Positions 1-64,000 of a DNA stretch of 64,000 nucleotides are shown piece after piece. The notes beneath the pieces were generated by a model. That model had not been told where the DNA came from and did no database searches. It saw nothing but the letters and a program-made list of their open reading frames with translations. The stretch is taken from positions 3,066,707 to 3,130,706 of the forward strand of contig NC_136205.1 in NCBI RefSeq assembly GCF_015852565.1, given 5' to 3'. Source of the stretch: Branchiostoma floridae. Lineage: Eukaryota. Made by a program: the position numbers and the translations under genes. Position 1 is the stretch's first letter. Every line of letters starts with the position of its first letter.

Positions 1-57
1 ACCGTGAAAACCGCGAACATTAAACCACCGCGAACATTTCTGCATTTACAGTATTAC
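1..57. mobile_element. Same MITE family, copy 1 (partial, cut by the window start)
   Basis: accgcgaacattaaaccaccgcgaacatttctgcatttacag|ta. Confidence 0.55.
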
Positions 58-663
58 TCTGAACGGCTGTCACACCTAACCTCTGAACAATCTAGCTGTA
101 AGGTCAACAATCTAGCATGACGTCACGGCGACCCTCCTTCATGGTTGGTCGCTTTTGATTTAAATTTCCATCTAAAACAGTAATTTGATACTTTAAGGCT
201 AGGGTAAAGGTTCTTTGTTTTAAAACAGTAACAAAGCGTATTTCTATTGCCCTCTACACATCTAATGATGCCGTTATTTTCTCTTAAGTTTCTGCACGCG
301 CTAAATAATACTGCCATTTTGCACTGCTTCGACACTGCCTCTTTCTGGTGAAGACGCTTGAACTAAAGTTTGGCTTCATGATAACATTTTTGCCTAATAA
401 CAATAGTTTGCTAGTATTGAGAAGTTACCGTCCATGGTCAGAGTCTTTATCAGTTATTAAGTCATGTTCACTGTTCATTGTTTTTACTGAAAAGACAACT
501 GGCAACAATATGCTAAAATTGCAGTGTTAGGTTACATTTAGGTATATCTAGACCAAGTTAGCCATGTAAGGCAAACGATATTGCGGCAAGTTGAGCATTA
601 TCATTATGATGACGATGATGATGGAGATGACGATGATGATGTTGATGTAGGTGATGTTGATGC

Positions 664-1142
664 CTAGTTGATGGCAAAAGGATGTTGTATCGGCTCAAGG
701 TACTTTGGAGGACGGATAATCCTCGTTGCGGGTGCATCATTCGGATAAGTGAGATCAGTCAGATGAGTGCCGTCCATGTTCGGCGGCGGTCTTGGTCCTC
801 GAAGCGGATTCAACTCCTTAGGCGCCCTCAACTTCTTTTTCCTTTTCTTCTTTCCTTTCTTCTTCTGCTTCCCCTCCTTTCCTGGCTCTTTGGCTTCGCC
901 CAAGCCCCTCTCAAGATCGGGAAGACGGTCGACCCTCTTGAATCCTTGGCCCGGTTTTTCCTTCAGGTCCATGACTTGTACTGGAGTAGTTTTCTTCAGC
1001 TGGGCGTACTGCACGTACTTGTACACGGCGGCGAACAGGACTGACATGGCGGCGAATCCTCCCACCGCTGCCCCGGCCAGGTAGATGGCAGAAGACGTGC
1101 CGGTGTTTTCGTCGTTGTCTTCCCTGCCAGTGATGATGGTTT
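664..1142 (-). CDS. Terminal exon of the EGF-repeat receptor-like gene: extracellular stub, TM helix (IYLAGAAVGGFAAMSVLFAAVY) and a basic cytoplasmic tail up to the stop codon
   Basis: Minus-strand ORF with the acceptor ...tgtacag|AAACC at 1142. It has a hydrophobic 22-aa helix followed by a K/R-rich tail. The stop is at 664-666. Confidence 0.6.
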
Positions 1143-1609
1143 CTGTACAGTGATAAAGAAAGGGAGCATCAATCGGAAGTCTTACTAACTGATGTATCTT
1201 TCTTTTACAATGATGGCTGTAGAGCCCCTGGCTACGTTACCTGACTAGCACATAGTGTGTGTGTTTCTCTCTCTCTCTCTCTGGTTCTCCCCCTCTTTGT
1301 ATGTATATCTCTCTTTAAGTTAGTTCTTTTCTCTGCATGTGTCTTTCCCCCCTCTCTCTATCCCTCTGTTCTTTTATAACTGAAGTTAATCACCACTTCC
1401 GGACGCAATATTCTACTTTAGCGTATGTGTACACCGAAGGAACAGCTGTAATTTAAAGTTGCATTCCACCCGACGCCATATGAAAACTGCAAGTGCATCA
1501 TTATTATCAAATAATAAACAAAATTGATTGGTTAGAAGAATATTGTGTTTGAGTTTATAAAATTCATTACCACATTATTTGTGTATTATTAAAACATGTC
1601 TGTACGTAC

Positions 1610-1744
1610 TTTCACAATGCCTGCCGTAGTTGTTTTCGGGGCAGAAGCAGACGTAGGTCTCCGTGTTGCTGACGCATGTGCCACCGTTCTCACACGGGTT
1701 GGTCGAACAAAACTCCCGCATTGTCTCTTCGGTGTTTGAAGCGT
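1610..1744 (-). CDS. EGF-like domain exon (CSTNPCENGGTCVSNTETYVCFCPENNYGRHCE)
   Basis: It shows the 6-Cys EGF spacing. Minus-strand splice signals are present: ctatag|exon and exon|gtacgt. Confidence 0.65.
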
Positions 1745-2769
1745 CTATAGTAAGGAAAAGACTTATCATATAATAAGTGTCATCGACTAGATATACTGAT
1801 GATAGTCAAAGGGACTCATGGGCAACACATCCAGCATTAATCATGTTCTTCCAGTTGTCGTGACTAGATTGATGAAACTACAGAAAATAACAGTTTCTCC
1901 CATCCGTGAACAGTTTCATCAGGTTGGTACGTCACTGAATAAAGAGAATCTTTTTACACAACCAGTGCTTTATTCTCACCGACTGTATATACATATGTAA
2001 ATACTTTTCGTTTTGTGACCGCATCTGAACTGTGAGCAGCGACACCTGTCCTGCAGTACAATGTGAACCAGTCAGAATTGCCCTGAAGAAGGTGACAGAC
2101 GGTCACCGAAACGTCGGTGAGAATAAAGCACTGGTTGTGTAAAAAGAGTCTCTTTATTCAATAACAGTTTCTATTGCAGGAAAGGAGAGTTACAAAGATA
2201 TGTAACTGTTTCATGACACTTAAAAGTGTAATTGCTACCCTGGTGATCATGAAACGATTAGTTTCAGAGCAGTTCATATGTCAGCACCAAGGACAGTGGG
2301 TTTTATTTATGTCAATTTGCCTTTAGACGTCGGTGATAGTTCTAGAGTAACCAACTTTACTTCTGTAGTTTAATGGATTGATTTGTTGCTATAGATTGGC
2401 TATCGATGGCAAAATGGAGAAAATAAATTGTCAAAGAATCGAAATTGTAAATTATTTTGTGTATATTAAGCCCCTGTCACACAGAAGGAAAAAATCTATC
2501 GGTCTACGAATCTGCAAGCTCTACATTTACAGCAGTAACACGCTGTGTATTCTTTCCATCATTATGAAGATTTTTAAGAATCGGTCGATGCTCGTAGGTC
2601 AATGAGCGGAGTTGAATGTGTTTGTGAAGAATTTTCTGGTTAAAAATTCTGGCGTTTTTCAGAGCTTACAACCTTCGGGCGATCAACAAGTTCAGTCGAA
2701 GCTCTTCGTTTGTGTGACAGGGGCTAAAAAAGTAGTTGCCTCGCATTGACAAGAATAAAATGTACGTAC

Positions 2770-2940
2770 ACGATGGGAAGGTGGGAATCCTTAGTTCACA
2801 GTTCTCCCCGACAAACCCGCTGGTGCACCGACATGTGTAGGTCACCACGCCGACCTCACAGGTTCCGCCGTTCAGACATGGCAGTGACGCGCAGGGGTCG
2901 GTGGTGTTCGGAGACATCGCAGTAGTGTTAGCATCATCTG
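2770..2940 (-). CDS. EGF-like domain exon ([35 protein letters not shown])
   Basis: EGF Cys pattern in the minus-strand ORF 2666-3004. The low boundary is uncertain. Confidence 0.55.
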
Positions 2941-3590
2941 CTGGATGGATTGAAAAAATCAACATCAACGTACAATGTATATGTAACATGAAATTTACAC
3001 TCAAGTGTGGCTATGACAAAATCGTGTTCCGAAATACCAATGTAGTTAGCATCTTCTGTGAGATGGATTGAAAACCTTGTCAGCATCAACGTATATTTTA
3101 TATATGACGTTTGTACTCAAATATGGCTTTGACAAAATCGTATTCCGAGACACCACTGTAGATAAACATCATCTGTGGGATAGATGGAATATATCGTCAA
3201 CATAAACAACAACGTCAACGTACATATTTGTATAACATTTGCACTCAAATTTGGCTATGACAAAATCGTGTTCCGAGACACCACCGTAGAGTTAGCATCA
3301 TCTGTTGGTGAAGCAAAAACGTCGTTAACGCATGGCGTTTGCACTCACGTGATTATGACGTAGGAATTGTCCGCCATATTGGATGATTATACTTTTAAGC
3401 TGACGATATTTACTTTGCAAGTTATTACAGCTTCGCAATTTCAACGTCGTTACATATCAGACACCGGGAGCTATTTTCATTTATGTTATTATCATTATTT
3501 CGATGAAGCTATAAATGAATTAGAAATATACAGGATTTTGCACTATGTTGTTATTCAGGCAAGATCAGTAAACATTCCATGAATTCTTAC

Positions 3591-3708
3591 CTATTTCACA
3601 GTGTACGCCGTTGAAACCTTCCGGACAATCGCAGATGTACGTGCCATTTACCTCCAAACAGATACCACCGTTCAAACATGGATTAGGCGAACACTGTTCA
3701 GTCTCTGT
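3591..3708 (-). CDS. EGF-like domain exon ([33 protein letters not shown])
   Basis: EGF Cys pattern. The donor reverse complement cttac lies at 3586-3590. Confidence 0.6.
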
Positions 3709-3953
3709 GGAAAGTATAGCAAAAAAACGTTTTGATTGGATTTCATTAAACAATAAACAAAGCGAGTTAGCAATAACTATAATTGAATAAAAAGATTACC
3801 AAACGACAAATCCTAAATTAATGCCATGGTAAAGTGTAATCTTCAGACAAGATTAGCTCGGTGTCTGTGTAAGCTAAAAGGTACAAACTAAGACACTTCT
3901 TTCATTTCTCACATGGTTTTTACGGTGTGGAAATTAAATGTGACTTTCCTTAC

Positions 3954-4064
3954 CTTCGCAATTGCCCCCACGGTATCCCACTGGGCATGCGCAGTTATAA
4001 CCATTCAACAGGTCCTCACAAGAGCCGCCATTTTGACAAGGGTTCGAAACACATTCGTCTATTT
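3954..4064 (-). CDS. Calcium-binding EGF exon ([37 protein letters not shown])
   Basis: D-x-D-E-C cbEGF motif. The exon is 111 nt and flanked by cttac|...|ctg. Confidence 0.7.
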
Positions 4065-4163
4065 CTGCAAAACGGAAATAACAAATTAGAATATTCAGCA
4101 AAAATGGCAGAAATACTAAATTATGACCGAATCTAGGTCTGACAAAAATAACATTCTCCTCAC

Positions 4164-4277
4164 CTTCTTCACATGCATCTCCTCTGAATCCTTCTGGGCA
4201 TGCGCAGGTGAATAAGTTGACGTCATCATAACATGTGCCCCCATTCTGACACGGACTGGACTGGCACTCATCAACGT
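4164..4277 (-). CDS. Calcium-binding EGF exon ([37 protein letters not shown])
   Basis: 114-nt phase-1 exon with the cbEGF motif. Confidence 0.75.
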
Positions 4278-4404
4278 CTGTAAAGGTCAAAGTTCAACAC
4301 AAATAGTTATCACGCACTATATGTATTGTTGGTCACAGAACGGGTTAGTAGTACATAACTTTAGGTTAGAAAATGACATTTTTTTAGCTTTATTACTGTA
4401 CTAC

Positions 4405-4518
4405 CATTTTCGCAGTTGACTCCGTCAAAACCGACTGGACAGATACAGGTGTATGTCGCGACTAGGTCGTCACACGTGCCGCCATTTTGACAAGGACTGG
4501 ACTCACACTCGTTGATGT
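4405..4518 (-). CDS. Calcium-binding EGF exon ([37 protein letters not shown])
   Basis: 114-nt exon with the cbEGF motif. Confidence 0.75.
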
Positions 4519-4687
4519 CTGAAAACAAAACGGAATGGACCAGTATTACATTGAGCACATTTTAGGTACAACTTGTGTTACGAAAAAAAAAAACGATAAC
4601 AAAGATTATAACCAGAACGATTTAATTTCTTTCTGCGTAGATATTAAATGACTAAAACAACTATTAAAGGAAGACAATCTAACGCAC

Positions 4688-4801
4688 CTGTTTCACAGTT
4701 GACCCCCGCGTATCCAGGTGCGCAGGTACAGGTGTAGCTGTTCACCTGGTCCTGGCACGTGCCGCCATTTTGACATGGATTCGACTCACACTCGTTCCCT
4801 T
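4688..4801 (-). CDS. Calcium-binding EGF exon ([35 protein letters not shown])
   Basis: 114-nt exon with the EGF Cys pattern. It has no ORF of 60 aa or more in the provided track but has the same architecture as its neighbours. Confidence 0.7.
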
Positions 4802-4923
4802 CTGCAACAATGGAAATCAGAAAAACGATGACATAATTCTTAAATGATTTCCTTTACAAAAGATTCATCATACTTCAATAAAAATCATCATGAATTTCAG
4901 AGATGATAGAAGAGATATGGTAC

Positions 4924-5037
4924 CATCTTCGCATGTTTCTCCACTGTAACCATCTAGGCATGCGCAGGTGAATGAGTTGACGTCATCATAACATGTGCCC
5001 CCATTCTGACACGGACTGGACTGGCACTCATCAATGT
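4924..5037 (-). CDS. Calcium-binding EGF exon ([37 protein letters not shown])
   Basis: 114-nt exon. It is nearly identical to exon 4164-4277. Confidence 0.75.
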
Positions 5038-5165
5038 CTGGGTAGGTCAAAGTTCATCACAAAAAGTTATTTCGAAGCATGAAATCAACACTCAGTTTCA
5101 ATTGGAAAGTGGTAAGTAACAATAATTTACGAGTTCTATGAGTAATACTTTGAAATACATCTTAC

Positions 5166-5279
5166 TTTCTTCACATCTGTCGCCGGTAAATCCGTCTACG
5201 CATGCGCAAGTGAAAGAGTTGACTCCGTCAGAGCAGCTTCCACCGTTTTGACACGGGCTGGACTTGCACTCATCAATGT
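5166..5279 (-). CDS. Calcium-binding EGF exon ([37 protein letters not shown])
   Basis: 114-nt exon. It belongs to a near-identical tandem exon-intron unit of about 235 bp. Confidence 0.75.
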
Positions 5280-5400
5280 CTGCAAAAACGTTTAACGTTG
5301 ATTATTTGAAGTAGCTAAACACAACACGATTGTTCGTGAAGTAACAAGTGAAGAAACTCCTTCCGTTGTACTTGAGTATGTGCACAAAAGAACGTCTTAC

Positions 5401-5514
5401 TTTCTTCACAGCTGTCGCCGGTAAATCCGTCTACACATGCGCAAGTGAAAAAGTTGACACCATCTGAGCAGCTTCCGCCATTTTGACAAGGGCTGGATTC
5501 ACACTCATCGATGT
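5401..5514 (-). CDS. Calcium-binding EGF exon ([27 protein letters not shown]...CE)
   Basis: 114-nt exon in a tandem unit. Confidence 0.75.
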
Positions 5515-5633
5515 CTGAAAAAGATAGCGTTTATTATTTGAATCAACCAATCAAAGAGCTCAATATTTAGGAAAAGGTAAATGTCATTAAGTTCTTAAAT
5601 TGATTTTAATTTACAAATTGAAATAAGTCTTAC

Positions 5634-5747
5634 TTTCTTCACATCTTTCGCCGGTAAAGCCATCTGCACATGTGCAGGTATATGAGTTTGCACCGTCCGT
5701 ACAGATGCCGCCATTTTGACACGGGTTGGACTCACATTCGTCAATGT
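5634..5747 (-). CDS. Calcium-binding EGF exon ([37 protein letters not shown])
   Basis: 114-nt exon in a tandem unit. Confidence 0.75.
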
Positions 5748-5880
5748 CTGTAAAACGTTAACGTTCATTATTTGAATCAGCCAATCACAACACGATTGTT
5801 CGTGGAATAGCAAATAAAAGAAACTCCAATAATTGAGCTGTACTTATTTTGGACTTGTGTATGTGCGACAAAAATCTTAC

Positions 5881-5994
5881 TTTCTTCACATCTGTCGCCG
5901 GTAAACCCATCCACGCATGCGCAAGTGAAAGAGTTGATGCCGTCAGAGCACCTACCGCCATTTTGACATGGGCTAGACTCGCACTCGTCGATAT
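5881..5994 (-). CDS. Calcium-binding EGF exon ([37 protein letters not shown])
   Basis: 114-nt exon in a tandem unit. Confidence 0.75.
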
Positions 5995-6102
5995 CTGAAA
6001 AGATAACGTTCATTTTTTAAACTAACCAATCAGAGAACTCAATATTCAGGAAAAAGCAAGTATCATAAACCTAATAAATTCATTTATGTATCGAAGTCTT
6101 AC

Positions 6103-6216
6103 TTTCTTCACATCTGTCACCGGTAAAGCCATCTGCGCATGTGCAGGTATATTTGTTGGCTCCATCCGTGCAGCTTCCGCCATTTTGACACGGGCTGGAC
6201 TCACACTCGTCAATGT
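6103..6216 (-). CDS. Calcium-binding EGF exon ([37 protein letters not shown])
   Basis: 114-nt exon in a tandem unit. Confidence 0.75.
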
Positions 6217-6454
6217 CTGAATAAAAAGATAACGTTCAATATTTGAATCAACCAATCAAAACAGGTAATACGTCGACCACAGTTATACATCCAGGTAATA
6301 GGATACACCGAATAGCGGTTACTCAAATTCAAATGCAAACAACTGGAAAATCATGTCCAGTTGTTTCAGTAACTGCTATTTGGCACCAAACGTGTATAGT
6401 TAGGGGATGGCAAGAATCATGAACTTGGTAAATTGTACTTCAACAATATCTTAC

Positions 6455-6568
6455 TTTCTTCGCAGAAGTCGCCCACAAACCCATCTGCGCATGTGCAGGT
6501 GTAAGAGTTTACTCCATCCGTACAGGTACCGCCATTTCGACACGGGCTGGACTCGCATTCGTCAACGT
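6455..6568 (-). CDS. Calcium-binding EGF exon ([37 protein letters not shown])
   Basis: 114-nt exon. Confidence 0.7.
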
Positions 6569-6825
6569 CTGAGTAAACATAGTAGAAAAATTGGTCAACG
6601 TTTGAACAATCACTTGGAAATATGTTTGGACACCATTAGGCTAAGTGTAAATTAGTTGTCATTGGTAAAACTGCACATTATAAAAGTGCTTATAATTTTA
6701 GAAAGATTTGTATTCGCCAAGGTCTAAGTAAATATAGCACATTTGACAACGTTTGGACAAACATTGAGAATGAACAAGTTTATAACATACTAAGTATGTT
6801 TGGACACCGTTAGAATTAGCTTAAA

Positions 6826-7036
6826 TACTGTAAATGCAGAAATGTTCGCGGTGGATTAATATTCGCGGTTTTCGCGGTGCCCACTCCAACGCGAAATTAA
6901 AACTACCGCGAACAGTTTCCTATTATGGTATTAGACTGCAGTCTCTCGTGTTACCGCGAAATTAAAACGACCGCGAAAAGTCCTTTTTCCCCGCTACTGC
7001 GAAATTAAATCCCCGCGAACTTAAATGCATTTACAG
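6826..7036. mobile_element. Tc1/mariner-type MITE (~210 bp, TIR CTGTAAATGCAGAAATGTTCGCGG, TA flanks), copy 2
   Basis: ctgtaaatgcagaaatgttcgcgg…ccgcgaacttaaatgcatttacag, with related copies at 1-57 and 41613-41815. Confidence 0.7.
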
Positions 7037-7116
7037 TATGTTGTCATTGGTCTCACCATGCAATAAAATGCGAATAAACGTAGAGAGAAATTTTGATAAA
7101 CGTTAAAGATTTTTAC

Positions 7117-7230
7117 CTTCCTCACACCTGTCGCCAATGAAACCGTCTGGGCATGCGCAGGTGTAAGAGTTGACGGCATCGCTACATATGCCTCTATTTT
7201 CACACGGATCGGATTCGCACTCGTCAATTT
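7117..7230 (-). CDS. Calcium-binding EGF exon ([37 protein letters not shown])
   Basis: 114-nt exon. Confidence 0.7.
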
Positions 7231-7551
7231 CTGGAACGAGAGGAATTAAAAGCTACTTCATAATTTCGCAATAACATGTGAAAACAAGTAAGTAAAACTA
7301 ATTGTCAAAGTGTCAAATACGTACCTAATATTTTACCTCACTGATTGAGAAACCTTTTATTTGGGTCACTTTTAGTCAAGGTCACCGTACAAGTTGATAG
7401 GTCATCTATGTTGAACAGGGTGGAAGACAAAGATTTGATATATACTATCATAATGATACTGGCAATCTCTTGTTGTGACGAAAACATGCATCTTTACGCT
7501 TGGTAATTTTTGTTCTTAATTTTGTATCAAATGAAGAATTCTGCACAGTAC

Positions 7552-7665
7552 CTTGTTCACAGTTGTCTCCTCTATACCCGTCAGCACAGTCACAGACGTA
7601 TGAGTTGACTCCGTCTATACAGGCACCGCCATTCTGGCACGGACTCGACTCGCATTCGTCAACAT
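7552..7665 (-). CDS. Calcium-binding EGF exon ([37 protein letters not shown])
   Basis: 114-nt exon. The donor is gtactg on the minus strand. Confidence 0.7.
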
Positions 7666-8055
7666 CTGTTTGTAACAATAAAAGTTTTGTTAAACAAAAT
7701 CAAATTTAAAGAATGGTGTTGCTTTCGCGTTACTCAACAGCTTGGGCACCATTGACATTTTGTTTTAGTATATTTCATTTTTTCTAGATTCATGTGTATA
7801 AAGACTGACCAGGGCTTTAGAGCCTTTCTCTTTCCCACACCCGATTGCTGTTTATTACATCTTCATCTATATACTGGTAAAGACCAAAATGCCCAGTAGT
7901 ACTAAACAGTTGAACCGCCTAGAAACACATAAAGGCAAAATTCCCGTCGCTAACTATGGAAGCAGCAGTACCCTTAAGCTTAATACATGTATCATCTTTT
8001 AGAAATAATTTCTTTCTTGAATATTAGATTATCGAAGACAAAGCACATCACTTAC

Positions 8056-8181
8056 CTGTCTCACAAACTTGCCCTATGAAGCCTGCCGGACATGCGCAGA
8101 CAAAACAAGTATCTTCATCGGCCGAGTAGGTGCAGGTCCCACCATTTTCGCAAGGGGTAGGGTCACAATAGTCCCGTTTCT
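8056..8181 (-). CDS. EGF-like exon (RDYCDPTPCENGGTCTYSADEDTCFVCACPAGFIGQVCE)
   Basis: 126-nt exon with the EGF Cys pattern. Confidence 0.6.
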
Positions 8182-8614
8182 CTGTCGAGATCAAAGTAGA
8201 GATAAAAGAAGCCTTTAAAATCTAGTATGTATCATCTGTGGCTGATTATATTCATAAAAGGCAATGTTTTGATAAAAGAAAGTATGGCATGAAAAAGGCA
8301 TCTCGTTATAATATGGCGTCAGTCTGACTTTCTTGCTCATGTACTGTCTACTGTGTTTGATACGTCAATGAAAGTTAGACATCCAGGTAATAAGATAGAC
8401 CAAAAAAGCGGTTACTCAAGCAACTGGAAATGATTTTGGAAACGGTCAGACGTTTCAGACAGCATCGCTATCTTTCGACATTGACGCTGAGGAAAGCTGT
8501 TTGAAGAGAAGGTCTTATATCCTACCTATGACTTGAGTTAAACTTAGTCTCAGTTAGTGCGTTGGATCATTACAGATTACCGTCTGCACCCCTGTCAATC
8601 ATCTGATGACGTAC

Positions 8615-8753
8615 CTTCTTGGCAGGTCTGCCCCTCCCAGCCACACGCGCAAGTGCTGTCGGGACATTCTCCGGTGAAGCGGTTGCAGACGGCGTCATCA
8701 CGACAGTGGCAGGTAGAGGTGCATCCGGCACCAAACGTTCCCGCGCTGCACGC
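8615..8753 (-). CDS. Laminin-type EGF-like exon (CSAGTFGAGCTSTCHCRDDAVCNRFTGECPDSTCACGWEGQTC)
   Basis: It shows the 8-Cys laminin-EGF-like spacing in the minus-strand ORF 8595-8834. Confidence 0.5.
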
Positions 8754-9465
8754 TACAGAATCACATAAGTCAACAATTTTACACTGAAACCTGAAGATCT
8801 GCTGAAGTACTAAACACAGCCGATAGGGGTCCATAATCGAAACGTCTAGATGTACCTAAACTAACATTACTTATCAAATGTATTAAAAGATGCATTCATA
8901 ACTTCTCGAGTAAGTGCTCAAAAACGAACCATTCTTGGTAAGGTACGTAAAGTGCTCTGTATACATGGAAACATGTTTTGGCATTCTTCACTTTCTTTCC
9001 CTGTGGTAAATATCACACATTGTACAGTTCTTTTTGAAGGTTAGGTCAATTTTGACTTTTTGAACAAGTGATAAAATATTGGCTCCCCCAGTGCTGCTGT
9101 TCAACTCACTATGTAAGGTGCAGTTGTCTACTGAAAACTACACAGAACGTTTAAAAAAGGAAATTGAATTGAACAGCAGGGACTACAAACCCAGACGGGG
9201 GACGATACAGACTACCTGGCATAATTGACCCGTCGTTGACGTCACGCTAACGTTCAGGCCACGTGACATCAAGCTATTTTAAATTGCGAGGACTGATCGA
9301 AAGCTTGTGCTTTACTTTGTGTGCAAAATATATAAATAAAATTAAATATAGAATATTAAGTGTTTACAATGATTTGAAATATTCTATTGACAAAGGAAAA
9401 CTGGTCATTACGCATGTAAACAATTACCAGGCTATCATATAGACAAGAAAGGCAGTGTCCCGTAC

Positions 9466-9618
9466 CTGTGTCACATCTCAGACCCCGGAAGCCGGTGTTA
9501 CAGGAGCAGCCGTACGGGTCGGGGACACAGAACTGGAGTTCTGCGCATGCGTCAGGGCTGTCAACGCCATTGTCGCATTTGTGGGAACACGCCAGTCCGA
9601 ACCGGTTACTTCCGCAGG
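9466..9618 (-). CDS. EGF/laminin-EGF-like exon (SACGSNRFGLACSHKCDNG...CSCNTGFRGLRCDTG)
   Basis: Cys-rich ORF 9356-9643. Minus-strand splice sites are cctcag|exon and exon|gtacgg. Confidence 0.5.
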
Positions 9619-10003
9619 CTGAGGAGGGGGTGGGGTGAGTCATTCGTTTGTTTGTTTGTTTGTTTGTTTATTTGGTTTATTCACACACAATGTCGGAATA
9701 CTTCACAGTTGAGTGGTCTAAAAAGAAACTACTGATATGTAAAGCATCAGTAACAGCAGGCCCTAACCTGGAACCCACAGGGCAAACAAAAGAGTGGAAG
9801 GCATAAGAACAGCTGGAGAAGGGACACCGAGGAAGAGATGAGGAGCATCAGTAACAGCTGGCACGACCTGAGAAGGAAGGCACAGAGACGTGTACAGTGG
9901 AGGGCAATCATCGGTGGCCTATACTCCAACTGGGGCAAAGGGCCCAAGTAAGTAAAATATGTAAAAAAACAAACAAAATAAAAAATCGAACTTCGTGTCT
10001 TAC

Positions 10004-10135
10004 GTATTTCGCAGCGGTCTCCCCGAAAGCCCGGTGGACAGATGCACTCCCCCGTGTCGGAGTGGCACATCCCACCGTGGAGGCAGTTCGGACACCCCCG
10101 GCTACATCCGGGACCCCACCGGTTTTCTTGACATC
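10004..10135 (-). CDS. EGF-like exon (GCQENRWGPGCSRGCPNCLHGGMCHSDTGECICPPGFRGDRCE)
   Basis: Cys-rich ORF 9747-10163. The exon is 132 nt. Confidence 0.55.
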
Positions 10136-10618
10136 CTAAAGAAAAAATGACAGGTGTTAACACTCACGTGACTGTGTCTTAGGTACTGCCCGCCATGTTG
10201 GATGGTTAAAGCTGGAAGTTGCTAGGTAACTTTGAATTATCATATGCAGACGTCAGGTAATTATTACATCATATCATACAAATGCACATTTACAGGTATC
10301 CAGAAGGGAATCAACCAACATGGCAGACAGTAACATACCAAAACTATTTTTTTCAGAATGCTCTGGGGACAAGAACTGACATTCTAAGTGAATGTATGAT
10401 AAACGTTGTTTTTGAAGTCTCCATTGATCAATCGACCCATCAATCAATCAGTCAATAAATTAATCAATCAATTTACTTAAAGTTTTCTACTAACTTCTTG
10501 ATAAATTGTAGTTTACTAACAAGTCAGATTCAAGGATGTATTCGTGTGCTTTACAGAATATTGTGAAAAGGCAGTTAAAGACAATGGTCAGTGCAGCAAA
10601 CTGATAAGTTTAGTGTAC

Positions 10619-10745
10619 CTCTGACAATGACTCTAATCATAGCGCCATTTTCCGGTTCTCCGTCGTAATAGCATCTGTACACCCCCGCGTGTTGAGTGGG
10701 ATCGGCCCCACTGATGACGTAAATGCTGCTGCTTGTCGATTTTTC
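10619..10745 (-). CDS. Ig-like domain exon, C-terminal half (ADPTQHAGVYRCYYDGEPENGAMIRVIVR)
   Basis: It has an Ig-fold signature (G-x-Y-x-C) and the donor AG|gtacac. Confidence 0.45.
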
Positions 10746-11171
10746 CTGTGAAATATTTCACTTTGGTAAAAACCATAGCAATAAACGCAACGATGTTGTA
10801 TATGATATAAAAACTAAACTTGTAAGTGAAACATTGATATGATAACTGCGATGTTATATGGATAGGATTATATTTTGAAGAACGCACAAGATTTTTGCCT
10901 ACAAAGCCTTTTGCAAAAAGGCAAGCAAAGAGACGGAAGAATCGAGAGTATTTAAGTAATGATGACAGTTGACTCTTATGGGGTTATGGGTTTTTGATAG
11001 TACATAATTTCCATGTAATTCTTTACATTATGCGCTACGCAATACCAACATTATTGTCTACAATGCATAAAGCAACCGAGCAAACAAACAAACAAATGAA
11101 CGGAAACAAACAACCAAGAGAATTATAATAATAATGACTGTTTATTAATCAAACATTGAATCGCATCTCAC

Positions 11172-11277
11172 CACCCCATTCTGTTTCCACCGGATCCGTC
11201 TGAACTGTGTCTGCTGCGCCGTCATGCGGATTGTCAAGGTATCGCCGCGGTTCACGGTCAAGGAGAAGGTTGGGGGA
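11172..11277 (-). CDS. Ig-like domain exon, N-terminal half (SFTPPTFSLTVNRGDTLTIRMTAQQTQFRRIRWKQNGV)
   Basis: It shows an Ig beta-strand pattern including W-x-x-N-G, with the donor GTG|gtgaga. Confidence 0.45.
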
Positions 11278-11344
11278 GTGAAGGAGGCTGCCGGGTGAAA
11301 AATAAGTAAATAAGAAACCTTGTAAATCTATATCTACAGAACTG

Positions 11345-11900
11345 CAATGACGTAAATCTCCAACTCATGGGATCGCGTGGCACGATCGGGAGCGCGTTGG
11401 TCTCAGGCCCGAGAGGTCCGGGGTTCAAATCCGCTTGCCGTGTCACCGATCTTGTGCCCTTGGGAAAGGCACTTTACATGACTTTCCTCACCTAACTCAG
11501 GTGTAAATGAGTACATCGCTGCGGCTAGTGGCAGTGACAGGCCTTTGTGGTGGTGACAGGCCATAGGGGCATGTTCGGGCATGACGCACCCGCCATGACA
11601 CATGAGTCAGGGGTAGGAGGAACCCCTTGCATCCTTGGTCGGAAGTCCTCCTAGGAGACGGAAACTCCTAACAACAAACCTGCATCTGCTGGGGCCGTCT
11701 TACACGTTGCATACAGTTGACGAGAGTTCCTTCACCTTAAAAACCCAAGTGCAGGCCAGGCCGACGGGTCGCCTTAAACCCGTCCGCCTACCATTGTCTT
11801 CCGAGACAGACGGATGCCAACACAACAAACCTCCAACTAGTGCGTCAATCCAATTCCAAACCCTCACAGACAGTACCCTCCGTCCCTGTGGCGTCGCCAA
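11345..11900 (+). mobile_element. tRNA-derived SINE with a tRNA-like head (GGTTCAAATCC T-loop), copy 1, in an intron of the EGF gene
   Basis: The tRNA-like segment is at 11368-11450. The body (gggcatgttcgggcatgacgcac…gcatacagttg…) recurs at 23235-23530. Confidence 0.65.
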
Positions 11901-12714
11901 AAAATCTTCAATTTCAAAACAGGTAAGGGTTTCATTGAGCAAACTAAACGTCGTTTAACGTTACATACTAGGGCTGGGTATCGGTACTGCGTACCGGTAC
12001 AAAACCGGTTTTTCTTATTGGACCGGTCCAGAAAAACCGGACCTGAAAAAATTAGGTGGACCGGACGTTGGACCGATTCAAAAATTAACAGATTATTTTA
12101 TCAGGCATTCACACGTTTTAGCGCTTGCAGGTGGAAGAAAATAACAAGAGTGAAGTAGAGTAGAGTTTATAGTAATTTCTACCAAGTTTTACAGCAAATC
12201 GTACAGGTGTAGTTAGCGTTGTATGGTTTTAAAACGCCAGTGTAAGTCTAATACTCCACCAAACAGATCTCTTTGTAGTGAAATGGACCATTGGTATGAG
12301 TCATACTGCATCAGGTCCAGGTTCAGGTCCGGACCTGGACCTAATCCTTTGGACCTGAACCGGACCTGGACCTGAATTTTCGGTACCGGTACCCACCCCT
12401 ATTACATACCTATTCTCTTAATAGATAGGTACAAAATCAGTGCTATTCCCTCCTGGTCTGCACTATTAAATACTGCTTTATATTTATAGTATTTTTAATG
12501 TCACATTTACTAAATAGTAACGTTGATAATTGCCAATTTAAGTCTGGGTGTTAAGGTTGCTAAGGCTAAAACTGACTTAATTCACCGAGTTTTACAGCAA
12601 GGTATAAAGGTCTCAATATTGTTTTAGTATATTTATGTATTATTATGTCTATATGTATGTATGAATAAATCATTCAATAGAAACCATAAATGGTTCTTTT
12701 AGTTTTTATTTTAC

Positions 12715-12985
12715 CTGATTCGAACATCTTCACTGCTGCCACTTCTTCTCCCTGGGCAGAACATTGGAAACCGCCGATTCGCTCATCCCTCATGAACGAG
12801 TAAAACGTCATCTCCTGTCCTGGCCAATCAGATTCATCCCCTCTCATGGCCCTTGGGTTGGACCACCGGGGTAAGCTTGAGGCAGACAGAGCGTCGAACG
12901 TCGTTACGTAGGGCGTGACGCATTTGACGTAGGTGGGCGAGCTGTCAACAAACGGGAACTTGTTGATGACCGTGATGTCTATAAC
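12715..12985 (-). CDS. Extracellular N-terminal-region exon, unclassified and possibly discoidin-like (…DALSASSLPRWSNPRAMRGDESDWPGQEMTFYSF…)
   Basis: Open minus-strand frame of about 90 codons with the donor CAG|gtaaaa at 12715. The gene continues 5' beyond this point. Confidence 0.35.
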
Positions 12986-13038
12986 AGCTCCTGGGTGTCA
13001 AAGTGAAATATAGGCAAATGTTTTAGAAAGGAATACTT

Positions 13039-15133
13039 AACCCTATTCAGACCGGTGTGACAGCGATCTCGCCCCCCCGTGATCTCGCCCCCCGGGGGGC
13101 GAAATCACTAGCGATCTCGCCCCCCCGGGGCGAAATCACTAGCGATCTCGCCCTCCCCGGCTAGTGATCTCGCCCCCCTACCTCGCCCCCCTTTAGCGAT
13201 TTCGCCCCCCCCCCAAAAAAAAACGGTTTTACATGACATTTTAAAAGTTGATTGGTATAAATCACAAAATTCAGTTTCAGAATGATATAAGTACATGCGT
13301 TTGATACATAACTCCATTTATAGTATCAATATTAACGTAATTACATGGTAATAAGATAGTTGAACTTGTTTCAGACAAGGAGGGTTGGGTCCCTTGTATT
13401 CCAATTATTGCATATACCTGAGTCTTGACATAAGATGTATTTCATTGTATTCACCTGTCCTCAAGCAACCTATATATCTCCAATATGAAGTTTCTACCAT
13501 GAAGTGACCACAAAATAACTATGTAATGTCTTTATTAATTATGCAAATATTAGGTATTAATTAGAATAACGCACATTTTGGTATATGCACCTGGCCAAGG
13601 GATATCTTCACCTCCAACATGACTGTTTTTTCTAGTATTTAGGAACTGATGCATTTACCCTTGTTTCTTAAGACTGATACTTTACCAGTGTTTGTGTAGC
13701 ATTTAGCAACAGCTATATCAACTTGCGCGTAGATAGTGTTTATAATGAGAAACTATTATTCACGTGTGTTTTTGTTAGTGCTTTGGAAATGTTTCCAGCA
13801 CAAGAAAGAAAACACTGTGACAAATTGAAAACATATAGCTGACGTATTCCGTACCATAGACGGTGTTGATTTATACGTTCGCAGTAGCACTGTTTTTATG
13901 CCACCTCAGCTGCAAAAATTGTCTTTTTCATTTCAATGTTATGTTTGTACCGAACAATATAGTATCGACTTTCGAGGTATGACATCTTACGGTACGGTAA
14001 TAAGGTGCCATATAGGTACCAGGTAACACACCATATACATTACTCCCCAGGTGCAGTATAGTGCCAGGTAGCGCACCTGTAATATGTAGTAACCAGCTGC
14101 TTTGGGGGGGGGGGGCGAAAACGCTAAAGGGGGGCGAAAACGCTAGTGATCTCGCCCCCCGGGGGGGGCGAGATCACAGGGGGGGCGAGATCGCTGTCAC
14201 ACCTGGCTTTTTTGGTCATCCCTGGACCGGGGGGGGGGGGCTTTTGAGGCCCTCCACTTCTAAGTCCTCTAACTCTCGAACGACGTGCCGTAAGGCCACC
14301 AAATTTTCAGGACATTTTATCGACATAATATCTGACAAGTATTTGGCGTTTGACGTTACGTTGACGTAAGATGACGTAATTATGACGTCATCAATTTGAT
14401 TATATTGGCCGGACCCATGAAAAAGGGTATTCTCAGAAAACTTCAAGTTATACTACAAAAATGTAACAATAAGTGCAGATAACAGAATAATAATGTTTAT
14501 TTCGACTTGTATTGCCAATAGCACCATCGATGACGTCATAATGACGTAAAAAAAATGACGTCATGCACATCTAAGATACGAGATAGGCTCCGCCATATTA
14601 TATCCACCACCTTGAATTTTTAAAACTTCTTTTTTTGCAACAAATAATCACAAAGGGCAATGGAAATAGACTACATTCATTCATTTAGATAGTTTTTGAT
14701 GAAAAAATACCAGGTAGTTACAAATTTTAAGGGAAAATAAGCTTGTTATTCTTGATCTGGCCATACGGTCCGCCATCTTGGATTTTGGGCTGATGACGTC
14801 ATCAAATTAGCATAATTTATGCATATATAATTATGAAAGATATGCTAAATAATATAAGATTTTATTTATGTAACAAATTAGCAGTAATATAGCAAATAAA
14901 TGTGAAAAATACATTGTTAGAACCAAAAATAGTGATTTTTGGCAAAACTGCCTGTCAGCAAACGGTTGCCATGGCAACACGAAAAATTGGAAGATTTGTC
15001 AAACTTCGCAAAATTGTTGCCAACAATATTTTAGGAAAACTCACCAAATTTGGTGGCTTTAGCGTAAGGCGTTCTGGCGTTATAGGACATCGAAGTTAGC
15101 GCGGGCCCCAAAAGCCCCCCCCCCCCCCGGTCT
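13039..15133. mobile_element. Non-autonomous piggyBac-like element (~2.1 kb) with TTAA target-site duplications
   Basis: TTAA|CCCTATTCAGACCGG ... CCGGTCTGAATAGGG|TTAA. Subterminal inverted G/C-rich repeats (gcgatctcgccccccgggg) lie at 13060-13210 and 14100-14215. Confidence 0.75.
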
Positions 15134-16931
15134 GAATAGGGTTAAACGCTGAAGGAAGTGTTTTTTATCAATAGATGATATATCAATGAATACATAACCA
15201 TTGGCAAAATTTCACTTATAAGATATGTTTTAAGTTTTTAAGTAAAAAAAAAACCCAGTCGTATAGGAAAACACACTGGGAATCATAAATGCAATCCCTG
15301 TTTTCTGAGATTGAATCATAAAAGTAATAAATATAGCATGATTAAACTATCAGACAAAGTAGTTAATATATGGAGAAATAACATTATTTTAAATTATAGA
15401 GGTACACATTGTATAGATAGTACTGTACACATAGTACTGTACGTAACTTAGCAACACACAATGTTTGCGAAAAAAACCTTCCAAATTGAAAAAAATGACG
15501 TTATTCTGATGTGTGTTTAAGTGCACTCTCGTTCTAAGAGCCAACACTTTCTCTCTCTTAAAGTATTATCAAAAATACATTTTCTACACTTTCTCTTCTT
15601 CAGAGAATGCTCTATGTGATTTCCCCTCTTAACCTATTTCCATGTCAGATATTTCTGGCCAAAACTCAAAACAGAAGAGCACAGTGATTCAAGACTCCAT
15701 TGTGCAAAACATTTGATATCGCCGCCATTGTAAAAAATCAAGGCCCCCTAGCCCCCACACTCGAGTGCTCTTGTAGATAAACACGTGATGAGATCCGGCT
15801 CTAACAATACAACATCGAAAACCTAATATGCCACTTGACCAATAAGCATCGCCCTTATAGAGACAAGACGCCACCTTTTGGCAAGAGGATTATGATAGAG
15901 AGCCCTCCATAGGTCAATTAGCCATTCCATGTTGTTGCTAAGCAACCAGCAATTACGTCTGTTGTCACTGACATGATCGAAGGAATCGATAAAAAACTAC
16001 GCTTTATTCGGGTTGAAGTTGTCAGTTTTTCCATAGTTATTTGTTTCTATACTACTGCCAGGAGAATTGTTTTCATTTTGAAACTACACAATGGTCCAAA
16101 AAGGATGTTTTTTTGATAAGTAAAGTGCTTGTAAAAATATAACTAGCTCAATAAATGTTGAGTCGTGCCCTTTTCGTAGTCATGTCATTAATACTCTGCC
16201 AACGATGCTGTTGATTGTTCTAGACGTCGTTTCTACGTGGTTTTATATTACCAACATGCGTCTCTTTAACGTGGTAATATCGCTGTAGATGAGATGGAAA
16301 ACAATCAAAAACAGGATTCTGACAAACTTGAAAAGGGTTATCAATTACAGGACAAACGCAGTGCTAAAACACTGTAACCATCACATAGCCGAACATGGCC
16401 TTCCGACCTTCGCTAGACCACTGTTGATAGTCGTGAGCAAGGTCATTTGTGATTGGGAGATGGTCTGGAGATCGTCTTGTATAAAAATAAGTTTTTTCGT
16501 CGTATGCACCAGCCGTTCGTGTGCAATATACTTTGAAAAAGAAAAGTCGGAAAATTCATATTCTGCTTGTATACTGTTAGAGGATCGAACTGTATCTAGA
16601 AAGACTGGATCCAAGTATACTTTCAAAAAAGAACTAAATACTTTTTTTTTACATGAAATCGAAACGAAATACCTTGCCATCAGGTCTTACATTTGAATAC
16701 ATATTTATTTGCAATAATACAGAAATAGCTAAGTTTACTCATGAGCCATTATTGTTGTTTAGTAAATAAAATCTTCAGGTCTAATTTGCATTTCTCTATG
16801 GTATTTTGAACTGAATTGACCAAACGAAAGTTTCCGTACTTTTGTTGAGTCAATATCAATAAACCGTCACTGTGATACAAAGTTTTTCGTACTACCAAAA
16901 TGTATTGTTGAGCCAAATGTGCATAGTGCTA

Positions 16932-17511
16932 CGAGGGGCGTTCAAGAAGTAATCCACCTGACCCATTTCCCAAAGGAGGAGATTAATGAAACTTGGTGCA
17001 GTTATTAGTCTTTCTCTTCATAGGAATCACCCAGAGTTATGCATTTCTACCATCGTTTGATGCAGCTCTGTACACCGTTTTTGTAGGACGCCCCAGGTTG
17101 GTCCTGCAACAGATGCCTCATCAATGGCAGAAGAGGGACGACCAGGTCTGGGAGCTGTTTCCACAGACTTCCGGCCATGTTTGAATTCACAATGCCAGCG
17201 TTTTACAAGGTCATATGATGGGGAATCATCACCATAAGTTTCTTTTATTTCATCAAAAGTCTCATTTGGTGTGCGTCCTTTCAAATACAAAAACCGGATC
17301 ACTGCGCGACACTCAACTGGCTTCATTTCACACCTGGTCCATTTCACACCTGACTCAGTTCAAACACCTTTAAATCAAAAACCAAAATTAGTTCAGAGCT
17401 GTTTTTTGCAACATAACCCATAGAGATATGAATCATTACATATGCAAAATTTCATCTAGATCAGACAACTGGAAGTGGGTCAGGTGGATTACTTCTTGAA
17501 CGCCCCTCGAT
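16932..17511 (-). mobile_element. Internally deleted mariner-like element (~580 bp) with ~38-bp TIRs and a remnant transposase N-terminal HTH ORF
   Basis: The TIRs are cgaggggcgttcaagaagtaatccacctgacccatttcc and its reverse complement at 17473-17511. ORF 17027-17347 (…CRAVIRFLYLKGRTPNETFDEIKETYGDDSPSYDLVKRWHCEFKHGRKSVETAPRPGRP) resembles the Mos1/Himar HTH. TA dinucleotides flank the element. Confidence 0.8.
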
Positions 17512-18346
17512 AGCTATAAAATGTGAATGACGAAAAGAAATCTTCTAGCAGCCAATGAGCTTCTTTAGTTTGAATGACTCAGCAAAATTATTGGTTAGAA
17601 ACTAAATTTTAGCGCTCCTAACTGTAATAAAGAAATTGATATTAAATTATAAGAGCTCAAGCATATCGCAGATCAGTGACCGCACACTGAACATAATGTG
17701 TAGTAAAAAAGTAAAAGCCTAACAAATGAATAAACAAAACAGATTAAACTCACCACATGTTGTCCAGAGAAGAATAAAGGTGCTAGAGAAAAGCAAAAGG
17801 TTGATCATTTTGAAATCACATCGAGGAATGTGTTAAAGTTTATACAGTAACACCGTTCTGTGTACTGTGGTGACTTCTAAATAGGGACTGGTGGCGAATT
17901 ATGCTGGGAACTTGTGCCTGATGTGCTTTAGTGCGCATGGGTGAAGAGGGGACACTTTTGGACATCCGTAAGTTGTCATTGTTGCGGTAAACAAGTGTCG
18001 TTCGTTACGGTTGGATAGGTGGCAAGGGTAGGGATCGTCTGGAAATATCCGCATTTTGCTTTAAGGTCCTTTAGGGGAAATATTTTACAGTGTGTTCGTG
18101 TTGTGTATAGTGTCCAAGCAGACGTCTCAGCTGGATGACAAAAGAGAAGAATTTTGCCAGATTGGGTCAAATAAGTTGCCAGGTGAATTCAGTCTGTCTT
18201 TTGCAGCATATCAAGCTATCCGTCGGTCAGTTCACTCCTAGGCCAATCAACTCCTACTAGAATTTATTGCTAACTTAGCCAAAGTCCCCTATTCGACCAG
18301 GCCGGAGTCTGGTAGAGACTTTTAACGGGTACAATAGAAGCCAACC

Positions 18347-18491
18347 AATTGCACAGCGGATTAACGCACACTTCTGTTAACTGCACCGAATTCCAAAATC
18401 CCAAACCTGTACGGTCCAGCTGAATTCGCATTATTGCACCAGCCGGATAGTTGCACGAAATATGCTGGCAAATAGGCTGTGCAATTAACCC
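18347..18491. mobile_element. ~145-bp MITE (TIR AATTGCACAG…CTGTGCAATT), copy A. Its terminal TTAA was the target for the piggyBac-like insertion.
   Basis: caattgcacagcggattaacgcacacttctgttaactgcac…ggcaaataggctgtgcaattaa. Copy B is at 33034-33172. Confidence 0.65.
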
Positions 18492-19696
18492 TCAAGCACC
18501 CGACCTTTATTTGCGACTAAAATGACCGAGTGGGGTCCAAACGGACCCCAAAATGTTTTGTTCATGAAATCACAGTTCCAATTACTATCGGTGATCATTG
18601 TACATACATTGCTTCGTCAATGTAAGAGGAATATTTTGACATGCTAAGGTGTTGATAATTCTACCTCATTATCATAATTTATGCAAAAGATCAGAAGGAC
18701 CATGTTTTGCACTAAACCTATTCTGACCAGAGAGGGGAATTTTGAGGCCCTCACTGCCTCAGCAACTTTTATGTCGCGTAACTCATGAACGGCTAGTGCT
18801 AAATCTACGAAACTTGGTGATATATCACAAAATATTGTTAGCAAAATTTTTTTTGTCAATAAAGTAAATTTATCTTGATTTGGGGTTGTCATGGCAACGG
18901 AATTCTGACAGGCATATTTTTGCAAAACTTTTCCAATTTCGATTAAAAAAAGGTTTTCTTAGTAAACCATGCTCATTTTCTTACAACAATAAAATTCTAT
19001 GAAGTTCAATGCTATTTACATGATTTAAAATTTATAATTTATGCTAATTTCATGACGTCATTAGTCAAAATCCAAAATGGCCGCCCTTTTAGCAAAATGA
19101 CGTCATAATGTCGTTATATTATATTTAACAATCTTTATTGACACGACAAAAGTATTATATGGTGATGACACAGAAGTTTTTATGAGGATTTAGTTTTACA
19201 TGCTTATTATCCCCTGAAATTTTGGTGGTGATAGGATAAGTAGTTAGGGAGTTAGACTCAAAAGTTTGTTTCAAAAGCTGCACTTTTTGGCTGGGGTCCG
19301 TTTGGACCCCAGACGGACTGATCACAGACTTTCTTTATACAGTCAAACCTGTCTATAGTGGCCACTCAAGGGACCGGACAAATGTGGCCATTATAGACAG
19401 GTGGTCTCTGTATAGAGGTGGCAACTTGTAGATAAAATACCCAAGGGACCGACAAAAAGTGGCCACTATGGACAGGTGGCCCCTCTGTAGAGGTGGCCCC
19501 TAATACAGGTTTGACTGTACCTTTGTAGCTTCCACAGTATTGTACCAATCTTCATAAAAACTTAGGAAAAGGTATAGAAGATAAAGGCTGACAAAGTCAC
19601 GGAAGGAATTTTTCTTCAGATAAAAAATGTTCAAATGGTACTTAAAAATTTACGCCTGGGGTCCAAATGGACCCCACTCGGGTGTTTGAGGGTTAA
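18492..19696. mobile_element. Second piggyBac-like non-autonomous element (~1.2 kb) of the same family, inverted relative to the first, with TTAA target-site duplications
   Basis: TTAA|CCCTCAAGCACCCGA ... TCGGGTGTTTGAGGG|TTAA. Its internal sequence matches 14760-15010 in reverse complement (ttgccatggcaac, tgacgtcat blocks). Confidence 0.7.
19337..19513. mobile_element. Palindromic MITE nested inside the piggyBac-like element
   Basis: cagtcaaacctgtctatagtggccac…gtggcccctaatacaggtttgactg, with nearly perfect hairpin halves. Confidence 0.6.
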
Positions 19697-20539
19697 ACGG
19701 CTTTACTGTACTAGTATGGCGTAACTGTGGAGTGTCCGGCTTAGAACGACCGTGCTGTTTGCAAACATATCGCTAGATGTCGCCCTTGCACCGTGACCTA
19801 TTGTTGTCATGTGACGTGTTTGTTGACGATGAGGTCATAGCCCGAAATGGGAAGTTTTGTAGTTGTGCGAGTTCTTGCAGCTGCGTTGTCATCTTTATCG
19901 ACGTGTGCGAGCTTGCAGACGTCTTTATAGCGAGTGCGGAGCTCCTCAAAGATTCTTAAGGTACGTAGACTGAAGGCTTATGATTACAAGTCGTAGTATA
20001 ACTGATCTCTTTCATACTTCATGATGCTAGACGACTTGAGCTGCAATGCTTATTGCTTTGGTCATGGATACGTTTCAGAACCATGCATAAGAATTGTTGT
20101 ATATAGCAATTTTCACACCAAGGTGCTGAGATAGAATAGCTGATGGATATGGTTAAACTTCTGACTTCTTTTTTGCATACATAAGTAAGCCAGCGTAAAT
20201 TACAGCAGCTTATTTTTTAAAGATCATTCTTAAATCGTCTTTCCCAATTTATGTTCACTGTTACTTCCGGGTTTGGCGTTTCAAGTAAGTTGTTCTTACC
20301 GGCAAGTTGTGACTTAAGCAACATTTATTCCGCGACTTTGAGACTTCATTTATGCTCTAGTTTCAGAAAAAAAGTTTCTGTATTTTGCAGAAGGTAATTT
20401 GCATGCGCATGAGCATTGTATATTTAATAGCTAGAATAATATATTCATCATACCTCTAAACGTTAACTTACAATACTTGAGTACTGTGTTATTATGAGTG
20501 CATGTGTGTGTGTGTAGCCTTCATCACAGGCTCCAGCGG

Positions 20540-21050
20540 GGATGGCTGTTATTTTAGGTGTGTGTGTGTGTGTGGGGGGGGGGGTCTCTAGAGTTTCAAC
20601 GTTGATTTAATAAGGTTCTCAAATGGGAAAGGCAGCTTGCCGTGGAAAGGCGGTCTGCCTAAACACCACAAACGACCACAAACGACTCAGAAACACCACA
20701 AACGACCACAAACGACTCTAATATGCAGTGTGGCGCTCTGCAAGCACGCATTCATTGACATCGCTTCCATCTTGAAACCGGCGGACTAACTCGAAATAAC
20801 TGGTGAATACGTAGGACTTGCTGCACTCTTTAAATTCATAAATGTGTAAACAATGTCTCCAGAGCGCCACACAAGGTTTTTGACCCATATACACTGCATG
20901 TTAGAGTCGTTTGTGGTCGTTTGTGGTGTTTAGGCACACCCTGGAAGGGTCCAGTTTTGCACCGCTGCTGGTGGCATTATCTAGAACCTTAGTCAACGTT
21001 GAAAGTTGCGAACTACCTTCCACCACATGGAATAACAGCCAGCCCCATTA
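20540..21050. repeat. Large foldback/inverted-repeat structure with internal (aaacaccacaaacgaccacaaacgactc) direct repeats
   Basis: 20640-20720 is the reverse complement of 20885-20935. The outer arms 20540-20600 and 20990-21050 are also complementary. Confidence 0.6.
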
Positions 21051-21077
21051 GAGTGACTGCAAAGGAGGCTTTAATTC

Positions 21078-21440
21078 ATCTATCGGAGGTCAGTACCAAG
21101 GCTTTAGCCAGCTCGAATTTTTTTTTCCGTCAGCCAATTACAATCGTCGCGAAAACCGCAAAAATTAATTAGAAGGACTGAACTGAGACCTTGAAAAATG
21201 GGTTTTAATGAGATTATCGTATGCGAAAGGGCGCCGACACACATTGCCAACAATCATAACAATAGCAAAACAAACAGTGTGTGGCTTTTACGGCCGTGGA
21301 CGGCGTCCCCAAGCCGCCTGTAGCTTCCACGAAGCATTTTTGTCCGTCAAGGTTGACGGATTGGTTTTAAAATTTTTCTGTCACAGGCAGCAAATTTCCG
21401 TCAATTGACGGAAAAACGGACGCTGGCTAGACCCCTGGTC
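21078..21440. mobile_element. hAT-like MITE (~360 bp), copy 1, with an 8-bp TSD of GTCAGTAC/GTCGGTAC
   Basis: TIR CAAGGCTTTAGCCAGC…GCTGGCTAGACCCCTG. The internal sequence is about 90% identical to copy 2. Confidence 0.7.
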
Positions 21441-21541
21441 GGTACGCATATAATGATAAATCAAATCAACATGGTGAAGCTATGCAATTGCATTGTACCC
21501 AGCACACTGAGAGTTAACTGTTCAGGCTGCTTTGTCCTCAG

Positions 21542-21673
21542 ATGGGCGTGTTCCGTGGTTGCCAGGTAACCCTGGAGCTGACAGGTGTCACACTTCCATA
21601 TAAGGAGAAGAAGAGGCTGAGGGAACTCGTCACACAGAATGATGGCATCATCTCTTACATCATCAACAAAAAG
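21542..21673 (+). CDS. PARP4: PARP4 (vault PARP) exon 1 with start codon; BRCT domain start
   Basis: MGVFRGCQVTLELTGVTLPYKEKKRLRELVTQNDGIISYIINKK aligns with human MVMGIFANCIFCLKVKYLPQQQKKKLQTDIKENGGKFSF. The donor is AAG|gtcaga. Confidence 0.8.
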
Positions 21674-22170
21674 GTCAGAGGGCAACTGTTCATTGTCCAG
21701 TCAAAAAGCAATGCTTGAGTTGTAACTTGTAACGTATAGAGTCCAGTTGATTCTGTGTATGGATGTAATGTTTTCAGTGTGCCTGGACTTTATGTTTGAA
21801 GTTATTACAACATGTAGAATATATTGAGTACACTGTCTTATAAGTGGCAGGAAGTGATTGAGAAAGTGGTGTCACTACAAAGGTCAGACCTCCAGGAGTG
21901 ACTGGAAATAGAGTCCAGAGGTGGTAGAACTTAGCTATTTATCAGACATGGTAGACATTCCAGGTCATGGGGTCAATGGAAGGGGCCACTAATTCATGGG
22001 GAGGTATTGTTTTCAGTGTTTTTTTTTTGCAGTTACGTATTTTCCATCTGCTAGGTTAGAGTCTGTTCATGCAATACCTAAGGAATTTGTGAGACAAAAA
22101 AAGTATCATTCCATGTTAGAAATAACCATTCTGTCTTTTCTGTTGACAAATTGATTTACACATTTTCTAG

Positions 22171-22366
22171 ATTTCATTTCTGGTACTGGGGAACAAAGAA
22201 AGGACGGACAGCTACAAATGCAGGACGGCGGTGAAACTCGGCCTGCCCGTGGTGTCGCTCGACTACATCGAGGCCTGCGTACAGGCAGGGGAGCTGCTCC
22301 ATACCGACAGCTTCCTATTGGTCGGGAAGAGCGTTGCTGACGAGTTTTCTACGGGCAAAATCGCAG
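22171..22366 (+). CDS. PARP4: PARP4 exon 2 (BRCT)
   Basis: ttttctag|ISFLVLGNKERTDSYKCRTAVKLGLPVVSLDYIEACVQAGELLHTDSFLLVGKSVADEFSTGKIA|gtaatt. Phase 0 in, phase 1 out. Confidence 0.8.
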
Positions 22367-22639
22367 GTAATTAGGCGATTACACGTAACAGATAAAGAAC
22401 ACAGATGTTCTGCCGCACGATGTACGTAAGAATTTGGTGTTCAAATATTTTAATGGCATTTATTTTTATATGGATTGATGCCCTATATTGTTTTTAATGT
22501 AGTACAGTGGAGTTGTACATGTGATGTTCAGAACAATTCAGGATGTTTCCAACTGGACATCCTGCAAGTCTGTACAATTTGAATAAAACTCGTCAAGCTT
22601 GTCAGGTAACAGACTTCACCTCAACTGCTTCAAGTCATT

Positions 22640-22902
22640 ATAGAGAATTGCTAAACTTTCATTCCAACACAAAGATAATGTAGGGACTTAAATTTTCGGT
22701 CGATTTCCGTCAAGTTACCTAATGTTCACAGAATGACCCTTTCTCACTCCAGCAGTGACGTCAGGAAGACACCACTTTTGTAGGTGGGGGTCATAAGTAT
22801 CAGAAAGTCTATGTCGCCCCCCGTCTCTGTTGAGTGTGGGCCGATGGGCTCTGATGTGCAAGGCCTCCTTCACTCCTCGTGCGAAGAAATCCTCAACAGA
22901 GA

Positions 22903-22939
<37 letters not shown>

Positions 22940-23125
22940 CGACATAGACTTTCTGATATTTATGACCCCCTCCTGCAAAAGTGGTGTCTTCCTGACGTCA
23001 CTGCTGGAGTGAGAAAGGATTTTATTCTGTGAACAAGGTCGACGGAGATCGGACCGAAAATTTAGGGGTAAGTCCCTACATTATCTTCGTGTTGGAATGA
23101 AAGTTTAGCAATTCTCTATAATGTA
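22640..23125. mobile_element. Foldback element with ~200-bp inverted arms around a 39-nt poly-G tract, in PARP4 intron 2
   Basis: The arms at 22640-22895 and 22945-23125 are reverse complements. G39 sits at 22901-22939. A related fragment lies at 37195-37310. Confidence 0.7.
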
Positions 23126-23234
23126 TTCTACCAACACAGATGAACTTTCATGCTATGCTTCAAGTCAATCTATGGATCTAAAGTGACATAATTTAAGTTT
23201 TGGCTGCCTTTCAAAGCAAATAATATCCAAATAC

Positions 23235-23530
23235 ATCATAACTGTATGGGCATGTTCGGGCATGAGCGGCACCTGCCACGGCACACGAGTCGGGGGTAGG
23301 AGGAACCCCCTACATCCTTGGTTGGAAGTCCTCCTAGCAGATGGATACTCCGAACAACAAAGCTGCATCTGCTGGAGCCGCCTCACACGTTGCATACAGT
23401 TGCCCCTGTGAGACTTAGTGCTCCAATAGACGAGAGGGTGGAGAAGGAATTGCACACCCCTCCTTCACCATAAAAAGTCATGTGCAGGTCAGGCAAACAG
23501 GCAAATAGCCTGTCTGCCTCCTCATCTGTC
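23235..23530 (+). mobile_element. Same SINE family, 5'-truncated copy, in PARP4 intron 2
   Basis: About 85% identity to 11560-11760 over ~170 bp. Confidence 0.65.
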
Positions 23531-23714
23531 CAATCGACAGGAGAAAAACATCATAACTGTCAGGAAGATGTATGAATTTCTACTACTAGAATCAATGTTT
23601 TTTCTAGCCATATTGCATTCTCTATCCTGACATGCATTCATTTGGTTTATTGGTTGATATTAAGTTTAAGATAACTATATGACATGACTTATAAATCCTT
23701 ACCTAATATTCCAG

Positions 23715-23775
23715 CCCCAAGAAGCCTGAAGCAGGCAGAAGTAAAGAAGGTGACAGTAGACATCAACAAAATCAA
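23715..23775 (+). CDS. PARP4: PARP4 exon 3
   Basis: tattccag|(A)PRSLKQAEVKKVTVDINKIK|gtaagg. The phase chain is consistent (1 in, 2 out). Confidence 0.65.
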
Positions 23776-23977
23776 GTAAGGTGTCTTATTTTGACCAATT
23801 AGGGTCTTTCAATTCGTTATGATTATTGAATTGATTAAAAGGAAAATTCGAGTAAAATTTCTTATTTTACCAGATGATCACAATTCTTAGCTTACCATGC
23901 AGATAGTCATAAAAACTAAAATATTTCACAAAGTTATGGATCTTTAATTTCTTGCTTATCATGTTTACCCACTTAAG

Positions 23978-24101
23978 GGTGTGGAAACAAGGAGAAAATG
24001 GTCCAGATGGAGCTTTCAAACCTGTGTACTCCAAAGATACCAGCGGAGATCATCACTTGGTAGACGGAAAATTTGAGGTGGCCAAGTATGTCTTCTTACA
24101 G
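23978..24101 (+). CDS. PARP4: PARP4 exon 4
   Basis: cttaag|VWKQGENGPDGAFKPVYSKDTSGDHHLVDGKFEVAKYVFLQ|gtgagt. FEVAKY matches human QDFEVAKYNTLEK. Confidence 0.75.
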
Positions 24102-24483
24102 GTGAGTGAAGAGGTAAATTCCATGCAGAGTTTTCTCAAGGAAAAGTTTGCAAAAAGCAGTTTCTGACATTGCAAGCAACTGGATATGGTTTTGGAAACA
24201 GTCAGACGTGCAAATGGGAGCATTACATTTGCGAGTGGAGTGACCAACCTGGGAGATGATGTGGAAGTTAAATTGGAGGATTCTTAGCCTTCCTGAGGTG
24301 CAAACATTACTGTCAGACATATTGAAGACTTTGACCACTGGAAATTACTGTTTATATCAGAAAATAAGACAATATTGCTTCCAGTTCAAGACTTTATCAC
24401 TTTGTTACTTCTCATTAGCCTTAAGACAAGGATTTCAAATCTTATACGTTTCAAGTGAGATTCTCTCTGTAATTCTCTAACAG

Positions 24484-24615
24484 AAAGATACTCAGTCTGG
24501 TAAGGTGACCAAGAAGGGTTCAGCTGCACCTGTACTGCAGGTGCTGGAGCTACAGGTGGCATCAGGTGAACCTGATAACTCGAAAGGAGAGTTCAAGTAC
24601 AGGGTCATGACACAG
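24484..24615 (+). CDS. PARP4: PARP4 exon 5
   Basis: taacag|KDTQSGKVTKKGSAAPVLQVLELQVASGEPDNSKGEFKYRVMTQ|gtgaga. Colinear with human AVVVELQCSRDSRD... Confidence 0.7.
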
Positions 24616-24761
24616 GTGAGAAAAGTATCAACATTCTTGTTGGCTTGTTTGTATTGCGTATTGGTAAACAGCTTCATCGAAAAATTAAAATCAACACACC
24701 AGGGTTTCTATACTGAGGAGCACAAGCTGCATTTATCCAGACAGATTTATTTGATCCACTT

Positions 24762-25108
24762 CAGGGCTCGAAATTCATTTTTGGGATTAGGTGCACTGGT
24801 GCACCCAGCTTAAAAGATTGGGTGCACCAAAAATATTTTGGGTGCACCACTTAAATTTAAGTAATAACCTAGTAATAAAACTTAGTTACAAGCTATCGAA
24901 TTCTTAAACAACAGACATTTTTATTATCTTTCTAACACTTAGATGTCAAGAATATGATGTACGTGTATACTATGTATACTTTGATATCTTTACATACATA
25001 AACCTAAGAAAATATTTGGGTGCATCCTGTGCACCCAGAGAAAATAATTGGGTGCACAGCTCCAATTCTGGGTGAACCTGGGTGCACATGCACCCAGTAT
25101 TTCGAGCC
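24762..25108. mobile_element. MITE with TIR CAGGGCTCGAAAT…ATTTCGAGCCCTG containing ~10 internal GGGTGCAC(CC) palindromic units
   Basis: The terminal inverted repeats and internal repeated motif are visible. The CAGGG TIR start is shared with the 27072 family. Confidence 0.6.
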
Positions 25109-25289
25109 CTGCACTTACATCAGGAAGAACCCTTTTTTTGATAAGTGTGTTGGGTTTTTTAAATGCTTGAGATGTAGCTCTTCCCAAATATGGGACCTTT
25201 ATTTAGCATTCTATTGAGGCCAGCTAGAGTTGGATTTGGATTATTGTTTGTTTTACTAAGGCTTAACTCTCCTGTAATACCCCTACCAG

Positions 25290-25454
25290 GAGACAGGTGG
25301 CGCCAAAGAGTACAGGTACGTACAGACCGCGGATGAGGCAGTACAGGTGTACGGTATGCTGTACGACAGGTACACCAAACATCCGCACAACTACCGCAGG
25401 GCGGGGTCAGACGGGGACACGCCTTGGACGGTGGGGTCACCTCAACTGCTTCAG
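25290..25454 (+). CDS. PARP4: PARP4 exon 6
   Basis: taccag|ETGGAKEYRYVQTADEAVQVYGMLYDRYTKHPHNYRRAGSDGDTPWTVGSPQLLQ|gtaagt. Confidence 0.7.
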
Positions 25455-26091
25455 GTAAGTGGAAGATTTTTTTTAAAGCAAGAGCAAGTTAGATTAGACT
25501 TTGCATGTTATTGTCTGTACCCCTATGGTATCTGTATCCCCTGTGTCCGTACCCTGTAGTGTCCGTGCCACCTGTAGTGTCTGTACTCTCAGTAGTGTTT
25601 GTACAAGTTCCCTCTGTAGTGTGTGTACACCATGTATAGTTTCAGTGCCCCATGTATAGTTCCTTTAGCTCCATTTTTGGCCTTTAACAAAGTCCATGTA
25701 AAATGCTCCACAAATCTAACTCTTATTTGTCATTGTGGTAGGAAAACTTTTGCAACATACTAAAGGACCATTTAAAAGATATTGATGCCATCAAATGGAC
25801 ATTGCTTTTTCTTTCATTTTGGTAGGAGTAATTCGTCGATGTAGGTTAGACATCCAGGTAATAAGATACGCCAAAAAGTAGTTACTCTGAGCAACTGGAT
25901 ATGATTTTGGAAACGGTCAGACGTTTTGGATAGAATCCACTATCCTTCGTCAGTGACACTGAAGTGATCTGGAAGAAACAGGTCTTTTATACTCTAACTA
26001 TGGATGAAAACAATTTCAGATGTCCAATTTTGGTAGGAGTAATTGTTACATGATTGTATATCTTTGAAAAATTCTGTTTGTGCCCCTGTAG

Positions 26092-26229
26092 ATATTGAGT
26101 GAGGTTCAGACCCACACAGCCAGCGTGCCCCCCAGTGTCCTGGCTCTAGTGGACTCACTCTGGGAGGAGGCTCTGGGAAACCTGTCTCACGTCATCAACG
26201 GAGATGTACTACACATCAAAGTGGACCAG
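26092..26229 (+). CDS. PARP4: PARP4 exon 7
   Basis: ctgtag|ILSEVQTHTASVPPSVLALVDSLWEEALGNLSHVINGDVLHIKVDQ|gttcgt. Matches human LSQEVSDLVEMIWAEALGHLEHML. Confidence 0.8.
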
Positions 26230-26892
26230 GTTCGTTCGTTTGTTCGTATCCATTTTTGATTATACTGCTGCTGGGATCCCTGTCACGGGTAGGCAGCAGT
26301 CGGATAGTCTTCACACTGTGCTTATAATAATATAATAATATCATTAATTTCTTTCTGTCCCTTGAATTTTCAATGGAATACTTGTCGAGTGTGGAAGGCG
26401 CGATGATCCTAAAGGGGTCTTGGGAACTTAGTTTCAAAATCTCTGAAAGACCCCCTGAAACACTGTTTCCTGCATTTTGAGGGGCAAATTTTGCTGGTAG
26501 AGTAGACTCAGCTTGGTCCAATCACCAGGTATCTGAGCTGTATTCATGGAGATCTTTGCAATATTTGATTTTTTAGATATCTTTACATGCTGGTTTTTGT
26601 CCGTCACAAAGGACAAAATGTGTAAAATGTTTGTTTGTCCCTAGCTGCAAAGTTCCATCGAAAACAAGGACGGATGCAGACTAGAACCCTGGGTTGTACT
26701 GTAACCTAGTATTGATCAGAAGTTTCATCACTTAGTAATCAAACATACTTTCTTGATCTTTTAGGTATTATTATCACCTATAGAAATGTCTGATTTGTTG
26801 AAAAATATTGTATAATGATATGATATGAAGTTATGACGTTTAATTGAAATTATGACATTAATGCATTTTACATGAACTATTTTCTTTTCCAG

Positions 26893-27069
26893 ATCGACAA
26901 GGCAGAAGCACTACTTCTAAAGCTAAAGCAGGCTGTTGAAAGGAAGGCAGCAAATGAGGAGCTTCAGAAACTCTCCTCGGAGTTTTACAGCGCCATCCCC
27001 CACCGACCCGTCCACAAGTGTGTCATCAGGAACAAGAGGATAATAGCACGGAAACAGGACATGTGTCAG
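26893..27069 (+). CDS. PARP4: PARP4 exon 8
   Basis: ttttccag|IDKAEALLLKLKQAVERKAANEELQKLSSEFYSAIPHRPVHKCVIRNKRIIARKQDMCQ|gtacag. Matches human ILLLVKAALKNGETAEQLQKMMTEFYRLIPHKG...KKADLCQ. Confidence 0.85.
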
Positions 27070-27071
27070 GT

Positions 27072-27430
27072 ACAGGGCTCTAGCCAGCTCGACATTTTTT
27101 TTCCGTCAGCCAATTCCCAATGTCGCGAAAACACTATTCCAGGAGTTAGAGAGACTGAACTGAGACCTTAAAAAACGGGTTTTAATGAGATTATCGTATG
27201 CAAAAGGGCACCGACACACAATATCAACAATCATAACAATAGCAAAACAAACAGTGTGTGGCTTTTACGGCCGTGGACGGCGTCCCCAAGCAGCCTGTAG
27301 CTTCCACCAAGGAGCTTTTATCAGATTTTTGTCCGTCAAAGTTGACGGATTGGTTTTAAAATTTTTCCGTCACACGCAGCAAATTTCCGTCAATTGACGG
27401 AAAAACGGACGCTGGCTAGAGCCCTGGTCA
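27072..27430. mobile_element. hAT-like MITE, copy 2, inserted exactly at the donor of PARP4 exon 8. Its 8-bp TSD GTCAGGTA duplicates the CAG|GTA junction.
   Basis: TIR CAGGGCTCTAGCCAGC…GCTGGCTAGAGCCCTG. The flanks are ATGTGTCAGGTA|…|GTCAGGTAAAAAG. Confidence 0.75.
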
Positions 27431-28012
27431 GGTAAAAAGTAGGCCGGTAGCCTAAAAGTAAGACATTGTCAGGCTTCAGTTGATCCATAGACTATAGAAT
27501 GAATGAATGAAGGAAGAAAACCTTTATTGTAAAATGATAAAACTATGTTTCTGCTCTCACAAGCTAAGTACAAGTCAAAATGATAATAAAAGATGACAGT
27601 TCCGAGTAGTCTGAGTACAAGTTCTTAATTAAGTTCTAGTGATGTGAGGGCAAGTTATCTCACTACATTACTACTAGTCTAGAAACAGGGCCTCAGTTGG
27701 CATAGCCTGGAGACATGATATGTTACACTTCAGTCAAGCAATACCAGGAAGACAAGACATGTCATGTCATGATATATCAAACAACCTGAAATTTTGCTAG
27801 TCAAGAAAGAAATCTGACAGAGGTTATGTGCTATATTAATTTTGTAGGTTTCAATGCATAGTACAAGATTGTACAAAATCAAAGCAGCTGTATATTTTAC
27901 TTAGAAGATTACTTTGAAGTTTATGAACTCTAGCATAGTCATATAATAACATTGAATTTAAAAATGGAATGCAAAAGTGTTTAACGTTAATTTTTCATGT
28001 TTCCTTTCCCAG

Positions 28013-28176
28013 CTGATTCGAGACATGGTGAGCGTGAGTGAGGCCACGAGCTGGGCTTATCGCCCGAGCGCCGTCGCCAGGTGCCACGCCCTCAGGTGTA
28101 ACATCCAACCACTGGACAGGGACAGCGAAGACTTCCGTAGTCTGGAGTCCACGATTTACTACAGCCAAGGGAAGGG
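28013..28176 (+). CDS. PARP4: PARP4 exon 9
   Basis: tttcccag|LIRDMVSVSEATSWAYRPSAVARCHALRCNIQPLDRDSEDFRSLESTIYYSQGK(G)|gtaagg. Matches human LIRDMVNVCETNLSKPNPPSLAKYRALRCKIEH. Confidence 0.85.
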
Positions 28177-28195
28177 GTAAGGCCATTGTGTCACA

Positions 28196-28375
28196 GGGAT
28201 GAGTGAGAGAGTGAGTGAGAGAGTGAGTGAGTGAGTGAGTGAGTGAGTGAGTGAGTGAGTGAGTGAGTGAGTGAGTGAGTGAGTGAGAGTGAGTGAGTGA
28301 GTGAGTGAGTGAGTGAGTGAGTGAGTGAGTGAGTGAGTGAGTGAGTGAGTGAGTGAGAGAGTGAGGTAGTGAGTG
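28196..28375. repeat. (GAGT)n/(GAGTGAGT)n microsatellite starting 20 bp downstream of the PARP4 exon 9 donor
   Basis: gagtgagagagtgagtgag…(gagtgagt)n is visible. Confidence 0.9.
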
Positions 28376-28439
28376 AGAGTGTTTGAGCGGTTGAAAGTTT
28401 TAAATTCTATTTAATAGGCTACATACATTGTAAGCTTAT

Positions 28440-28570
28440 TGAACTTAAAGATCTTGTTACTTGTTTTGACTTGATCTTAAGATGTTTTGCCTCAATCTTG
28501 AGATGTTTTAGAAAAATCTTAAAATGCTTCATAAAACATCTCAAGATATTTTGAAAGTTGCTTGAAAAAG
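28440..28570. repeat. Interspersed repeat built of tcttgaga/tctcaaga palindromic units, copy 1. Copy 2 is at 52550-52740.
   Basis: atcttaagatgttttgcctcaatcttgagatgttttag…aacatctcaagatattttg compares with 52560-52740 …atcttgagacgttttaaaa…aatctcaagactgatg…. Confidence 0.5.
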
Positions 28571-28689
28571 TCCCTGAATTTACTATTTTTTACAGTGATT
28601 TGAATGCGTATCTTAATCATATTGTCATCAGTAATACACCCAGTATTCTCTCAATCACCGTACAGTTTTTAGGGTTCATGATTGTGTTG

Positions 28690-28880
28690 TTGATAACCCC
28701 CTCACATTAGGCGCGATTCAATCAGACGACGAGTCTGCGAGCTCTAAATTACGAGGAGGCATGACCCTGACGGGAAGGGGGAACTCTGCCATTTCTTCGT
28801 TGGCATCAGGGTCATGCCTCCTTGTAATTTAGAGCTCGCAGACTCGTCGTCCGATCGAATCGCGGCTAATGTGAGGGGGG
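28690..28880. repeat. Near-perfect ~190-bp palindrome (MITE-like foldback) in a PARP4 intron
   Basis: cctcacattaggcgcgattcaatcagacgacgagtctgcgagctctaaattacgaggaggcatgaccctga…tcagggtcatgcctccttgtaatttagagctcgcagactcgtcgtc…gcggctaatgtgagg. Confidence 0.65.
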
Positions 28881-29064
28881 GTATAAGCACCATCCAATGT
28901 GGTAGATCTCTGGGTGAAAAACATGCTTGTGAGAGACACACATGGCCAAAGCGTTATTAAATTTCAACTATATGACAAGGACATACATGTAGCAGAAATA
29001 AGTTAAACAGCTTCTTTAGGAGTTTTTAAAAAAGGTAAAGTTCAACCACACTCCTTATTTTCAG

Positions 29065-29173
29065 TGGGCAGTCCATCAGAGTTGAGAACGTGTTCAGGGT
29101 GTGTCGCTCTGTGGAGGAAGCTGGGTTCAACTCTGCCATCGGGAATGTCCAAATCAAGTTTCACTCCTCACAG
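29065..29173 (+). CDS. PARP4: PARP4 exon 10
   Basis: ttttcag|GQSIRVENVFRVCRSVEEAGFNSAIGNVQIKFHSSQ|gtaaac. Matches human DVLQIFRVGRVNETTEFLSKLGNVRPLLHGS. Confidence 0.8.
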
Positions 29174-29362
29174 GTAAACTATTTGTTTTCTCACAATGAT
29201 TTTGTTACTAAATCATGTTTTTCAAAAGTGACTAATGAGAAGTTAACAAAGTTAGTATTTTTTAAAAAATTTTCTATATCAGTCTATCTTAGTTGAGGCA
29301 CCTGCATTTAAAGCTCCTTCTATGTATTTTCAATTAATAAATCTCTTTTGTATATTTTACAG

Positions 29363-29391
29363 GCACAGAACTTTGTTGGCATCTTGTCAAG
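29363..29391 (+). CDS. PARP4: PARP4 exon 11 (29-nt micro-exon)
   Basis: ttttacag|AQNFVGILS(R)|gtaggc. Matches human PVQNIVGILCRG. It is needed to keep the reading phase. Confidence 0.7.
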
Positions 29392-29826
29392 GTAGGCAAG
29401 ATTTCAGTTCTGTATCTGTATCTGTATCTGTATCTATATAGCCGGTATAACCGCCGTTTGGCGTAACACACCAGCTTCGCAGGCACGCGGCGCGGCAGCA
29501 GCTGGTTATATTACACCAAACGACTCGTTACCCCTAACTTTTGCACATCTATCTGCAAGCATTCTTTAAAACTACCCAGAGAAGATGCCCCTACTGTACT
29601 TGGTGATAACAAATTCCACTTAGAATTGTTAAGAATGAATGACAAAAGGTGTTGATATAACCTTAACCCTGTGAAACTAGATCTTATGCAATAAATGATC
29701 TCTATACAGTCATCACATTAGTATTTAGTAACAGTTTTAATATTCGTTAACTAGCATTATTTTTAGTTGTCTGTCTCTTTTACACGTTAAACTAAAAAAC
29801 ATGACCTTGAAACGTGTGTTGTTCAG

Positions 29827-29922
29827 AGGTCTGCTGCTCCCCAAGGTCGTTGTTGATGACTTCGGCGGAACCAGAACTGACGCAGGCATGCTGGGACATG
29901 GCATCTACTTCTCAGATGCAAG
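29827..29922 (+). CDS. PARP4: PARP4 exon 12 (PARP catalytic domain)
   Basis: ttgttcag|GLLLPKVVVDDFGGTRTDAGMLGHGIYFSDA|gtaagg. Matches human RGLLLPKVVEDRGVQRTDVGNLGSGIYFSDS. Confidence 0.9.
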
Positions 29923-30301
29923 GTAAGGGTCGTGTGGCGCAATTAGAGGGTGTTTGATTGATGAAACTCTTGTTTTCCCAGTTTTCCGTAAGCCAGTGAA
30001 AATGTTTGGTACATGGTGCTGAAATGCCGTCCATCAAAATTTGAAGACTTAGTCAGTTACTACTGGTGGCTGCTGGTCCCAGAAAAGTTATTTCCTGATG
30101 TCAGTTTCCTGCTATATGTATGTAGTACATGTATGACCTAGGAGCCAGTGGGGAAAATACTGAAGACTTTATCAAAAAGAAATTTGCAGTAATAATGACT
30201 AAAACTGGAAATTAACATAAACTAAAAAAAGAATATTTCATTGAGGCATGACACTATTGATTTCTTGTTTCTTGCTATTCAACAATGGTCCATTCTTACA
30301 G

Positions 30302-30420
30302 CACCAGTGCAAAATACTCCTCTCCCAACAAGTCCAGAGGTACCAGATACATGGTAGTGAGTGAGGTAGCCTTGGGGAAGTGTAAGGATGTGTATCAACA
30401 CGGCATCGATTCCTAAATGT
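30302..30420 (+). pseudogene. Tandem partial duplicate (copy 1) of PARP4 exon 13: acceptor plus the first ~115 nt, ending in an in-frame TAA
   Basis: ttcttacag|CACCAGTGCAAAATACTCCTCTCCCAACAAGTCCAGAGGTACCAGATACATGG... repeats the exon-13 start. It then diverges at ...GTGTATCAACACGGCATCGATTCCTAA. Confidence 0.7.
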
Positions 30421-30453
30421 TTCTAACATTTCAATCATGGTCCTTTCTTACAG

Positions 30454-30577
30454 CACCAGTGCAGCATACTCCTCTCCCAACAAGTCCAGAGGTACCAGAT
30501 ACATGGTAGTGAGTGAGGTAGCCTTGGGGAAGTGTAAGGATGTGTATCAACACGGCATCGATTCCTAAATGTTTCTA
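30454..30577 (+). pseudogene. Tandem partial duplicate (copy 2) of PARP4 exon 13, a 158-bp unit
   Basis: Second near-identical copy of the unit. The authentic exon is the third copy, at 30606-30789. Confidence 0.7.
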
Positions 30578-30605
30578 ACATTTCAATCATGGTCCTTTCT
30601 TACAG

Positions 30606-30789
30606 CACCAGTGCAGCATACTCCTCTCCCAACAAGTCCAGAGGTACCAGATACATGGTAGTGAGTGAGGTAGCCTTGGGGAAGTGTAAGGATGTGTACA
30701 AACACGACACCAGCCTGACACAACCACCTCAGGGGTACAACAGTGTGCATGGAGTCAAGGGGACTGATGAGATCACTTCAGAGTTTAAG
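30606..30789 (+). CDS. PARP4: PARP4 exon 13 (PARP catalytic domain)
   Basis: tcttacag|STSAAYSSPNKSRGTRYMVVSEVALGKCKDVYKHDTSLTQPPQGYNSVHGVKGTDEITSEFK|gtagga. Matches human LSTSIKYSHPGETDGTRLLLICDVALGKCMDLHEKDFSLTEAPPGYDSVHGV. Confidence 0.9.
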
Positions 30790-31019
30790 GTAGGAATATT
30801 CTAAATGAGAAACGAACTCTTCTCCAACTCCAAAGTATTGAATTTTTGTCTGAATAACTCAGTCGTCTTAATCTGGAGAGAATCTCATTTTCATTTACAA
30901 CTGTCTTGAGAAGCAAGAAGAAGTTGAACCTTTACATACTAGACTAAGTATACTTTAGACTTTGTTGTCTTAGTTTTATATCACATCCTTACACACATTG
31001 CACTTAGAATCCCTAGGAA

Positions 31020-32600
31020 CTGCATTCTATTCACCTTGTTTCCAATGACATAATTTCCGAAAACCAACATGCGTATAGAAAATCACACTCTACAGCTAGT
31101 GCCCTTATACAAATGTCTGACTACTGGTTGGGGGAGATAGATAAAGGGAATTTGATTGGCGCCGTTATGCTAGATTTTAGCGCGGCATTTGATGTCATTA
31201 ACCACGATATTTGTTTAGCCAAGCTTAAGAGCTATGGTTTTGAGGAATCTGCAATCAAGTGGGTACAGAGTTATCTTGGCAACAGGAAACAAGCTGTATT
31301 CGTTAACGGTAGTTTTTCCTCATATAAAGAATCCAGGTGCGGCGTTCCCCAAGGCAGCTGCCTGGGTCCATTGCTTTTCTCTATATTTGTCAATGATCTC
31401 CCCGCATTTACAAATAGTATAGTAGTCATGTACGCTGATGATTCAACGCCCTCAGCATCGGCTCCCACTGTCGCGAAATTGAAATACAAATTGCAGACTG
31501 ACTTGGAGCGAATCTGGAATTGGGTACAAACTAATCATCTTGTTCTCAATATTGGAAAAACTAAATCAATCATGATGGGTACGCAACAAAAACTAAAACG
31601 TAATCCCAAATTAGAACTAAGAATAGATGGAACAGACATTACACATGTAGAACAGGCTGAACTGTTAGGTCTCACTATAGACCAACGTCTCACATGGGGA
31701 TCGCATATTGACAAAACGAAGAATAAAATGGCAGGCATACTAGCCACAATAAGACGACACAGGAAGTACTTCACAAAAAGTATATTGAGATCTGTTATTC
31801 AGGCTCTGGTTTTGTCACACATTGACTACGGCTCAGTGCTGCTATCCTCTGCACCACAGACACACATAGATGGTCTTCAGGTGGTCCAGAATCGCGCTGC
31901 TCGCCTGGCCACAAACAAGCCCTTTGACACCAACCTGGAAGACCTACACATGCAGTTAAAGTGGCAAACCGTTAAAGAAAGACTCTTCACAAATACTGTA
32001 TGTACATTCCACAAAATTGTTAAGGAAAGGCAACCCCAATGCATCTTCAAGCAATTACAAACAATTCAATCCACACATGAGCATCACACGAGGCTGTCTA
32101 CTAGAGGAGCATTCACTCAATCAAAACCCAAAACAAACGCTAAAACAAGGACATTTGGCTACAGATGCATCAAAACCTATAACACATTGCCAAACACAAC
32201 GACATCATACAACAACATTGAGTTCAAATCTAGGATAAAAGAGCTTGCGAAAACACGAGACAAAAGACAACCCCTGAGCACATGGTGGTAATGATTTTTA
32301 TATTTCAGTATATCTAAGTTATATATTTATGTTGTGTTATTAGTACACTTTTGATTGGATTGTGTTTCAATCAATTAAGTTAACTTCTTCTGCTATTCAT
32401 TATTTGTTATGTATGATCACTTCTTTATTTTGACCTCTGACCTCTGCTTATTATTTTGCTTATTATTTTACGCTAATTATCCGCTTTTGATGTTAAGTTG
32501 TTTCTTTTTCATTTCATGTATTTTATTTATTCTTATTATTATGACTCCAGGAAGAGTAGTGGCATGATTTTATGATGTACACTAATGGAGATCGCAACAA
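31020..32600 (+). mobile_element. 5'-truncated non-LTR (LINE) retrotransposon fragment with a reverse-transcriptase ORF, lying in the PARP4 intron between exons 13 and 14
   Basis: ORF 31113-32291 carries RT motifs: AVMLDFSAAFDVINHD, CGVPQGSCLGPLLF, YADD, and a thumb-like C-terminus. Confidence 0.8.
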
Positions 32601-32793
32601 ACAAACAAACCTTGACCTGTACTTGTTAGAGAGCATAAACGTATAATAAAGGTCTTCATTATCATTAAAAAATCTTAGACAGAAATTGTCAACACAATGA
32701 TTACTAATAGATTTATATCATTTATAGCTTAATGAGTTTTGGTAGTAGTTAATTACATATGTTTCATACTCAATCTGGTATATCCTGTTACAG

Positions 32794-32837
32794 GATGATG
32801 AATATGTCATCTACAATGTTCAGCAGCAAAAAATGAG
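32794..32837 (+). CDS. PARP4: PARP4 exon 14
   Basis: ctgttacag|DDEYVIYNVQQQKM(R)|gtatgt. Matches human DDEFVVYKTNQVKMKY. Confidence 0.75.
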
Positions 32838-33033
32838 GTATGTGAAACGAATTCCCATAATTTTGTATCTTGTGTTGTTTATAACTGTGTGGCAGAAAGT
32901 AGAAGTGGAGATTGTCACTGCCCTAACATCAATTCTCATAATTTAACTGGGTGCCATCAATACCCCCAAATGAGAAAAAGACATGAATTCAATGTAATTT
33001 AAAGAGATACAGACATTACAGTAGAAGCCAGTC

Positions 33034-33172
33034 AACTGCACAATGGATTAATGCACACTTCTGTTAACTGCAAGGAATCCCAAACCGGTGCAGTCCAGCT
33101 AGATAACTTTGCATTATTACACCAGCCGGATAATTGCACGAGATTCATTGGCAAATAGGCCGTGCAATTAAG
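33034..33172. mobile_element. ~145-bp MITE (TIR AATTGCACAG), copy B, in a PARP4 intron
   Basis: cagtcaactgcacaatggattaatgcacacttctgttaactgcaagg…ggcaaataggccgtgcaattaag. Confidence 0.65.
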
Positions 33173-33802
33173 TGGCTTCTACTGTATATGAATGCAGCAT
33201 ATGTAATCCTTGGGTACATGTATATAGTATTACACTTCAGATATTTACGTGACATGTTCAAAATGATCTTGAGAATGCCTCTATGTTGAGGTCTTATGGC
33301 ATCTGATGGAATTATGAGACTCATAAGTTGATGTTACACAGTGTTTTTAACCAACCAATTCTCACTGTACATTAACCATTGCTTTCAAGTACTATTTATT
33401 TATTGGTTTAGCTGTTCAGAACACACAGCCAGGGTTGCCCAACTAGCCTATGGCTATTACAAAGGGCTAACCCTGCTGACAAAAACAGAGACAATACATA
33501 TGGATTTGAACAGAATACTTATCAACAGATTTTCTAAGTTCATAAAGGATAGAAATGAAAACAAAAAAAAGTACATTTATACAGTATATACAAGGTGTAG
33601 CATGGCATACATATTATCTATAATAGAATATATAACATCATATATAACAATATTTGCAATGAGAGGTCAGGGTCTGTATATACACGTGTATGACTATGTG
33701 TAAGGGTCGCCTAGGCATTCTCACAGTTTTCTTTTGCTTGATAACATTGTTAGTGCTTTTGCAGATGTTTATTTCATGACCTGAATTTCTCCGTTGTTGC
33801 AG

Positions 33803-33921
33803 GTACCTTGTGGAGTTCTCGCTGCCAGGTGATCAGGTGACACCTGTGGATGAGACTGCTTACCTGCACCTGCTCACACCTGAGGGGGAGGCAGAGGAAG
33901 GGGAGGATCTAAACAAGATCT
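33803..33921 (+). CDS. PARP4: PARP4 exon 15
   Basis: ttgttgcag|YLVEFSLPGDQVTPVDETAYLHLLTPEGEAEEGEDLNKI|gtaagt. Matches human YIIKFSMPGDQIKDFHPSDHTELEEYRPEF. Confidence 0.8.
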
Positions 33922-34404
33922 GTAAGTGCTGTAAAATTATTACAGGCTTACAAACTCTTAGATAAACAGGTACATAGAAAGTAGTGTGCTCCCTTATGTA
34001 TTTGGGGGGTTGGCTCAAACCCTGGTTTGAAAAATAGTACATACATGACTTCTTCAGCACTTAACACTTATGACAAAGAGTGTAAAAGCACAACAGTGGA
34101 CTAACCCCATACTGTGGTGGTCCTGTGTAGTCTAAGGCCTGTAGAGATATAGCTGCCACCTCGTTCAGTCTATATATGATAAGTATGGGACTTAGAATTA
34201 GGACTAACTTAAGTGTTTTATGCCTTGAAAATAAAAAGTAAAATAATAATTAGAACATGCATCTATTGCATGTTACAGCTCTATATAGTCTATTGATTTT
34301 AACAGGATTCAAGTTTTGTTTTCAAAACTTATTAAAACTTTGAAAGGAACAATGATTTCACTAACTGTTACTGAAAAGCATACAACTTTTTTTTTTTCAT
34401 CCAG

Positions 34405-34541
34405 CCCTTGAAGATGTGCAGAACATTGCTGACCCTCTAGACAAGGTCAAAGGTGGGCTTATCTCCAAACACGGGGAGGAGACCCCCGTCCCGCTCAAGT
34501 CTGTACATGTCAGAGCCAAGCTCCTGGATTTAGCTGCACAG
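34405..34541 (+). CDS. PARP4: PARP4 exon 16
   Basis: tttcatccag|(S)LEDVQNIADPLDKVKGGLISKHGEETPVPLKSVHVRAKLLDLAAQ|gtaaac. Matches human LVPLEDVHIKGRIIDTVAQ. Confidence 0.8.
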
Positions 34542-34997
34542 GTAAACTATAAGTTGTATCCATTATTTGATGAAACTGCTGCTGAGGGGTGGGTACCGGT
34601 ACAGAAAATTTAAGTACTATCTGGTTCATATAAAGAGGAAAATGTCCAGGTCTGGATCTGAACCTCGACCTGATTGTCTGTGAAAACCTTCGTCCTGAAG
34701 AAATTATGGTAACTACAAAGTAAAACTAAACTCTTCTTCACTCTTGTTATTTCATTGGACATTTTGTAAGCTCCCAAACGTGTAGACCAGTGCCATAATC
34801 TGTTCATTTTCTATCAGACTCTTATCAGGTCTGTTTTTCTTGGACCGGTAAAACAAGAAAAAAAATACACTATATCAATGTTCGTCCACTATTGCTTGAA
34901 TTATCTTGTATTACGTAACACTTTGAAAATTGTTTGGCTGAAAGGCTGATATAAAATCAAACTATTATTAAATAAACTGTTTTCTTCCCCTCTGTAG

Positions 34998-35216
34998 GTT
35001 GTTGTGTTGCAGTCCTATAAGAATGAAAACAATGTTGCCATCGAGGCCAAGTACGTGTTCCCGCTAGATGACATGGCGGCTGTTGTCGGGTTTGAAGCAT
35101 TCATCAACGGGAAGCACGTGGTCGGAGAGGTGAAGGAAAAAGAGGAGGCACATCGCGAGTACCGACAGGCGATCAGCGAGGGACATGGTGCTTACCTCAT
35201 GGACGAAGAAACTCCT
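34998..35216 (+). CDS. PARP4: PARP4 exon 17 (VIT domain)
   Basis: ctctgtag|VVVLQSYKNENNVAIEAKYVFPLDDMAAVVGFEAFINGKHVVGEVKEKEEAHREYRQAISEGHGAYLMDEETP|gtaaga. Near-identical to human AKYIFPLDDKAAVCGFEAFINGKHIVGEIKEKEEAQQEYLEAVTQGHGAYLM. Confidence 0.92.
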
Positions 35217-35665
35217 GTAAGATTCTTGATGACTTAAATTCAACAGTTATTTTTGCAGTATTAGTACTGTTAGTAGTATTTTGTGTAATAGCATTGTGGG
35301 TAAAACTGTTTGCTTTGTATTTGAGATTTTGTGTGTTCAAACCCCAGGTGAGTCATAATAGAGAATTTTGAAGAAATTATGTCATACAGTTTGATGCAAA
35401 AGAATGTGTACTGCCTTATACAGAGTTTTGGGTCACAACAAAATAGCAATATACAAGAGGGCCAAGTAAGTATCCTGGTGGAACCCCAACCCTAGACCAT
35501 ATATCTTTTGACAAGAAAAACTAAGTTTCCACTGGTCAGTCTGTGAATGTTTTACTACCTTCTTGTCACTGCGCCAACAAACAATGTTTCAGTGTCAAAG
35601 AGGTACATTCAATGACACATATCTTTTACATACAGTGACAATTGTTATGATTTGTGTTTTTCTAG

Positions 35666-35800
35666 GATGTGTTTACAGTGAGTGTAGGGAACCTGCCCCC
35701 CAGAGCCAGTGTACTGATCAAGATCACCTACGTCGCTGAGCTGGCAGTGGAGGGAGAAAACATCTGCTTCAGACTGCCTGGCAGCGTCGCTCCCTGGCAG
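35666..35800 (+). CDS. PARP4: PARP4 exon 18 (VIT domain)
   Basis: ttttctag|DVFTVSVGNLPPRASVLIKITYVAELAVEGENICFRLPGSVAPWQ|gtgtgt. Matches human DVFTVSVGNLPPKAKVLIKITYITELS...MPATVAPWQ. Confidence 0.92.
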
Positions 35801-36277
35801 GTGTGTTTGTCTAGAACTTTGTTACCATGGCAACAAGACGTTGTTATCTCCGTGTACGAATGATTCATTCTGTTTTTTTTATATTCTTGGTGTCCGTAGT
35901 TATTTGAATACACTGTCAGTAGATTTTGAGTGTCAGGAAGTGAGTGGGAAAATGGTGTCACAGTGTAAACTTGGGAGAGTGACAGTTCATGAAAGTATCA
36001 GACATGACAGGTCATCGGGTCAATGGAAGAGGCTACTAATTTCACGGGGAGACTATTTTTTTGTCTGTGTATTTGCAGTTATGCATTTTCCACATGCAAG
36101 TCACACTCACTATAGAGTAACAGGAAACAATCATTATTTAATGGACATATAATAAATGTAATAAGGACTTCGAACTCTTGTTTTGGATGTTGAGATAATA
36201 TGTACATTGTATAATGTTTGTTTGATCACAACTAAGATTATTCAAAGATTTTTTAAGCTTAGATTTTCCACCAACAG

Positions 36278-36427
36278 AAAGATTCACTCTCTGAGAAGAT
36301 CCAAAAGGACCTGGAAACTGTCAAGGTGGAAAAGGATGCTGGGAAAGAATTCTCCCTCCAGGTCGCCATGGAGATGCCCTTTGACATCAGGACCATCCAA
36401 TCACCATCTCACAAAATCAGAGTGAAG
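36278..36427 (+). CDS. PARP4: PARP4 exon 19
   Basis: ccaacag|KDSLSEKIQKDLETVKVEKDAGKEFSLQVAMEMPFDIRTIQSPSHKIRVK|gtagaa. Matches human KQSFSLTMSIEMPYVIEFI. Confidence 0.85.
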
Positions 36428-36818
36428 GTAGAAATTACTTCCATGACCTGTTTTGACTCAGCCAAGGCACTCTGTTTCTTTGTCACTAACCATTCTGTTA
36501 TAATTACAAAATGTACTTTGAAAATGCTGATGAGCTTTTGCAAACAAAACAATAAAAACAGTCTTGAAAACAATTATCCAATCAGAGGACTAGATTTTTT
36601 TTAGAATGTTCCTAAATAATGTATTGCATGCTCAGAAATGATTAATGTCATCTCTGACTACTGAGGGCATAATTTTTGTCCTGTAATTTTCTTTGATTTT
36701 TCTTGCTATCCTCTTATATTTTATGAATATACTATTAGATGATAAAGCAGTGGTTTGATAATAGATATTACTTCATTCCTCAGTTATGAATTTAGATGAA
36801 ATGGTTATCTGTGTGTAG

Positions 36819-37007
36819 GGTCAGAGAACGACTCGGCATAATTATAAGTTTCTCTTTATCCCCACCAATCAGAGGACAGCAAGCAAGGCTGTAGTGGAGC
36901 TGGAGAAGAACTGCATGCTGGGAGCTGGTTTCCTGCTGCAGGTTGGGCTGGCTGAGATCCACGTACCCAGGATGTGGGCGGAGCGGCACCCTGACAAGGA
37001 CAGCCAG
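36819..37007 (+). CDS. PARP4: PARP4 exon 20
   Basis: gtgtgtag|GQRTTRHNYKFLFIPTNQRTASKAVVELEKNCMLGAGFLLQVGLAEIHVPRMWAERHPDKDSQ|gtttgt. Matches human LHIGLSAAYLPRMWVEKHPEKESE. Confidence 0.8.
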
Positions 37008-37696
37008 GTTTGTTGGTTTGTTTGAACTTTAGCATGAAAGCTCATCTGTGTTGGTATAATCGATACTGAAGGTTTTTAATTGTCATTCAACACAAGAAAT
37101 TGCTCTCCTCGAATTTTCGGTAGCACATCCGTCAACCTTTGACAGGAGTGGTGGTTCAATTACTCTAAACATGTGATGTAGGAACACGAATGAAGAATCG
37201 TAGATGCTTGGCAAGCGGTATCGGCCCCCGTCTCTGTTAAGTGTCGGCTAGTGTGATCTTATGTGTATGGCCTCCTTTACCCCCCTCGCGAAGTAATCCG
37301 GTTCAGTATCCAATATTTGTGCTTTGTTTTAACTTTGTTTCTTCATAAAAGCTCAAATTGTCCTGCAGGCTGCTTTTCATTGAGGTCATGAGGGAAGAGA
37401 CAAGGGTCAGACTAAGTGTATAACAGAGATACAATACAGTTAATGATGATATGCATTCTTTGATTAATATCATCATATAGCAGGATATCAGTTGATGATA
37501 CTCTTTCCTCTTTTTATTTGAGGGACTGAAAAAGTCACAAAGTTGTGTTTAAGGGTTGAACTATGCCATCTCTTTTTTTAAACCCTCTTCATTATACACA
37601 GGACTGTGAGGGTCAACAAGTTATACTAAGTCTTATGTGGGGGTGAAGTCTGCTATCTCTAATGATTTTACTTAAAAAAAATCTGTTCATACACAG

Positions 37697-37883
37697 GCCT
37701 GTATGCTGACCTTCTACCCAGAATTCCAAGCAGAGGTTATGCAGGGTCATGAGGTCATCCTCCTCTTGGACGGGTCCAACTCCATGCGGGGGTCAGCTCT
37801 GGAGGCAGCCAAGAAAGTCGCCCTGCTCTGTCTGTGCCATCTACCAAAGGAATGTAGCTTTAACGTTGTTGCTTTTGGCACAG
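37697..37883 (+). CDS. PARP4: PARP4 exon 21 (vWA domain start, MIDAS DxSxS)
   Basis: tacacag|ACMLTFYPEFQAEVMQGHEVILLLDGSNSMRGSALEAAKKVALLCLCHLPKECSFNVVAFGT(G)|gtgtgt. Matches human ACMLVFQPD...VIICLDCSSSMEGVTFLQAKQIALHALSL. Confidence 0.88.
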
Positions 37884-37924
37884 GTGTGTTCTTAATCATT
37901 TTCATTTTGAAAACAGATTTGCAA

Positions 37925-38095
37925 TGGAATATGATTCTATTTAACTTTCTTTGGTGCTGATTGGCTATCACACGATGCGGTCTCATTTCAAATGATTCTA
38001 TTTACCTTTCCTTGGTGCTGATTGGCAATCACATGAGGCATTCTCATTTGAAATAATTTTATTTACCTTTCATTGGTGCTGTTTTGCAGATTTGT
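37925..38095. repeat. Minisatellite of ~62-bp units, each carrying CTGATTGGCT (inverted CCAAT / NF-Y-like box), block 1
   Basis: Three units of the form ctttggtgctgattggctatcacacgatgcggtctcatttcaaatgattctatttaa. Confidence 0.7.
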
Positions 38096-38290
38096 AACGG
38101 AATACAAAATAGTCTGAAGCTTCTGTACGTTGGTGCAGTCGCTGTAGAAGAGCAATTTGAAAGAGTGCTCAACAAATTTCATCGATGAAATATCAAACGT
38201 TTGATAGGATATAGCCCTTATTCATGTCCTTGTTAGGTATTGTGATGTAACTAGTTTTTCTTTATAAACTTTACAAATTCCATTTTGTAG

Positions 38291-38364
38291 GATATGAGGA
38301 ACTGTTTGCTGTGAGCCAGTCCAGAACCAAGTCCAATGTCTCTAAGGCTGAAACCTTTATCCAG
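38291..38364 (+). CDS. PARP4: PARP4 exon 22 (vWA)
   Basis: ttttgtag|(G)YEELFAVSQSRTKSNVSKAETFIQ|gtatag. Matches human GYKELFSYPKHITSNTMAAEFIMS. Confidence 0.75.
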
Positions 38365-38469
38365 GTATAGTCTTCATCTCATTGTTATTGAGCATTATAA
38401 CTTATCCCATGTAACTGTCTTTCAAGGTTTATTAGGCAAGAAAACAGTATACTGTTCCTTTTTGTTTGC

Positions 38470-39150
38470 CATTCTAATGAAATCTTGTTTCATCTGTCCT
38501 TGGTGCTGATTGGCTGTTGCATAGGTAGTCTTCTCCTATGTAATGATTATAAACTTATCTTACCTTGGTGCTTATTGGCTGTGACATAAAGAAGTCCTCT
38601 TTCAAATGATTCTATTTCATCTTTCCTTGGTGCTGATTGGCTATCACATAAGGTGGTCTCATTTCAAATGATTCTATTTCATCTTAAGTTGGGTTCTGAT
38701 TGGCTGTGACATTAAGCAGTCTCCTTTCAAATGATTATATTCTATCTCTCCTTGGTGCTGATTGGCTATTACATGAGCAGTCTCATTTCAAATAATTTTG
38801 TTTTATTTAGTTAATGCTGATGGCTTGGAATTTAGGCAGTCTTCTTTCAGATGGTTCTATTTTATTTCTCCTTGGTGCTGATTGGCTATCACATGAAACA
38901 ATCTCATTTCAAATGATTCTATTTCATCCTACGTTGGTGCCAATTGACTATCACATGAGGCGGTCTCATTTCAAATGATTATATTTCATCTTACATTTTA
39001 CTGATTGGCTGGAACTTGAGGCAGTTTCTTTCGAGTGATTTTATCTAGCTTTCCTTGGTTCTGATTTGCTATCATCTCATGCAATGTTATTAAAACTAGT
39101 CTATTTTATCTCTCCTTGGTGCTGATATGCTATCACGTTGTGTAGTCTTT
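38470..39150. repeat. Same CCAAT-containing minisatellite, block 2 (~11 units), in the PARP4 intron between exons 22 and 23
   Basis: Repeated tccttggtgctgattggctatcacatgag…tctcatttcaaatgattctatttcatc units with variants. Confidence 0.75.
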
Positions 39151-39354
39151 TATCTAAGTACTAGTTTTATCCCACCATTTATACTGAATGTCTCTTGGAT
39201 AATCCCATTTGATATCTGATTTCTCTTCCCTTACTAAATATCAAAACACAGCAAACCATACACTTTTTGTAGGTGATTTTCAGTAGTGATACATTTGACA
39301 AGAAAGCCATAGAAAGAAAAATGTTCTTACCAATTTCTGCAATTATTTTATCAG

Positions 39355-39542
39355 AATGTCAAAGCATCCAAGGGAAACACAGATGCATGGAGACCCCTGC
39401 GTGGGTTCTTCCTGCTTCCGCCGTTGGGTAAAACACGGAACGTGTTCCTCATCTCTGACGGACATGTGAACAACCCTGACCAGACTCTGAGCGACATCCA
39501 CCAACATTACCAGGAGACTAGGGTCTTCAGCTGTGGTGTGGG
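39355..39542 (+). CDS. PARP4: PARP4 exon 23 (vWA)
   Basis: tttatcag|NVKASKGNTDAWRPLRGFFLLPPLGKTRNVFLISDGHVNNPDQTLSDIHQHYQETRVFSCGVG|gtaagg. Matches human MGNTDFWKTLRYLSLLYPARGSRNILLVSDGHLQDE...RLFACGIG. Confidence 0.88.
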
Positions 39543-39654
39543 GTAAGGACAAATCTCACAAGATTTTGTGTACTATTCCTTGAACCTTGAACCTTGACCA
39601 TTCAAGATTCAAGATATAACAAATTGATCCTGACTGTCCGTAATAATTAGCAAC

Positions 39655-39735
39655 CAATGACACTACTGGGAGACAAGGGTCTTCAGCTGTGGGGTGGGGT
39701 AAGAATGCATCTCACAAGATTTTGTGTACTGAACT
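39655..39735 (+). pseudogene. Duplicated fragment of the 3' end of PARP4 exon 23 plus its intron start. This is a decoy donor.
   Basis: gagacaagggtcttcagctgtggggtggggtaagaatgcatctcacaagattttgtgtact copies agactagggtcttcagctgtggtgtggggtaaggacaaatctcacaagattttgtgtact at 39515-39575. Confidence 0.65.
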
Positions 39736-40162
39736 TGATTCTACTGGAAGATACATTTGTAAGTCAATGTGTAACAACAGACAGATCCTGGCTGTCCATC
39801 ACAATTAGCAGTTTAACCAATGATGGTATGGTAATTAGTGTTTAGATTGGCTGCAGTCTCGCAGACATTTGCATTTTTCTGTTTTATATCCTATCTTCTG
39901 CTGGAGGTGGATGGGGCTATATGAGATTGGTCTACTGGTTAAGATTTGGAGACTTACTTCATGACTTTTTAGTTACTTTTGTCACTCTTTTTCAACAATA
40001 ATAATATGTAAGATGGAAATAGAACAATTGAACATCACAAAGTCTGTAGAACTCATATGAAAATGATTAGTTACAGAGATTGCCTTCCAACATAGCAACC
40101 TTCCATTTTTTTTTCATGTAGAATGTAGCAACAACACAATAATTCTTGATGCTTGTTTTTAG

Positions 40163-40262
40163 GTCAACTTCCAACAAACATTTGCTGCGAGCCTTGGCCA
40201 GGGTGGGAGGGGGCGCCTTTGAGTATTTTGATGATAAAACCAAATCCAAGTGGGAAAAGAAG
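40163..40262 (+). CDS. PARP4: PARP4 exon 24 (vWA end)
   Basis: gtttttag|STSNKHLLRALARVGGGAFEYFDDKTKSKWEKK|gtaaag. Matches human STANRHVLRILSQCGAGVFEYFNAKSKHSWRKQ. Confidence 0.88.
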
Positions 40263-40489
40263 GTAAAGTCTATCATTTTATATCATGAACATGTAATATG
40301 TTTCATCGTTTCCCATAAAGTTTGCATTGCATGTATATCTTAATCTATATTGTCATTTATCAATAATTACTTTTAATACTCAATTTCATATACTTTATTA
40401 GGCTTTTATGCATTTTGTTATTTATGTATGAATATCAAAACACATAATTCATTACATACTCTCAGGCATACTTTCATACACATGTGCAC

Positions 40490-40575
40490 ACATAATTTTT
40501 ATACAAACACACAAACATACACATAGGCACAGAGACACAAACACACACACACACACACACACATACACACACCAC
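40490..40575. repeat. (CA)n-rich microsatellite
   Basis: acacacacacacacacacacacatacacacac. A second block lies at 40850-40915. Confidence 0.85.
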
Positions 40576-41039
40576 TAAGGTCATCTAAGGTCAGGACACA
40601 CATACCTATATGGTATCAAGTTACATATACTAGGGCAGTATGCAACGGAAAGGTATATAAGTGCGAACTTTGTGTCAGCCTCAAACCTCAGAAGATATTG
40701 AATGTGCACAGCAAAACTGGTTTGGCTGACCAGCTAAAAGTTACACACTGAAACTTGTAGCTCCAGATGTCTTACTGAGGGATGACTGCAGTGCAAAATA
40801 TGTTGGTAGCTTAAAGAATGAGTCCACTCAACTTTATACATAATACACACAACACACATAGGTACACAGACACAAACACACACACATACACACACACACA
40901 CACACATGCACACACATGCATGTACAATCATGTGTACACTGAGAAGATATTAAAGCAAAGCTTAAACCTCAAGTTTACTGTGTTTGATATAGTGACTAAT
41001 ATACATGTAGATGTATCTAAAACCCTGTCAAATTCCTAG

Positions 41040-41210
41040 GTGAAAGCCCAGCTGTGGAAAGCTGCCCAGCCCGGCCTGACGTCCATGTCAGTTGATTGGC
41101 AGCAGTGGGATGATGATGCCCCGCCTCCTGTCCAGGCCCCCAATCAGATCGTCTCTCTCTTCAACGGTTTCCGTCAAGTGGTGTATGGCTACGTCCCACA
41201 CTGCACTCAG
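41040..41210 (+). CDS. PARP4: PARP4 exon 25
   Basis: attcctag|VKAQLWKAAQPGLTSMSVDWQQWDDDAPPPVQAPNQIVSLFNGFRQVVYGYVPHCTQ|gtcaaa. Matches human VKWQQLNPDAPEALQAPAQVPSLFLNDRLLVYGFIPHCTQ. Confidence 0.9.
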
Positions 41211-41612
41211 GTCAAAACATTCCAATATACATGTAGTACCTGTCAACTTGTAAACCTGAGTCTGTAAACTTGTAAAATGCAAAACTTTGTACTAATTTGT
41301 ACCAGGTCTCAATGTTGTGCTCTTTGGAATTTAGGCACAATATCCACACTCATCAGAATGAATACCACAGTATCCATTTTTATTAGAATGAATACCTAAC
41401 TGTTGTTAGTGTCACTAAAATGAGTGATGCTGAAGAAGAGTGATGGATGTCACTTGAAATGTCCGTTTTTTTATCCAGTTGTTGGGATTGAATTGTATTT
41501 GAATATTGTTTACCTGGGTGTCCAACCTTCATAAAGGACTTCTCAAACTAATCTGAAACATGGCTAATCATTCTAAAATGAAAAAGTTTGTAATTGAAAT
41601 TACTGTAAATGT

Positions 41613-41815
41613 ATTTAAGTTCGCGGCGATTTAATTTTGCGGGAGTGGGAAATGGACTTTTCACCGTGGTTTTAATTTTGCAGTAACACCATAGACTACA
41701 GTCTAATACCATAAAGAAAAATGTTCGCGGTGGTTTTAAGTTTGCGGTGAGGTGGTCTCCGCGAAAACAGCTAGCATTAATCCACCACGAACATTTCTGC
41801 ATTTACAGTATTGTT
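41613..41815. mobile_element. Same MITE family, copy 3, in a PARP4 intron
   Basis: ta|ctgtaaatgtatttaagttcgcgg…cacgaacatttctgcatttacag|ta. Confidence 0.7.
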
Positions 41816-41829
41816 TTTATTTATTCCAG

Positions 41830-41910
41830 GCCACCCTGAAGGCTGTCATCAACAACCGGGAAATCAGCACCATGGTCTCCACCACTGAACTCAGCATCAC
41901 CACAGGCAAG
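41830..41910 (+). CDS. PARP4: PARP4 exon 26
   Basis: tattccag|ATLKAVINNREISTMVSTTELSITTGK|gtggga. Matches human ATLCALIQEKEFRTMVSTTELQKTTG. Confidence 0.9.
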
Positions 41911-42407
41911 GTGGGACAGGTTTTTGGCTACACCTCTGGGGTGGAGGCCATATTTCTTTTTAATAGCTGGGATTATTTCCTGTAACCAGGCATTTTAATT
42001 TGTTTGTTGATTGTTTATTTAAGGATTGAGACCTATACTAAACATACATGAGCAAAAGAGAAATAAAGCAACAGCTGCAGTAACAACACAGAATAAGAAC
42101 ATTCATACAACATTTTGGCAACTGTCTGTCACCTTCCTCAGAGCAATTCTGAGGGCCACTACACATTTTAGCTAAGGTGTCGCTGCTAGCAATGCACGTT
42201 AGGAACTATGACAGCCATTTATGCGTTCCCAAATATAACATTATACATATAACATATATTGATCACAATGATTGTTGTCATATATAAAATTACAGATGCC
42301 GACAGTCAGTAGATCCTGGTTGTGAATAAAAAAAATGTTACATTATAATAGTGATTTTCCAACCTGACTAAATGATTCAAAGGACTAACCACACAGTTTT
42401 GTCCCAG

Positions 42408-42488
42408 ATCCTGCACCAGCTGACGGCCCGTGCTGTCATCAGAGACTGGGAGGACGGGACCCTGCATGCAGACAGGATGCACCATGAG
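42408..42488 (+). CDS. PARP4: PARP4 exon 27
   Basis: gtcccag|ILHQLTARAVIRDWEDGTLHADRMHHE|gtcagc. Matches human MIHKLAARALIRDYEDGILHENETSHE. Confidence 0.9.
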
Positions 42489-42952
42489 GTCAGCGTGTTC
42501 TAAATCCTGACATTGAGAATCAGTGTGGTATTCCTCATGTCATGTGTGGCTGTGCTGGGTGGTTGTCTTTGTAGTACCGTAGCACAGTTTTCGTTGCTCA
42601 TTTGTACATTCTGCGGTCATGATCTTCTAATGGTTGATAGGTCTTTGGCTCATGAAAAAGTGGTATAATTTTGGGCCCTCTGGCAGCTTTTTTTAAACTG
42701 TAGGAGGCGATGTTTGAAAAAAAGAGTAAGGCAGGTAGGGGTTGACGGATTGTCACAATTTTTGCTATGTAGATGGCTTAAGAGATAATTGACATACTTA
42801 GTTGGCTTGTGTAAAGGGGTATAGTTTGGGGCTCTTTGGCAGCTTTTTTTGTAACTGCAGGAGCAGGATCTTCATGAATTTTGGTTAAAAAAAAACTTTG
42901 TAGATGGCTTTAGAGATAATTGACATGCTTATCTTTCTCTCTTTTTTTCCAG

Positions 42953-43054
42953 ACAAAGAAAATGGGTCTGAAGCCGTACATTATCGACCTTAGTAAGGAG
43001 TACTCCATCGTCACACAGTTCACCAGCTTTGTAGCTGTGGAGAAGCGGGAAAAG
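42953..43054 (+). CDS. PARP4: PARP4 exon 28
   Basis: ttttccag|TKKMGLKPYIIDLSKEYSIVTQFTSFVAVEKREK|gtgaga. Matches human MKKQTLKSLIIKLSKENSLITQFTSFVAVEKRDE. Confidence 0.9.
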
Positions 43055-43529
43055 GTGAGAAAAATTTTGGTGACACCAAGGGAACAGAACTTGTACTTGT
43101 AACAGTTACTGTAAGTGTGGAAATAACTCATAAGCCAGAGCGAAAAAAAAAAAAATCCATGAAAACAAAAATTCTGCCAAACCACAGGACTAAACATCCA
43201 GACCATTTTTTCCCAGGCTTGGTTTGTCTTATGGTCCACATCCAGTAAACCTGTAAGATACAATCATCGCCATTTCAATAAATATTTATTCATTTATTGC
43301 TATTCTTGTTCAAAGAGGGGAACGCCCCATGCCCTGACCATTTGCCCCCTTACCCTGAGGAGCGGATCCTCTGACAGTTATAAAATTCTGATTAACCAGG
43401 GGTAGTTTAAGGACAAACGTGGGCATAGTTTGTTTGTTTTTTGAGAAAAGGGGAAAAGCAACACACTCACGGATGTTATTCATAGAATGAAGTCAGTGTG
43501 GCCTATGACATAATGATTGTTTGATGCAG

Positions 43530-43657
43530 GATGAAGATCTGACTACCGGTGAGGGTCCAAGCATCACAGAACTGGTGGAAAAAGAGAGTGTGGACATCCT
43601 ATCCTACATGGGATGGGAGAGGGACAAAGGGGAAGAGGAGGCAGAGGAAGTGTATAA
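43530..43657 (+). CDS. PARP4: PARP4 exon 29 (ends in a basic NLS-like stretch)
   Basis: gatgcag|DEDLTTGEGPSITELVEKESVDILSYMGWERTKGKRRQRKCI(+AG)|gtatga. Matches human NESPFPDIPKVSELIAKEDVDFLPYMSWQGE...KRKHRK. Leaves phase 2. Confidence 0.75.
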
Positions 43658-43785
43658 GGTATGAGCCAAATTAAAGTGGAATTTTGGCTTGCTTTAAAAT
43701 GAAAGATTTTTGTGAAGAAAATCAAGTACGTGTGCCTTAAATTTTTTGACTGGACATCGCATAGTTTCTTGTATTCAATTTCTAG

Positions 43786-44187
43786 AATAAAGTGCTTGAT
43801 GGACAGATCACAGAAAAGGCCATTGAACACAGCTTGGAGTTCTACACCACTGCAGTGGAGACTGCAAAAAGGGAGCTTCCCCCAACCCATCCAACAGTGT
43901 TGCAGTCACAGCTCTCTTTGGCAATGTTTTATCACAACAAATTGAATATGCAGGACAAGGCCTGCCTGGTTGCAAAGGCTGCCTTTGACGATGCGATCGC
44001 GGAGTTGGATACTCTGAGCAAGGAAAGCTACAAGGACTCGACCTTGGTGATGCAGCAGTTGAGAGACAACTTGACATTGTGGTCTGCTGAGGACGGGGAA
44101 GAAGAGAAAAAAGCCAACGAAAAGAAAAAGGTCCTTATTCCTAGTGTCAACCATAGCTCACTTTGGCTAATCAACCTTCTCGGATGA
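43786..44187 (+). CDS. Intact ORF encoding a 14-3-3 protein C-terminal half (helices 7-9, including 14-3-3 signature 2). It is embedded between PARP4 exons 29 and 30. Its status is unresolved: it could be an exonized module, a nested-gene exon or a young pseudogene fragment.
   Basis: [109 protein letters not shown]. Compare 14-3-3 epsilon [42 protein letters not shown]...[41 protein letters not shown]. The frame is open from the tttctag| acceptor-like site at 43785 to the TGA at 44185. It is not in phase with the exon-29 donor when obvious splice sites are used. Confidence 0.5.
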
Positions 44188-44194
44188 AGCCCAT

Positions 44195-44575
44195 CTTACA
44201 TACCCAACCATGGCCTCGCGACCTTCTCCAGACCATGGTTGGGAGTTAAGCCCCTGTCACACATAGCCGACCATGCCCTCCCAACCTTCTTCAGACCATG
44301 GTCAGGAGTTAAGCCCTTGTCTTACATACCTGACCATGGCCTCCCAACCTTCTCCAGACCATGGTCAGGAGTTAAGCCCTTGTCTTACATACCTGACCAT
44401 GGCCTCCCAACCTTCTCCAGACCATGGTCAGGAGTTAAGCCCTTGTCTTACATACCTGACCATGGCCTCCCAACCTTCTCCAGACCATGGTTGGGAGTTA
44501 AGCCCGTCTTACATACCCAACCATGGCCTCGCGACCTTCTCCAGACCATGGTTGGGAGTGAGACCATCAGTAATT
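44195..44575. repeat. Tandem array (~6 copies) of a 63-bp (3n) unit with internal palindromes (catacctgaccatgg…ccatggtcagg). It is open in two reading frames.
   Basis: ccatggtcaggagttaagcccttgtcttacatacctgaccatggcctcccaaccttctccaga repeated. ORFs 44239-44613 and 44273-44632 are open only because of the 3n periodicity. Confidence 0.7.
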
Positions 44576-45028
44576 TGGACCAGACCAAACTTGGCAAAGT
44601 CATATTCTTCTAAGGTGCAAGCAGATTGGTAAAATGGAATATGGTTGGTAGCAAGTCATTGAAAGGTCCTGAATTTGTGACAGGGGATGTGACTAGTACA
44701 TAATTTTGCATGGAAACGGGAATAGACCGACTGAGTGTGCTTGTTAAAACTAAGAGTAGATTATCTTCAAGACCAGAATCTTCAAATTACCAATTGAATT
44801 TATCATAACTTTTCTATATTTGATGTTGTCAACAGGTCATAGAGGAAGTTTATTATGAAGAGGTTTTAATGGGAGGTAAGATACCAATTAATCTTTAATT
44901 TACATTTAGTTTAACCTTGTATTAAGTTGGAATTTATTGAATGGTTGATCATGAGATTTCAACACCAAGGACTCTATTGAAATGCACATCTTGATTTTGT
45001 TTTGGTATTTTTATTTTCCAACTTCTAG

Positions 45029-45169
45029 ACTTGGATGATTTTGACATGGAGGACCCTGAGTATCTAGAAATGGGAGGTGCTGGTGTTTCCTCCAGCACAG
45101 AGGAGACAGAATCTGATGACTCGTGGGGATCAGATTCAGATCTAGATGAAGAGAGTGAATGTGAGGAAG
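45029..45169 (+). CDS. PARP4: PARP4 C-terminal-region exon 30 (acidic)
   Basis: cttctag|(x)LDDFDMEDPEYLEMGGAGVSSSTEETESDDSWGSDSDLDEESECEE(G)|gtaaga. Phase 1 in and out. It chains in phase to the next two exons. Confidence 0.55.
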
Positions 45170-46037
45170 GTAAGAAACTAGTTGGAAATCTTTAACGATG
45201 TATCTGCCCATCATTGCCAATCATCATCATCATATCTTGTCGCTCCATCTCCTTATCCAGCTGCGGGCTGCCTCATTGGCCTCTCTTAAGCTAAGGGCAC
45301 AACCTGCCGTACATACAATTTGTCTGTATGTTTTTTTAGGCCACGTTCCCCACATATGTCTGGAAACGCTTCGTCCGTACTGGCACATAGGGGGGCAAAT
45401 CCGCAGCCCGAGGGCACACAAAGTTTTGCCTGCACGTAAAGTTCTACAGCGTGTCTGCGTGCTCCGTCGGATTCTCTACGAGTTTGTATGGAGGCGGTAC
45501 TTACCACTTACGGATCCCAAAAGATTGCCCACGTATTTGCATGTACAGCGGGCTGTGCCCTTAGCTTTAGGTCACTGTCCGAGCAGGTTGGGCCAAGTTC
45601 ACAGTTTTGTAACAGATGTTGTATTGTTTGCAGCTCTGCTCAGTATGGGCAGGCTGCACTTGCAGATTTGTCCAATTTCATTTCCAATAACGTTTTCCCT
45701 AGAGTTTTGTTTATTTGATGTTTTTGGTTTTGATGTTGCTTAGACTGGAGATGGTTCGCTAGACCTAGTGGTTGACCAGTCAGGTTTGACTCACTGTGGA
45801 CTGCATATTTACTTTTGAATTATTCTATTGTAAATGCCCATATGGTTGTTTTATGTTCACAGTTTCACTGTTGCCGCTTTACCACATACTCAAACCACTA
45901 GGAACATTTCTCCATGACAGTAAATTGTTGCTACAGTATATGGTGCTATTGCATGTGAACTCAAAAAGTCCATTTTCCTGCTTCTGCAAAATCAGATCCC
46001 TGCAAACTTAATTGCATGTACTGTATCTTGTTCACAG

Positions 46038-46133
46038 GAGGTAAGGAAACAGTAAGAAAGAAAGATTCATCATCACCAGAGGAGGAAGAGAGTGAAGAAG
46101 AGATGGGGTTTGGATTGTTTGATGATGGTGAAG
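46038..46133 (+). CDS. PARP4: PARP4 C-terminal-region exon 31, carrying a ribosomal P-protein-like tail motif (SPEEEESEEEMGFGLFDD)
   Basis: ttcacag|GGKETVRKKDSSSPEEEESEEEMGFGLFDDGE(G)|gtagga. Phase 1 in and out. Confidence 0.55.
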
Positions 46134-46398
46134 GTAGGATGGCAGGTGAGATGGTAGAGTACTGTAAATCTTGAGATGCATGGTTTTCATGGTGACATCT
46201 CCACCATGATACAATCGCCATACAAACAGCCCGGCTGGGCCCTGGGTTATAGAAATGTGACTTAGTCCTTACTGTTACCTAGTTTAATAAAAGAGACAAC
46301 GAAAAAGAACTGCAGTCAAAAATCATACTTTTGACACTTTTTGTTGGGCTCCGTTTTTCAAAGACACTAACTCTTGAATCTTTCTATTTCTTCAACAG

Positions 46399-48751
46399 CT
46401 GCTGATGAAAAAGAGGGTTCTCCTCTTGCTGATACTTATCAGATGAAGGCTAATGCCTTGCAATTGGAAAAAGGTCGATTTGCATCTCCCATGAGGTCTA
46501 GATCAAGGTCAAGGTCAGATAAACATTCCTCTCCAGCATACAGCCCGACATCTCCAGCATATAGCCCAGCATCTCCAGCATATAGCCCGACTTCACCTAC
46601 TGAGGAAGCCACAGAGGCTGAGTACACAAAGCCTAAACCTCTAGCTCGGAAAATGGCACCAAAACGGGTCGAAAAGGAGAAGGCACCAAGCCCACACTTC
46701 TCAAAGATGTCTGCAACGTTCTTGACCCGAGAATCTGAAAGGGGAAAGTCCTCATACAGAGTGTCAGATGAAGTTCAGGCTCGTGTAGATCGCCTTGATG
46801 ATCTAGTAGAAAAAGCTGATGCTCTTAGTGCACAAGCTGCAATATTTGGTGCTTCAACAACCATTTCTAAAGATGATGGCCTCTTTGCCGGTTCAACAGA
46901 GGCAAGTGTGCAGAAACCTAAACCTTTTGAATCCAAGCCAGGTATCGTTCAACCTGCCAGATTTACTTATGAAGCAACACCAGATACTACCAAGGGTCTT
47001 TTTGGCAGAAAGGCTGAACCAGAGACTGCAGGGTTTGCTCTTGCCCAGTCTGTGGCCGCAGAAGAGCCAGCTCCTGCTTTTGGTTTTGGAGCTCCAGTTG
47101 CAAGCTTTGGTGCAGAAACTTATGGAACTCGTGGTGTAGACTTGGATGCACCCATACCGTATGGCAAAATCCCAGTTGGTGGAACGCCGTTTGGTGAAAC
47201 GCCAGTTAGTGGAAAGCCGTTTGGTGAATCTGCTGTAAAGTTTGGAGGTCCTCCTGGCACTGTAGCTGGCACAAAGACGCAAGAGACTGCATTTGGTCAG
47301 GGTTTTGGTTATGCTTCAAGTCGTGGTGTAGGCTTTGGTAAAGCAACATTTGGTGAAGCAACATATGGCACACCATTTGGTGGAACACCATTTGCTGCAA
47401 CCACAGGTCTTTTTGCCCACTCAACTGCACCAAAGGATCAGGAAGCTGTGTCATTTGGTTTTGCTCCCTCTACTGACCAGAGCACAAGGGGTGGTGGAGG
47501 ATCCGCAGGTGGTTTTAGCTTTGGTTGGACTGCATCATCAGATTTGGGACAGAGGGATCGAGACAGGAGCTCCCCCCTAATTGGTGACACAAAAAAAGGA
47601 TTCAAGTTTGGAGCCTCACTTGAAGAGAAAGAAGAAACAGCAAGCTTTAGCTTTGGTGGATCCAGCCAGAAAGTGGTTCCTCAAGCAGGTTTTGGAGCTG
47701 ATCAACAGATGCAGCAGCAACAACAGCAACAACAACAACAGGCTCAGATGAATGTCTCTGATACTGCTCCTCAGAGGAAGATGCGAAGCAGGCTTCATGG
47801 CGCTATAGCTACCTTAAGTGAATCCAGTCAAGCAGAAATGGTTCCTGAAGCAGGTTTTATCTCCAATCAACGGATGCAGCAGCAACAGGCTCAGATGGAT
47901 GTTCTTCTTACTGCTCCTCCGAGGACAGGTGGTGGAAGGGTTCATGGCGCTTTAACTAGATTAGACGAATCCAGTCAAGCAAAAGTGGTTCCTCAAGCAC
48001 GTGTTGGCTCTCGAGCTCCTCAAAAAGCGAGGAAGACAACTGGCGGCAAGGCTGTTAGAGTTTCTTCAGGATTCAAGGACAGCTTGGACATCGTAGACAA
48101 GAGTTCACGCGACACTGGTGACTCTTGGAGAGCTGTCAAACGGACCGAGACCCCCATGGCTGGTTATTTTGACATGAGGGCCATGTCCCCTGCCTCAACA
48201 AATTCTGCACAGTCAGTTGCTTTTCAACAGCTGTCAGCATCTGCTGCCTTTCTACAGGCACCCCCTCCTGCGCCACCCCCTTGTTCAACAGGCCCCCCTC
48301 CTCTTCCACCCCGCTGCCCAGCAGGACCCCCTCCTCCAGCTGGTGCCCCTCCCCCACCACCACCACCCCCTAAGGGCATTCAGCTTCTTAAACCAAGAGC
48401 AAGTTTAAAGTCCAAAGCAGTAATGGCAGCACCCATGCGTGCACTATCCATGCCCTCGAAAGAATATGCCCCATTGCCCCCTCCTCCTCCAAGTTCAGTC
48501 GAACAGGCACCAGAGCTACCAGCATGGGATAGAGAAGAAGAACTGCAAATGGGGATTGTTGAAGAAAGCCGTGCAATTGCTTCGTATGAACAGATGGAAG
48601 AGTTAAAACCATTGTCAAGAAGTTTGGAATTGAGACAAAAGAAGAAAAAGAAACAGTTCGAAATCCAGGCAAGGTTGGAGGAAGAAAAGGTATCATTGGA
48701 CAAAGTCATGTACATGGATGAAAGCGTTCAAGAAGGAGAGGAAATGTACAG
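46399..48751 (+). CDS. PARP4: PARP4 giant low-complexity exon 32 (784 codons) with five modules: SPAYSPT CTD-like heptads, FG/GF repeats, polyQ, an FH1-like polyproline run and a basic KKKKKQFEIQARLEEEK tail
   Basis: Single ORF 46374-48755. The acceptor ttcaacag|CT at 46398 is in phase with exon 31. The donor ATGTACAG|gtaaga at 48751 is in phase with exon 33. The position corresponds to the Pro/Ser-rich disordered region of human PARP4. Confidence 0.65.
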
Positions 48752-49442
48752 GTAAGAGTGAAGTCAACAAAGTACAGTCTCTACCTAATTAGATGAATGT
48801 GAAATTTTCCACAAATCGGGGGAATATTTTATCTGAGAGCTTGCAATTGCCTGGTTAATGTAGTACAGGCTTGTCCGCTGAAGATTGTAACTTGTAACTG
48901 TAGCCCTTTGGCCAATTTCTACTGATTTTTCACATAAACCACAGTCTCATAGGGACTAAATGAAATGTTTGATTTATGTAATTGTGGCAAACATGTTGCC
49001 TACCTGAGCTTTTCAAAGGAAAAATGTAAAGTTTCAATAAAGTTAACGTAAATTACTTTCAAGGACCAATTTAGGGACTATTCTTGACAATTGAACTACA
49101 TGTAAATCCAAGGTTACACAAAGCTTACCATAAAAGTGTACAACTTGTGATAACAGTCATTATTTTCCACATAAAGCAGTGTTCAAGTTTGTGGGCACGG
49201 GTCAATGGTATGCAAATGTATTGTGTCGTCTTAACTTTATTCTTTAAAGTAGGGGTTCTTTGCATTGAGCAATTTCATGATATTCATACAATGCCACATC
49301 GTTGTAAACACCACAGAAGACAGTATCTCTTTTGTTTAGTATTTTTGTTTGATGTCAGCCTGTTGTTACATGATTGTGTATAATTATGCCTTTGTCATCT
49401 TGTTCATGACTTTTGTAACATGTATTACAAACTTTATTTCAG

Positions 49443-49519
49443 GACCAGTTTGAGGGGGTTTTACGGTCCAAGAAGAGGTCCCGGTGCATATCACTCTGCC
49501 AGCTTTCATCTAACCTCAG
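49443..49519 (+). CDS. PARP4: PARP4 exon 33
   Basis: tatttcag|(R)TSLRGFYGPRRGPGAYHSASFHLTS|gtaggt. Matches human GFGSYHPSASSPFHFQPS. Confidence 0.6.
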
Positions 49520-49978
49520 GTAGGTTAATCAATTCATGTGCAAAGTAAGGCTAATATCAGTAGTCTAAGACTAGATGGAGAGCTTTTTTATATAGTCATC
49601 CAAAGATCTAAACTTCATTGAAATATCATGATAGGACCGTTGATCATTGAAATAGCATTGAAAGATGTTGTAGGTCACTAAAATATCATTAGTAAGACCA
49701 TACTTCAAATGGGGGCATGGGTTCGTATCCCACTTCTGACACCATATTGGCTTAGAGATTATCTCAGTCGTAGACTTAAAATGCTCAACATTTCTTGTCC
49801 CAAAGAACTAATTGCCAAGGTACAATGGACCTGTAAATACTGTACACAGTGTCCATCTTACCTGTCATGACCAGTGCAGATGTTAGTAATGACTGACTAA
49901 GAAAAAAGAAATTGCACAAATGTCTAATCTGAAAAATGATGCTCACAAGTAATCATGTTTTTTTTCAACCCTCTGCAG

Positions 49979-50079
49979 GTTCCTTTAGTGGAAGAGAAAT
50001 TGATGTAGTACCTGTCGTGACCACAAGGGGGAGGGTCATCACAGAGACAACTGTTGACCAAATCTTTGCACTGCTAAAG
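49979..50079 (+). CDS. PARP4: PARP4 exon 34
   Basis: ctctgcag|(G)SFSGREIDVVPVVTTRGRVITETTVDQIFALLK|gtatca. Phase-consistent. Confidence 0.55.
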
Positions 50080-50578
50080 GTATCATTTGTAATTATTGGT
50101 TCAAATATAAAGTATAGTAGCTCTAGTTTTAGAGTGATGAATTACTGTAACATTAACACTGAATTTATTCTTTTTTGAGTGGGAGATTAGAATTGGTCTT
50201 GCACCCATCCATAATTTGACTGTTTTTTTGACAGTTTACTGCGTACTCGGATGCCAAAATGTTCTTTTATTCTTTATTGCAGGCGCTAATAGGCCCATAG
50301 TAAAAGCCTACTGTATAAGACACACAACATAACATAGATATTAAAACAACAATGCCACTCTATGTGTACAAGCGCCTCCTGATGTTTTTGAAATATTATT
50401 GTGTTATGGTAGAAAGAATCCAACTAGATGGAATGGGAAGAGTGGAAAAGCGGAATATACAAAAGAACGTTTGCGTCATGATAGAGTAATATTAGCATAG
50501 ATAATACCATAGTTTACTCATATAGCTAAAACCCAAGGATAAAACAATCAAATTTAATTATATTGCCCCCCTCCCCAG

Positions 50579-50693
50579 CACACTGACCAGGGGCTCTCCT
50601 ACTGGGAGTTCAGTCCAGAGTTAGACGAGTTGCTTGGGATTTCCAGTCAGCAGTGCATCCAGATATTTAACACTGCAGGACTCAAATCTCTGG
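50579..50693 (+). CDS. PARP4: PARP4 exon 35 (MVP-interaction region)
   Basis: ctccccag|HTDQGLSYWEFSPELDELLGISSQQCIQIFNTAGLKSL(G)|gtaaga. Matches human TEDGFWKLTPELGLILNLNTNGLHSFLKQKGIQSLG. Confidence 0.85.
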
Positions 50694-51244
50694 GTAAGAT
50701 CTCATTCATGATCATGGTCATAAGGATATGTGTCCATACATGTAGTCAGGTCAGATGACAACTGTTTCCCTCCTGTCAACAGTCTTTCAGCCTGCAAAAA
50801 GAATCTTCACATCTATTTCCTTGCATGATACTAAGTAATTTTCGCAAACCCATCAACTTAGTTCATTGCCTAGAAGTGGTCAAATGGTCTTGCTTTGATC
50901 AAGCCATATTGCATTAACAAAAGGTAAAGAAATGAAATAAGGAATGAATGAAGACCTTTATTCTACATTTTTGCCCAACTGAACTAAGCACAGGTCACAA
51001 GAAAGACAAAACACACAATGTTATGCAAAAGTACAATATTATTTGTATCATAGATCTAATCTAGTGAAGAAGTTTGGCTTCTTCTCCCTTCCTGGTAATG
51101 GTAAAAATGTAGGCTTGTATGTTGTTAGGTTTGTCAAAATGCAACTCATATCTATTAAGTGAATCTACTTCCTATTTCTATCATTAACATAGTGCATAGT
51201 CCAATCAACAACGAAGTGAACTTCATCTTCATTTATCTTCATCT

Positions 51245-51330
51245 CCAGGTGTGAATGTTGCCAGGCAGATACTGCAGCTGGTGGCCACCTTTGAACAAGC
51301 TCGTACAAAAAACATTGAAAAATACCTTTA
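51245..51330 (+). pseudogene. Degenerate partial duplicate of PARP4 exon 36 (…VNVARQILQLVATFEQARTKNIEKYL*)
   Basis: ttcatctccag|GTGTGAATGTTGCCAGGCAGATACTGCAGCTGGTGGCCACC... has the same acceptor and first 45 nt as the exon at 51380, then diverges to a stop. Confidence 0.6.
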
Positions 51331-51379
51331 AGTTAGCACTGAGTGGGACATAATTTTTTATTTTTATTTTGATCTCCAG

Positions 51380-51555
51380 GTGCGAATGTTGCCAGGCAGC
51401 TGCTGCAGCTGGTGGCCACCTTGCTGGTTGTGCAGCTGCTGATGCTGCACCTGCCGCAGCTGTTCCCCAGCTGCAGGAGCCTGCTGCACCTGGATGTGGC
51501 GCAGGTGCCGGCCAAGTGGTGCAGTGCATTGCAGCAGGTGCTCACATGGGCCAAG
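51380..51555 (+). CDS. PARP4: PARP4 exon 36 (MVP-interaction region)
   Basis: atctccag|(G)ANVARQLLQLVATLLVVQLLMLHLPQLFPSCRSLLHLDVAQVPAKWCSALQQVLTWAK|gtagga. Matches human RECLLDLIATMLVLQFIRTRLEKEGIVFKSLMKMDDASISRNIPWAFEAIKQASEWVRR. Confidence 0.8.
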
Positions 51556-51654
51556 GTAGGATTTTGTACTACAAAACTACCAAAACTAGACTGAGTTTGT
51601 ACTACAAAAACTTAATTTGTATACACTTGTTGCAAGAAGAGGAAAGAGACATGT

Positions 51655-51870
51655 AAATGATAGATGTAATAATAGTGGCGCAGGCGTCAGCCACTTGGTG
51701 CAGCACACTGCAACAGGTGCTCACATCGGCCAAGGTAGGAGTTACCTACTGATAATATGAGGGGCAATCAATAAGTTTACACAGAAAAAAGGTGCACAAC
51801 TCAAATTTTGGAGCATTATAAACTATATGAATGTGCACCAAAATTCAATGGGCCAAGGTAGGAGTTGGCT
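51655..51870 (+). repeat. Two extra copies of the exon-36 3' end plus donor junction (…CAACAGGTGCTCACATCGGCCAAG|gtaggag) and downstream intron start
   Basis: 51690-51740 and 51845-51870 repeat the sequence GGGCCAAGgtaggagtt...gaggggcaatcaataag. Confidence 0.6.
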
Positions 51871-52353
51871 ACTTAGTATGAGGGGTGATCAATAAATTCT
51901 TGGACTCATGAATAAAGGTGCTTAACTCAGATTTTGGATCTGATGTAAAGTATAAAGTATTATATGAATTTGTACCATAATTCAAATCATTGTGATCATT
52001 ATTGTACAGGCAACACCCAGTAATGGTAGGTAAGAGAGAAGAAAAAACATGGACAATTGAGCTGCAAGCTGAGGTGTGCATGTCAACTTGTTCTGCTAAA
52101 TGTCGGATACTAATAAAAGAATTAGGCACTGAAGAGGACGAATTTGAAAGAGAAATCAAGAAGCTTAAGATCACACCAATGTTCACTCATCAGGTATAAG
52201 CTTTGTTGTACTGTTGACCAATCGCTTACGTGACATGAATTATGAGGAAGACTGCAGTTGAAATTTCTATGTACTATTTTCTTGTGGTGGAACAAAATTT
52301 TAATTCTGTTATCATATAAATCTATTCGTTTATTAATTTTTCTATTTTCACAG

Positions 52354-52452
52354 AGTGTTGACACGATGCACCCATCAGTGTACTCCCGTTTGGAGCTTGG
52401 GAAGAGTTGGGAGGACCTGACCACAAAGCTGATCGGTGTCAGCAATGCATAG
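52354..52452 (+). CDS. PARP4: PARP4 terminal exon 37 with stop codon
   Basis: ttttcacag|SVDTMHPSVYSRLELGKSWEDLTTKLIGVSNA*. Matches the human C-terminus YPSICPRLELGNDWDSATKQLLGLQP. Confidence 0.85.
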   Translation, partial: SVDTMHPSVYSRLELGKSWEDLTTKLIGVSNA

Positions 52453-52549
52453 TAGTCACATGGCTGATTTCAGTAACAAAACAGTAGAGGGTAAAAGTTG
52501 TCTATTTTTGGAGTAGCATGTCAATAAGTACCAGTAGCATTTCATATTT

Positions 52550-52740
52550 CTTTCAAGATTGTATTATAAATCTTGAGACGTTTTAAAATTCTAAGAAACA
52601 TACTTTTATACTCAAAGAATCTTGAGACTAAATATAAAGATGATCTTGGAAAATCTCAAGACTGATGCAAAACATTTCAAGATTTACCACAAAATCTCAA
52701 GATATTTGGAATAAACCCCAAGATTTTTCGATTTTCAACT
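52550..52740. repeat. tcttgaga-unit interspersed repeat, copy 2, in the PARP4 3' flank
   Basis: See copy 1. Confidence 0.5.
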
Positions 52741-53269
52741 AGGTATGAAGACCAATATAATCTGTTGAGTACCATATGTTTTTCACAAACTATCAGCTAT
52801 CTAAGTTTAAGCTGTAAGAGGCTAGAAGTATTTGTATAAAGTGCTCTGCTTAGTCCAATAATAGTCTTCTAAGTTTTCAGTAATGTTAAGACAGCTACAT
52901 GTATATTCTGACAGTAAGAGATCAGTAACAGGTACTCATAGGAAAACTTAAGTTTAACTGTTCTTTTATCAATGATTAAGTTACATTGTCTTTGTTCTGC
53001 GTAAATATGATGATATCAATAATTGTAATTTTCATTTGTACTAAATTGAATATAGCATTGGTGTGTTAAGCATGTACGAAAGAAAAAATAAAGTTGTCTT
53101 ACACCTTTATGTTTTATGTCATTTAGTACTTTTTTTTTAGATATCCATGTCTAGATGCCTCCCTCTACATCTACCAATAATGCATATCTATTGACCCCCT
53201 CATTGTGTACACTTCCATTCCCTTCCGTTTTTTACGCACACACTCCCACTGACAAACACACACATTTAC

Positions 53270-53440
53270 ATAGGTGAGCGTCCACACACACACGCACACA
53301 CACACACATAAATATACACACGCACACAAACGCAATTGCAACAAGAGTTCGTAGACCTCAGGCCTGCATGAAATGTAATTGGTGTATGTTGAGATGTTGT
53401 GTATTTGTGTGTGTGTGTGGGTGGGGGGGGGGGGGCTGTG
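53270..53440. repeat. (CA)n … (GT)n(G)n microsatellite cluster
   Basis: cacacacacgcacacacacacac … gtgtgtgtgtgtgggtgggggggggggg. Confidence 0.85.
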
Positions 53441-54929
53441 TATCTTTGTGTGAATGGCCAGCTATGTGTAGCAGTATGGTTGTTGTAACCATACACTAAC
53501 CTTGTTTGAATGGGTCATGGTTTGTTATGGTTTTGGTGTGTGTGTGCGAAATAGTGGTTTGATCATTACTACAATGGTCTAATCTGATTTTGTACCCCTC
53601 AAAACATGGAGACACCAGAATAATTATTTTTGTAGCAGGTGTGGTTACAGTGATATTGACAAAAACAAGATTTTCTGTAAAACTGCCAAAATGGTGGTGT
53701 GATCATTACAAACATGGATTAATCTGGTTATTTATCCTTCGAAACATGGGGATAGACACCAAAATCAATTTGATACCATGTGAAGTTACTGAGATATTGA
53801 CAAAAAGAAGACTTTTCTTAATAAGTTAATGGCCGCCCTACTTTGCATATTGTGCGTATTGCCTAATGATGACAGAATGGCATAATCCAGATTCTTATAG
53901 AGCACACCTCAGAGGCATAGAAACATCAAAAGAACTTTGTATGAATTACATTGCAAGGTTATGTAAAAATATGGGGTTTGGCAACCAAACTAAGTCTTGT
54001 GTGGTAAGTATCAATGTGGTCGCTATGTTCATGTTGTAACAAAGACATTATAAAATGAAGGTATTGAAGTCAAAAGGCCAGTAACATTCTGTGCATAGTA
54101 AGAAAACAGTTTGTAATATATAGTTGTCAGGCACATGGCAGTATTGTATATCAGTAATAGTATCAAAATGACACAATGAAGAACTGGTAACCTTTAGCGC
54201 AAAACACCTGATCATCTGTAACACTGGACACACAACCATATAAATACAGTGTAGGTCCTAGTCATGACTTCCACTGGCACAATTTAAAGCCACCCTTCAT
54301 TCCAGATATCACATGACATCCCAACCATTTACCCAACATAAATATCAAATCCTATGATAAACATTTACACCAAAACAAGGTACAAACACACACAACCATA
54401 CAACATCGCAATACATCATCGCATATGACTATCAGTACAATAGACAACAAAAACAAGGGTATACATAATCTACAAAAAAAAACATACACATACCACTCTC
54501 TTACGCTAACACACTATCTCCTTCTCCTCCACCTTAGAAACTCGTCTCTTCTTGCGTTTCCCCATGATGACCAAACACGCTCATAACCTCGTATCACAAG
54601 TATAGAGGCTTGTACAGGACTGAAAGCAACACTTTAGCCTTCAGCACCACAACTTATACCTGACCAATCAATACAGCAGCAGATTAAACCAACCTACAAG
54701 CACTCTTAGAACAGAAGCCACTGATGTGATTTGTAACAACAGCACAGCCTGCTGTGACCACAAGCAAGCAGACCTACATGTACTAGTATCATCTGTTTCT
54801 TAGGAACAAATCCACTGCAGGATATCTAAAATTAGACCTGTCACTCAAACAGCCACACAAACCGTCATCTGGGTTCACAACCAAGCAGATATGAGTAGAC
54901 CTGCCCCAACCAAAAAAAAAACAGCATCA

Positions 54930-55530
54930 GCCTACAGTGTCAAGTTCAAGCACTAGGAGGCCCAAAATCAAACCTGACCACCAGGACACAAGCAACAATC
55001 CACGTAACAAATAGCAACACAATGGCACCTTGCGTTCCGGAGATACAGCGCACGCGCCGTGCCCGCAGAAAAGGTAACCTGGAATGTCAAGTTCAAGCAC
55101 CAAGGGCGCCAAAATCAAAATTGAGAATTATTCAGCCACCACCAACACATGTGCCAAATATCATTGCGCCCGCACCAACCGTTCAGAAGATATAACTCCG
55201 GAAAACCCCCTCCCCGACACAAAATTCGACCTGCCGCGTCAGGTTCAAACGCGACAAGGCCCAAAGTCAATCCTAGGCAACAAGCAACAACTCCCCACCC
55301 ATGCACCGAAAATCGTCGCAATGGCGCGTATCGTTCCGGACACACAGCGCCAAAAGTGCCCCAAAAAACACAAAAAATGCCACCTTCAATATTAAGTTCA
55401 AGCACCAGGAGGCCCAAAATCAAACCTGAGTGTCAAGCTAACACCCCCAACCCACGTACCAAAAATCGTCGTGCTCGCACCATCCGTTCTCGAGATACAG
55501 CGCCCTAAATCCCCAGCTTCCAAAAGTTCC
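54930..55530. repeat. ~150-160-bp tandem (satellite-like) repeat, ~3.5 copies
   Basis: Units start caagttcaagcac(c/t)a(g/a)g(a/g)ggcccaaaatcaaa and contain ccgttc(c/a)g(g/a)agata(c/t)a. Confidence 0.6.
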
Positions 55531-57316
55531 CACGCCCCTGAAAACCATACCTGCATACATGCAGGTAATTACACAAACATAAATACCCACATACACATAC
55601 ATGTACACACATAATTACACACTGTCAGACACATATAAATACATACACGCGCATACAAGCACTCACATGTAGGATGCAGACAATACCTACATTTGCATAC
55701 ATTATTAAGAATGGTCTGGAGCCTGCCCAAACTGGTTCTTCTGCATGTTTCCTTGTTTATCGCATTTGTGTCCAACCCACCAAACTGGGCGTCTCGGTAC
55801 AACGGTACAACATCTGCTGTATCTAGCTAATAATAACAAGACAGAAGACTTTTGGCTCATCAACCTAAAGACGGTATGTGGTCTTTGAATTCTATAGCTA
55901 TCACTTTTGTGTCTTACATTGGCGGCAAATACGACCAAGTTGTCGTAAGACGTTGAAACTCTTTAATGCTTCTCATTGTGTATATGTCCTCACACACCAG
56001 CAACGATTTTCCAACAACCTGCCTCAACCGTAATCATGCACGTTAGGGTTTTTGCCTTGCCGCCAGGCAAGGCTTTACGCCAGCTTTTTTCCATGGATCA
56101 ATGGACGGACCTTTTAACCCAGCCCTTCCAAAGCCCCTTCCAAAGGCCCTTCTTTCCTTGCCGAGTTTCATGGCTTAGTTAGACAATGGTACATTCCAGA
56201 CGAGTATTAAAACGCTCTTCTAGACGCATGTTACTGTATGTGGTCCAGCGTAATAAATCTACGCTTTAACTCACCATGTTCATATAAATATATATCACAA
56301 ATTGCATCAGAAGGAACTTAGTTTGTAATAAAAAATAATGCATATTCATTGTGGGTCAAAAAGTTTTACAAAACCTGTTTAATGTGCCAATAATTCATCT
56401 GACATAAATTATGATAATGAGGGGGAGGGGGGCGACATGTGGAACTCGGGATTTTTAAGCGTAGAATCTAGTCTAACTTACCAAAATAACATAAAATACG
56501 CGGCAAGGCACAGCTTTTTTAAAAAGATTTCTTGTTTGACAGCAGACCTTTTTCGTCTAGTAGTACGTTTCGGCACAGGTAATCCCGACTTAGAGATGGA
56601 GGGGGTAGAATGGTGATCCCGTTCTTGAGGAGAGTCACACATGTGCACATCGAGTACCTTTAAGGGCCCCACAACATGGAAATTGGTAAGCTAATAAGGG
56701 TTACTTGGGTGAGCGTAAGCAGTTCATAACCTTTATAATCTTAAATGAATTATCGACATCCTCGCAAATCAACCTTTGGCTTCAAATAGAGAGTAGTACT
56801 CAATGGCAGGCTCGATCTCATTCAAATGTGCAACATGTAGCGATTTAGTTTAGAAAAAATACACCAGCTTATGTTGAATAGATAACGTCGAAAGAATTGA
56901 ACAATGCTATAGTTGGCTACAGAAATTATTGACCATTATAGTAAAACATTTTACGGAAAGTATACTAGAAATGACTCAAACAGTCCTATGAAATCATAAG
57001 GTTCATTCAAATGCTTAGGTACCTCTGTTCCTTAGAAAGTCAGATAAACTGTACCGACTCACAATAAAGCTTTAACGTTAAACAGAGTACAAGAACAAGA
57101 ACAGTTACTGATCTAATCTGATCCTTGGACTTGCAACTGATCTGTGCTTAGGTGCACACGAGCAACTGCGCAGATGCCTGCTTTACACACGGTCAGACGT
57201 CATCTTGTCAACAATGGACACGAACCTGCTTAGGTTTGAAAAACGTCATCTTGTCAGCAATGGACACGAACCTGCTTAGGTTTGAAAGATGACATTTGGA
57301 ATATTTCCTGTTCTAG

Positions 57317-57454
57317 GTGGTTGCTGCTGACGGTGTCGTCCTGACCGTCTTGGACCGCGTGACCGAAGACGAGAGAGAGATAGAGTTGCCACAGGGCTAT
57401 CTTGGCGACGAGATAAAAACTCGTTTTGATCAATTGGAAAGTTGTATCGACGTG
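57317..57454 (+). pseudogene. Paralogous copy of a PARP4 3' exon (like exon 34) in a partial downstream duplicate
   Basis: ttctag|VVAADGVVLTVLDRVTEDEREIELPQGYLGDEIKTRFDQLESCIDV|gtaagc resembles EIDVVPVVTTRGRVITETTVDQIFALLK. Confidence 0.4.
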
Positions 57455-58639
57455 GTAAGCCTTGCTTAATACACCTTCAAACATTGTCTAACAGGCTGCT
57501 TTTATTTAGCAGTAAAACTTACGGACTTTTCATATTCACTTTTGGAACAGTCCATTTTTGCATGAGTTGTGAGATGGTTAGATATGCTGTATTTGTTCGC
57601 AAATATTACCCGTCTATTTGAATATTTTTACTTGGATGTCTGATCTCCAGGAGCCCGTGGCGTCCCGATTTTAATTTTTTTTTACACTTATCAGCTCGAT
57701 GAAAAATGGACCCTTCCAGCCGAACGCCATATCAAACAAATAGAATCCCCTGTTCTATTTCGAATACTCGGTCAAAAAGAGCCCTAGTGGGATAGGAGTA
57801 GCTAAAGAAAAAATGCTATGCCTTTTTTGTTGAAGACTACACCGGCCGAGTATAGTTGTTTTGGAAGGGTGGGCGCTACATACGTAGCATTACTTTGTTC
57901 CTGGGAAGGATGCACGTGCAAAGTGTGCGTAGTAGGGGCGGGATTCTGCAGTAGCGAACTTTAATTTTTAGTAGGGTCTTATATTTTGTATATGGATACT
58001 GAAGAGGACCTTCTTTTGTTCCTGTAGGTTATAACTGTTGTGTCGGCGTGTGGTGAGGAGAAGGTCATTGGCCACAAAAGCATTGCACACTAAGTAAGTG
58101 TGCCTTTTACATCGGAGGTAAGACAGTCTAATACCCTGGGGGCCAGACAGGATCGGGTAGCTAGCAATTTTTGTTCGGGGACCCAAAGCAGTCAGCCCGC
58201 CGATCTCACATAAGCGCTCCGGGGAGTTCAGCCGGAAGGAGTTATCGCTACGGAAATGGGCAGGTGGACATTCTTCGGGCTTAAACTCCCCGGAGCGCTG
58301 TTAGGAGATCGGCGGGCTGACTGTCTTGGGCCACCGAATGAACTGCCCAAGCTGCCCGATCCCGGCTGGCCCGTTGGGTACAGTCTAACCGAGCAGTTTG
58401 CAAACTGACATGATACCGGGTACCATTTGCTTCGGTGCCCGCAAGGAGCCCTGATGCCACAAAATGTTCCGGTGGACTGCCGGAGTGACTGGGAGGAGGT
58501 ACCTCTCGGTACTATTATGTTTATTGCAAATTCTTGCAGTAGAAAAGTAGTTGAAAGTTCTATGCACTATTTTCCCATGTTGAAATGTTTTGATTCTGTA
58601 ATACATTCATTCTTTTATTTTTCCTTTTTTTTCTCACAG

Positions 58640-58738
58640 GGTGTTTACGCGATGCACCCATCAGTGTACTACCGTTTGGAACTTGTGAAGAGTTGGGAGG
58701 ACCTGACCACAAAACTTATTGGTGTCAGCAATGTGTAG
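58640..58738 (+). pseudogene. Second copy of the PARP4 terminal exon (…GVYAMHPSVYYRLELVKSWEDLTTKLIGVSNV*), together with its upstream intron segment
   Basis: ttctcacag|GGTGTTTACGCGATGCACCCATCAGTGTACTACCGTTTGGAACTTGTGAAGAGTTGGGAGGACCTGACCACAAAACTTATTGGTGTCAGCAATGTGTAG is about 90% identical to 52354-52452. The upstream intron sequence is also duplicated. Confidence 0.7.
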
Positions 58739-60017
58739 TAGTCACGTTGTTTTCAGTTCATCTTCCTCTCATGGTTTAATTTTACACATTTTACAATTTC
58801 AACAAATTTACACAGACATTCCTATATGCAACAACATTAGAAGATATACCAATACAAAAACGAGAAGTCACAAATATAAGCGCATCAAATGTACATAAAA
58901 GAAGTCTTACATAGACATACCGCCATCTTAGGACATTTATATAGTCACAAAACAGCAGATGTCGTCATTCTTACAAATACAACAGCTTTCCACATACCTA
59001 AACATGAGAACATATATCACAATACACACAAAAAAGAAGAAAATTGATGGTGGACGTGCAACATAAAAATCAAAAACAGATTCAGTGATGGACTCCAGTG
59101 ATTCCACTGTACGTTGTAGAAACTTTTGATTACCGAATAAAGCTTTGAAGAAATACAGTTTGTAACGCTATACGGTTAACAGAAAACCTTATTATCAAGG
59201 TATAGATTTAAACAACTTGGGAGCTATAGTCTAAAATAAGCTTTTTTTTCAAGTGTTGGCACCATATATGTACATTTATACTTAGGTGTGTTGAGTTTGG
59301 TTCTTGCCCTGAATTGTATGTGACCTTTTTTTAAATTTGAAAAGATGAAGCAAGACCAGAAAACCAAAACATTAACTTAGTTTTGCCTAAAATGTACAAA
59401 ACAGGAACTAGAATATATTTTACACATATCGAATAGCTATGCAACTTGGGTGTATATGTATATGAAAAATGATTATTCTTCAATGTTTTTTTAATGGAAA
59501 CTTAAGTTTCACTGCCTTTGATCTACTTATATCTAATGATATCACTAATTTGAATTTCTCATTTGTACTGAAATATAGGCTTGGTGTATTGTGCGTGTAT
59601 GAAAGTTTAAAAGATGTTCTCTTAAACCTTAATATATCTTAATGGCTCAGACTTCAAGAAAATGACTTAGGTTCCTGCCCTGAGTTGCTTTCCTCCACAT
59701 CTACCCACACTGTATTTACTCCCTCATTTTGAACAATTCCTTTCCAGTTGTAACATTCATCTAGACTAACGTTTTGAACACCTAAATAAACCATCACCAA
59801 CACTCTTTAGTTTATTTACACTAATTTTAACTCTGTAAAGATTGTTAGATAGACTTACATTGCTTTCCATGGTCATATGTAAATCATCATTGGGTTTTTA
59901 GCACTTTTATGTACACTATGTAGACTAAAGCAAGCTTATACTGGGCATTTTTCTTCTGTATTCCATTGTCCATCTTGGAATATGGAACTGGCCAGTAGAC
60001 CGATCCTCACAACTGCT

Positions 60018-61244
60018 TTAAAGTCCAAATACGTGTAGGAAGTTTTTATTCGATTCCTCCCAGTACTTCGAATCCAGCAGTTTCTGCTTGAGCCGTTGAG
60101 CAACCTTGAACTCCGTGCTTCTATTCTTCAATATCTGCACAATGCGCGTTTTTAGCCTTGCCACGTCTTCGTGGTCATCGCCACTGATCTCCACAATCGG
60201 GTGCGTGAAATCCAAGTCACCGTCAATCTTATATTGGGCCTTCAAGAACTCTGCAAGCCCCGACTTGCTGGAAACGACCGTAGGGACACCCGCAGCGATG
60301 GCCTCGAGGCCAACCAGTCCGAATGGCTCTGCACGTGACGGCATCAGAACAACATCTGCCCTTCCCATCTCTTCGCACAGCTCTTCCTGTGTGCAATACT
60401 CCAGAGGGGTGAAGGGAACAAACTCAAATTTACCTTTGTTGGCGTTGATGATCTCCTGTGTTTTTTCAAAATCCCCTTTCTTGATGCCACACAGTCGCCA
60501 CTTCGTGTTGGGTAGTTCCTCGATCACATCTCCCATGCTCCGTGCTGAAAGATCGTAGCCTTTCAACCTCTCCACACCCTTGACCCTACCGATGGACAGC
60601 ACCACTCTTGTGTCGGTCTCCGCGGGTGGTTCCATATTGGCCTTGCTGAATATGTCGGACGGTTTAGGCAAAAACTGGATCCGTTTTAGTTGTTTGACTT
60701 GCTTTGTCTGATGCGTGTAGTAGTCGTGCAACCTTGGACCTACTGAGACGACAACACTTGCATCTTTAAGGTCATCCAGAATGCTCGCATGCTCCTTTGC
60801 TATCTCCTGCACTCTCTCTGTACTTTTGTAGTGGCTCGTGTTTTCAGGGATGACGTGTGTGACTTGGGCGAGTTTGGCGTCAGGAAGGCGGTCCTCCTTG
60901 ATTCGTTTTGCTGCGCGGCTTGTGATGTTAACGTGACCGACGATGAAGTCTACATCTTCCGGTAAGTGTGGATAATAAGTCAGATGTTGCCGGGTCAGCC
61001 ACTTAAGGTTTGGGGTTTCGTCGTCATCTTCGGTTCTTGGAAAGATCAGCTGAACCCCATCAGCAGCTGCATCATCCTTGTCCTTCTGGTTGGCCTGTAA
61101 GACTGTGCTGTAGACCTTTGCCCCTTTCAAAGCCAGAAAGCGCGCCGTCTGGCGGTGGATAGTGGATATGCCCCCTTTGGAGGTCCCATACTCATCGTTG
61201 AGCATCAACACCACGGGCTTTCCCCCTTTAAACAGCAAATGCAC
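60018..61244 (-). CDS. Intronless 408-codon GT-B fold, family GT4-like glycosyltransferase ORF (E-x7-E motif EPFGLVGLEAIAAGVPTV). It has no ATG at its N-terminus, so it is possibly a terminal exon.
   Basis: The uninterrupted ORF has N-terminal PVVLMLNDEYGTSKGGISTIHRQTARFLALKGAKV (Gly-rich loop) and C-terminal VVLMPSRAEPFGLVGLEAIAAGVPTVVSSKSGLAEFL. Its first codon in the track is GTG. An AG acceptor (…tttgctgtttaaag|GGGGAAAGCCC) lies 18 nt into the ORF. Confidence 0.7.
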   Translation of the reverse strand: MHLLFKGGKPVVLMLNDEYGTSKGGISTIHRQTARFLALKGAKVYSTVLQANQKDKDDAAADGVQLIFPRTEDDDETPNLKWLTRQHLTYYPHLPEDVDFIVGHVNITSRAAKRIKEDRLPDAKLAQVTHVIPENTSHYKSTERVQEIAKEHASILDDLKDASVVVSVGPRLHDYYTHQTKQVKQLKRIQFLPKPSDIFSKANMEPPAETDTRVVLSIGRVKGVERLKGYDLSARSMGDVIEELPNTKWRLCGIKKGDFEKTQEIINANKGKFEFVPFTPLEYCTQEELCEEMGRADVVLMPSRAEPFGLVGLEAIAAGVPTVVSSKSGLAEFLKAQYKIDGDLDFTHPIVEISGDDHEDVARLKTRIVQILKNRSTEFKVAQRLKQKLLDSKYWEESNKNFLHVFGL

Positions 61245-61799
61245 ATAGTTTTTTCAAAGTTGCAGATAGACTGTTGATATCATTAAAAGTAGTAAAATAT
61301 GATTGCATGATCTTGGGCCTCCATCCATAGCTAAAGATATAGTTAAAGGTGTTGATATTTTAGGATGTACACTTAGCTATTGTCCTCGTGTTCGATACAA
61401 GTGCAGCATTTTGTCGATTAGGTTATACCTGGCAACTTCCTCATCATTTTCAGTTTTTCTAAGGTAGCACAACGTACAATTATATGCATTCAGTTCACTT
61501 TAGGAAATAAAACATGTGAGCCAGATTTGCCTTGTCCACTTCTGTACACTTCGGGGCTACCTGTGTGTTAGCTGGTCTCAGTTTTCTGTCCAAACAATGC
61601 TGCAGTGTAATGCACAATGTAGATCCTGTATGCTCGACGTATGGGGCAATTGACTTGTTTTTGTTTTTTTAAACATGGTACTGGTACTGTTATAATGCAG
61701 CAAAGTACTAGTACTATTTTAATGACCCAATTTACAGCTGTCGTCCACAAGTCCCATAGACTTTTGTTGCTTTGGACTGGAAAATGTATAAATCCTCAC

Positions 61800-61892
61800 C
61801 TTCTTTCCGAGAGGCAGGTGCTGTTGCCCCTGCCGGGCCACTATGGAGATTGGTGTTAGAATCGTCTGGCTCAGCACCCATCTCAGGTACAC
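61800..61892 (-). CDS. Low-complexity linker exon of the ZU5 gene (VPEMGAEPDDSNTNLHSGPAGATAPASRKE). It ends in phase 1.
   Basis: aactacag|…GAAG|gtgagg. It resembles the previous exon, and the intron just downstream of each (plus-strand coordinates) carries the same catagacttttgttgctttggactgg motif. This is a local exon-intron duplication. Confidence 0.45.
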
Positions 61893-62045
61893 CTGTAGTT
61901 TAAGGGTCAAATAGTTGATGTAATATCGAGTGCTTTATTTCAAAGTCTAAAGACTTTATACAAATGAAACATAATCAGAACCATATACGTGTATTTGGAT
62001 ATATGCGTATTTGGTAAAATGAAATGAAATGAAATGGATTCTCAC

Positions 62046-62135
62046 CTGGGTTACTGGTTTCAGTTGGTACATGGCCAGACCCAACTTTATTTGGGGATGT
62101 CTCAGGACGGTGGTCATTGGTCCGGTTACCATTAC
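62046..62135 (-). CDS. Low-complexity linker exon of the ZU5 gene (GNGNRTNDHRPETSPNKVGSGHVPTETSNP)
   Basis: ttggtag|…|gtgaga, 90 nt. Confidence 0.45.
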
Positions 62136-62549
62136 CTACCAAGCACGAAGAAAAACAACATAGCAATTAGACCCGGTGATATGTTAAGACGTATATGAAG
62201 ATATAACTTCAGGTGTGCAAAAGTCAAAATATAACCAAATTAAAGGCCCTCGTCAGTAATTCTCATAGACTTTCGTTGCCTTGGACTGGTAAATTATATA
62301 CTGTACGTGGTTTCTATTTATTCGGAATTAGCCTCTCAAAGTGTCGCAGAATTCCATAAAACTACATCTAGATCACTTATTTGACATCTGAACAAAATCA
62401 AAGCAACAGTACCATTGTTAAATAACAATTATAACAATTCGGCATAACAATTACAAAAATTCGGCATCACAGAATGAAGGGACATTTTGTATTCCTAGAC
62501 TTTTATAGAAATAATTACATGACTTTTGCAAAGAGAAAAATGTACTCAC

Positions 62550-62580
62550 TAGAAGTGTTAGGAATTCGATCTTGGCGTTC
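62550..62580 (-). CDS. 31-nt micro-exon of the ZU5 gene (ERQDRIPNTS)
   Basis: tctttcag|GAACGCCAAGATCGAATTCCTAACACTTCTAG|gtgagta. Confidence 0.35.
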
Positions 62581-62825
62581 CTGAAAGAGAAAAAAAGCAC
62601 GCCGGGAACTTTATTTTGGGGACATCGCAATACCATAATAATGGCTAATTGTAGCATGATGATCTACTAAATCGTACATCAAGTAGACGTGTTTGATATT
62701 ACACCATAATATTTGGTCATATGATTCTAAAGCTACATTTTGTTTGTACTATGGTTTTAATCCGGTATTTGGGTAAGCTTTGCTTTAGAATAAAGCATTT
62801 TCGGTTATATCTTAGACGCTCTTAC

Positions 62826-63742
62826 CTCCCGAAACGTGAACCTGCATACAACCCGAGGTTCTTGCTCTTGAATAGTTGTGATGATGACTTCACCCTTAAG
62901 ATGTTTTCCGTTCGGCCTATCCAGGAGCATTTGAACAGTCTGTCCGTGCTCTTCGCGACAGAGCTGGGCACATAGCTCTATTGTCTGAGATTCTTTTTGG
63001 CCTTCTTTGATACTGACAACAACTTCAATATCATTCCTTTGAAACAGATCGAACATTGCTTTGTTGCTTCCACACATGGTGAAGCCAGGAAGGTAATAAT
63101 CTTTTTCAACACTCTTGTCCCTACACACAACATGGAAATCTACGTCTACTTCATGTGGCTTGATGTGTGCGGAAAACCGACAATTTAAAGTTCTTAACGA
63201 CAGAACGTATGCCATGCTCTGTCCTACATGTACACCCGTTTCAATTTGCTGCAGCTGCTGCTCGGTCCACAGCACACACAGGGGACAGAAGGCTTGCAGA
63301 GATATGGACAGTTTGTCCGGATGTATCTGATGTGGGGTTGAAGCTGTGATATCTGCCCAGCCATGTCCATCGAAATGCTTCAGCAGAACACATTCCATGC
63401 CTTCAGTACCCGGAGGTCTCCATGTCTCTAGCTCAATTGGTCCACTCAGCTGTGCGCCGTGTAGGTTGACATCGACAGCCGGGGAGAACAGCACCTGATC
63501 CAGCAGCTCGCGTGGACAGGCCTCCTCACATAGAGACCAAGGGTAGCCAGAGATCCAGCTGAAGCCTTCGTCACCTCTCAAAATATCGGGAATGTCTACA
63601 GTAGAAACTGTAATTGTTGTGTCTCTCTGAAGGACGCCTGATGGCACACAAAGTTTGGCAAAACCGGAAATCTCAATCTCCCCACCCGATGGTCCTACAA
63701 ACGCCTTTGCAGTCTTTGTGTGATGTAGCTCTTGCAGTATTC
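62826..63742 (-). CDS. Large exon encoding a ZU5 domain followed by a UPA-like region (UNC5/PIDD/ankyrin-type)
   Basis: ttttag|GILQELHHTKTAKAFVGPSGGEIEISGFAKLCVPSGVLQRDTTITVSTVD…LFSPAVDVNLHGAQLSGPIELETW… has the ZU5 consensus (A-x-F-D-x-x-GG-x-L…G-V-x-L-x-IP-x-GA…SP-x-V-x-x-GP-x-G-x-x-F-x-x-P-V-E-L). The donor is G|gtaaga at 62825. Confidence 0.65.
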
Positions 63743-64000
63743 CTAAAATAAGTCAAAGGCATATTAGATTTGATACGTGCAAAATACAAATTTTGTTCAA
63801 ATATGTTTTACGTAAATCACCTGGCTGTCTTTCCAGTGCATAATACAGTTTGAAAGGAAAGTAATCTAGGGCGAGAAAAAACAGTACATTGGTTGTAGAA
63901 AAAAGTATGCTATACTCGATTCGAATTCTCTGTTGCGTACACACGCTCTGCTTGCAGTAAGAACTTGGTGTGTGTTGATGAAATTCAAACAAACCTGCAA

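Follow-up and report, generated by a model that had tools for sequence, protein, structure and literature searches.

The closest described relative of the sequence considered here is the GT4-conflict family (Pfam PF20706), whose GT4 glycosyltransferases occur in conflict systems of bacteria and in invertebrate proteins of immune type. Kaur, Iyer, Burroughs and Aravind (eLife 2021, PMC8195603) described the family together with its expansions in amphioxus and corals, and proposed that it passed from bacteria to animals in an ancient transfer. The part of their source data considered here lists DED+GT4, DEATH+GT4 and sGTP+GT4 combinations for B. floridae, and ZU5+ZU5+GT4 and DED+TPR+GT4 for cnidarians. 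In the literature we found no demonstrated substrate, activity or immune phenotype for members of the family. Enzymes of the same superfamily, annotated as 'Glycosyl transferases group 1', also occur in the expanded, immune-type NLR-like proteins of corals (Acropora), which carry TPR, LRR or Ank repeats and in which the glycosyltransferase usually lies N-terminal to a NACHT NTPase (PMC4083563, PMC12314368). ZU5-UPA pairs, for their part, belong to the ZU5-UPA-death-fold supramodules of UNC5B, ankyrin, PIDD1 and NLRP1/CARD8 (FIIND-CARD), and CARD8 is cleaved at the C-terminal end of its ZU5, between F296 and S297 (PMC3210808).

The locus compared with these systems lies in a window of 64,000 nt (the whole stretch of DNA that was analysed), where an uninterrupted ORF had originally been predicted to be an intronless bacterial-type GT4 gene. 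Very probably, the ORF forms the final, 3' exon of the multi-exon amphioxus gene LOC144867384, which encodes a predicted cytoplasmic TPR/DED-like/ZU5-UPA/linker/GT4-conflict protein with a presumed effector role. The gene is already annotated in RefSeq, and adds one copy to a described, lineage-expanded family.

With the GT4-conflict family it shares a full-length HMM match, the same motifs and the C-terminal 'effector' place behind death-fold, TPR and ZU5 modules, and, as far as the part of the PMC8195603 source data considered here goes, it belongs to the amphioxus expansion recorded there; the exact amphioxus combination of TPR, DED-like, ZU5-UPA and GT4 is absent from the rows considered. 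Nothing essential sets it apart from the family, its ZU5-UPA module being a divergent, amphioxus-restricted one that falls below Pfam calling. The coral proteins have the enzyme superfamily and the immune-type, repeat-bearing setting in common with it; here, in contrast, GT4 is C-terminal, behind ZU5-UPA, and the annotated protein has no NTPase. The ZU5-UPA-death-fold supramodules differ in their output, which at this locus is not a death-fold domain but a GT4 enzyme, set off by about 72 aa of disordered linker; moreover, the ZU5 similarity is under the Pfam threshold, a Cys stands for the nucleophilic Ser, and autoproteolysis is putative.

Gene structure

The ORF was found as described in the original prediction: it covers 60018..61244 of the minus strand in an intron-rich animal locus and, over 1227 nt, encodes 408 aa and a stop. 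Its stop-free stretch of 411 codons ranks third in the six frames of the window, after runs of 794 and 424 codons. The start given in the ORF list is a GTG assigned mechanically, with an in-frame TGA three codons before it; the earliest ATG-coded Met is residue 14, which falls within the first beta-strand (KPVVLML), and the ORF has no in-frame ATG ahead of that strand. The true beginning of the GT4 coding segment is a splice acceptor at 61225 (...gctgtttaaag/GG, the slash marking the junction), entered in phase 1, so that the first Gly codon takes one base from the preceding exon. The 'intronless gene' is thereby lost: a usable ATG is missing, and the acceptor joins the upstream exons in frame.

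The resulting five-exon model (Table 1) has GT-AG sites at all four introns and a single continuous frame, and it gives exactly the C-terminal 778 residues (309-1086) of RefSeq XP_078585414.1, the 1086-aa product of LOC144867384 (Branchiostoma floridae x B. japonicum), with the GT4 exon accounting for residues about 685-1086. The domain order of that protein is TPR (TPR_12 x4), DED-like, ZU5-UPA, linker and GT4, and its residues 1-308, with the TPR repeats and the DED-like domain, are encoded past window position 64000. Of the three origins first proposed for the ORF it was thus the last, a terminal exon of the ZU5 gene, that proved correct. That reading is also backed by a locus of B. belcheri (L001), in which the same ZU5-UPA exon (16387-17283) is followed by a GT4 exon (18010-19176) within one NCBI gene, and the two modules are joined in further annotated proteins as well (P0014, P0131, P0128, P0130, P0132 and P0133).

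XP_078585414.1, although 100% identical, was missing from the first protein search and turned up when the upstream exon was used in an exhaustive representative search. The gene structure is predicted, from RefSeq Gnomon and our splice reading, and its true 5' end may lie further out, since XP_078585414.1 begins partway through a TPR unit. A Death-domain exon, as a nested or alternative 3' end for the GT4 exon, was sought within the window with no match. The introns near the linker exons contain a 64-nt duplication.

Table 1. Features of the 3' part of LOC144867384 in window coordinates
Feature	Position	Strand	Description	Evidence or conservation
AATAAA polyadenylation-like signal	59811..59816	-	201 nt past stop codon	consensus match only
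Terminal coding exon	60018..61225	-	GT4-conflict domain and TAA stop (60018-60020)	ORF, Pfam, acceptor context, frame
E-x7-E motif EPFGLVGLE	60303..60329	-	ORF residues 306-314	both Glu invariant
GRVKGVERLKG	60558..60590	-	ORF residues 219-229	R220 and K228 invariant
Gly-rich loop GTSKGGIST	61161..61187	-	ORF residues 20-28	both Gly invariant, bacteria to amphioxus
Linker exon	61800..61892	-	93 nt, phase 1-1, low-complexity Pro/Ser/Gly/Thr-rich	GT-AG sites, frame; verbatim in XP_078585414.1
Linker exon	62046..62135	-	90 nt, phase 1-1, low-complexity	splice model; XP_078585414.1
Mini-exon	62550..62580	-	31 nt, phase shifted from 0 to 1	splice model; XP_078585414.1
ZU5-UPA exon	62826..63742	-	917 nt, 305 aa, divergent ZU5-UPA module	splice model
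Q-A-F-C-P	63282..63296	-	exon residues 149-153, F459/C460 of RefSeq protein; candidate FIIND/PIDD-type autoproteolysis dyad	alignment

The glycosyltransferase domain

The assignment to the GT-B/GT4 glycosyltransferases was sound, as was the label 'bacterial type'. ORF residues 13-399 match positions 1-382 of the 385 in the PF20706 profile (E 3.3e-77; 260.5 bits, with a gathering cut-off of 26 bits), while Glycos_transf_1 matches at 59.7 bits, 200 bits below. Both motifs named at the outset, the Gly-rich N-terminal loop and E-x7-E, are intact. When 20 amphioxus, hemichordate and bacterial proteins are aligned, nine residues are invariant: G24, G25, H104, H130, K140, R220, K228, E306 and E314 in ORF numbering (G17, G18, H97, H123, K133, R213, K221, E299 and E307 by alignment column). 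We take R220 and K228 to be the canonical diphosphate-binding Arg and Lys of GT4 enzymes, and all of the canonical donor-binding and catalytic residues are kept in this copy. The exon is under purifying selection. Paralogous loci L001-L005 were used for comparison, and against three of the paralogous exons dN is 0.27-0.30 vs. a dS of 0.87-1.13, for a dN/dS of about 0.3 that is approximate because dS is near saturation; for the FIIND-GT4 paralogue L002 the ratio is undefined because pS, at 0.77, is saturated.

An AF2 model of the domain (pLDDT 90.7, pTM 0.89) shows a confident GT-B fold with two Rossmann-like halves, and Foldseek ranks BshA, MshA, sucrose-phosphate synthase and GlgM as its top PDB matches, at a TM of about 0.65-0.7 (for BshA and MshA, prob 1.0 and TM 0.63-0.69). 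BshA (6n1x, 3mbo, 5d00) and MshA (3c4q) have the GT-B fold, Gly-rich loop, GH motif, Arg/Lys pair and E-x7-E in common with it, but identity to the solved enzymes is only 14-17%, and donor and acceptor are not inferable from them; when sequences alone are compared, the E-x7-E region is the only one detectable (E about 1e-4). This fold neighbourhood, along with RefSeq names such as 'D-inositol 3-phosphate glycosyltransferase-like' and 'sucrose synthase-like' for some of the paralogues, might suggest a housekeeping or metabolic GT4 (of the ALG2/ALG11, PIGA or GLT1D1 kind, or glycogen- or sucrose-synthase-like) and not a conflict effector. Such a role is very unlikely given the low identity just mentioned, the 200-bit lead of PF20706 over the generic profile, NCBIfam metabolic GT4 matches that fall far under their cut-offs (best 46.5 bits vs. 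273.7), a lineage-specific expansion to more than 100 copies, and the fusion to TPR, DED-like and ZU5-UPA modules or, in paralogues, to Death, CARD, OTU and LRR. The Pfam match list of the ORF contains none of ALG2/ALG11, PIGA or GLT1D1, and the closest homologues, which could have turned out to be GLT1D1, ALG or PIGA genes, are instead animal GT4-conflict genes with multiple exons. It is also conceivable that the domain is catalytically dead, its role being limited to sensing sugar nucleotides or scaffolding interactions, since degenerate copies exist in the family: the Gly-rich loop is gone from some paralogues (P0030 has NDGYSVSAINRQ vs. NDEYGTSKGGISTIHRQ in the window). The window's copy, however, has kept all of the residues that bacterial and animal sequences share without exception, including both Glu, the Arg/Lys pair and the GH motif, and we consider inactivity improbable for it.

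The ZU5-UPA module and a candidate cleavage site

In the spliced product the exon upstream of the linker yields nothing by Pfam at E<=1, no BLASTP match to the FIIND-GT4 paralogue P0085, and no match among PDB sequences by phmmer and profile searches. Fold comparison alone identified it, as a ZU5 beta-sandwich followed by a UPA beta-sandwich, in a model of moderate confidence (mean pLDDT 68, with residues 50-87 and 150-182 below 50). The Pfam ZU5 profile (PF00791) reaches 12.7 bits on the window's copy (E 0.16), below its cut-off of 21, and has sub-threshold matches in 12 of 15 paralogues (best E 1.4e-4). The original 'ZU5' label stands by fold and falls short of the Pfam threshold.

The candidate autoproteolysis dyad is F-S in nine of the 15 paralogues, F-C in four, and missing in two. 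The window's copy reads A-F-C, with Cys where Ser would be at the putative scissile dyad, and no catalytic His for the putative reaction was identified in this copy. Placed by secondary structure, Q-A-F-C-P comes after a strand and before the last ZU5 strand, a position that may correspond to the described CARD8 site (PMC3210808). The invariant L-F-S-P-A (exon residues 84-88) was considered as a FIIND-type cleavage site and rejected, because it is a mid-domain 'LSP' strand, aligned to positions 49-77 of the 97 in the ZU5 profile, whereas cleavage in CARD8 is at the C-terminal end of ZU5.

Relatives and origin

Protein searches gave a set of 125 homologues, among whose fused domains are Death, DED, CARD, OTU, FIIND, LRR, Ank and TRADD-N, and more than 100 amphioxus paralogues are spread across four Branchiostoma assemblies. 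GT4 is a single-exon cassette, and the adaptor or sensor modules that recombination has placed N-terminal to it are many and varied. The domain is confined to one exon in all five of the other loci (four amphioxus paralogues and Ptychodera), and the acceptor of that exon is in phase 1 in the window and in each of the four amphioxus paralogues, and in phase 2 in Ptychodera. As for base composition, the GT4 exon (GC 0.507, GC3 0.60, CpG o/e 0.81) had been thought similar to local exons; compared with the neighbouring ZU5-UPA exon of the same gene (GC 0.481, GC3 0.46, CpG o/e 0.59), the similarity holds for total GC only, GC3 being moderately higher. The flanking non-coding DNA has a GC of 0.33-0.38.

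The raised GC3 and CpG, the lack of introns in the domain, and a family that is mainly bacterial, with actinobacterial or metagenomic sequences as the nearest non-animal matches, are what one might expect of a stand-alone intronless gene recently transferred from bacteria, one of the origins first suggested. The best matches are nevertheless animal, as search and phylogeny, both proposed as checks on transfer, now agree: an amphioxus paralogue is 78% identical and hemichordate sequences 33-37%, vs. at best 27-32% for bacterial sequences, and a neighbour-joining tree, built without support values and with bacteria chosen as the root, has the amphioxus clade as sister to the hemichordate clade, the bacterial sequences being the outgroup. 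Together with the sheer number of Branchiostoma paralogues, a splice acceptor where the start codon would be, and the splicing of the exon into an annotated 1086-aa protein, this leaves a recent transfer scarcely any probability. The jump in GC (0.50 in the exon vs. 0.33-0.38 in the flanks) could likewise be read as bacterial contamination or a chimeric assembly join around 59900-61300, but a like rise accompanies every exon of the window, canonical introns link the ORF in frame to animal exons upstream, the same two-exon layout is present in the independent B. belcheri assembly, and the closest relatives are animal genes; the chance of such an artefact is negligible. Being the last exon of an annotated gene in a described expanded family, the GT4 exon is not contamination, nor was it freshly imported from bacteria. 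Retroposition had been suggested too, and one uninterrupted coding block in an intron-rich genome does resemble a processed copy, possibly a pseudogene, of a multi-exon GT4 parent that came to adjoin the ZU5 exon by chance. A multi-exon parent is not evident, however, with GT4 in a single exon at every other locus including the hemichordate one; a search around the exon for hallmarks of retroposition or transposons gave weak short repeats only, with no poly-A tract past the stop, no target-site duplication and no convincing flanking direct repeats; and the intact frame, invariant catalytic residues and low dN/dS likewise make a retrocopy hardly credible.

Possible function and significance

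The architecture of the LOC144867384 protein, read as a multi-domain product ending in GT4, suggests a protein of innate immunity or of the 'conflict' type, in which this domain would be the effector. GT4 would act as a retaining NDP-sugar-dependent transferase, glycosylating an invader or a host molecule, after a signal had been sensed or a partner recruited by the N-terminal repeats and the death-fold domain. ZU5-UPA may hold the enzyme in check. One way would be autoinhibition within the molecule, of the kind known from UNC5B and ankyrin; another, after the example of PIDD, NLRP1 and CARD8, would be F/S(C) autoproteolysis that frees a UPA-GT4 fragment. An ancient passage of the family from bacteria into animals is probable, and duplication and exon shuffling would then have enlarged it, the single-exon state of GT4 perhaps being a legacy of its bacterial origin.

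A bolder version of the second option, which we hold to be doubtful, is that ZU5-UPA works like the FIIND of NLRP1 and CARD8. After self-cleavage at F/S (here F/C), degradation or displacement of the N-terminal TPR/DED-like part by a pathogen would set free a glycosylating UPA-linker-GT4 fragment, and the output of this 'functional degradation' would be an enzyme rather than a death-fold domain nucleating a caspase platform. Within the amphioxus family, ZU5-UPA might then be an exchangeable trigger that sets off Death, CARD-Death, Death-trypsin or GT4 outputs.

The locus overturns nothing, and is useful as a clean worked example of a bacterially derived domain surviving in a chordate relative as a 3' cassette of a single exon. 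Its ZU5-UPA-GT4 arrangement offers a concrete construct for asking whether GT4-conflict domains are real enzymes and whether an enzymatic payload could be delivered through release by FIIND-type autoproteolysis.

The glycosyltransferase domain

The reading frame at 60018..61244 lies on the minus strand, encodes 408 aa plus a stop, and ranks third in length among the stop-free stretches of the whole window in six frames. It is spanned by Pfam PF20706, 'Family 4 glycosyltransferase in conflict systems' (GT4-conflict; E 3.3e-77, 260.5 bits, profile 1-382/385), with the generic Glycos_transf_1 models matching more weakly and every metabolic GT4 family of NCBIfam scoring far under its cut-off. The ORF listing, the motif positions and the Pfam match bear out the frame and the motifs of the original prediction, with two corrections: the strand is minus, and the listed start is a mechanical GTG with an in-frame TGA three codons before it, the earliest real ATG being codon 14, within the first beta-strand.

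Residues G24 and G25 of the loop, H104 of the GH motif, H130, K140, R220, K228, and E306 and E314 (both Glu of the E-x7-E) are invariant in amphioxus, hemichordate and bacterial members (ORF numbering). The AF2 model of the domain is confident (pLDDT 90.7, pTM 0.89); its nearest structures are BshA and MshA, which are retaining GT4 enzymes, then sucrose-phosphate synthase, GlgM, OtsA and glycogen synthases; across these structures identity is 14-17% and TM ~0.6-0.7. By sequence alone, the E-x7-E region is the sole part of the domain detectable in the PDB. The dN of 0.27-0.30 against three paralogous exons, versus a dS of 0.87-1.13 that is close to saturation, indicates that the GT4 exon is under purifying selection. 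The domain is predicted to be an active NDP-sugar-dependent retaining transferase. P0030, the B. belcheri homologue encoded at 18010-19176 of the paralogous locus L001, has a GT4 exon without the Gly-rich loop (NDGYSVSAINRQ vs. the window's NDEYGTSKGGISTIHRQ), so some family members may be catalytically impaired.

Features of the GT4 gene in the window
Feature	Position	Strand	Basis
Candidate exon, large upstream (305-aa product)	63742-62826	-	GT-AG
Candidate autoproteolysis dyad A-F-C	63282-63296	-	paralogue alignment
Candidate mini-exon, 31 nt	62580-62550	-	GT-AG; phase shift 0 to 1
Candidate linker exon, ~90 nt, low-complexity	62135-62046	-	GT-AG; phase 1-1
Candidate linker exon, ~90 nt, low-complexity	61892-61800	-	GT-AG; phase 1-1
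Gly-rich loop GTSKGGIST	61161-61187	-	in GT4 ORF
GRVKGVERLKG motif	60558-60590	-	in GT4 ORF
E-x7-E, EPFGLVGLE	60303-60329	-	in GT4 ORF

The last exon of LOC144867384

When the minus strand is read upstream, the GT4 coding segment is seen to open at a splice acceptor (gctgtttaaag/GG at 61225), and four more candidate exons with canonical GT-AG borders lie ahead of it. The mini-exon supplies the 0-to-1 phase shift that the GT4 exon needs, and the five exons, spliced, give a single open frame ending at the ORF's stop; AATAAA lies 201 nt 3' of that codon. In an exhaustive HMMER search the product of the large exon was 100% identical to P0124, a 1086-aa protein listed in RefSeq as XP_078585414.1, 'uncharacterized protein LOC144867384 [Branchiostoma floridae x Branchiostoma japonicum]'. 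Residues 309-1086 of this protein, its suffix, are exactly the spliced model, residues 1-308 being encoded beyond window position 64000. This identifies the window as amphioxus DNA and the ORF as the final exon of a gene that is already annotated. With the acceptor in place and splicing to upstream exons, the proposed stand-alone intronless gene does not hold, and the alternative offered with it, that the ORF closes the ZU5 gene as its terminal exon, proves correct.

By Pfam the protein has four TPR_12 units, then GT4-conflict at 691-1077, with a sub-threshold DED match at residues 229-290 (E 1.4e-3). It starts mid TPR unit (MRRSIYGQDTEHPDIA...), and the gene model may be incomplete at its 5' end, with a larger sensor region further upstream; the paralogue P0140, compared for this region, has TPR repeats plus a ZU5-like module. 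No Death-domain exon was found near LOC144867384 within the window. A 64-nt direct repeat (61722-61785 and 62231-62294, 77% identical) in the introns adjoining both linker exons suggests that these exons are products of local duplication.

The same pairing of exons is found at L001, on a B. belcheri scaffold, where a large exon homologous to the window's (16387-17283, 58% identical) has the GT4 exon 730 bp behind it on the same strand, and NCBI puts the two into a single gene. The same N-terminal module also stands ahead of GT4 in the annotated homologues P0014, P0131, P0128, P0130, P0132 and P0133; these fusion proteins and the L001 arrangement give independent support for the upstream exon-GT4 junction. 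In the NCBI model of the L001 gene, an intact ZU5-UPA exon (ORF 16342-17316) is for the most part removed as intron, and at L002, a paralogous locus on B. floridae CM022888.1, the FIIND-GT4 gene of P0033 lies wholly within a same-strand Roc, COR-A, Death gene model. Adjacent models in such clusters may be pieces of larger genes, or nested genes.

The upstream ZU5-UPA module

The original prediction's ZU5 label fails by sequence and stands by fold. The upstream exon reaches 12.7 bits against Pfam ZU5 (cut-off 21), sub-threshold hits are seen in 12 of 15 paralogues (best E 1.4e-4), and its product had no match by BLASTP to a FIIND paralogue or by phmmer and profile searches to PDB sequences. An AlphaFold2 model of the module, built on a 15-sequence alignment (mean pLDDT 68; C-terminal half ~90, residues 50-87 and 150-182 poor), was matched by Foldseek to the ankyrin-B ZU5-ZU5-UPA-DD tandem (4d8o, E 1.8e-9; 6m3q_E, E 3.5e-10) and also to the rat NLRP1 FIIND, and on this modelled structure we accept the exon as ZU5-UPA at the fold level. 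Its 27 homologues, all from Branchiostoma, carry the module N-terminal to Death, CARD-Death, Death-trypsin or GT4, with Ank, TPR, Roc-COR, RING or kinase regions ahead of it.

The paralogue alignment places an x-F-S dyad after the strand ...SISLQ and ahead of the last ZU5 strand; it is F-S in 9 of 15 sequences, F-C in four, the window included, and absent from two. We hypothesize that the window's F-C is a candidate FIIND-type autoproteolysis site. The invariant motif LFSPA, first suspected as the cleavage site, was rejected, as it maps mid ZU5 profile.

Family and origin

A search of a 5.8-billion-protein collection gave 125 homologues of the GT4 ORF, of which more than 100 are Branchiostoma paralogues (best 78% identity, subfamily ~60%, others 40-47%), followed by hemichordates (Ptychodera, Saccoglossus, Glandiceps; 33-37%) and then by bacterial and metagenomic sequences (27-32%). 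Precomputed Pfam architectures of the paralogues include Death, DED, CARD, OTU, FIIND, LRR, Ank, Roc and TRADD-N. In a neighbour-joining tree of 108 GT4 domains, rooted by choice on the bacterial sequences and without support values, the amphioxus domains are monophyletic with the hemichordates as sister clade, the window's domain groups with the homologue P0001, and architectures are intermixed.

Horizontal acquisition or retroposition had been suggested by the lack of introns. Five other GT4 proteins were mapped to their loci (ZU5-type, FIIND-, OTU- and LRR-Death-linked amphioxus genes and one Ptychodera gene), and in all five the entire domain is one exon of ~1.2 kb; the acceptor is in phase 1, 3-5 residues ahead of the KPVVL strand, in the window and the four amphioxus genes, and the Ptychodera boundary is in phase 2. 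The single-exon state is thus a family trait, compatible with bacterial ancestry and spread via duplication and exon shuffling, and therefore gives no evidence for recent transfer or retroposition. Retroposition is further disfavoured by the flanks, with no poly-A tract found 3' of the GT4 stop and no convincing duplication around the exon; recent transfer is at odds with amphioxus and then hemichordate relatives being closest. A chimeric contig is likewise not supported.

LOC144867384 is already annotated, and its GT4 family and amphioxus expansion, already published, are as portrayed by Kaur et al. 2021 (PMC8195603), who treat GT4 domains as predicted effectors of bacterial conflict systems. 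In their account, lateral transfer led to the domains being 'drafted into' the immune-type proteins of cnidarians, cephalochordates and hemichordates, where they expanded. Entries in their source data include B. floridae DED+GT4, DEATH+GT4 and sGTP+GT4 and cnidarian ZU5+ZU5+GT4 and DED+TPR+GT4. GT4-bearing NLR-like proteins of corals have also been published (PMC4083563, PMC12314368).

Other features of the window

An exon-sized ORF at 26872-27171 (+) matches the PARP regulatory domain (E 1.3e-8), consistent with the PARP gene predicted as a neighbour. A 14-3-3 C-terminal exon (43792-44187 (+), Pfam E 2e-30) is directly followed by a 63-nt tandem repeat (44194-44559, 5.8 copies, 91% matches), which accounts for long spurious ORFs there in two frames. 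The window's longest ORF (46374-48755 (+), 793 aa) is low-complexity, rich in Pro, Gly, Ser and Gln and including a poly-Q run; Pfam finds no match in it, and its GC3 (0.33) and CpG o/e (0.33) are unusually low. Another multi-exon gene accounts for several EGF-like exons on the minus strand at 2666-4290 and 9356-10163 (EGF/hEGF, E values as low as 2e-17). Transposable-element remnants comprise a reverse-transcriptase ORF (31113-32291 (+), RVT_1 E 6e-19) and a Mos1/mariner HTH_48 fragment (17027-17347 (-), E 1.5e-9). Strand composition is markedly skewed at 54000-56000 (GC skew ~-0.27, AT skew ~+0.25), and degenerate direct repeats of ~140-150 nt (54912-55514, 62-72% identical) result in overlapping ORFs on both strands.

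Possible role of the protein

ZU5-UPA modules are known to exert control in two ways, by intramolecular autoinhibition (UNC5B, ankyrins) and by autoproteolysis that releases a C-terminal fragment (PIDD1, NLRP1, CARD8). For the LOC144867384 protein, architecture and conservation are established, and we infer the mechanism. It would be a molecule of the innate-immunity or 'conflict' type: its TPR and DED-like parts would serve in sensing or recruitment, with the GT4 domain as the output. The ZU5-UPA module might control GT4 either by autoinhibition, as in UNC5B and the ankyrins, or by autoproteolytic release, as in PIDD1, NLRP1 and CARD8, though we consider a FIIND-like release switch delivering an enzymatic GT4 payload rather unlikely.

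Follow-up and report, generated by a model that had tools for sequence, protein, structure and literature searches.

Relation to Described Systems

The clade of GT4 glycosyltransferases concerned here has been described by Kaur et al. (2021, eLife 10:e70394, PMC8195603) as a laterally acquired immune effector that occurs in variable fusions; their source data list ZU5+ZU5+GT4, RVT+DEATH+ZU5+ZU5+GT4, and DED+TPR+GT4 for Acropora and Exaiptasia, as well as DED+GT4 and sGTP+GT4 for Branchiostoma floridae. The gene analyzed in this work, LOC144867384, encodes a GT4 of the same clade and, as in the fusions listed by these authors, GT4 is the terminal predicted effector behind variable immune or apoptosis adaptors. 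There are also differences: The amphioxus entries of their GT4 tables that were compared here come without a ZU5 or UPA call, and XP_002601934.1, which according to UniProt contains a FIIND, is entered there simply as "GT4". Moreover, their main text stresses the association of GT4 with TRADD-N, a domain that is absent from the Pfam scan of the LOC144867384 product XP_078585414.1.

Comparable modules are known from two further settings. UNC5, PIDD1, and the ankyrins combine ZU5 and UPA with a Death domain; the predicted fold of our module is alike, whereas a GT4 stands in place of the Death domain, and within the amphioxus family the module is preceded by TPR, Ank, or RING-Roc-COR, where the former proteins have Ig/TSP, LRR, or membrane-binding ankyrin repeats. 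The FIIND of NLRP1 and CARD8 is alike in the order of its elements, namely a ZU5-like half, an x-F-S/C-P motif, a UPA half, a linker, and a C-terminal effector or adaptor. It differs in that the candidate nucleophile is a Cys in our case and not a Ser, and in that the domain that would be released is an enzyme and not a CARD.

Within the window, by which we mean the whole 64-kb stretch of Branchiostoma DNA that was analyzed, we find what are most probably the 3′ five exons of one amphioxus protein-coding gene, LOC144867384 (XP_078585414.1, 1086 aa); we assign a probability of about 0.8 to this reading, jointly with the whole explanation developed below. The gene falls within an invertebrate immune-gene expansion that is already known and does not represent a new architecture, because RefSeq contains the exact model and the domain combination was catalogued in 2021. 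A first-pass annotation of this DNA had stated that no described domain architecture has a ZU5-UPA module leading into a GT-B glycosyltransferase. This is contradicted by the RefSeq record itself, by the amphioxus FIIND+GT4 protein C3YP55 in UniProt, and by the ZU5+ZU5+GT4 combination that Kaur et al. (2021) list.

Exon Structure of the Gene

All five exons lie on the minus strand, form one open frame, and have AG/GT splice sites. Exon A (63742–62826, 917 nt) is entered in phase 1, left in phase 0, and encodes residues 308–613 of XP_078585414.1; its acceptor reads ...tattttag|GAATACTGC and its donor GGGAG|gtaagag, and the upstream intron occupies positions 63743–64000 of the same strand. It is followed by three linker exons, each with a pyrimidine-rich AG acceptor and a |gtgag donor: The mini-exon B (62580–62550, 31 nt, phase 0 to 1) encodes ERQDRIPNTS, while exon C (62135–62046, 90 nt, phase 1 to 1), which is of low complexity, and exon D (61892–61800, 93 nt, phase 1 to 1), which ends in ...ASRKE plus G, are likewise contained in XP_078585414.1. 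The terminal exon E (61225–60018) is entered in phase 1, encodes the entire GT4-conflict domain, and corresponds to residues 685–1086. Its stop codon TAA is located at 60020–60018 of the minus strand, and a likely polyadenylation signal, AATAAA, follows on this strand at 59816–59811, about 200 nt past the stop codon.

For the open reading frame of the glycosyltransferase (60018–61244, 408 codons), a GTG is given as the start codon; its first ATG is codon 14, which lies within the conserved first β-strand. Because the sole AG in the open part of this frame is found at 61227–61226, exon E begins at 61225, and exons D and E are joined in frame as ...ASRKE-G-GKPVVLML. In these respects, that is, the 917-nt exon, the three small linkers of which the last is left in phase 1, the GTG start of the GT4 frame, and the acceptor placed for an in-frame phase-1 splice, the first-pass annotation was accurate.

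The product spliced from the window is identical to residues 309–1086 of XP_078585414.1 at 778 of 778 positions, in agreement with the earlier proposal that a single gene runs from the ZU5-UPA module through the linkers into GT4. XP_078585414.1 is a RefSeq model from Branchiostoma floridae x B. japonicum. A word-indexed database search with the GT domain missed this protein despite its 100% identity and returned a paralog of 78% identity as the best match; it was recovered by an exhaustive search of cluster representatives with exon A. The N-terminal 309 residues gave no significant tblastn match within the window, past whose end the exons for residues 1–307, with the TPR repeats and the DED-like region, are situated. 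The complete protein begins with TPR repeats (TPR_12/NPHP3-type), which are followed by a DED-like helical region and the divergent ZU5-UPA; a disordered linker of about 70 residues then leads to the C-terminal GT4. A Pfam scan reports TPR, a weak DED, and GT4. The predicted exon junctions rest on gene models and on comparative evidence, all supporting proteins being computational models (XP_ and CAH records).

A Predicted Divergent ZU5-UPA Fold in Exon A

The first-pass annotation had seen a "clear ZU5 domain" followed by a UPA-like region in exon A, a claim that stands for the fold but not for the sequence. Pfam ZU5 (PF00791) scores 12.7 bits on exon A and thereby remains below its 21-bit cut-off (E 0.16), Pfam UPA (PF17217) does not match exon A, and PDB searches with exon A, either as a single sequence or as a 16-sequence profile, returned nothing relevant. 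Six paralogs reach 17–19 bits with Pfam ZU5 at the same position and are likewise subthreshold. The central pattern FSPAVDVNLHGAQL..P.EL of exon A resembles the pattern of ZU5 domains.

As these sequence and profile searches in Pfam and the PDB fell short, the ZU5-UPA assignment was taken from structure prediction. The AlphaFold model of exon A has a mean pLDDT of 70.7, with low-confidence loops at residues 50–85 and 161–183 of the exon translation. In Foldseek searches, the model matches the ZU5-ZU5-UPA-DD structure of ankyrin-B (4d8o, E 3e-11), 6m3q (E 6e-11), and UNC5b (3g5b, E 2e-8) over about 330 aligned columns that span both domains; the FIIND of rat NLRP1 (7crv_D) is matched with an E of 5e-3. 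Predicted strands, the subthreshold Pfam ZU5 match, and Foldseek place the ZU5-like half at approximately residues 9–160 (63719–63264, minus strand). The UPA-like half covers approximately residues 184–306 (63194–62826, minus strand) and is predicted with the highest confidence, its pLDDT being about 90 overall and about 80–95 per 10-residue block. Exon A possesses the residues that do not vary among the members of the ZU5-UPA-like family. The structural predictions support a ZU5-UPA fold; the module represents a divergent, amphioxus-specific subfamily that falls short of the Pfam thresholds.

The GT4 Domain and its Proposed Role

The assignment of exon E is supported directly by sequence: The Pfam profile GT4-conflict (PF20706) is matched with 260.6 bits (cut-off 26, E 3e-77) over positions 1–382 of 385, and full-length XP_078585414.1 scores 256.8 bits, which bears out the earlier recognition of a GT4 frame. 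The E-x7-E motif of the nucleotide-sugar-binding subdomain, EPFGLVGLE, is intact (60329–60303, minus strand), and this stretch aligns with chains of GlgA, BshA, and sucrose-phosphate synthase.

To our knowledge, a biochemical function or substrate has been established for no metazoan member of the GT4-conflict clade. We infer that the protein may act inside the cell in innate immunity or cell death: The repeats would serve as a sensor or scaffold, the ZU5-UPA as a regulator, and the GT4 as the effector, which would move a sugar from a nucleotide-sugar donor to a pathogen or host target. The effector role of the GT4 clade is a proposal of Kaur et al. (2021, PMC8195603).

Relatives and Probable Exon Shuffling

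The gene belongs to a large lineage-specific family of amphioxus and hemichordates. Among amphioxus cluster representatives, at least six others have GT4 behind the ZU5-UPA module, and about 14 have a Death domain there. Further genes with a ZU5-UPA-like module and GT4 are found in B. lanceolatum (CAH1251072.1 with four isoforms, and CAH1249856.1), in B. belcheri (XP_019634235.1 and KAI8487113.1), and in the hybrid assembly (XP_078583816.1 and XP_078583244.1, the latter of which looks partial, as its initial Met falls within the UPA region), so that the arrangement proposed for a single gene recurs in each of these sources. CAH1251072.1 (annotated "ANK1"), CAH1249856.1 ("TRIM3"), XP_019634235.1, and KAI8487113.1 share 55–60% identity in the ZU5-UPA-like module and about 60% in GT4, as well as the same succession of linker and GT4; their N-termini, in contrast, carry ankyrin repeats or RING-Roc-COR, while XP_078585414.1 carries TPR. 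Judged by this level of sequence identity, the genes look like paralogs rather than one-to-one orthologs.

A comparison of the architecture in a related species, which the first-pass annotation had suggested, reveals the same layout at a B. belcheri locus (L002): An intact ZU5-UPA exon is followed by a 19-nt mini-exon leading from phase 0 to phase 1, then by a linker exon, and finally by a GT4 exon, with phases that are compatible throughout. The window and L002 are 68% identical at the nucleotide level, an identity at which we regard synonymous sites as saturated; the introns are fully diverged and the phase chain is conserved. At L002, the ZU5 exon is connected to the GT4 exon in the Gnomon model XP_019641873.1; this model is odd in that it uses a donor inside the ZU5 exon, and this donor is absent from the window.

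At the locus of a Death-domain paralog (L001), the UPA exon is left in phase 0, and a 19-nt mini-exon leads from it to a Death exon that starts in phase 1. The 19-nt mini-exons of L002 and L001 are homologous to exon B, have the same phases, and end in |gtgagt or |gtaagt donors. Within the ZU5-UPA subfamily, either Death or GT4 forms the terminal exon. Because this conserved 0-to-1 mini-exon leads in either case to a terminal exon of entry phase 1, exon shuffling is indicated, with GT4 having been placed by exon exchange in the slot of the Death domain. GT4 paralogs carry Death, DED, CARD, OTU, LRR, Ank, or FIIND; in the family at large, a single-exon phase-1 GT4 cassette has been shuffled behind these adaptor or sensor modules as well as behind ZU5-UPA. 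A BLASTP comparison of exon A with C3YP55 detected no similarity, so the two amphioxus modules of ZU5-UPA type that are fused to GT4 belong to different subfamilies. The locus is a clean example of how the amphioxus innate-immune repertoire is built: A bacterial-type single-exon GT4 and a Death-domain exon appear as interchangeable phase-1 terminal exons behind one ZU5-UPA chassis.

Alternative Readings of the Locus

The joint between exons D and E could conceal a boundary between two genes, in which case a ZU5-UPA gene would end after the linkers, an independent GT4 gene would have its own promoter and an ATG-bearing first exon within the 574-bp gap, and the RefSeq fusion would be an artefact of read-through or merging. 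The gene models are computational, and the family contains many stand-alone GT4 paralogs of about 400 aa with short leader peptides, which also makes a GT-only isoform from an internal promoter possible. Candidates for an ATG...GT mini-exon of phase 1 are present in the gap, for example ATGATGAGGAAGTTGCCAG|gtataa at 61447–61429; there are twelve of them, none is supported, and such a number in about 574 bp corresponds to chance level and renders them uninformative. A ZU5-UPA gene that stops at exon D would, moreover, be without an in-frame stop in its exons, the phase chain from 0 to 1, 1, and 1 into the GT exon is kept at L002 despite the diverged introns, and the module is joined to GT4 in at least seven independent gene models, which come from three species and two hybrid assemblies. 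We therefore consider a division into two genes unlikely. Far more improbable still is a conventional ZU5-UPA-Death gene that skips the GT frame in favor of a Death exon downstream, with the GT frame nested or unrelated, an outcome that the first-pass annotation had itself named as one of two possible refutations. The closest homologs of exon A do include ZU5-UPA-Death proteins (cluster representatives P0121 with 59% identity, P0128, and P0142), yet tblastn and phmmer searches with all family proteins, about 30 of them bearing Death, DED, or CARD, matched only exons A and E and detected no Death, DED, or CARD exon in the 64-kb window, and the RefSeq model ends in GT4. In addition, the genes that follow the GT exon downstream run in the opposite direction; as they occupy the plus strand from about 43.8 to 48.8 kb, they leave little room for such an exon.

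A single gene need not be a functional one, and the locus might be a copy that was shuffled recently and is either not functional or not expressed, in other words an incipient pseudogene of a family with fast turnover. The very large size and fast evolution of the family, whose best GT-domain match to exon E is only 78% identical, the truncation of several related models, and a putative nucleophile that is Cys instead of the commoner Ser are in line with such decay. The five exons are, however, open with intact splice sites, the invariant residues of the ZU5-UPA-like family have been retained, and the GT4 profile is covered from end to end (1–382 of 385) with its E-x7-E motif preserved, which leaves decay a slim chance, slightly below that of two separate genes. 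An intact ZU5-UPA-GT4 gene accordingly remains our preferred reading.

A Candidate Self-Cleavage Site

The likeness to FIIND raises the question of how the effector might be set free. We tentatively consider, as a possibility that we hold to be doubtful rather than probable, that a UPA-GT4 effector is released after self-cleavage at a conserved F|C(S) site. The candidate FIIND-like site would be Phe152-Cys153 of the exon A translation, encoded by TTC TGT at 63290–63285 of the minus strand. An invariant His and a conserved F|S/C nucleophile would enable cleavage at Phe152|Cys153 in the manner of NLRP1 and CARD8, and the halves would stay together non-covalently until pathogen-triggered destruction of the N-terminal part with TPR, DED, and ZU5 frees UPA, linker, and GT4. 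If this were true, a "functional degradation" sensor would deploy a glycosyltransferase rather than a CARD or Death adaptor, and the Death and GT4 paralogs would represent alternative outputs of one sensing chassis; should the F-[S/C] motif support self-cleavage, the family would provide a test of the release mechanism of NLRP1 and CARD8 with an enzymatic effector.

The alignment of the family profile with 13 FIIND rows from Kaur et al. (2021) by hhalign was not significant (E 0.09, probability 0.6%). Pfam FIIND (PF13553) gave no match on exon A at E ≤ 1. The best local hhalign path, the score of which is not significant, places H123 on the FIIND VAH and F152-C153 on SF|S; the His of VAH is NLRP1 H1186, which is paired with cleavage at S1213. 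The x-F-[S/C]-P motif is found family-wide, as A-F-C-P in exon A and as S/T-F-S-P in most paralogs, and sits between the strands 144–149 and 155–160 of the AlphaFold model. About 30 residues before the F-[S/C] motif, His123 of exon A is invariant in 16 of 16 sequences.

The ZU5-UPA and glycosyltransferase exons in one gene model

The minus strand of 59500–64000 was read and candidate exons were joined by script, which bore out the exon anatomy proposed in the first-pass annotation. Exon A (63742–62826, 917 nt) is flanked by the acceptor ...tattttag| and the donor GGGAG|gtaagag, begins in phase 1, with two bases completing a codon, and closes in phase 0. It is followed by three small exons, all with pyrimidine-rich AG acceptors and |gtgag donors: B (62580–62550, 31 nt) leads from phase 0 to 1, and C (62135–62046, 90 nt) and D (61892–61800, 93 nt) keep phase 1. 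Further along this strand lies a 408-codon glycosyltransferase (GT) ORF (60018–61244), listed with a GTG start, whose frame is open only from 61253. The sole AG of the open stretch is at 61227–61226, and splicing of exon D to an exon E that begins at 61225 keeps the frame (...ASRKE-G-GKPVVLMLNDEYGT). This frame has its first ATG at codon 14, within the conserved first strand (VVLMLNDEYGT) common to all homologs, so the ORF cannot stand alone as written. Exon E (61225–60018) encodes a full-length GT4-conflict glycosyltransferase (Pfam PF20706, E 3e-77, 260.6 bits, profile positions 1–382 of 385), in which the GT4 E-x7-E motif (EPFGLVGLE) is intact; the same segment aligns to PDB chains of GlgA, BshA and sucrose-phosphate synthase.

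The decisive evidence came from an exhaustive representative search with exon A, which recovered a protein with 100% identity to the whole of its 306-residue translation: P0127, RefSeq XP_078585414.1 (1086 aa, 'uncharacterized protein LOC144867384 [Branchiostoma floridae x Branchiostoma japonicum]'). The spliced product of exons A–E (778 aa) equals its residues 309–1086 exactly; the RefSeq pipeline thus uses exactly the junctions proposed at first. When the GT domain was the query, a word-indexed protein search had missed this identical protein, its best listed match being 78%, and its negative result alone would have wrongly implied an unannotated gene. Within the 64-kb window we found no coding sequence for the first 307 residues of P0127, to which Pfam assigns about five TPR_12/TPR_10 repeats and, weakly, a DED.

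Independent support comes from comparison with L002, a B. belcheri locus of like layout with an intact ZU5-UPA exon (16376–17283) and a GT4 exon from ~18003. These two are separated by a 19-nt mini-exon (GAATGCAACATTTTGACAA|gtgagt) leading from phase 0 to 1 and by a linker exon that stays in phase 1, so that the phase chain of L002 equals that of the window gene; the exons alone are still alignable between the two, at ~68% nucleotide identity. The Gnomon model XP_019641873.1 connects the ZU5 and GT4 exons at L002. Gene models and comparative structure hence support a ZU5-UPA–GT4 fusion in one gene.

XP_019641873.1 uses an internal donor within the ZU5 exon (CCAC|gtgagt, L002 16590–16610), which skips most of the ZU5-UPA and still yields phase 1. 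The window carries CCACGCGAG at this site, and the shortcut isoform is therefore unavailable to its gene.

Two alternatives had been raised from the outset: that the GT ORF has its own ATG exon, or that the ZU5 gene splices past it to a Death-domain exon. For the former, the 573-bp intron before the GT exon holds twelve ATG...GT candidates ending in phase 1, but none of them has any support and their very number indicates that such candidates arise by chance; a GT-only isoform may nevertheless exist. For the latter, tblastn and phmmer searches with the entire set of family proteins, which includes many with Death, DED or CARD domains, matched exons A and E alone in the 64-kb window and detected no Death-domain exon; the genes further downstream are on the plus strand. 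The splicing of the ZU5-UPA exon into the GT4 exon, which matches XP_078585414.1 exactly, is accordingly the reading we retain.

Fold of exon A

The 'clear ZU5 domain' announced in the first-pass annotation is less clear in sequence: exon A scores 12.7 bits against Pfam ZU5 (E 0.16), below the cut-off of 21, and sequence searches of the PDB with exon A alone or with a 16-sequence profile retrieved no ZU5 protein. An AlphaFold model derived from the alignment of this profile (mean pLDDT 70.7; UPA half ~80–95) has its best Foldseek matches in ankyrin-B ZU5-ZU5-UPA-DD (4d8o, E 3e-11), AnkB/G, UNC5b (3g5b, E 2e-8), ankyrin ZU5A-ZU5B and the rat NLRP1 FIIND (7crv_D, E 5e-3), the FIIND being the autoproteolytic ZU5-UPA of NLRP1 and CARD8. 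At the corresponding position, six paralogs likewise score below threshold against Pfam ZU5 (17–19 bits). With the fold settled by the predicted structure, the assignment to ZU5-UPA is thus correct, but the module is a divergent one and constitutes an amphioxus-specific subfamily.

Exchange of Death and GT4 exons

A census of module carriers revealed GT4 after the ZU5-UPA module in P0127, P0131 and four isoforms (B. lanceolatum CAH1251072.1), P0133, P0134 (B. belcheri XP_019634235.1), P0135 (KAI8487113.1), P0136 (B. lanceolatum CAH1249856.1), P0029 and P0014/P0125, with TPR, ankyrin repeats or RING-Roc-COR at the N-terminus; in about fourteen other proteins the module is followed by a Death domain. 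At the B. belcheri locus L001, which encodes a ZU5-UPA-Death paralog (P0121, 59% identical), the UPA exon ends in phase 0 (...CAAGAG|gtaaga), a 19-nt mini-exon (GAAGATGATATCACACCAA|gtaagt) leads from phase 0 to 1, and the Death-domain exon is entered in phase 1. The window gene and L002 use this mini-exon and these phases as well, but their terminal exon is GT4. Among members of the closest GT4 subfamily, G-[SG]-x-K-P-V-V-L invariably opens the domain right after the junction, regardless of the preceding module. Given the common mini-exon and phases and this fixed start, Death and GT4 are interchangeable phase-1 terminal cassette exons, and exon shuffling explains the presence of GT4 'where a death domain would normally sit'.

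In amphioxus, GT4 is also found joined to a second ZU5-UPA-type module that is unrelated to the first, the classical FIIND (P0088, UniProt C3YP55). The start of P0001 (XP_078604150.1), the closest GT paralog among the matches listed (78%), resembles a FIIND UPA tail (MFEDTFDKNKFYEPFEVKV..., compare LEFDDTFDTGQYYKKFRVEV in P0088). Together, these proteins suggest that GT4 was joined to ZU5-UPA-type modules at least twice.

The initial statement that this is 'not a described domain architecture' has to be withdrawn, because the gene itself is in RefSeq, C3YP55 is an amphioxus FIIND+GT4 protein, and entries in the source data of Figure 6 of Kaur et al. 2021 (PMC8195603) include ZU5+ZU5+GT4 (XP_015748402.1), RVT+DEATH+ZU5+ZU5+GT4 and DED+TPR+GT4 for Acropora and Exaiptasia and DED+GT4 for B. 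floridae. In the literature searched, we found no description of the amphioxus ZU5-UPA-like subfamily as such, of the Death/GT4 exon exchange or of the conserved F-[S/C] motif discussed below, and no paper on these matters later than Kaur et al. 2021.

Proposed function and candidate self-cleavage

Kaur et al. 2021 (PMC8195603) place this GT4 clade nearest to effectors of bacterial conflict systems and describe it as laterally acquired, with expansions in corals, hemichordates and amphioxus and with fusions to a varying set of immune or apoptosis domains, and as probably glycosylating invader or host molecules. On this view, sensing or scaffolding would fall to the TPR, Ank or Roc-COR region and regulation to ZU5-UPA, with GT4 as the output.

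Where ZU5 meets UPA, a motif x-F-[S/C]-P is conserved across the family (SISLQAF|CPLCVLW in the window, SFS or TFS in most paralogs), which the exon A model places between strands 144–149 and 155–160; an invariant His (LLKH) lies ~30 residues upstream of it. In the supplement of PMC8195603, the FIIND alignment contains ...VAHF...ENPSF|SPLGVLL. The best hhalign path against this alignment puts H123 and F152-C153 on exactly the VAH and SF|S positions, at a score that is not significant (E 0.09). Self-cleavage of NLRP1 requires H1186 and S1213, which correspond to the His of VAH and the Ser of SFS in the FIIND row, 27 residues apart. The conserved motif, the invariant His and their placement on the FIIND positions make self-cleavage at F|C, which would free a UPA-GT4 fragment, plausible, though we consider it rather unlikely.

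Other features of the window

On the plus strand, opposite to the ZU5-GT4 gene, an exon at 43786–44184 encodes the C-terminal half of a 14-3-3 protein (PF00244, E 2e-30). Directly after it, a tandem repeat with a 63-bp unit (44194–44559; 5.8 copies, 91% matches) is open in two frames, giving PDHGLPTFSRPWSGVKPLSYI-type repeats. An open frame of 794 codons without a Pfam hit (46371–48752, plus strand) contains a long Gly/Phe-rich, FG-like stretch and a 21-bp repeat, present three times, whose product SPAYSPT recalls the CTD heptad of RNA polymerase II. A 424-codon reverse transcriptase ORF (31017–32288, plus strand; RVT_1, E 6e-22) is probably a non-LTR retrotransposon fragment between genes, and an ORF at 17030–17359 (minus strand) is a DNA-transposon remnant, as it encodes HTH_48, a Mos1/mariner-type transposase domain (E 2e-9). 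At the opposite end of the window, several minus-strand ORF pieces with EGF or calcium-binding EGF repeats (2669–10163; Pfam EGF E 2e-17 at 3937–4293) are probably exons of a multi-EGF gene. The segment 54001–56000 differs from the rest of the window in its strong strand asymmetry (GC skew -0.27, AT skew +0.23) and overlaps a repetitive open frame rich in proline and arginine (55125–55505).
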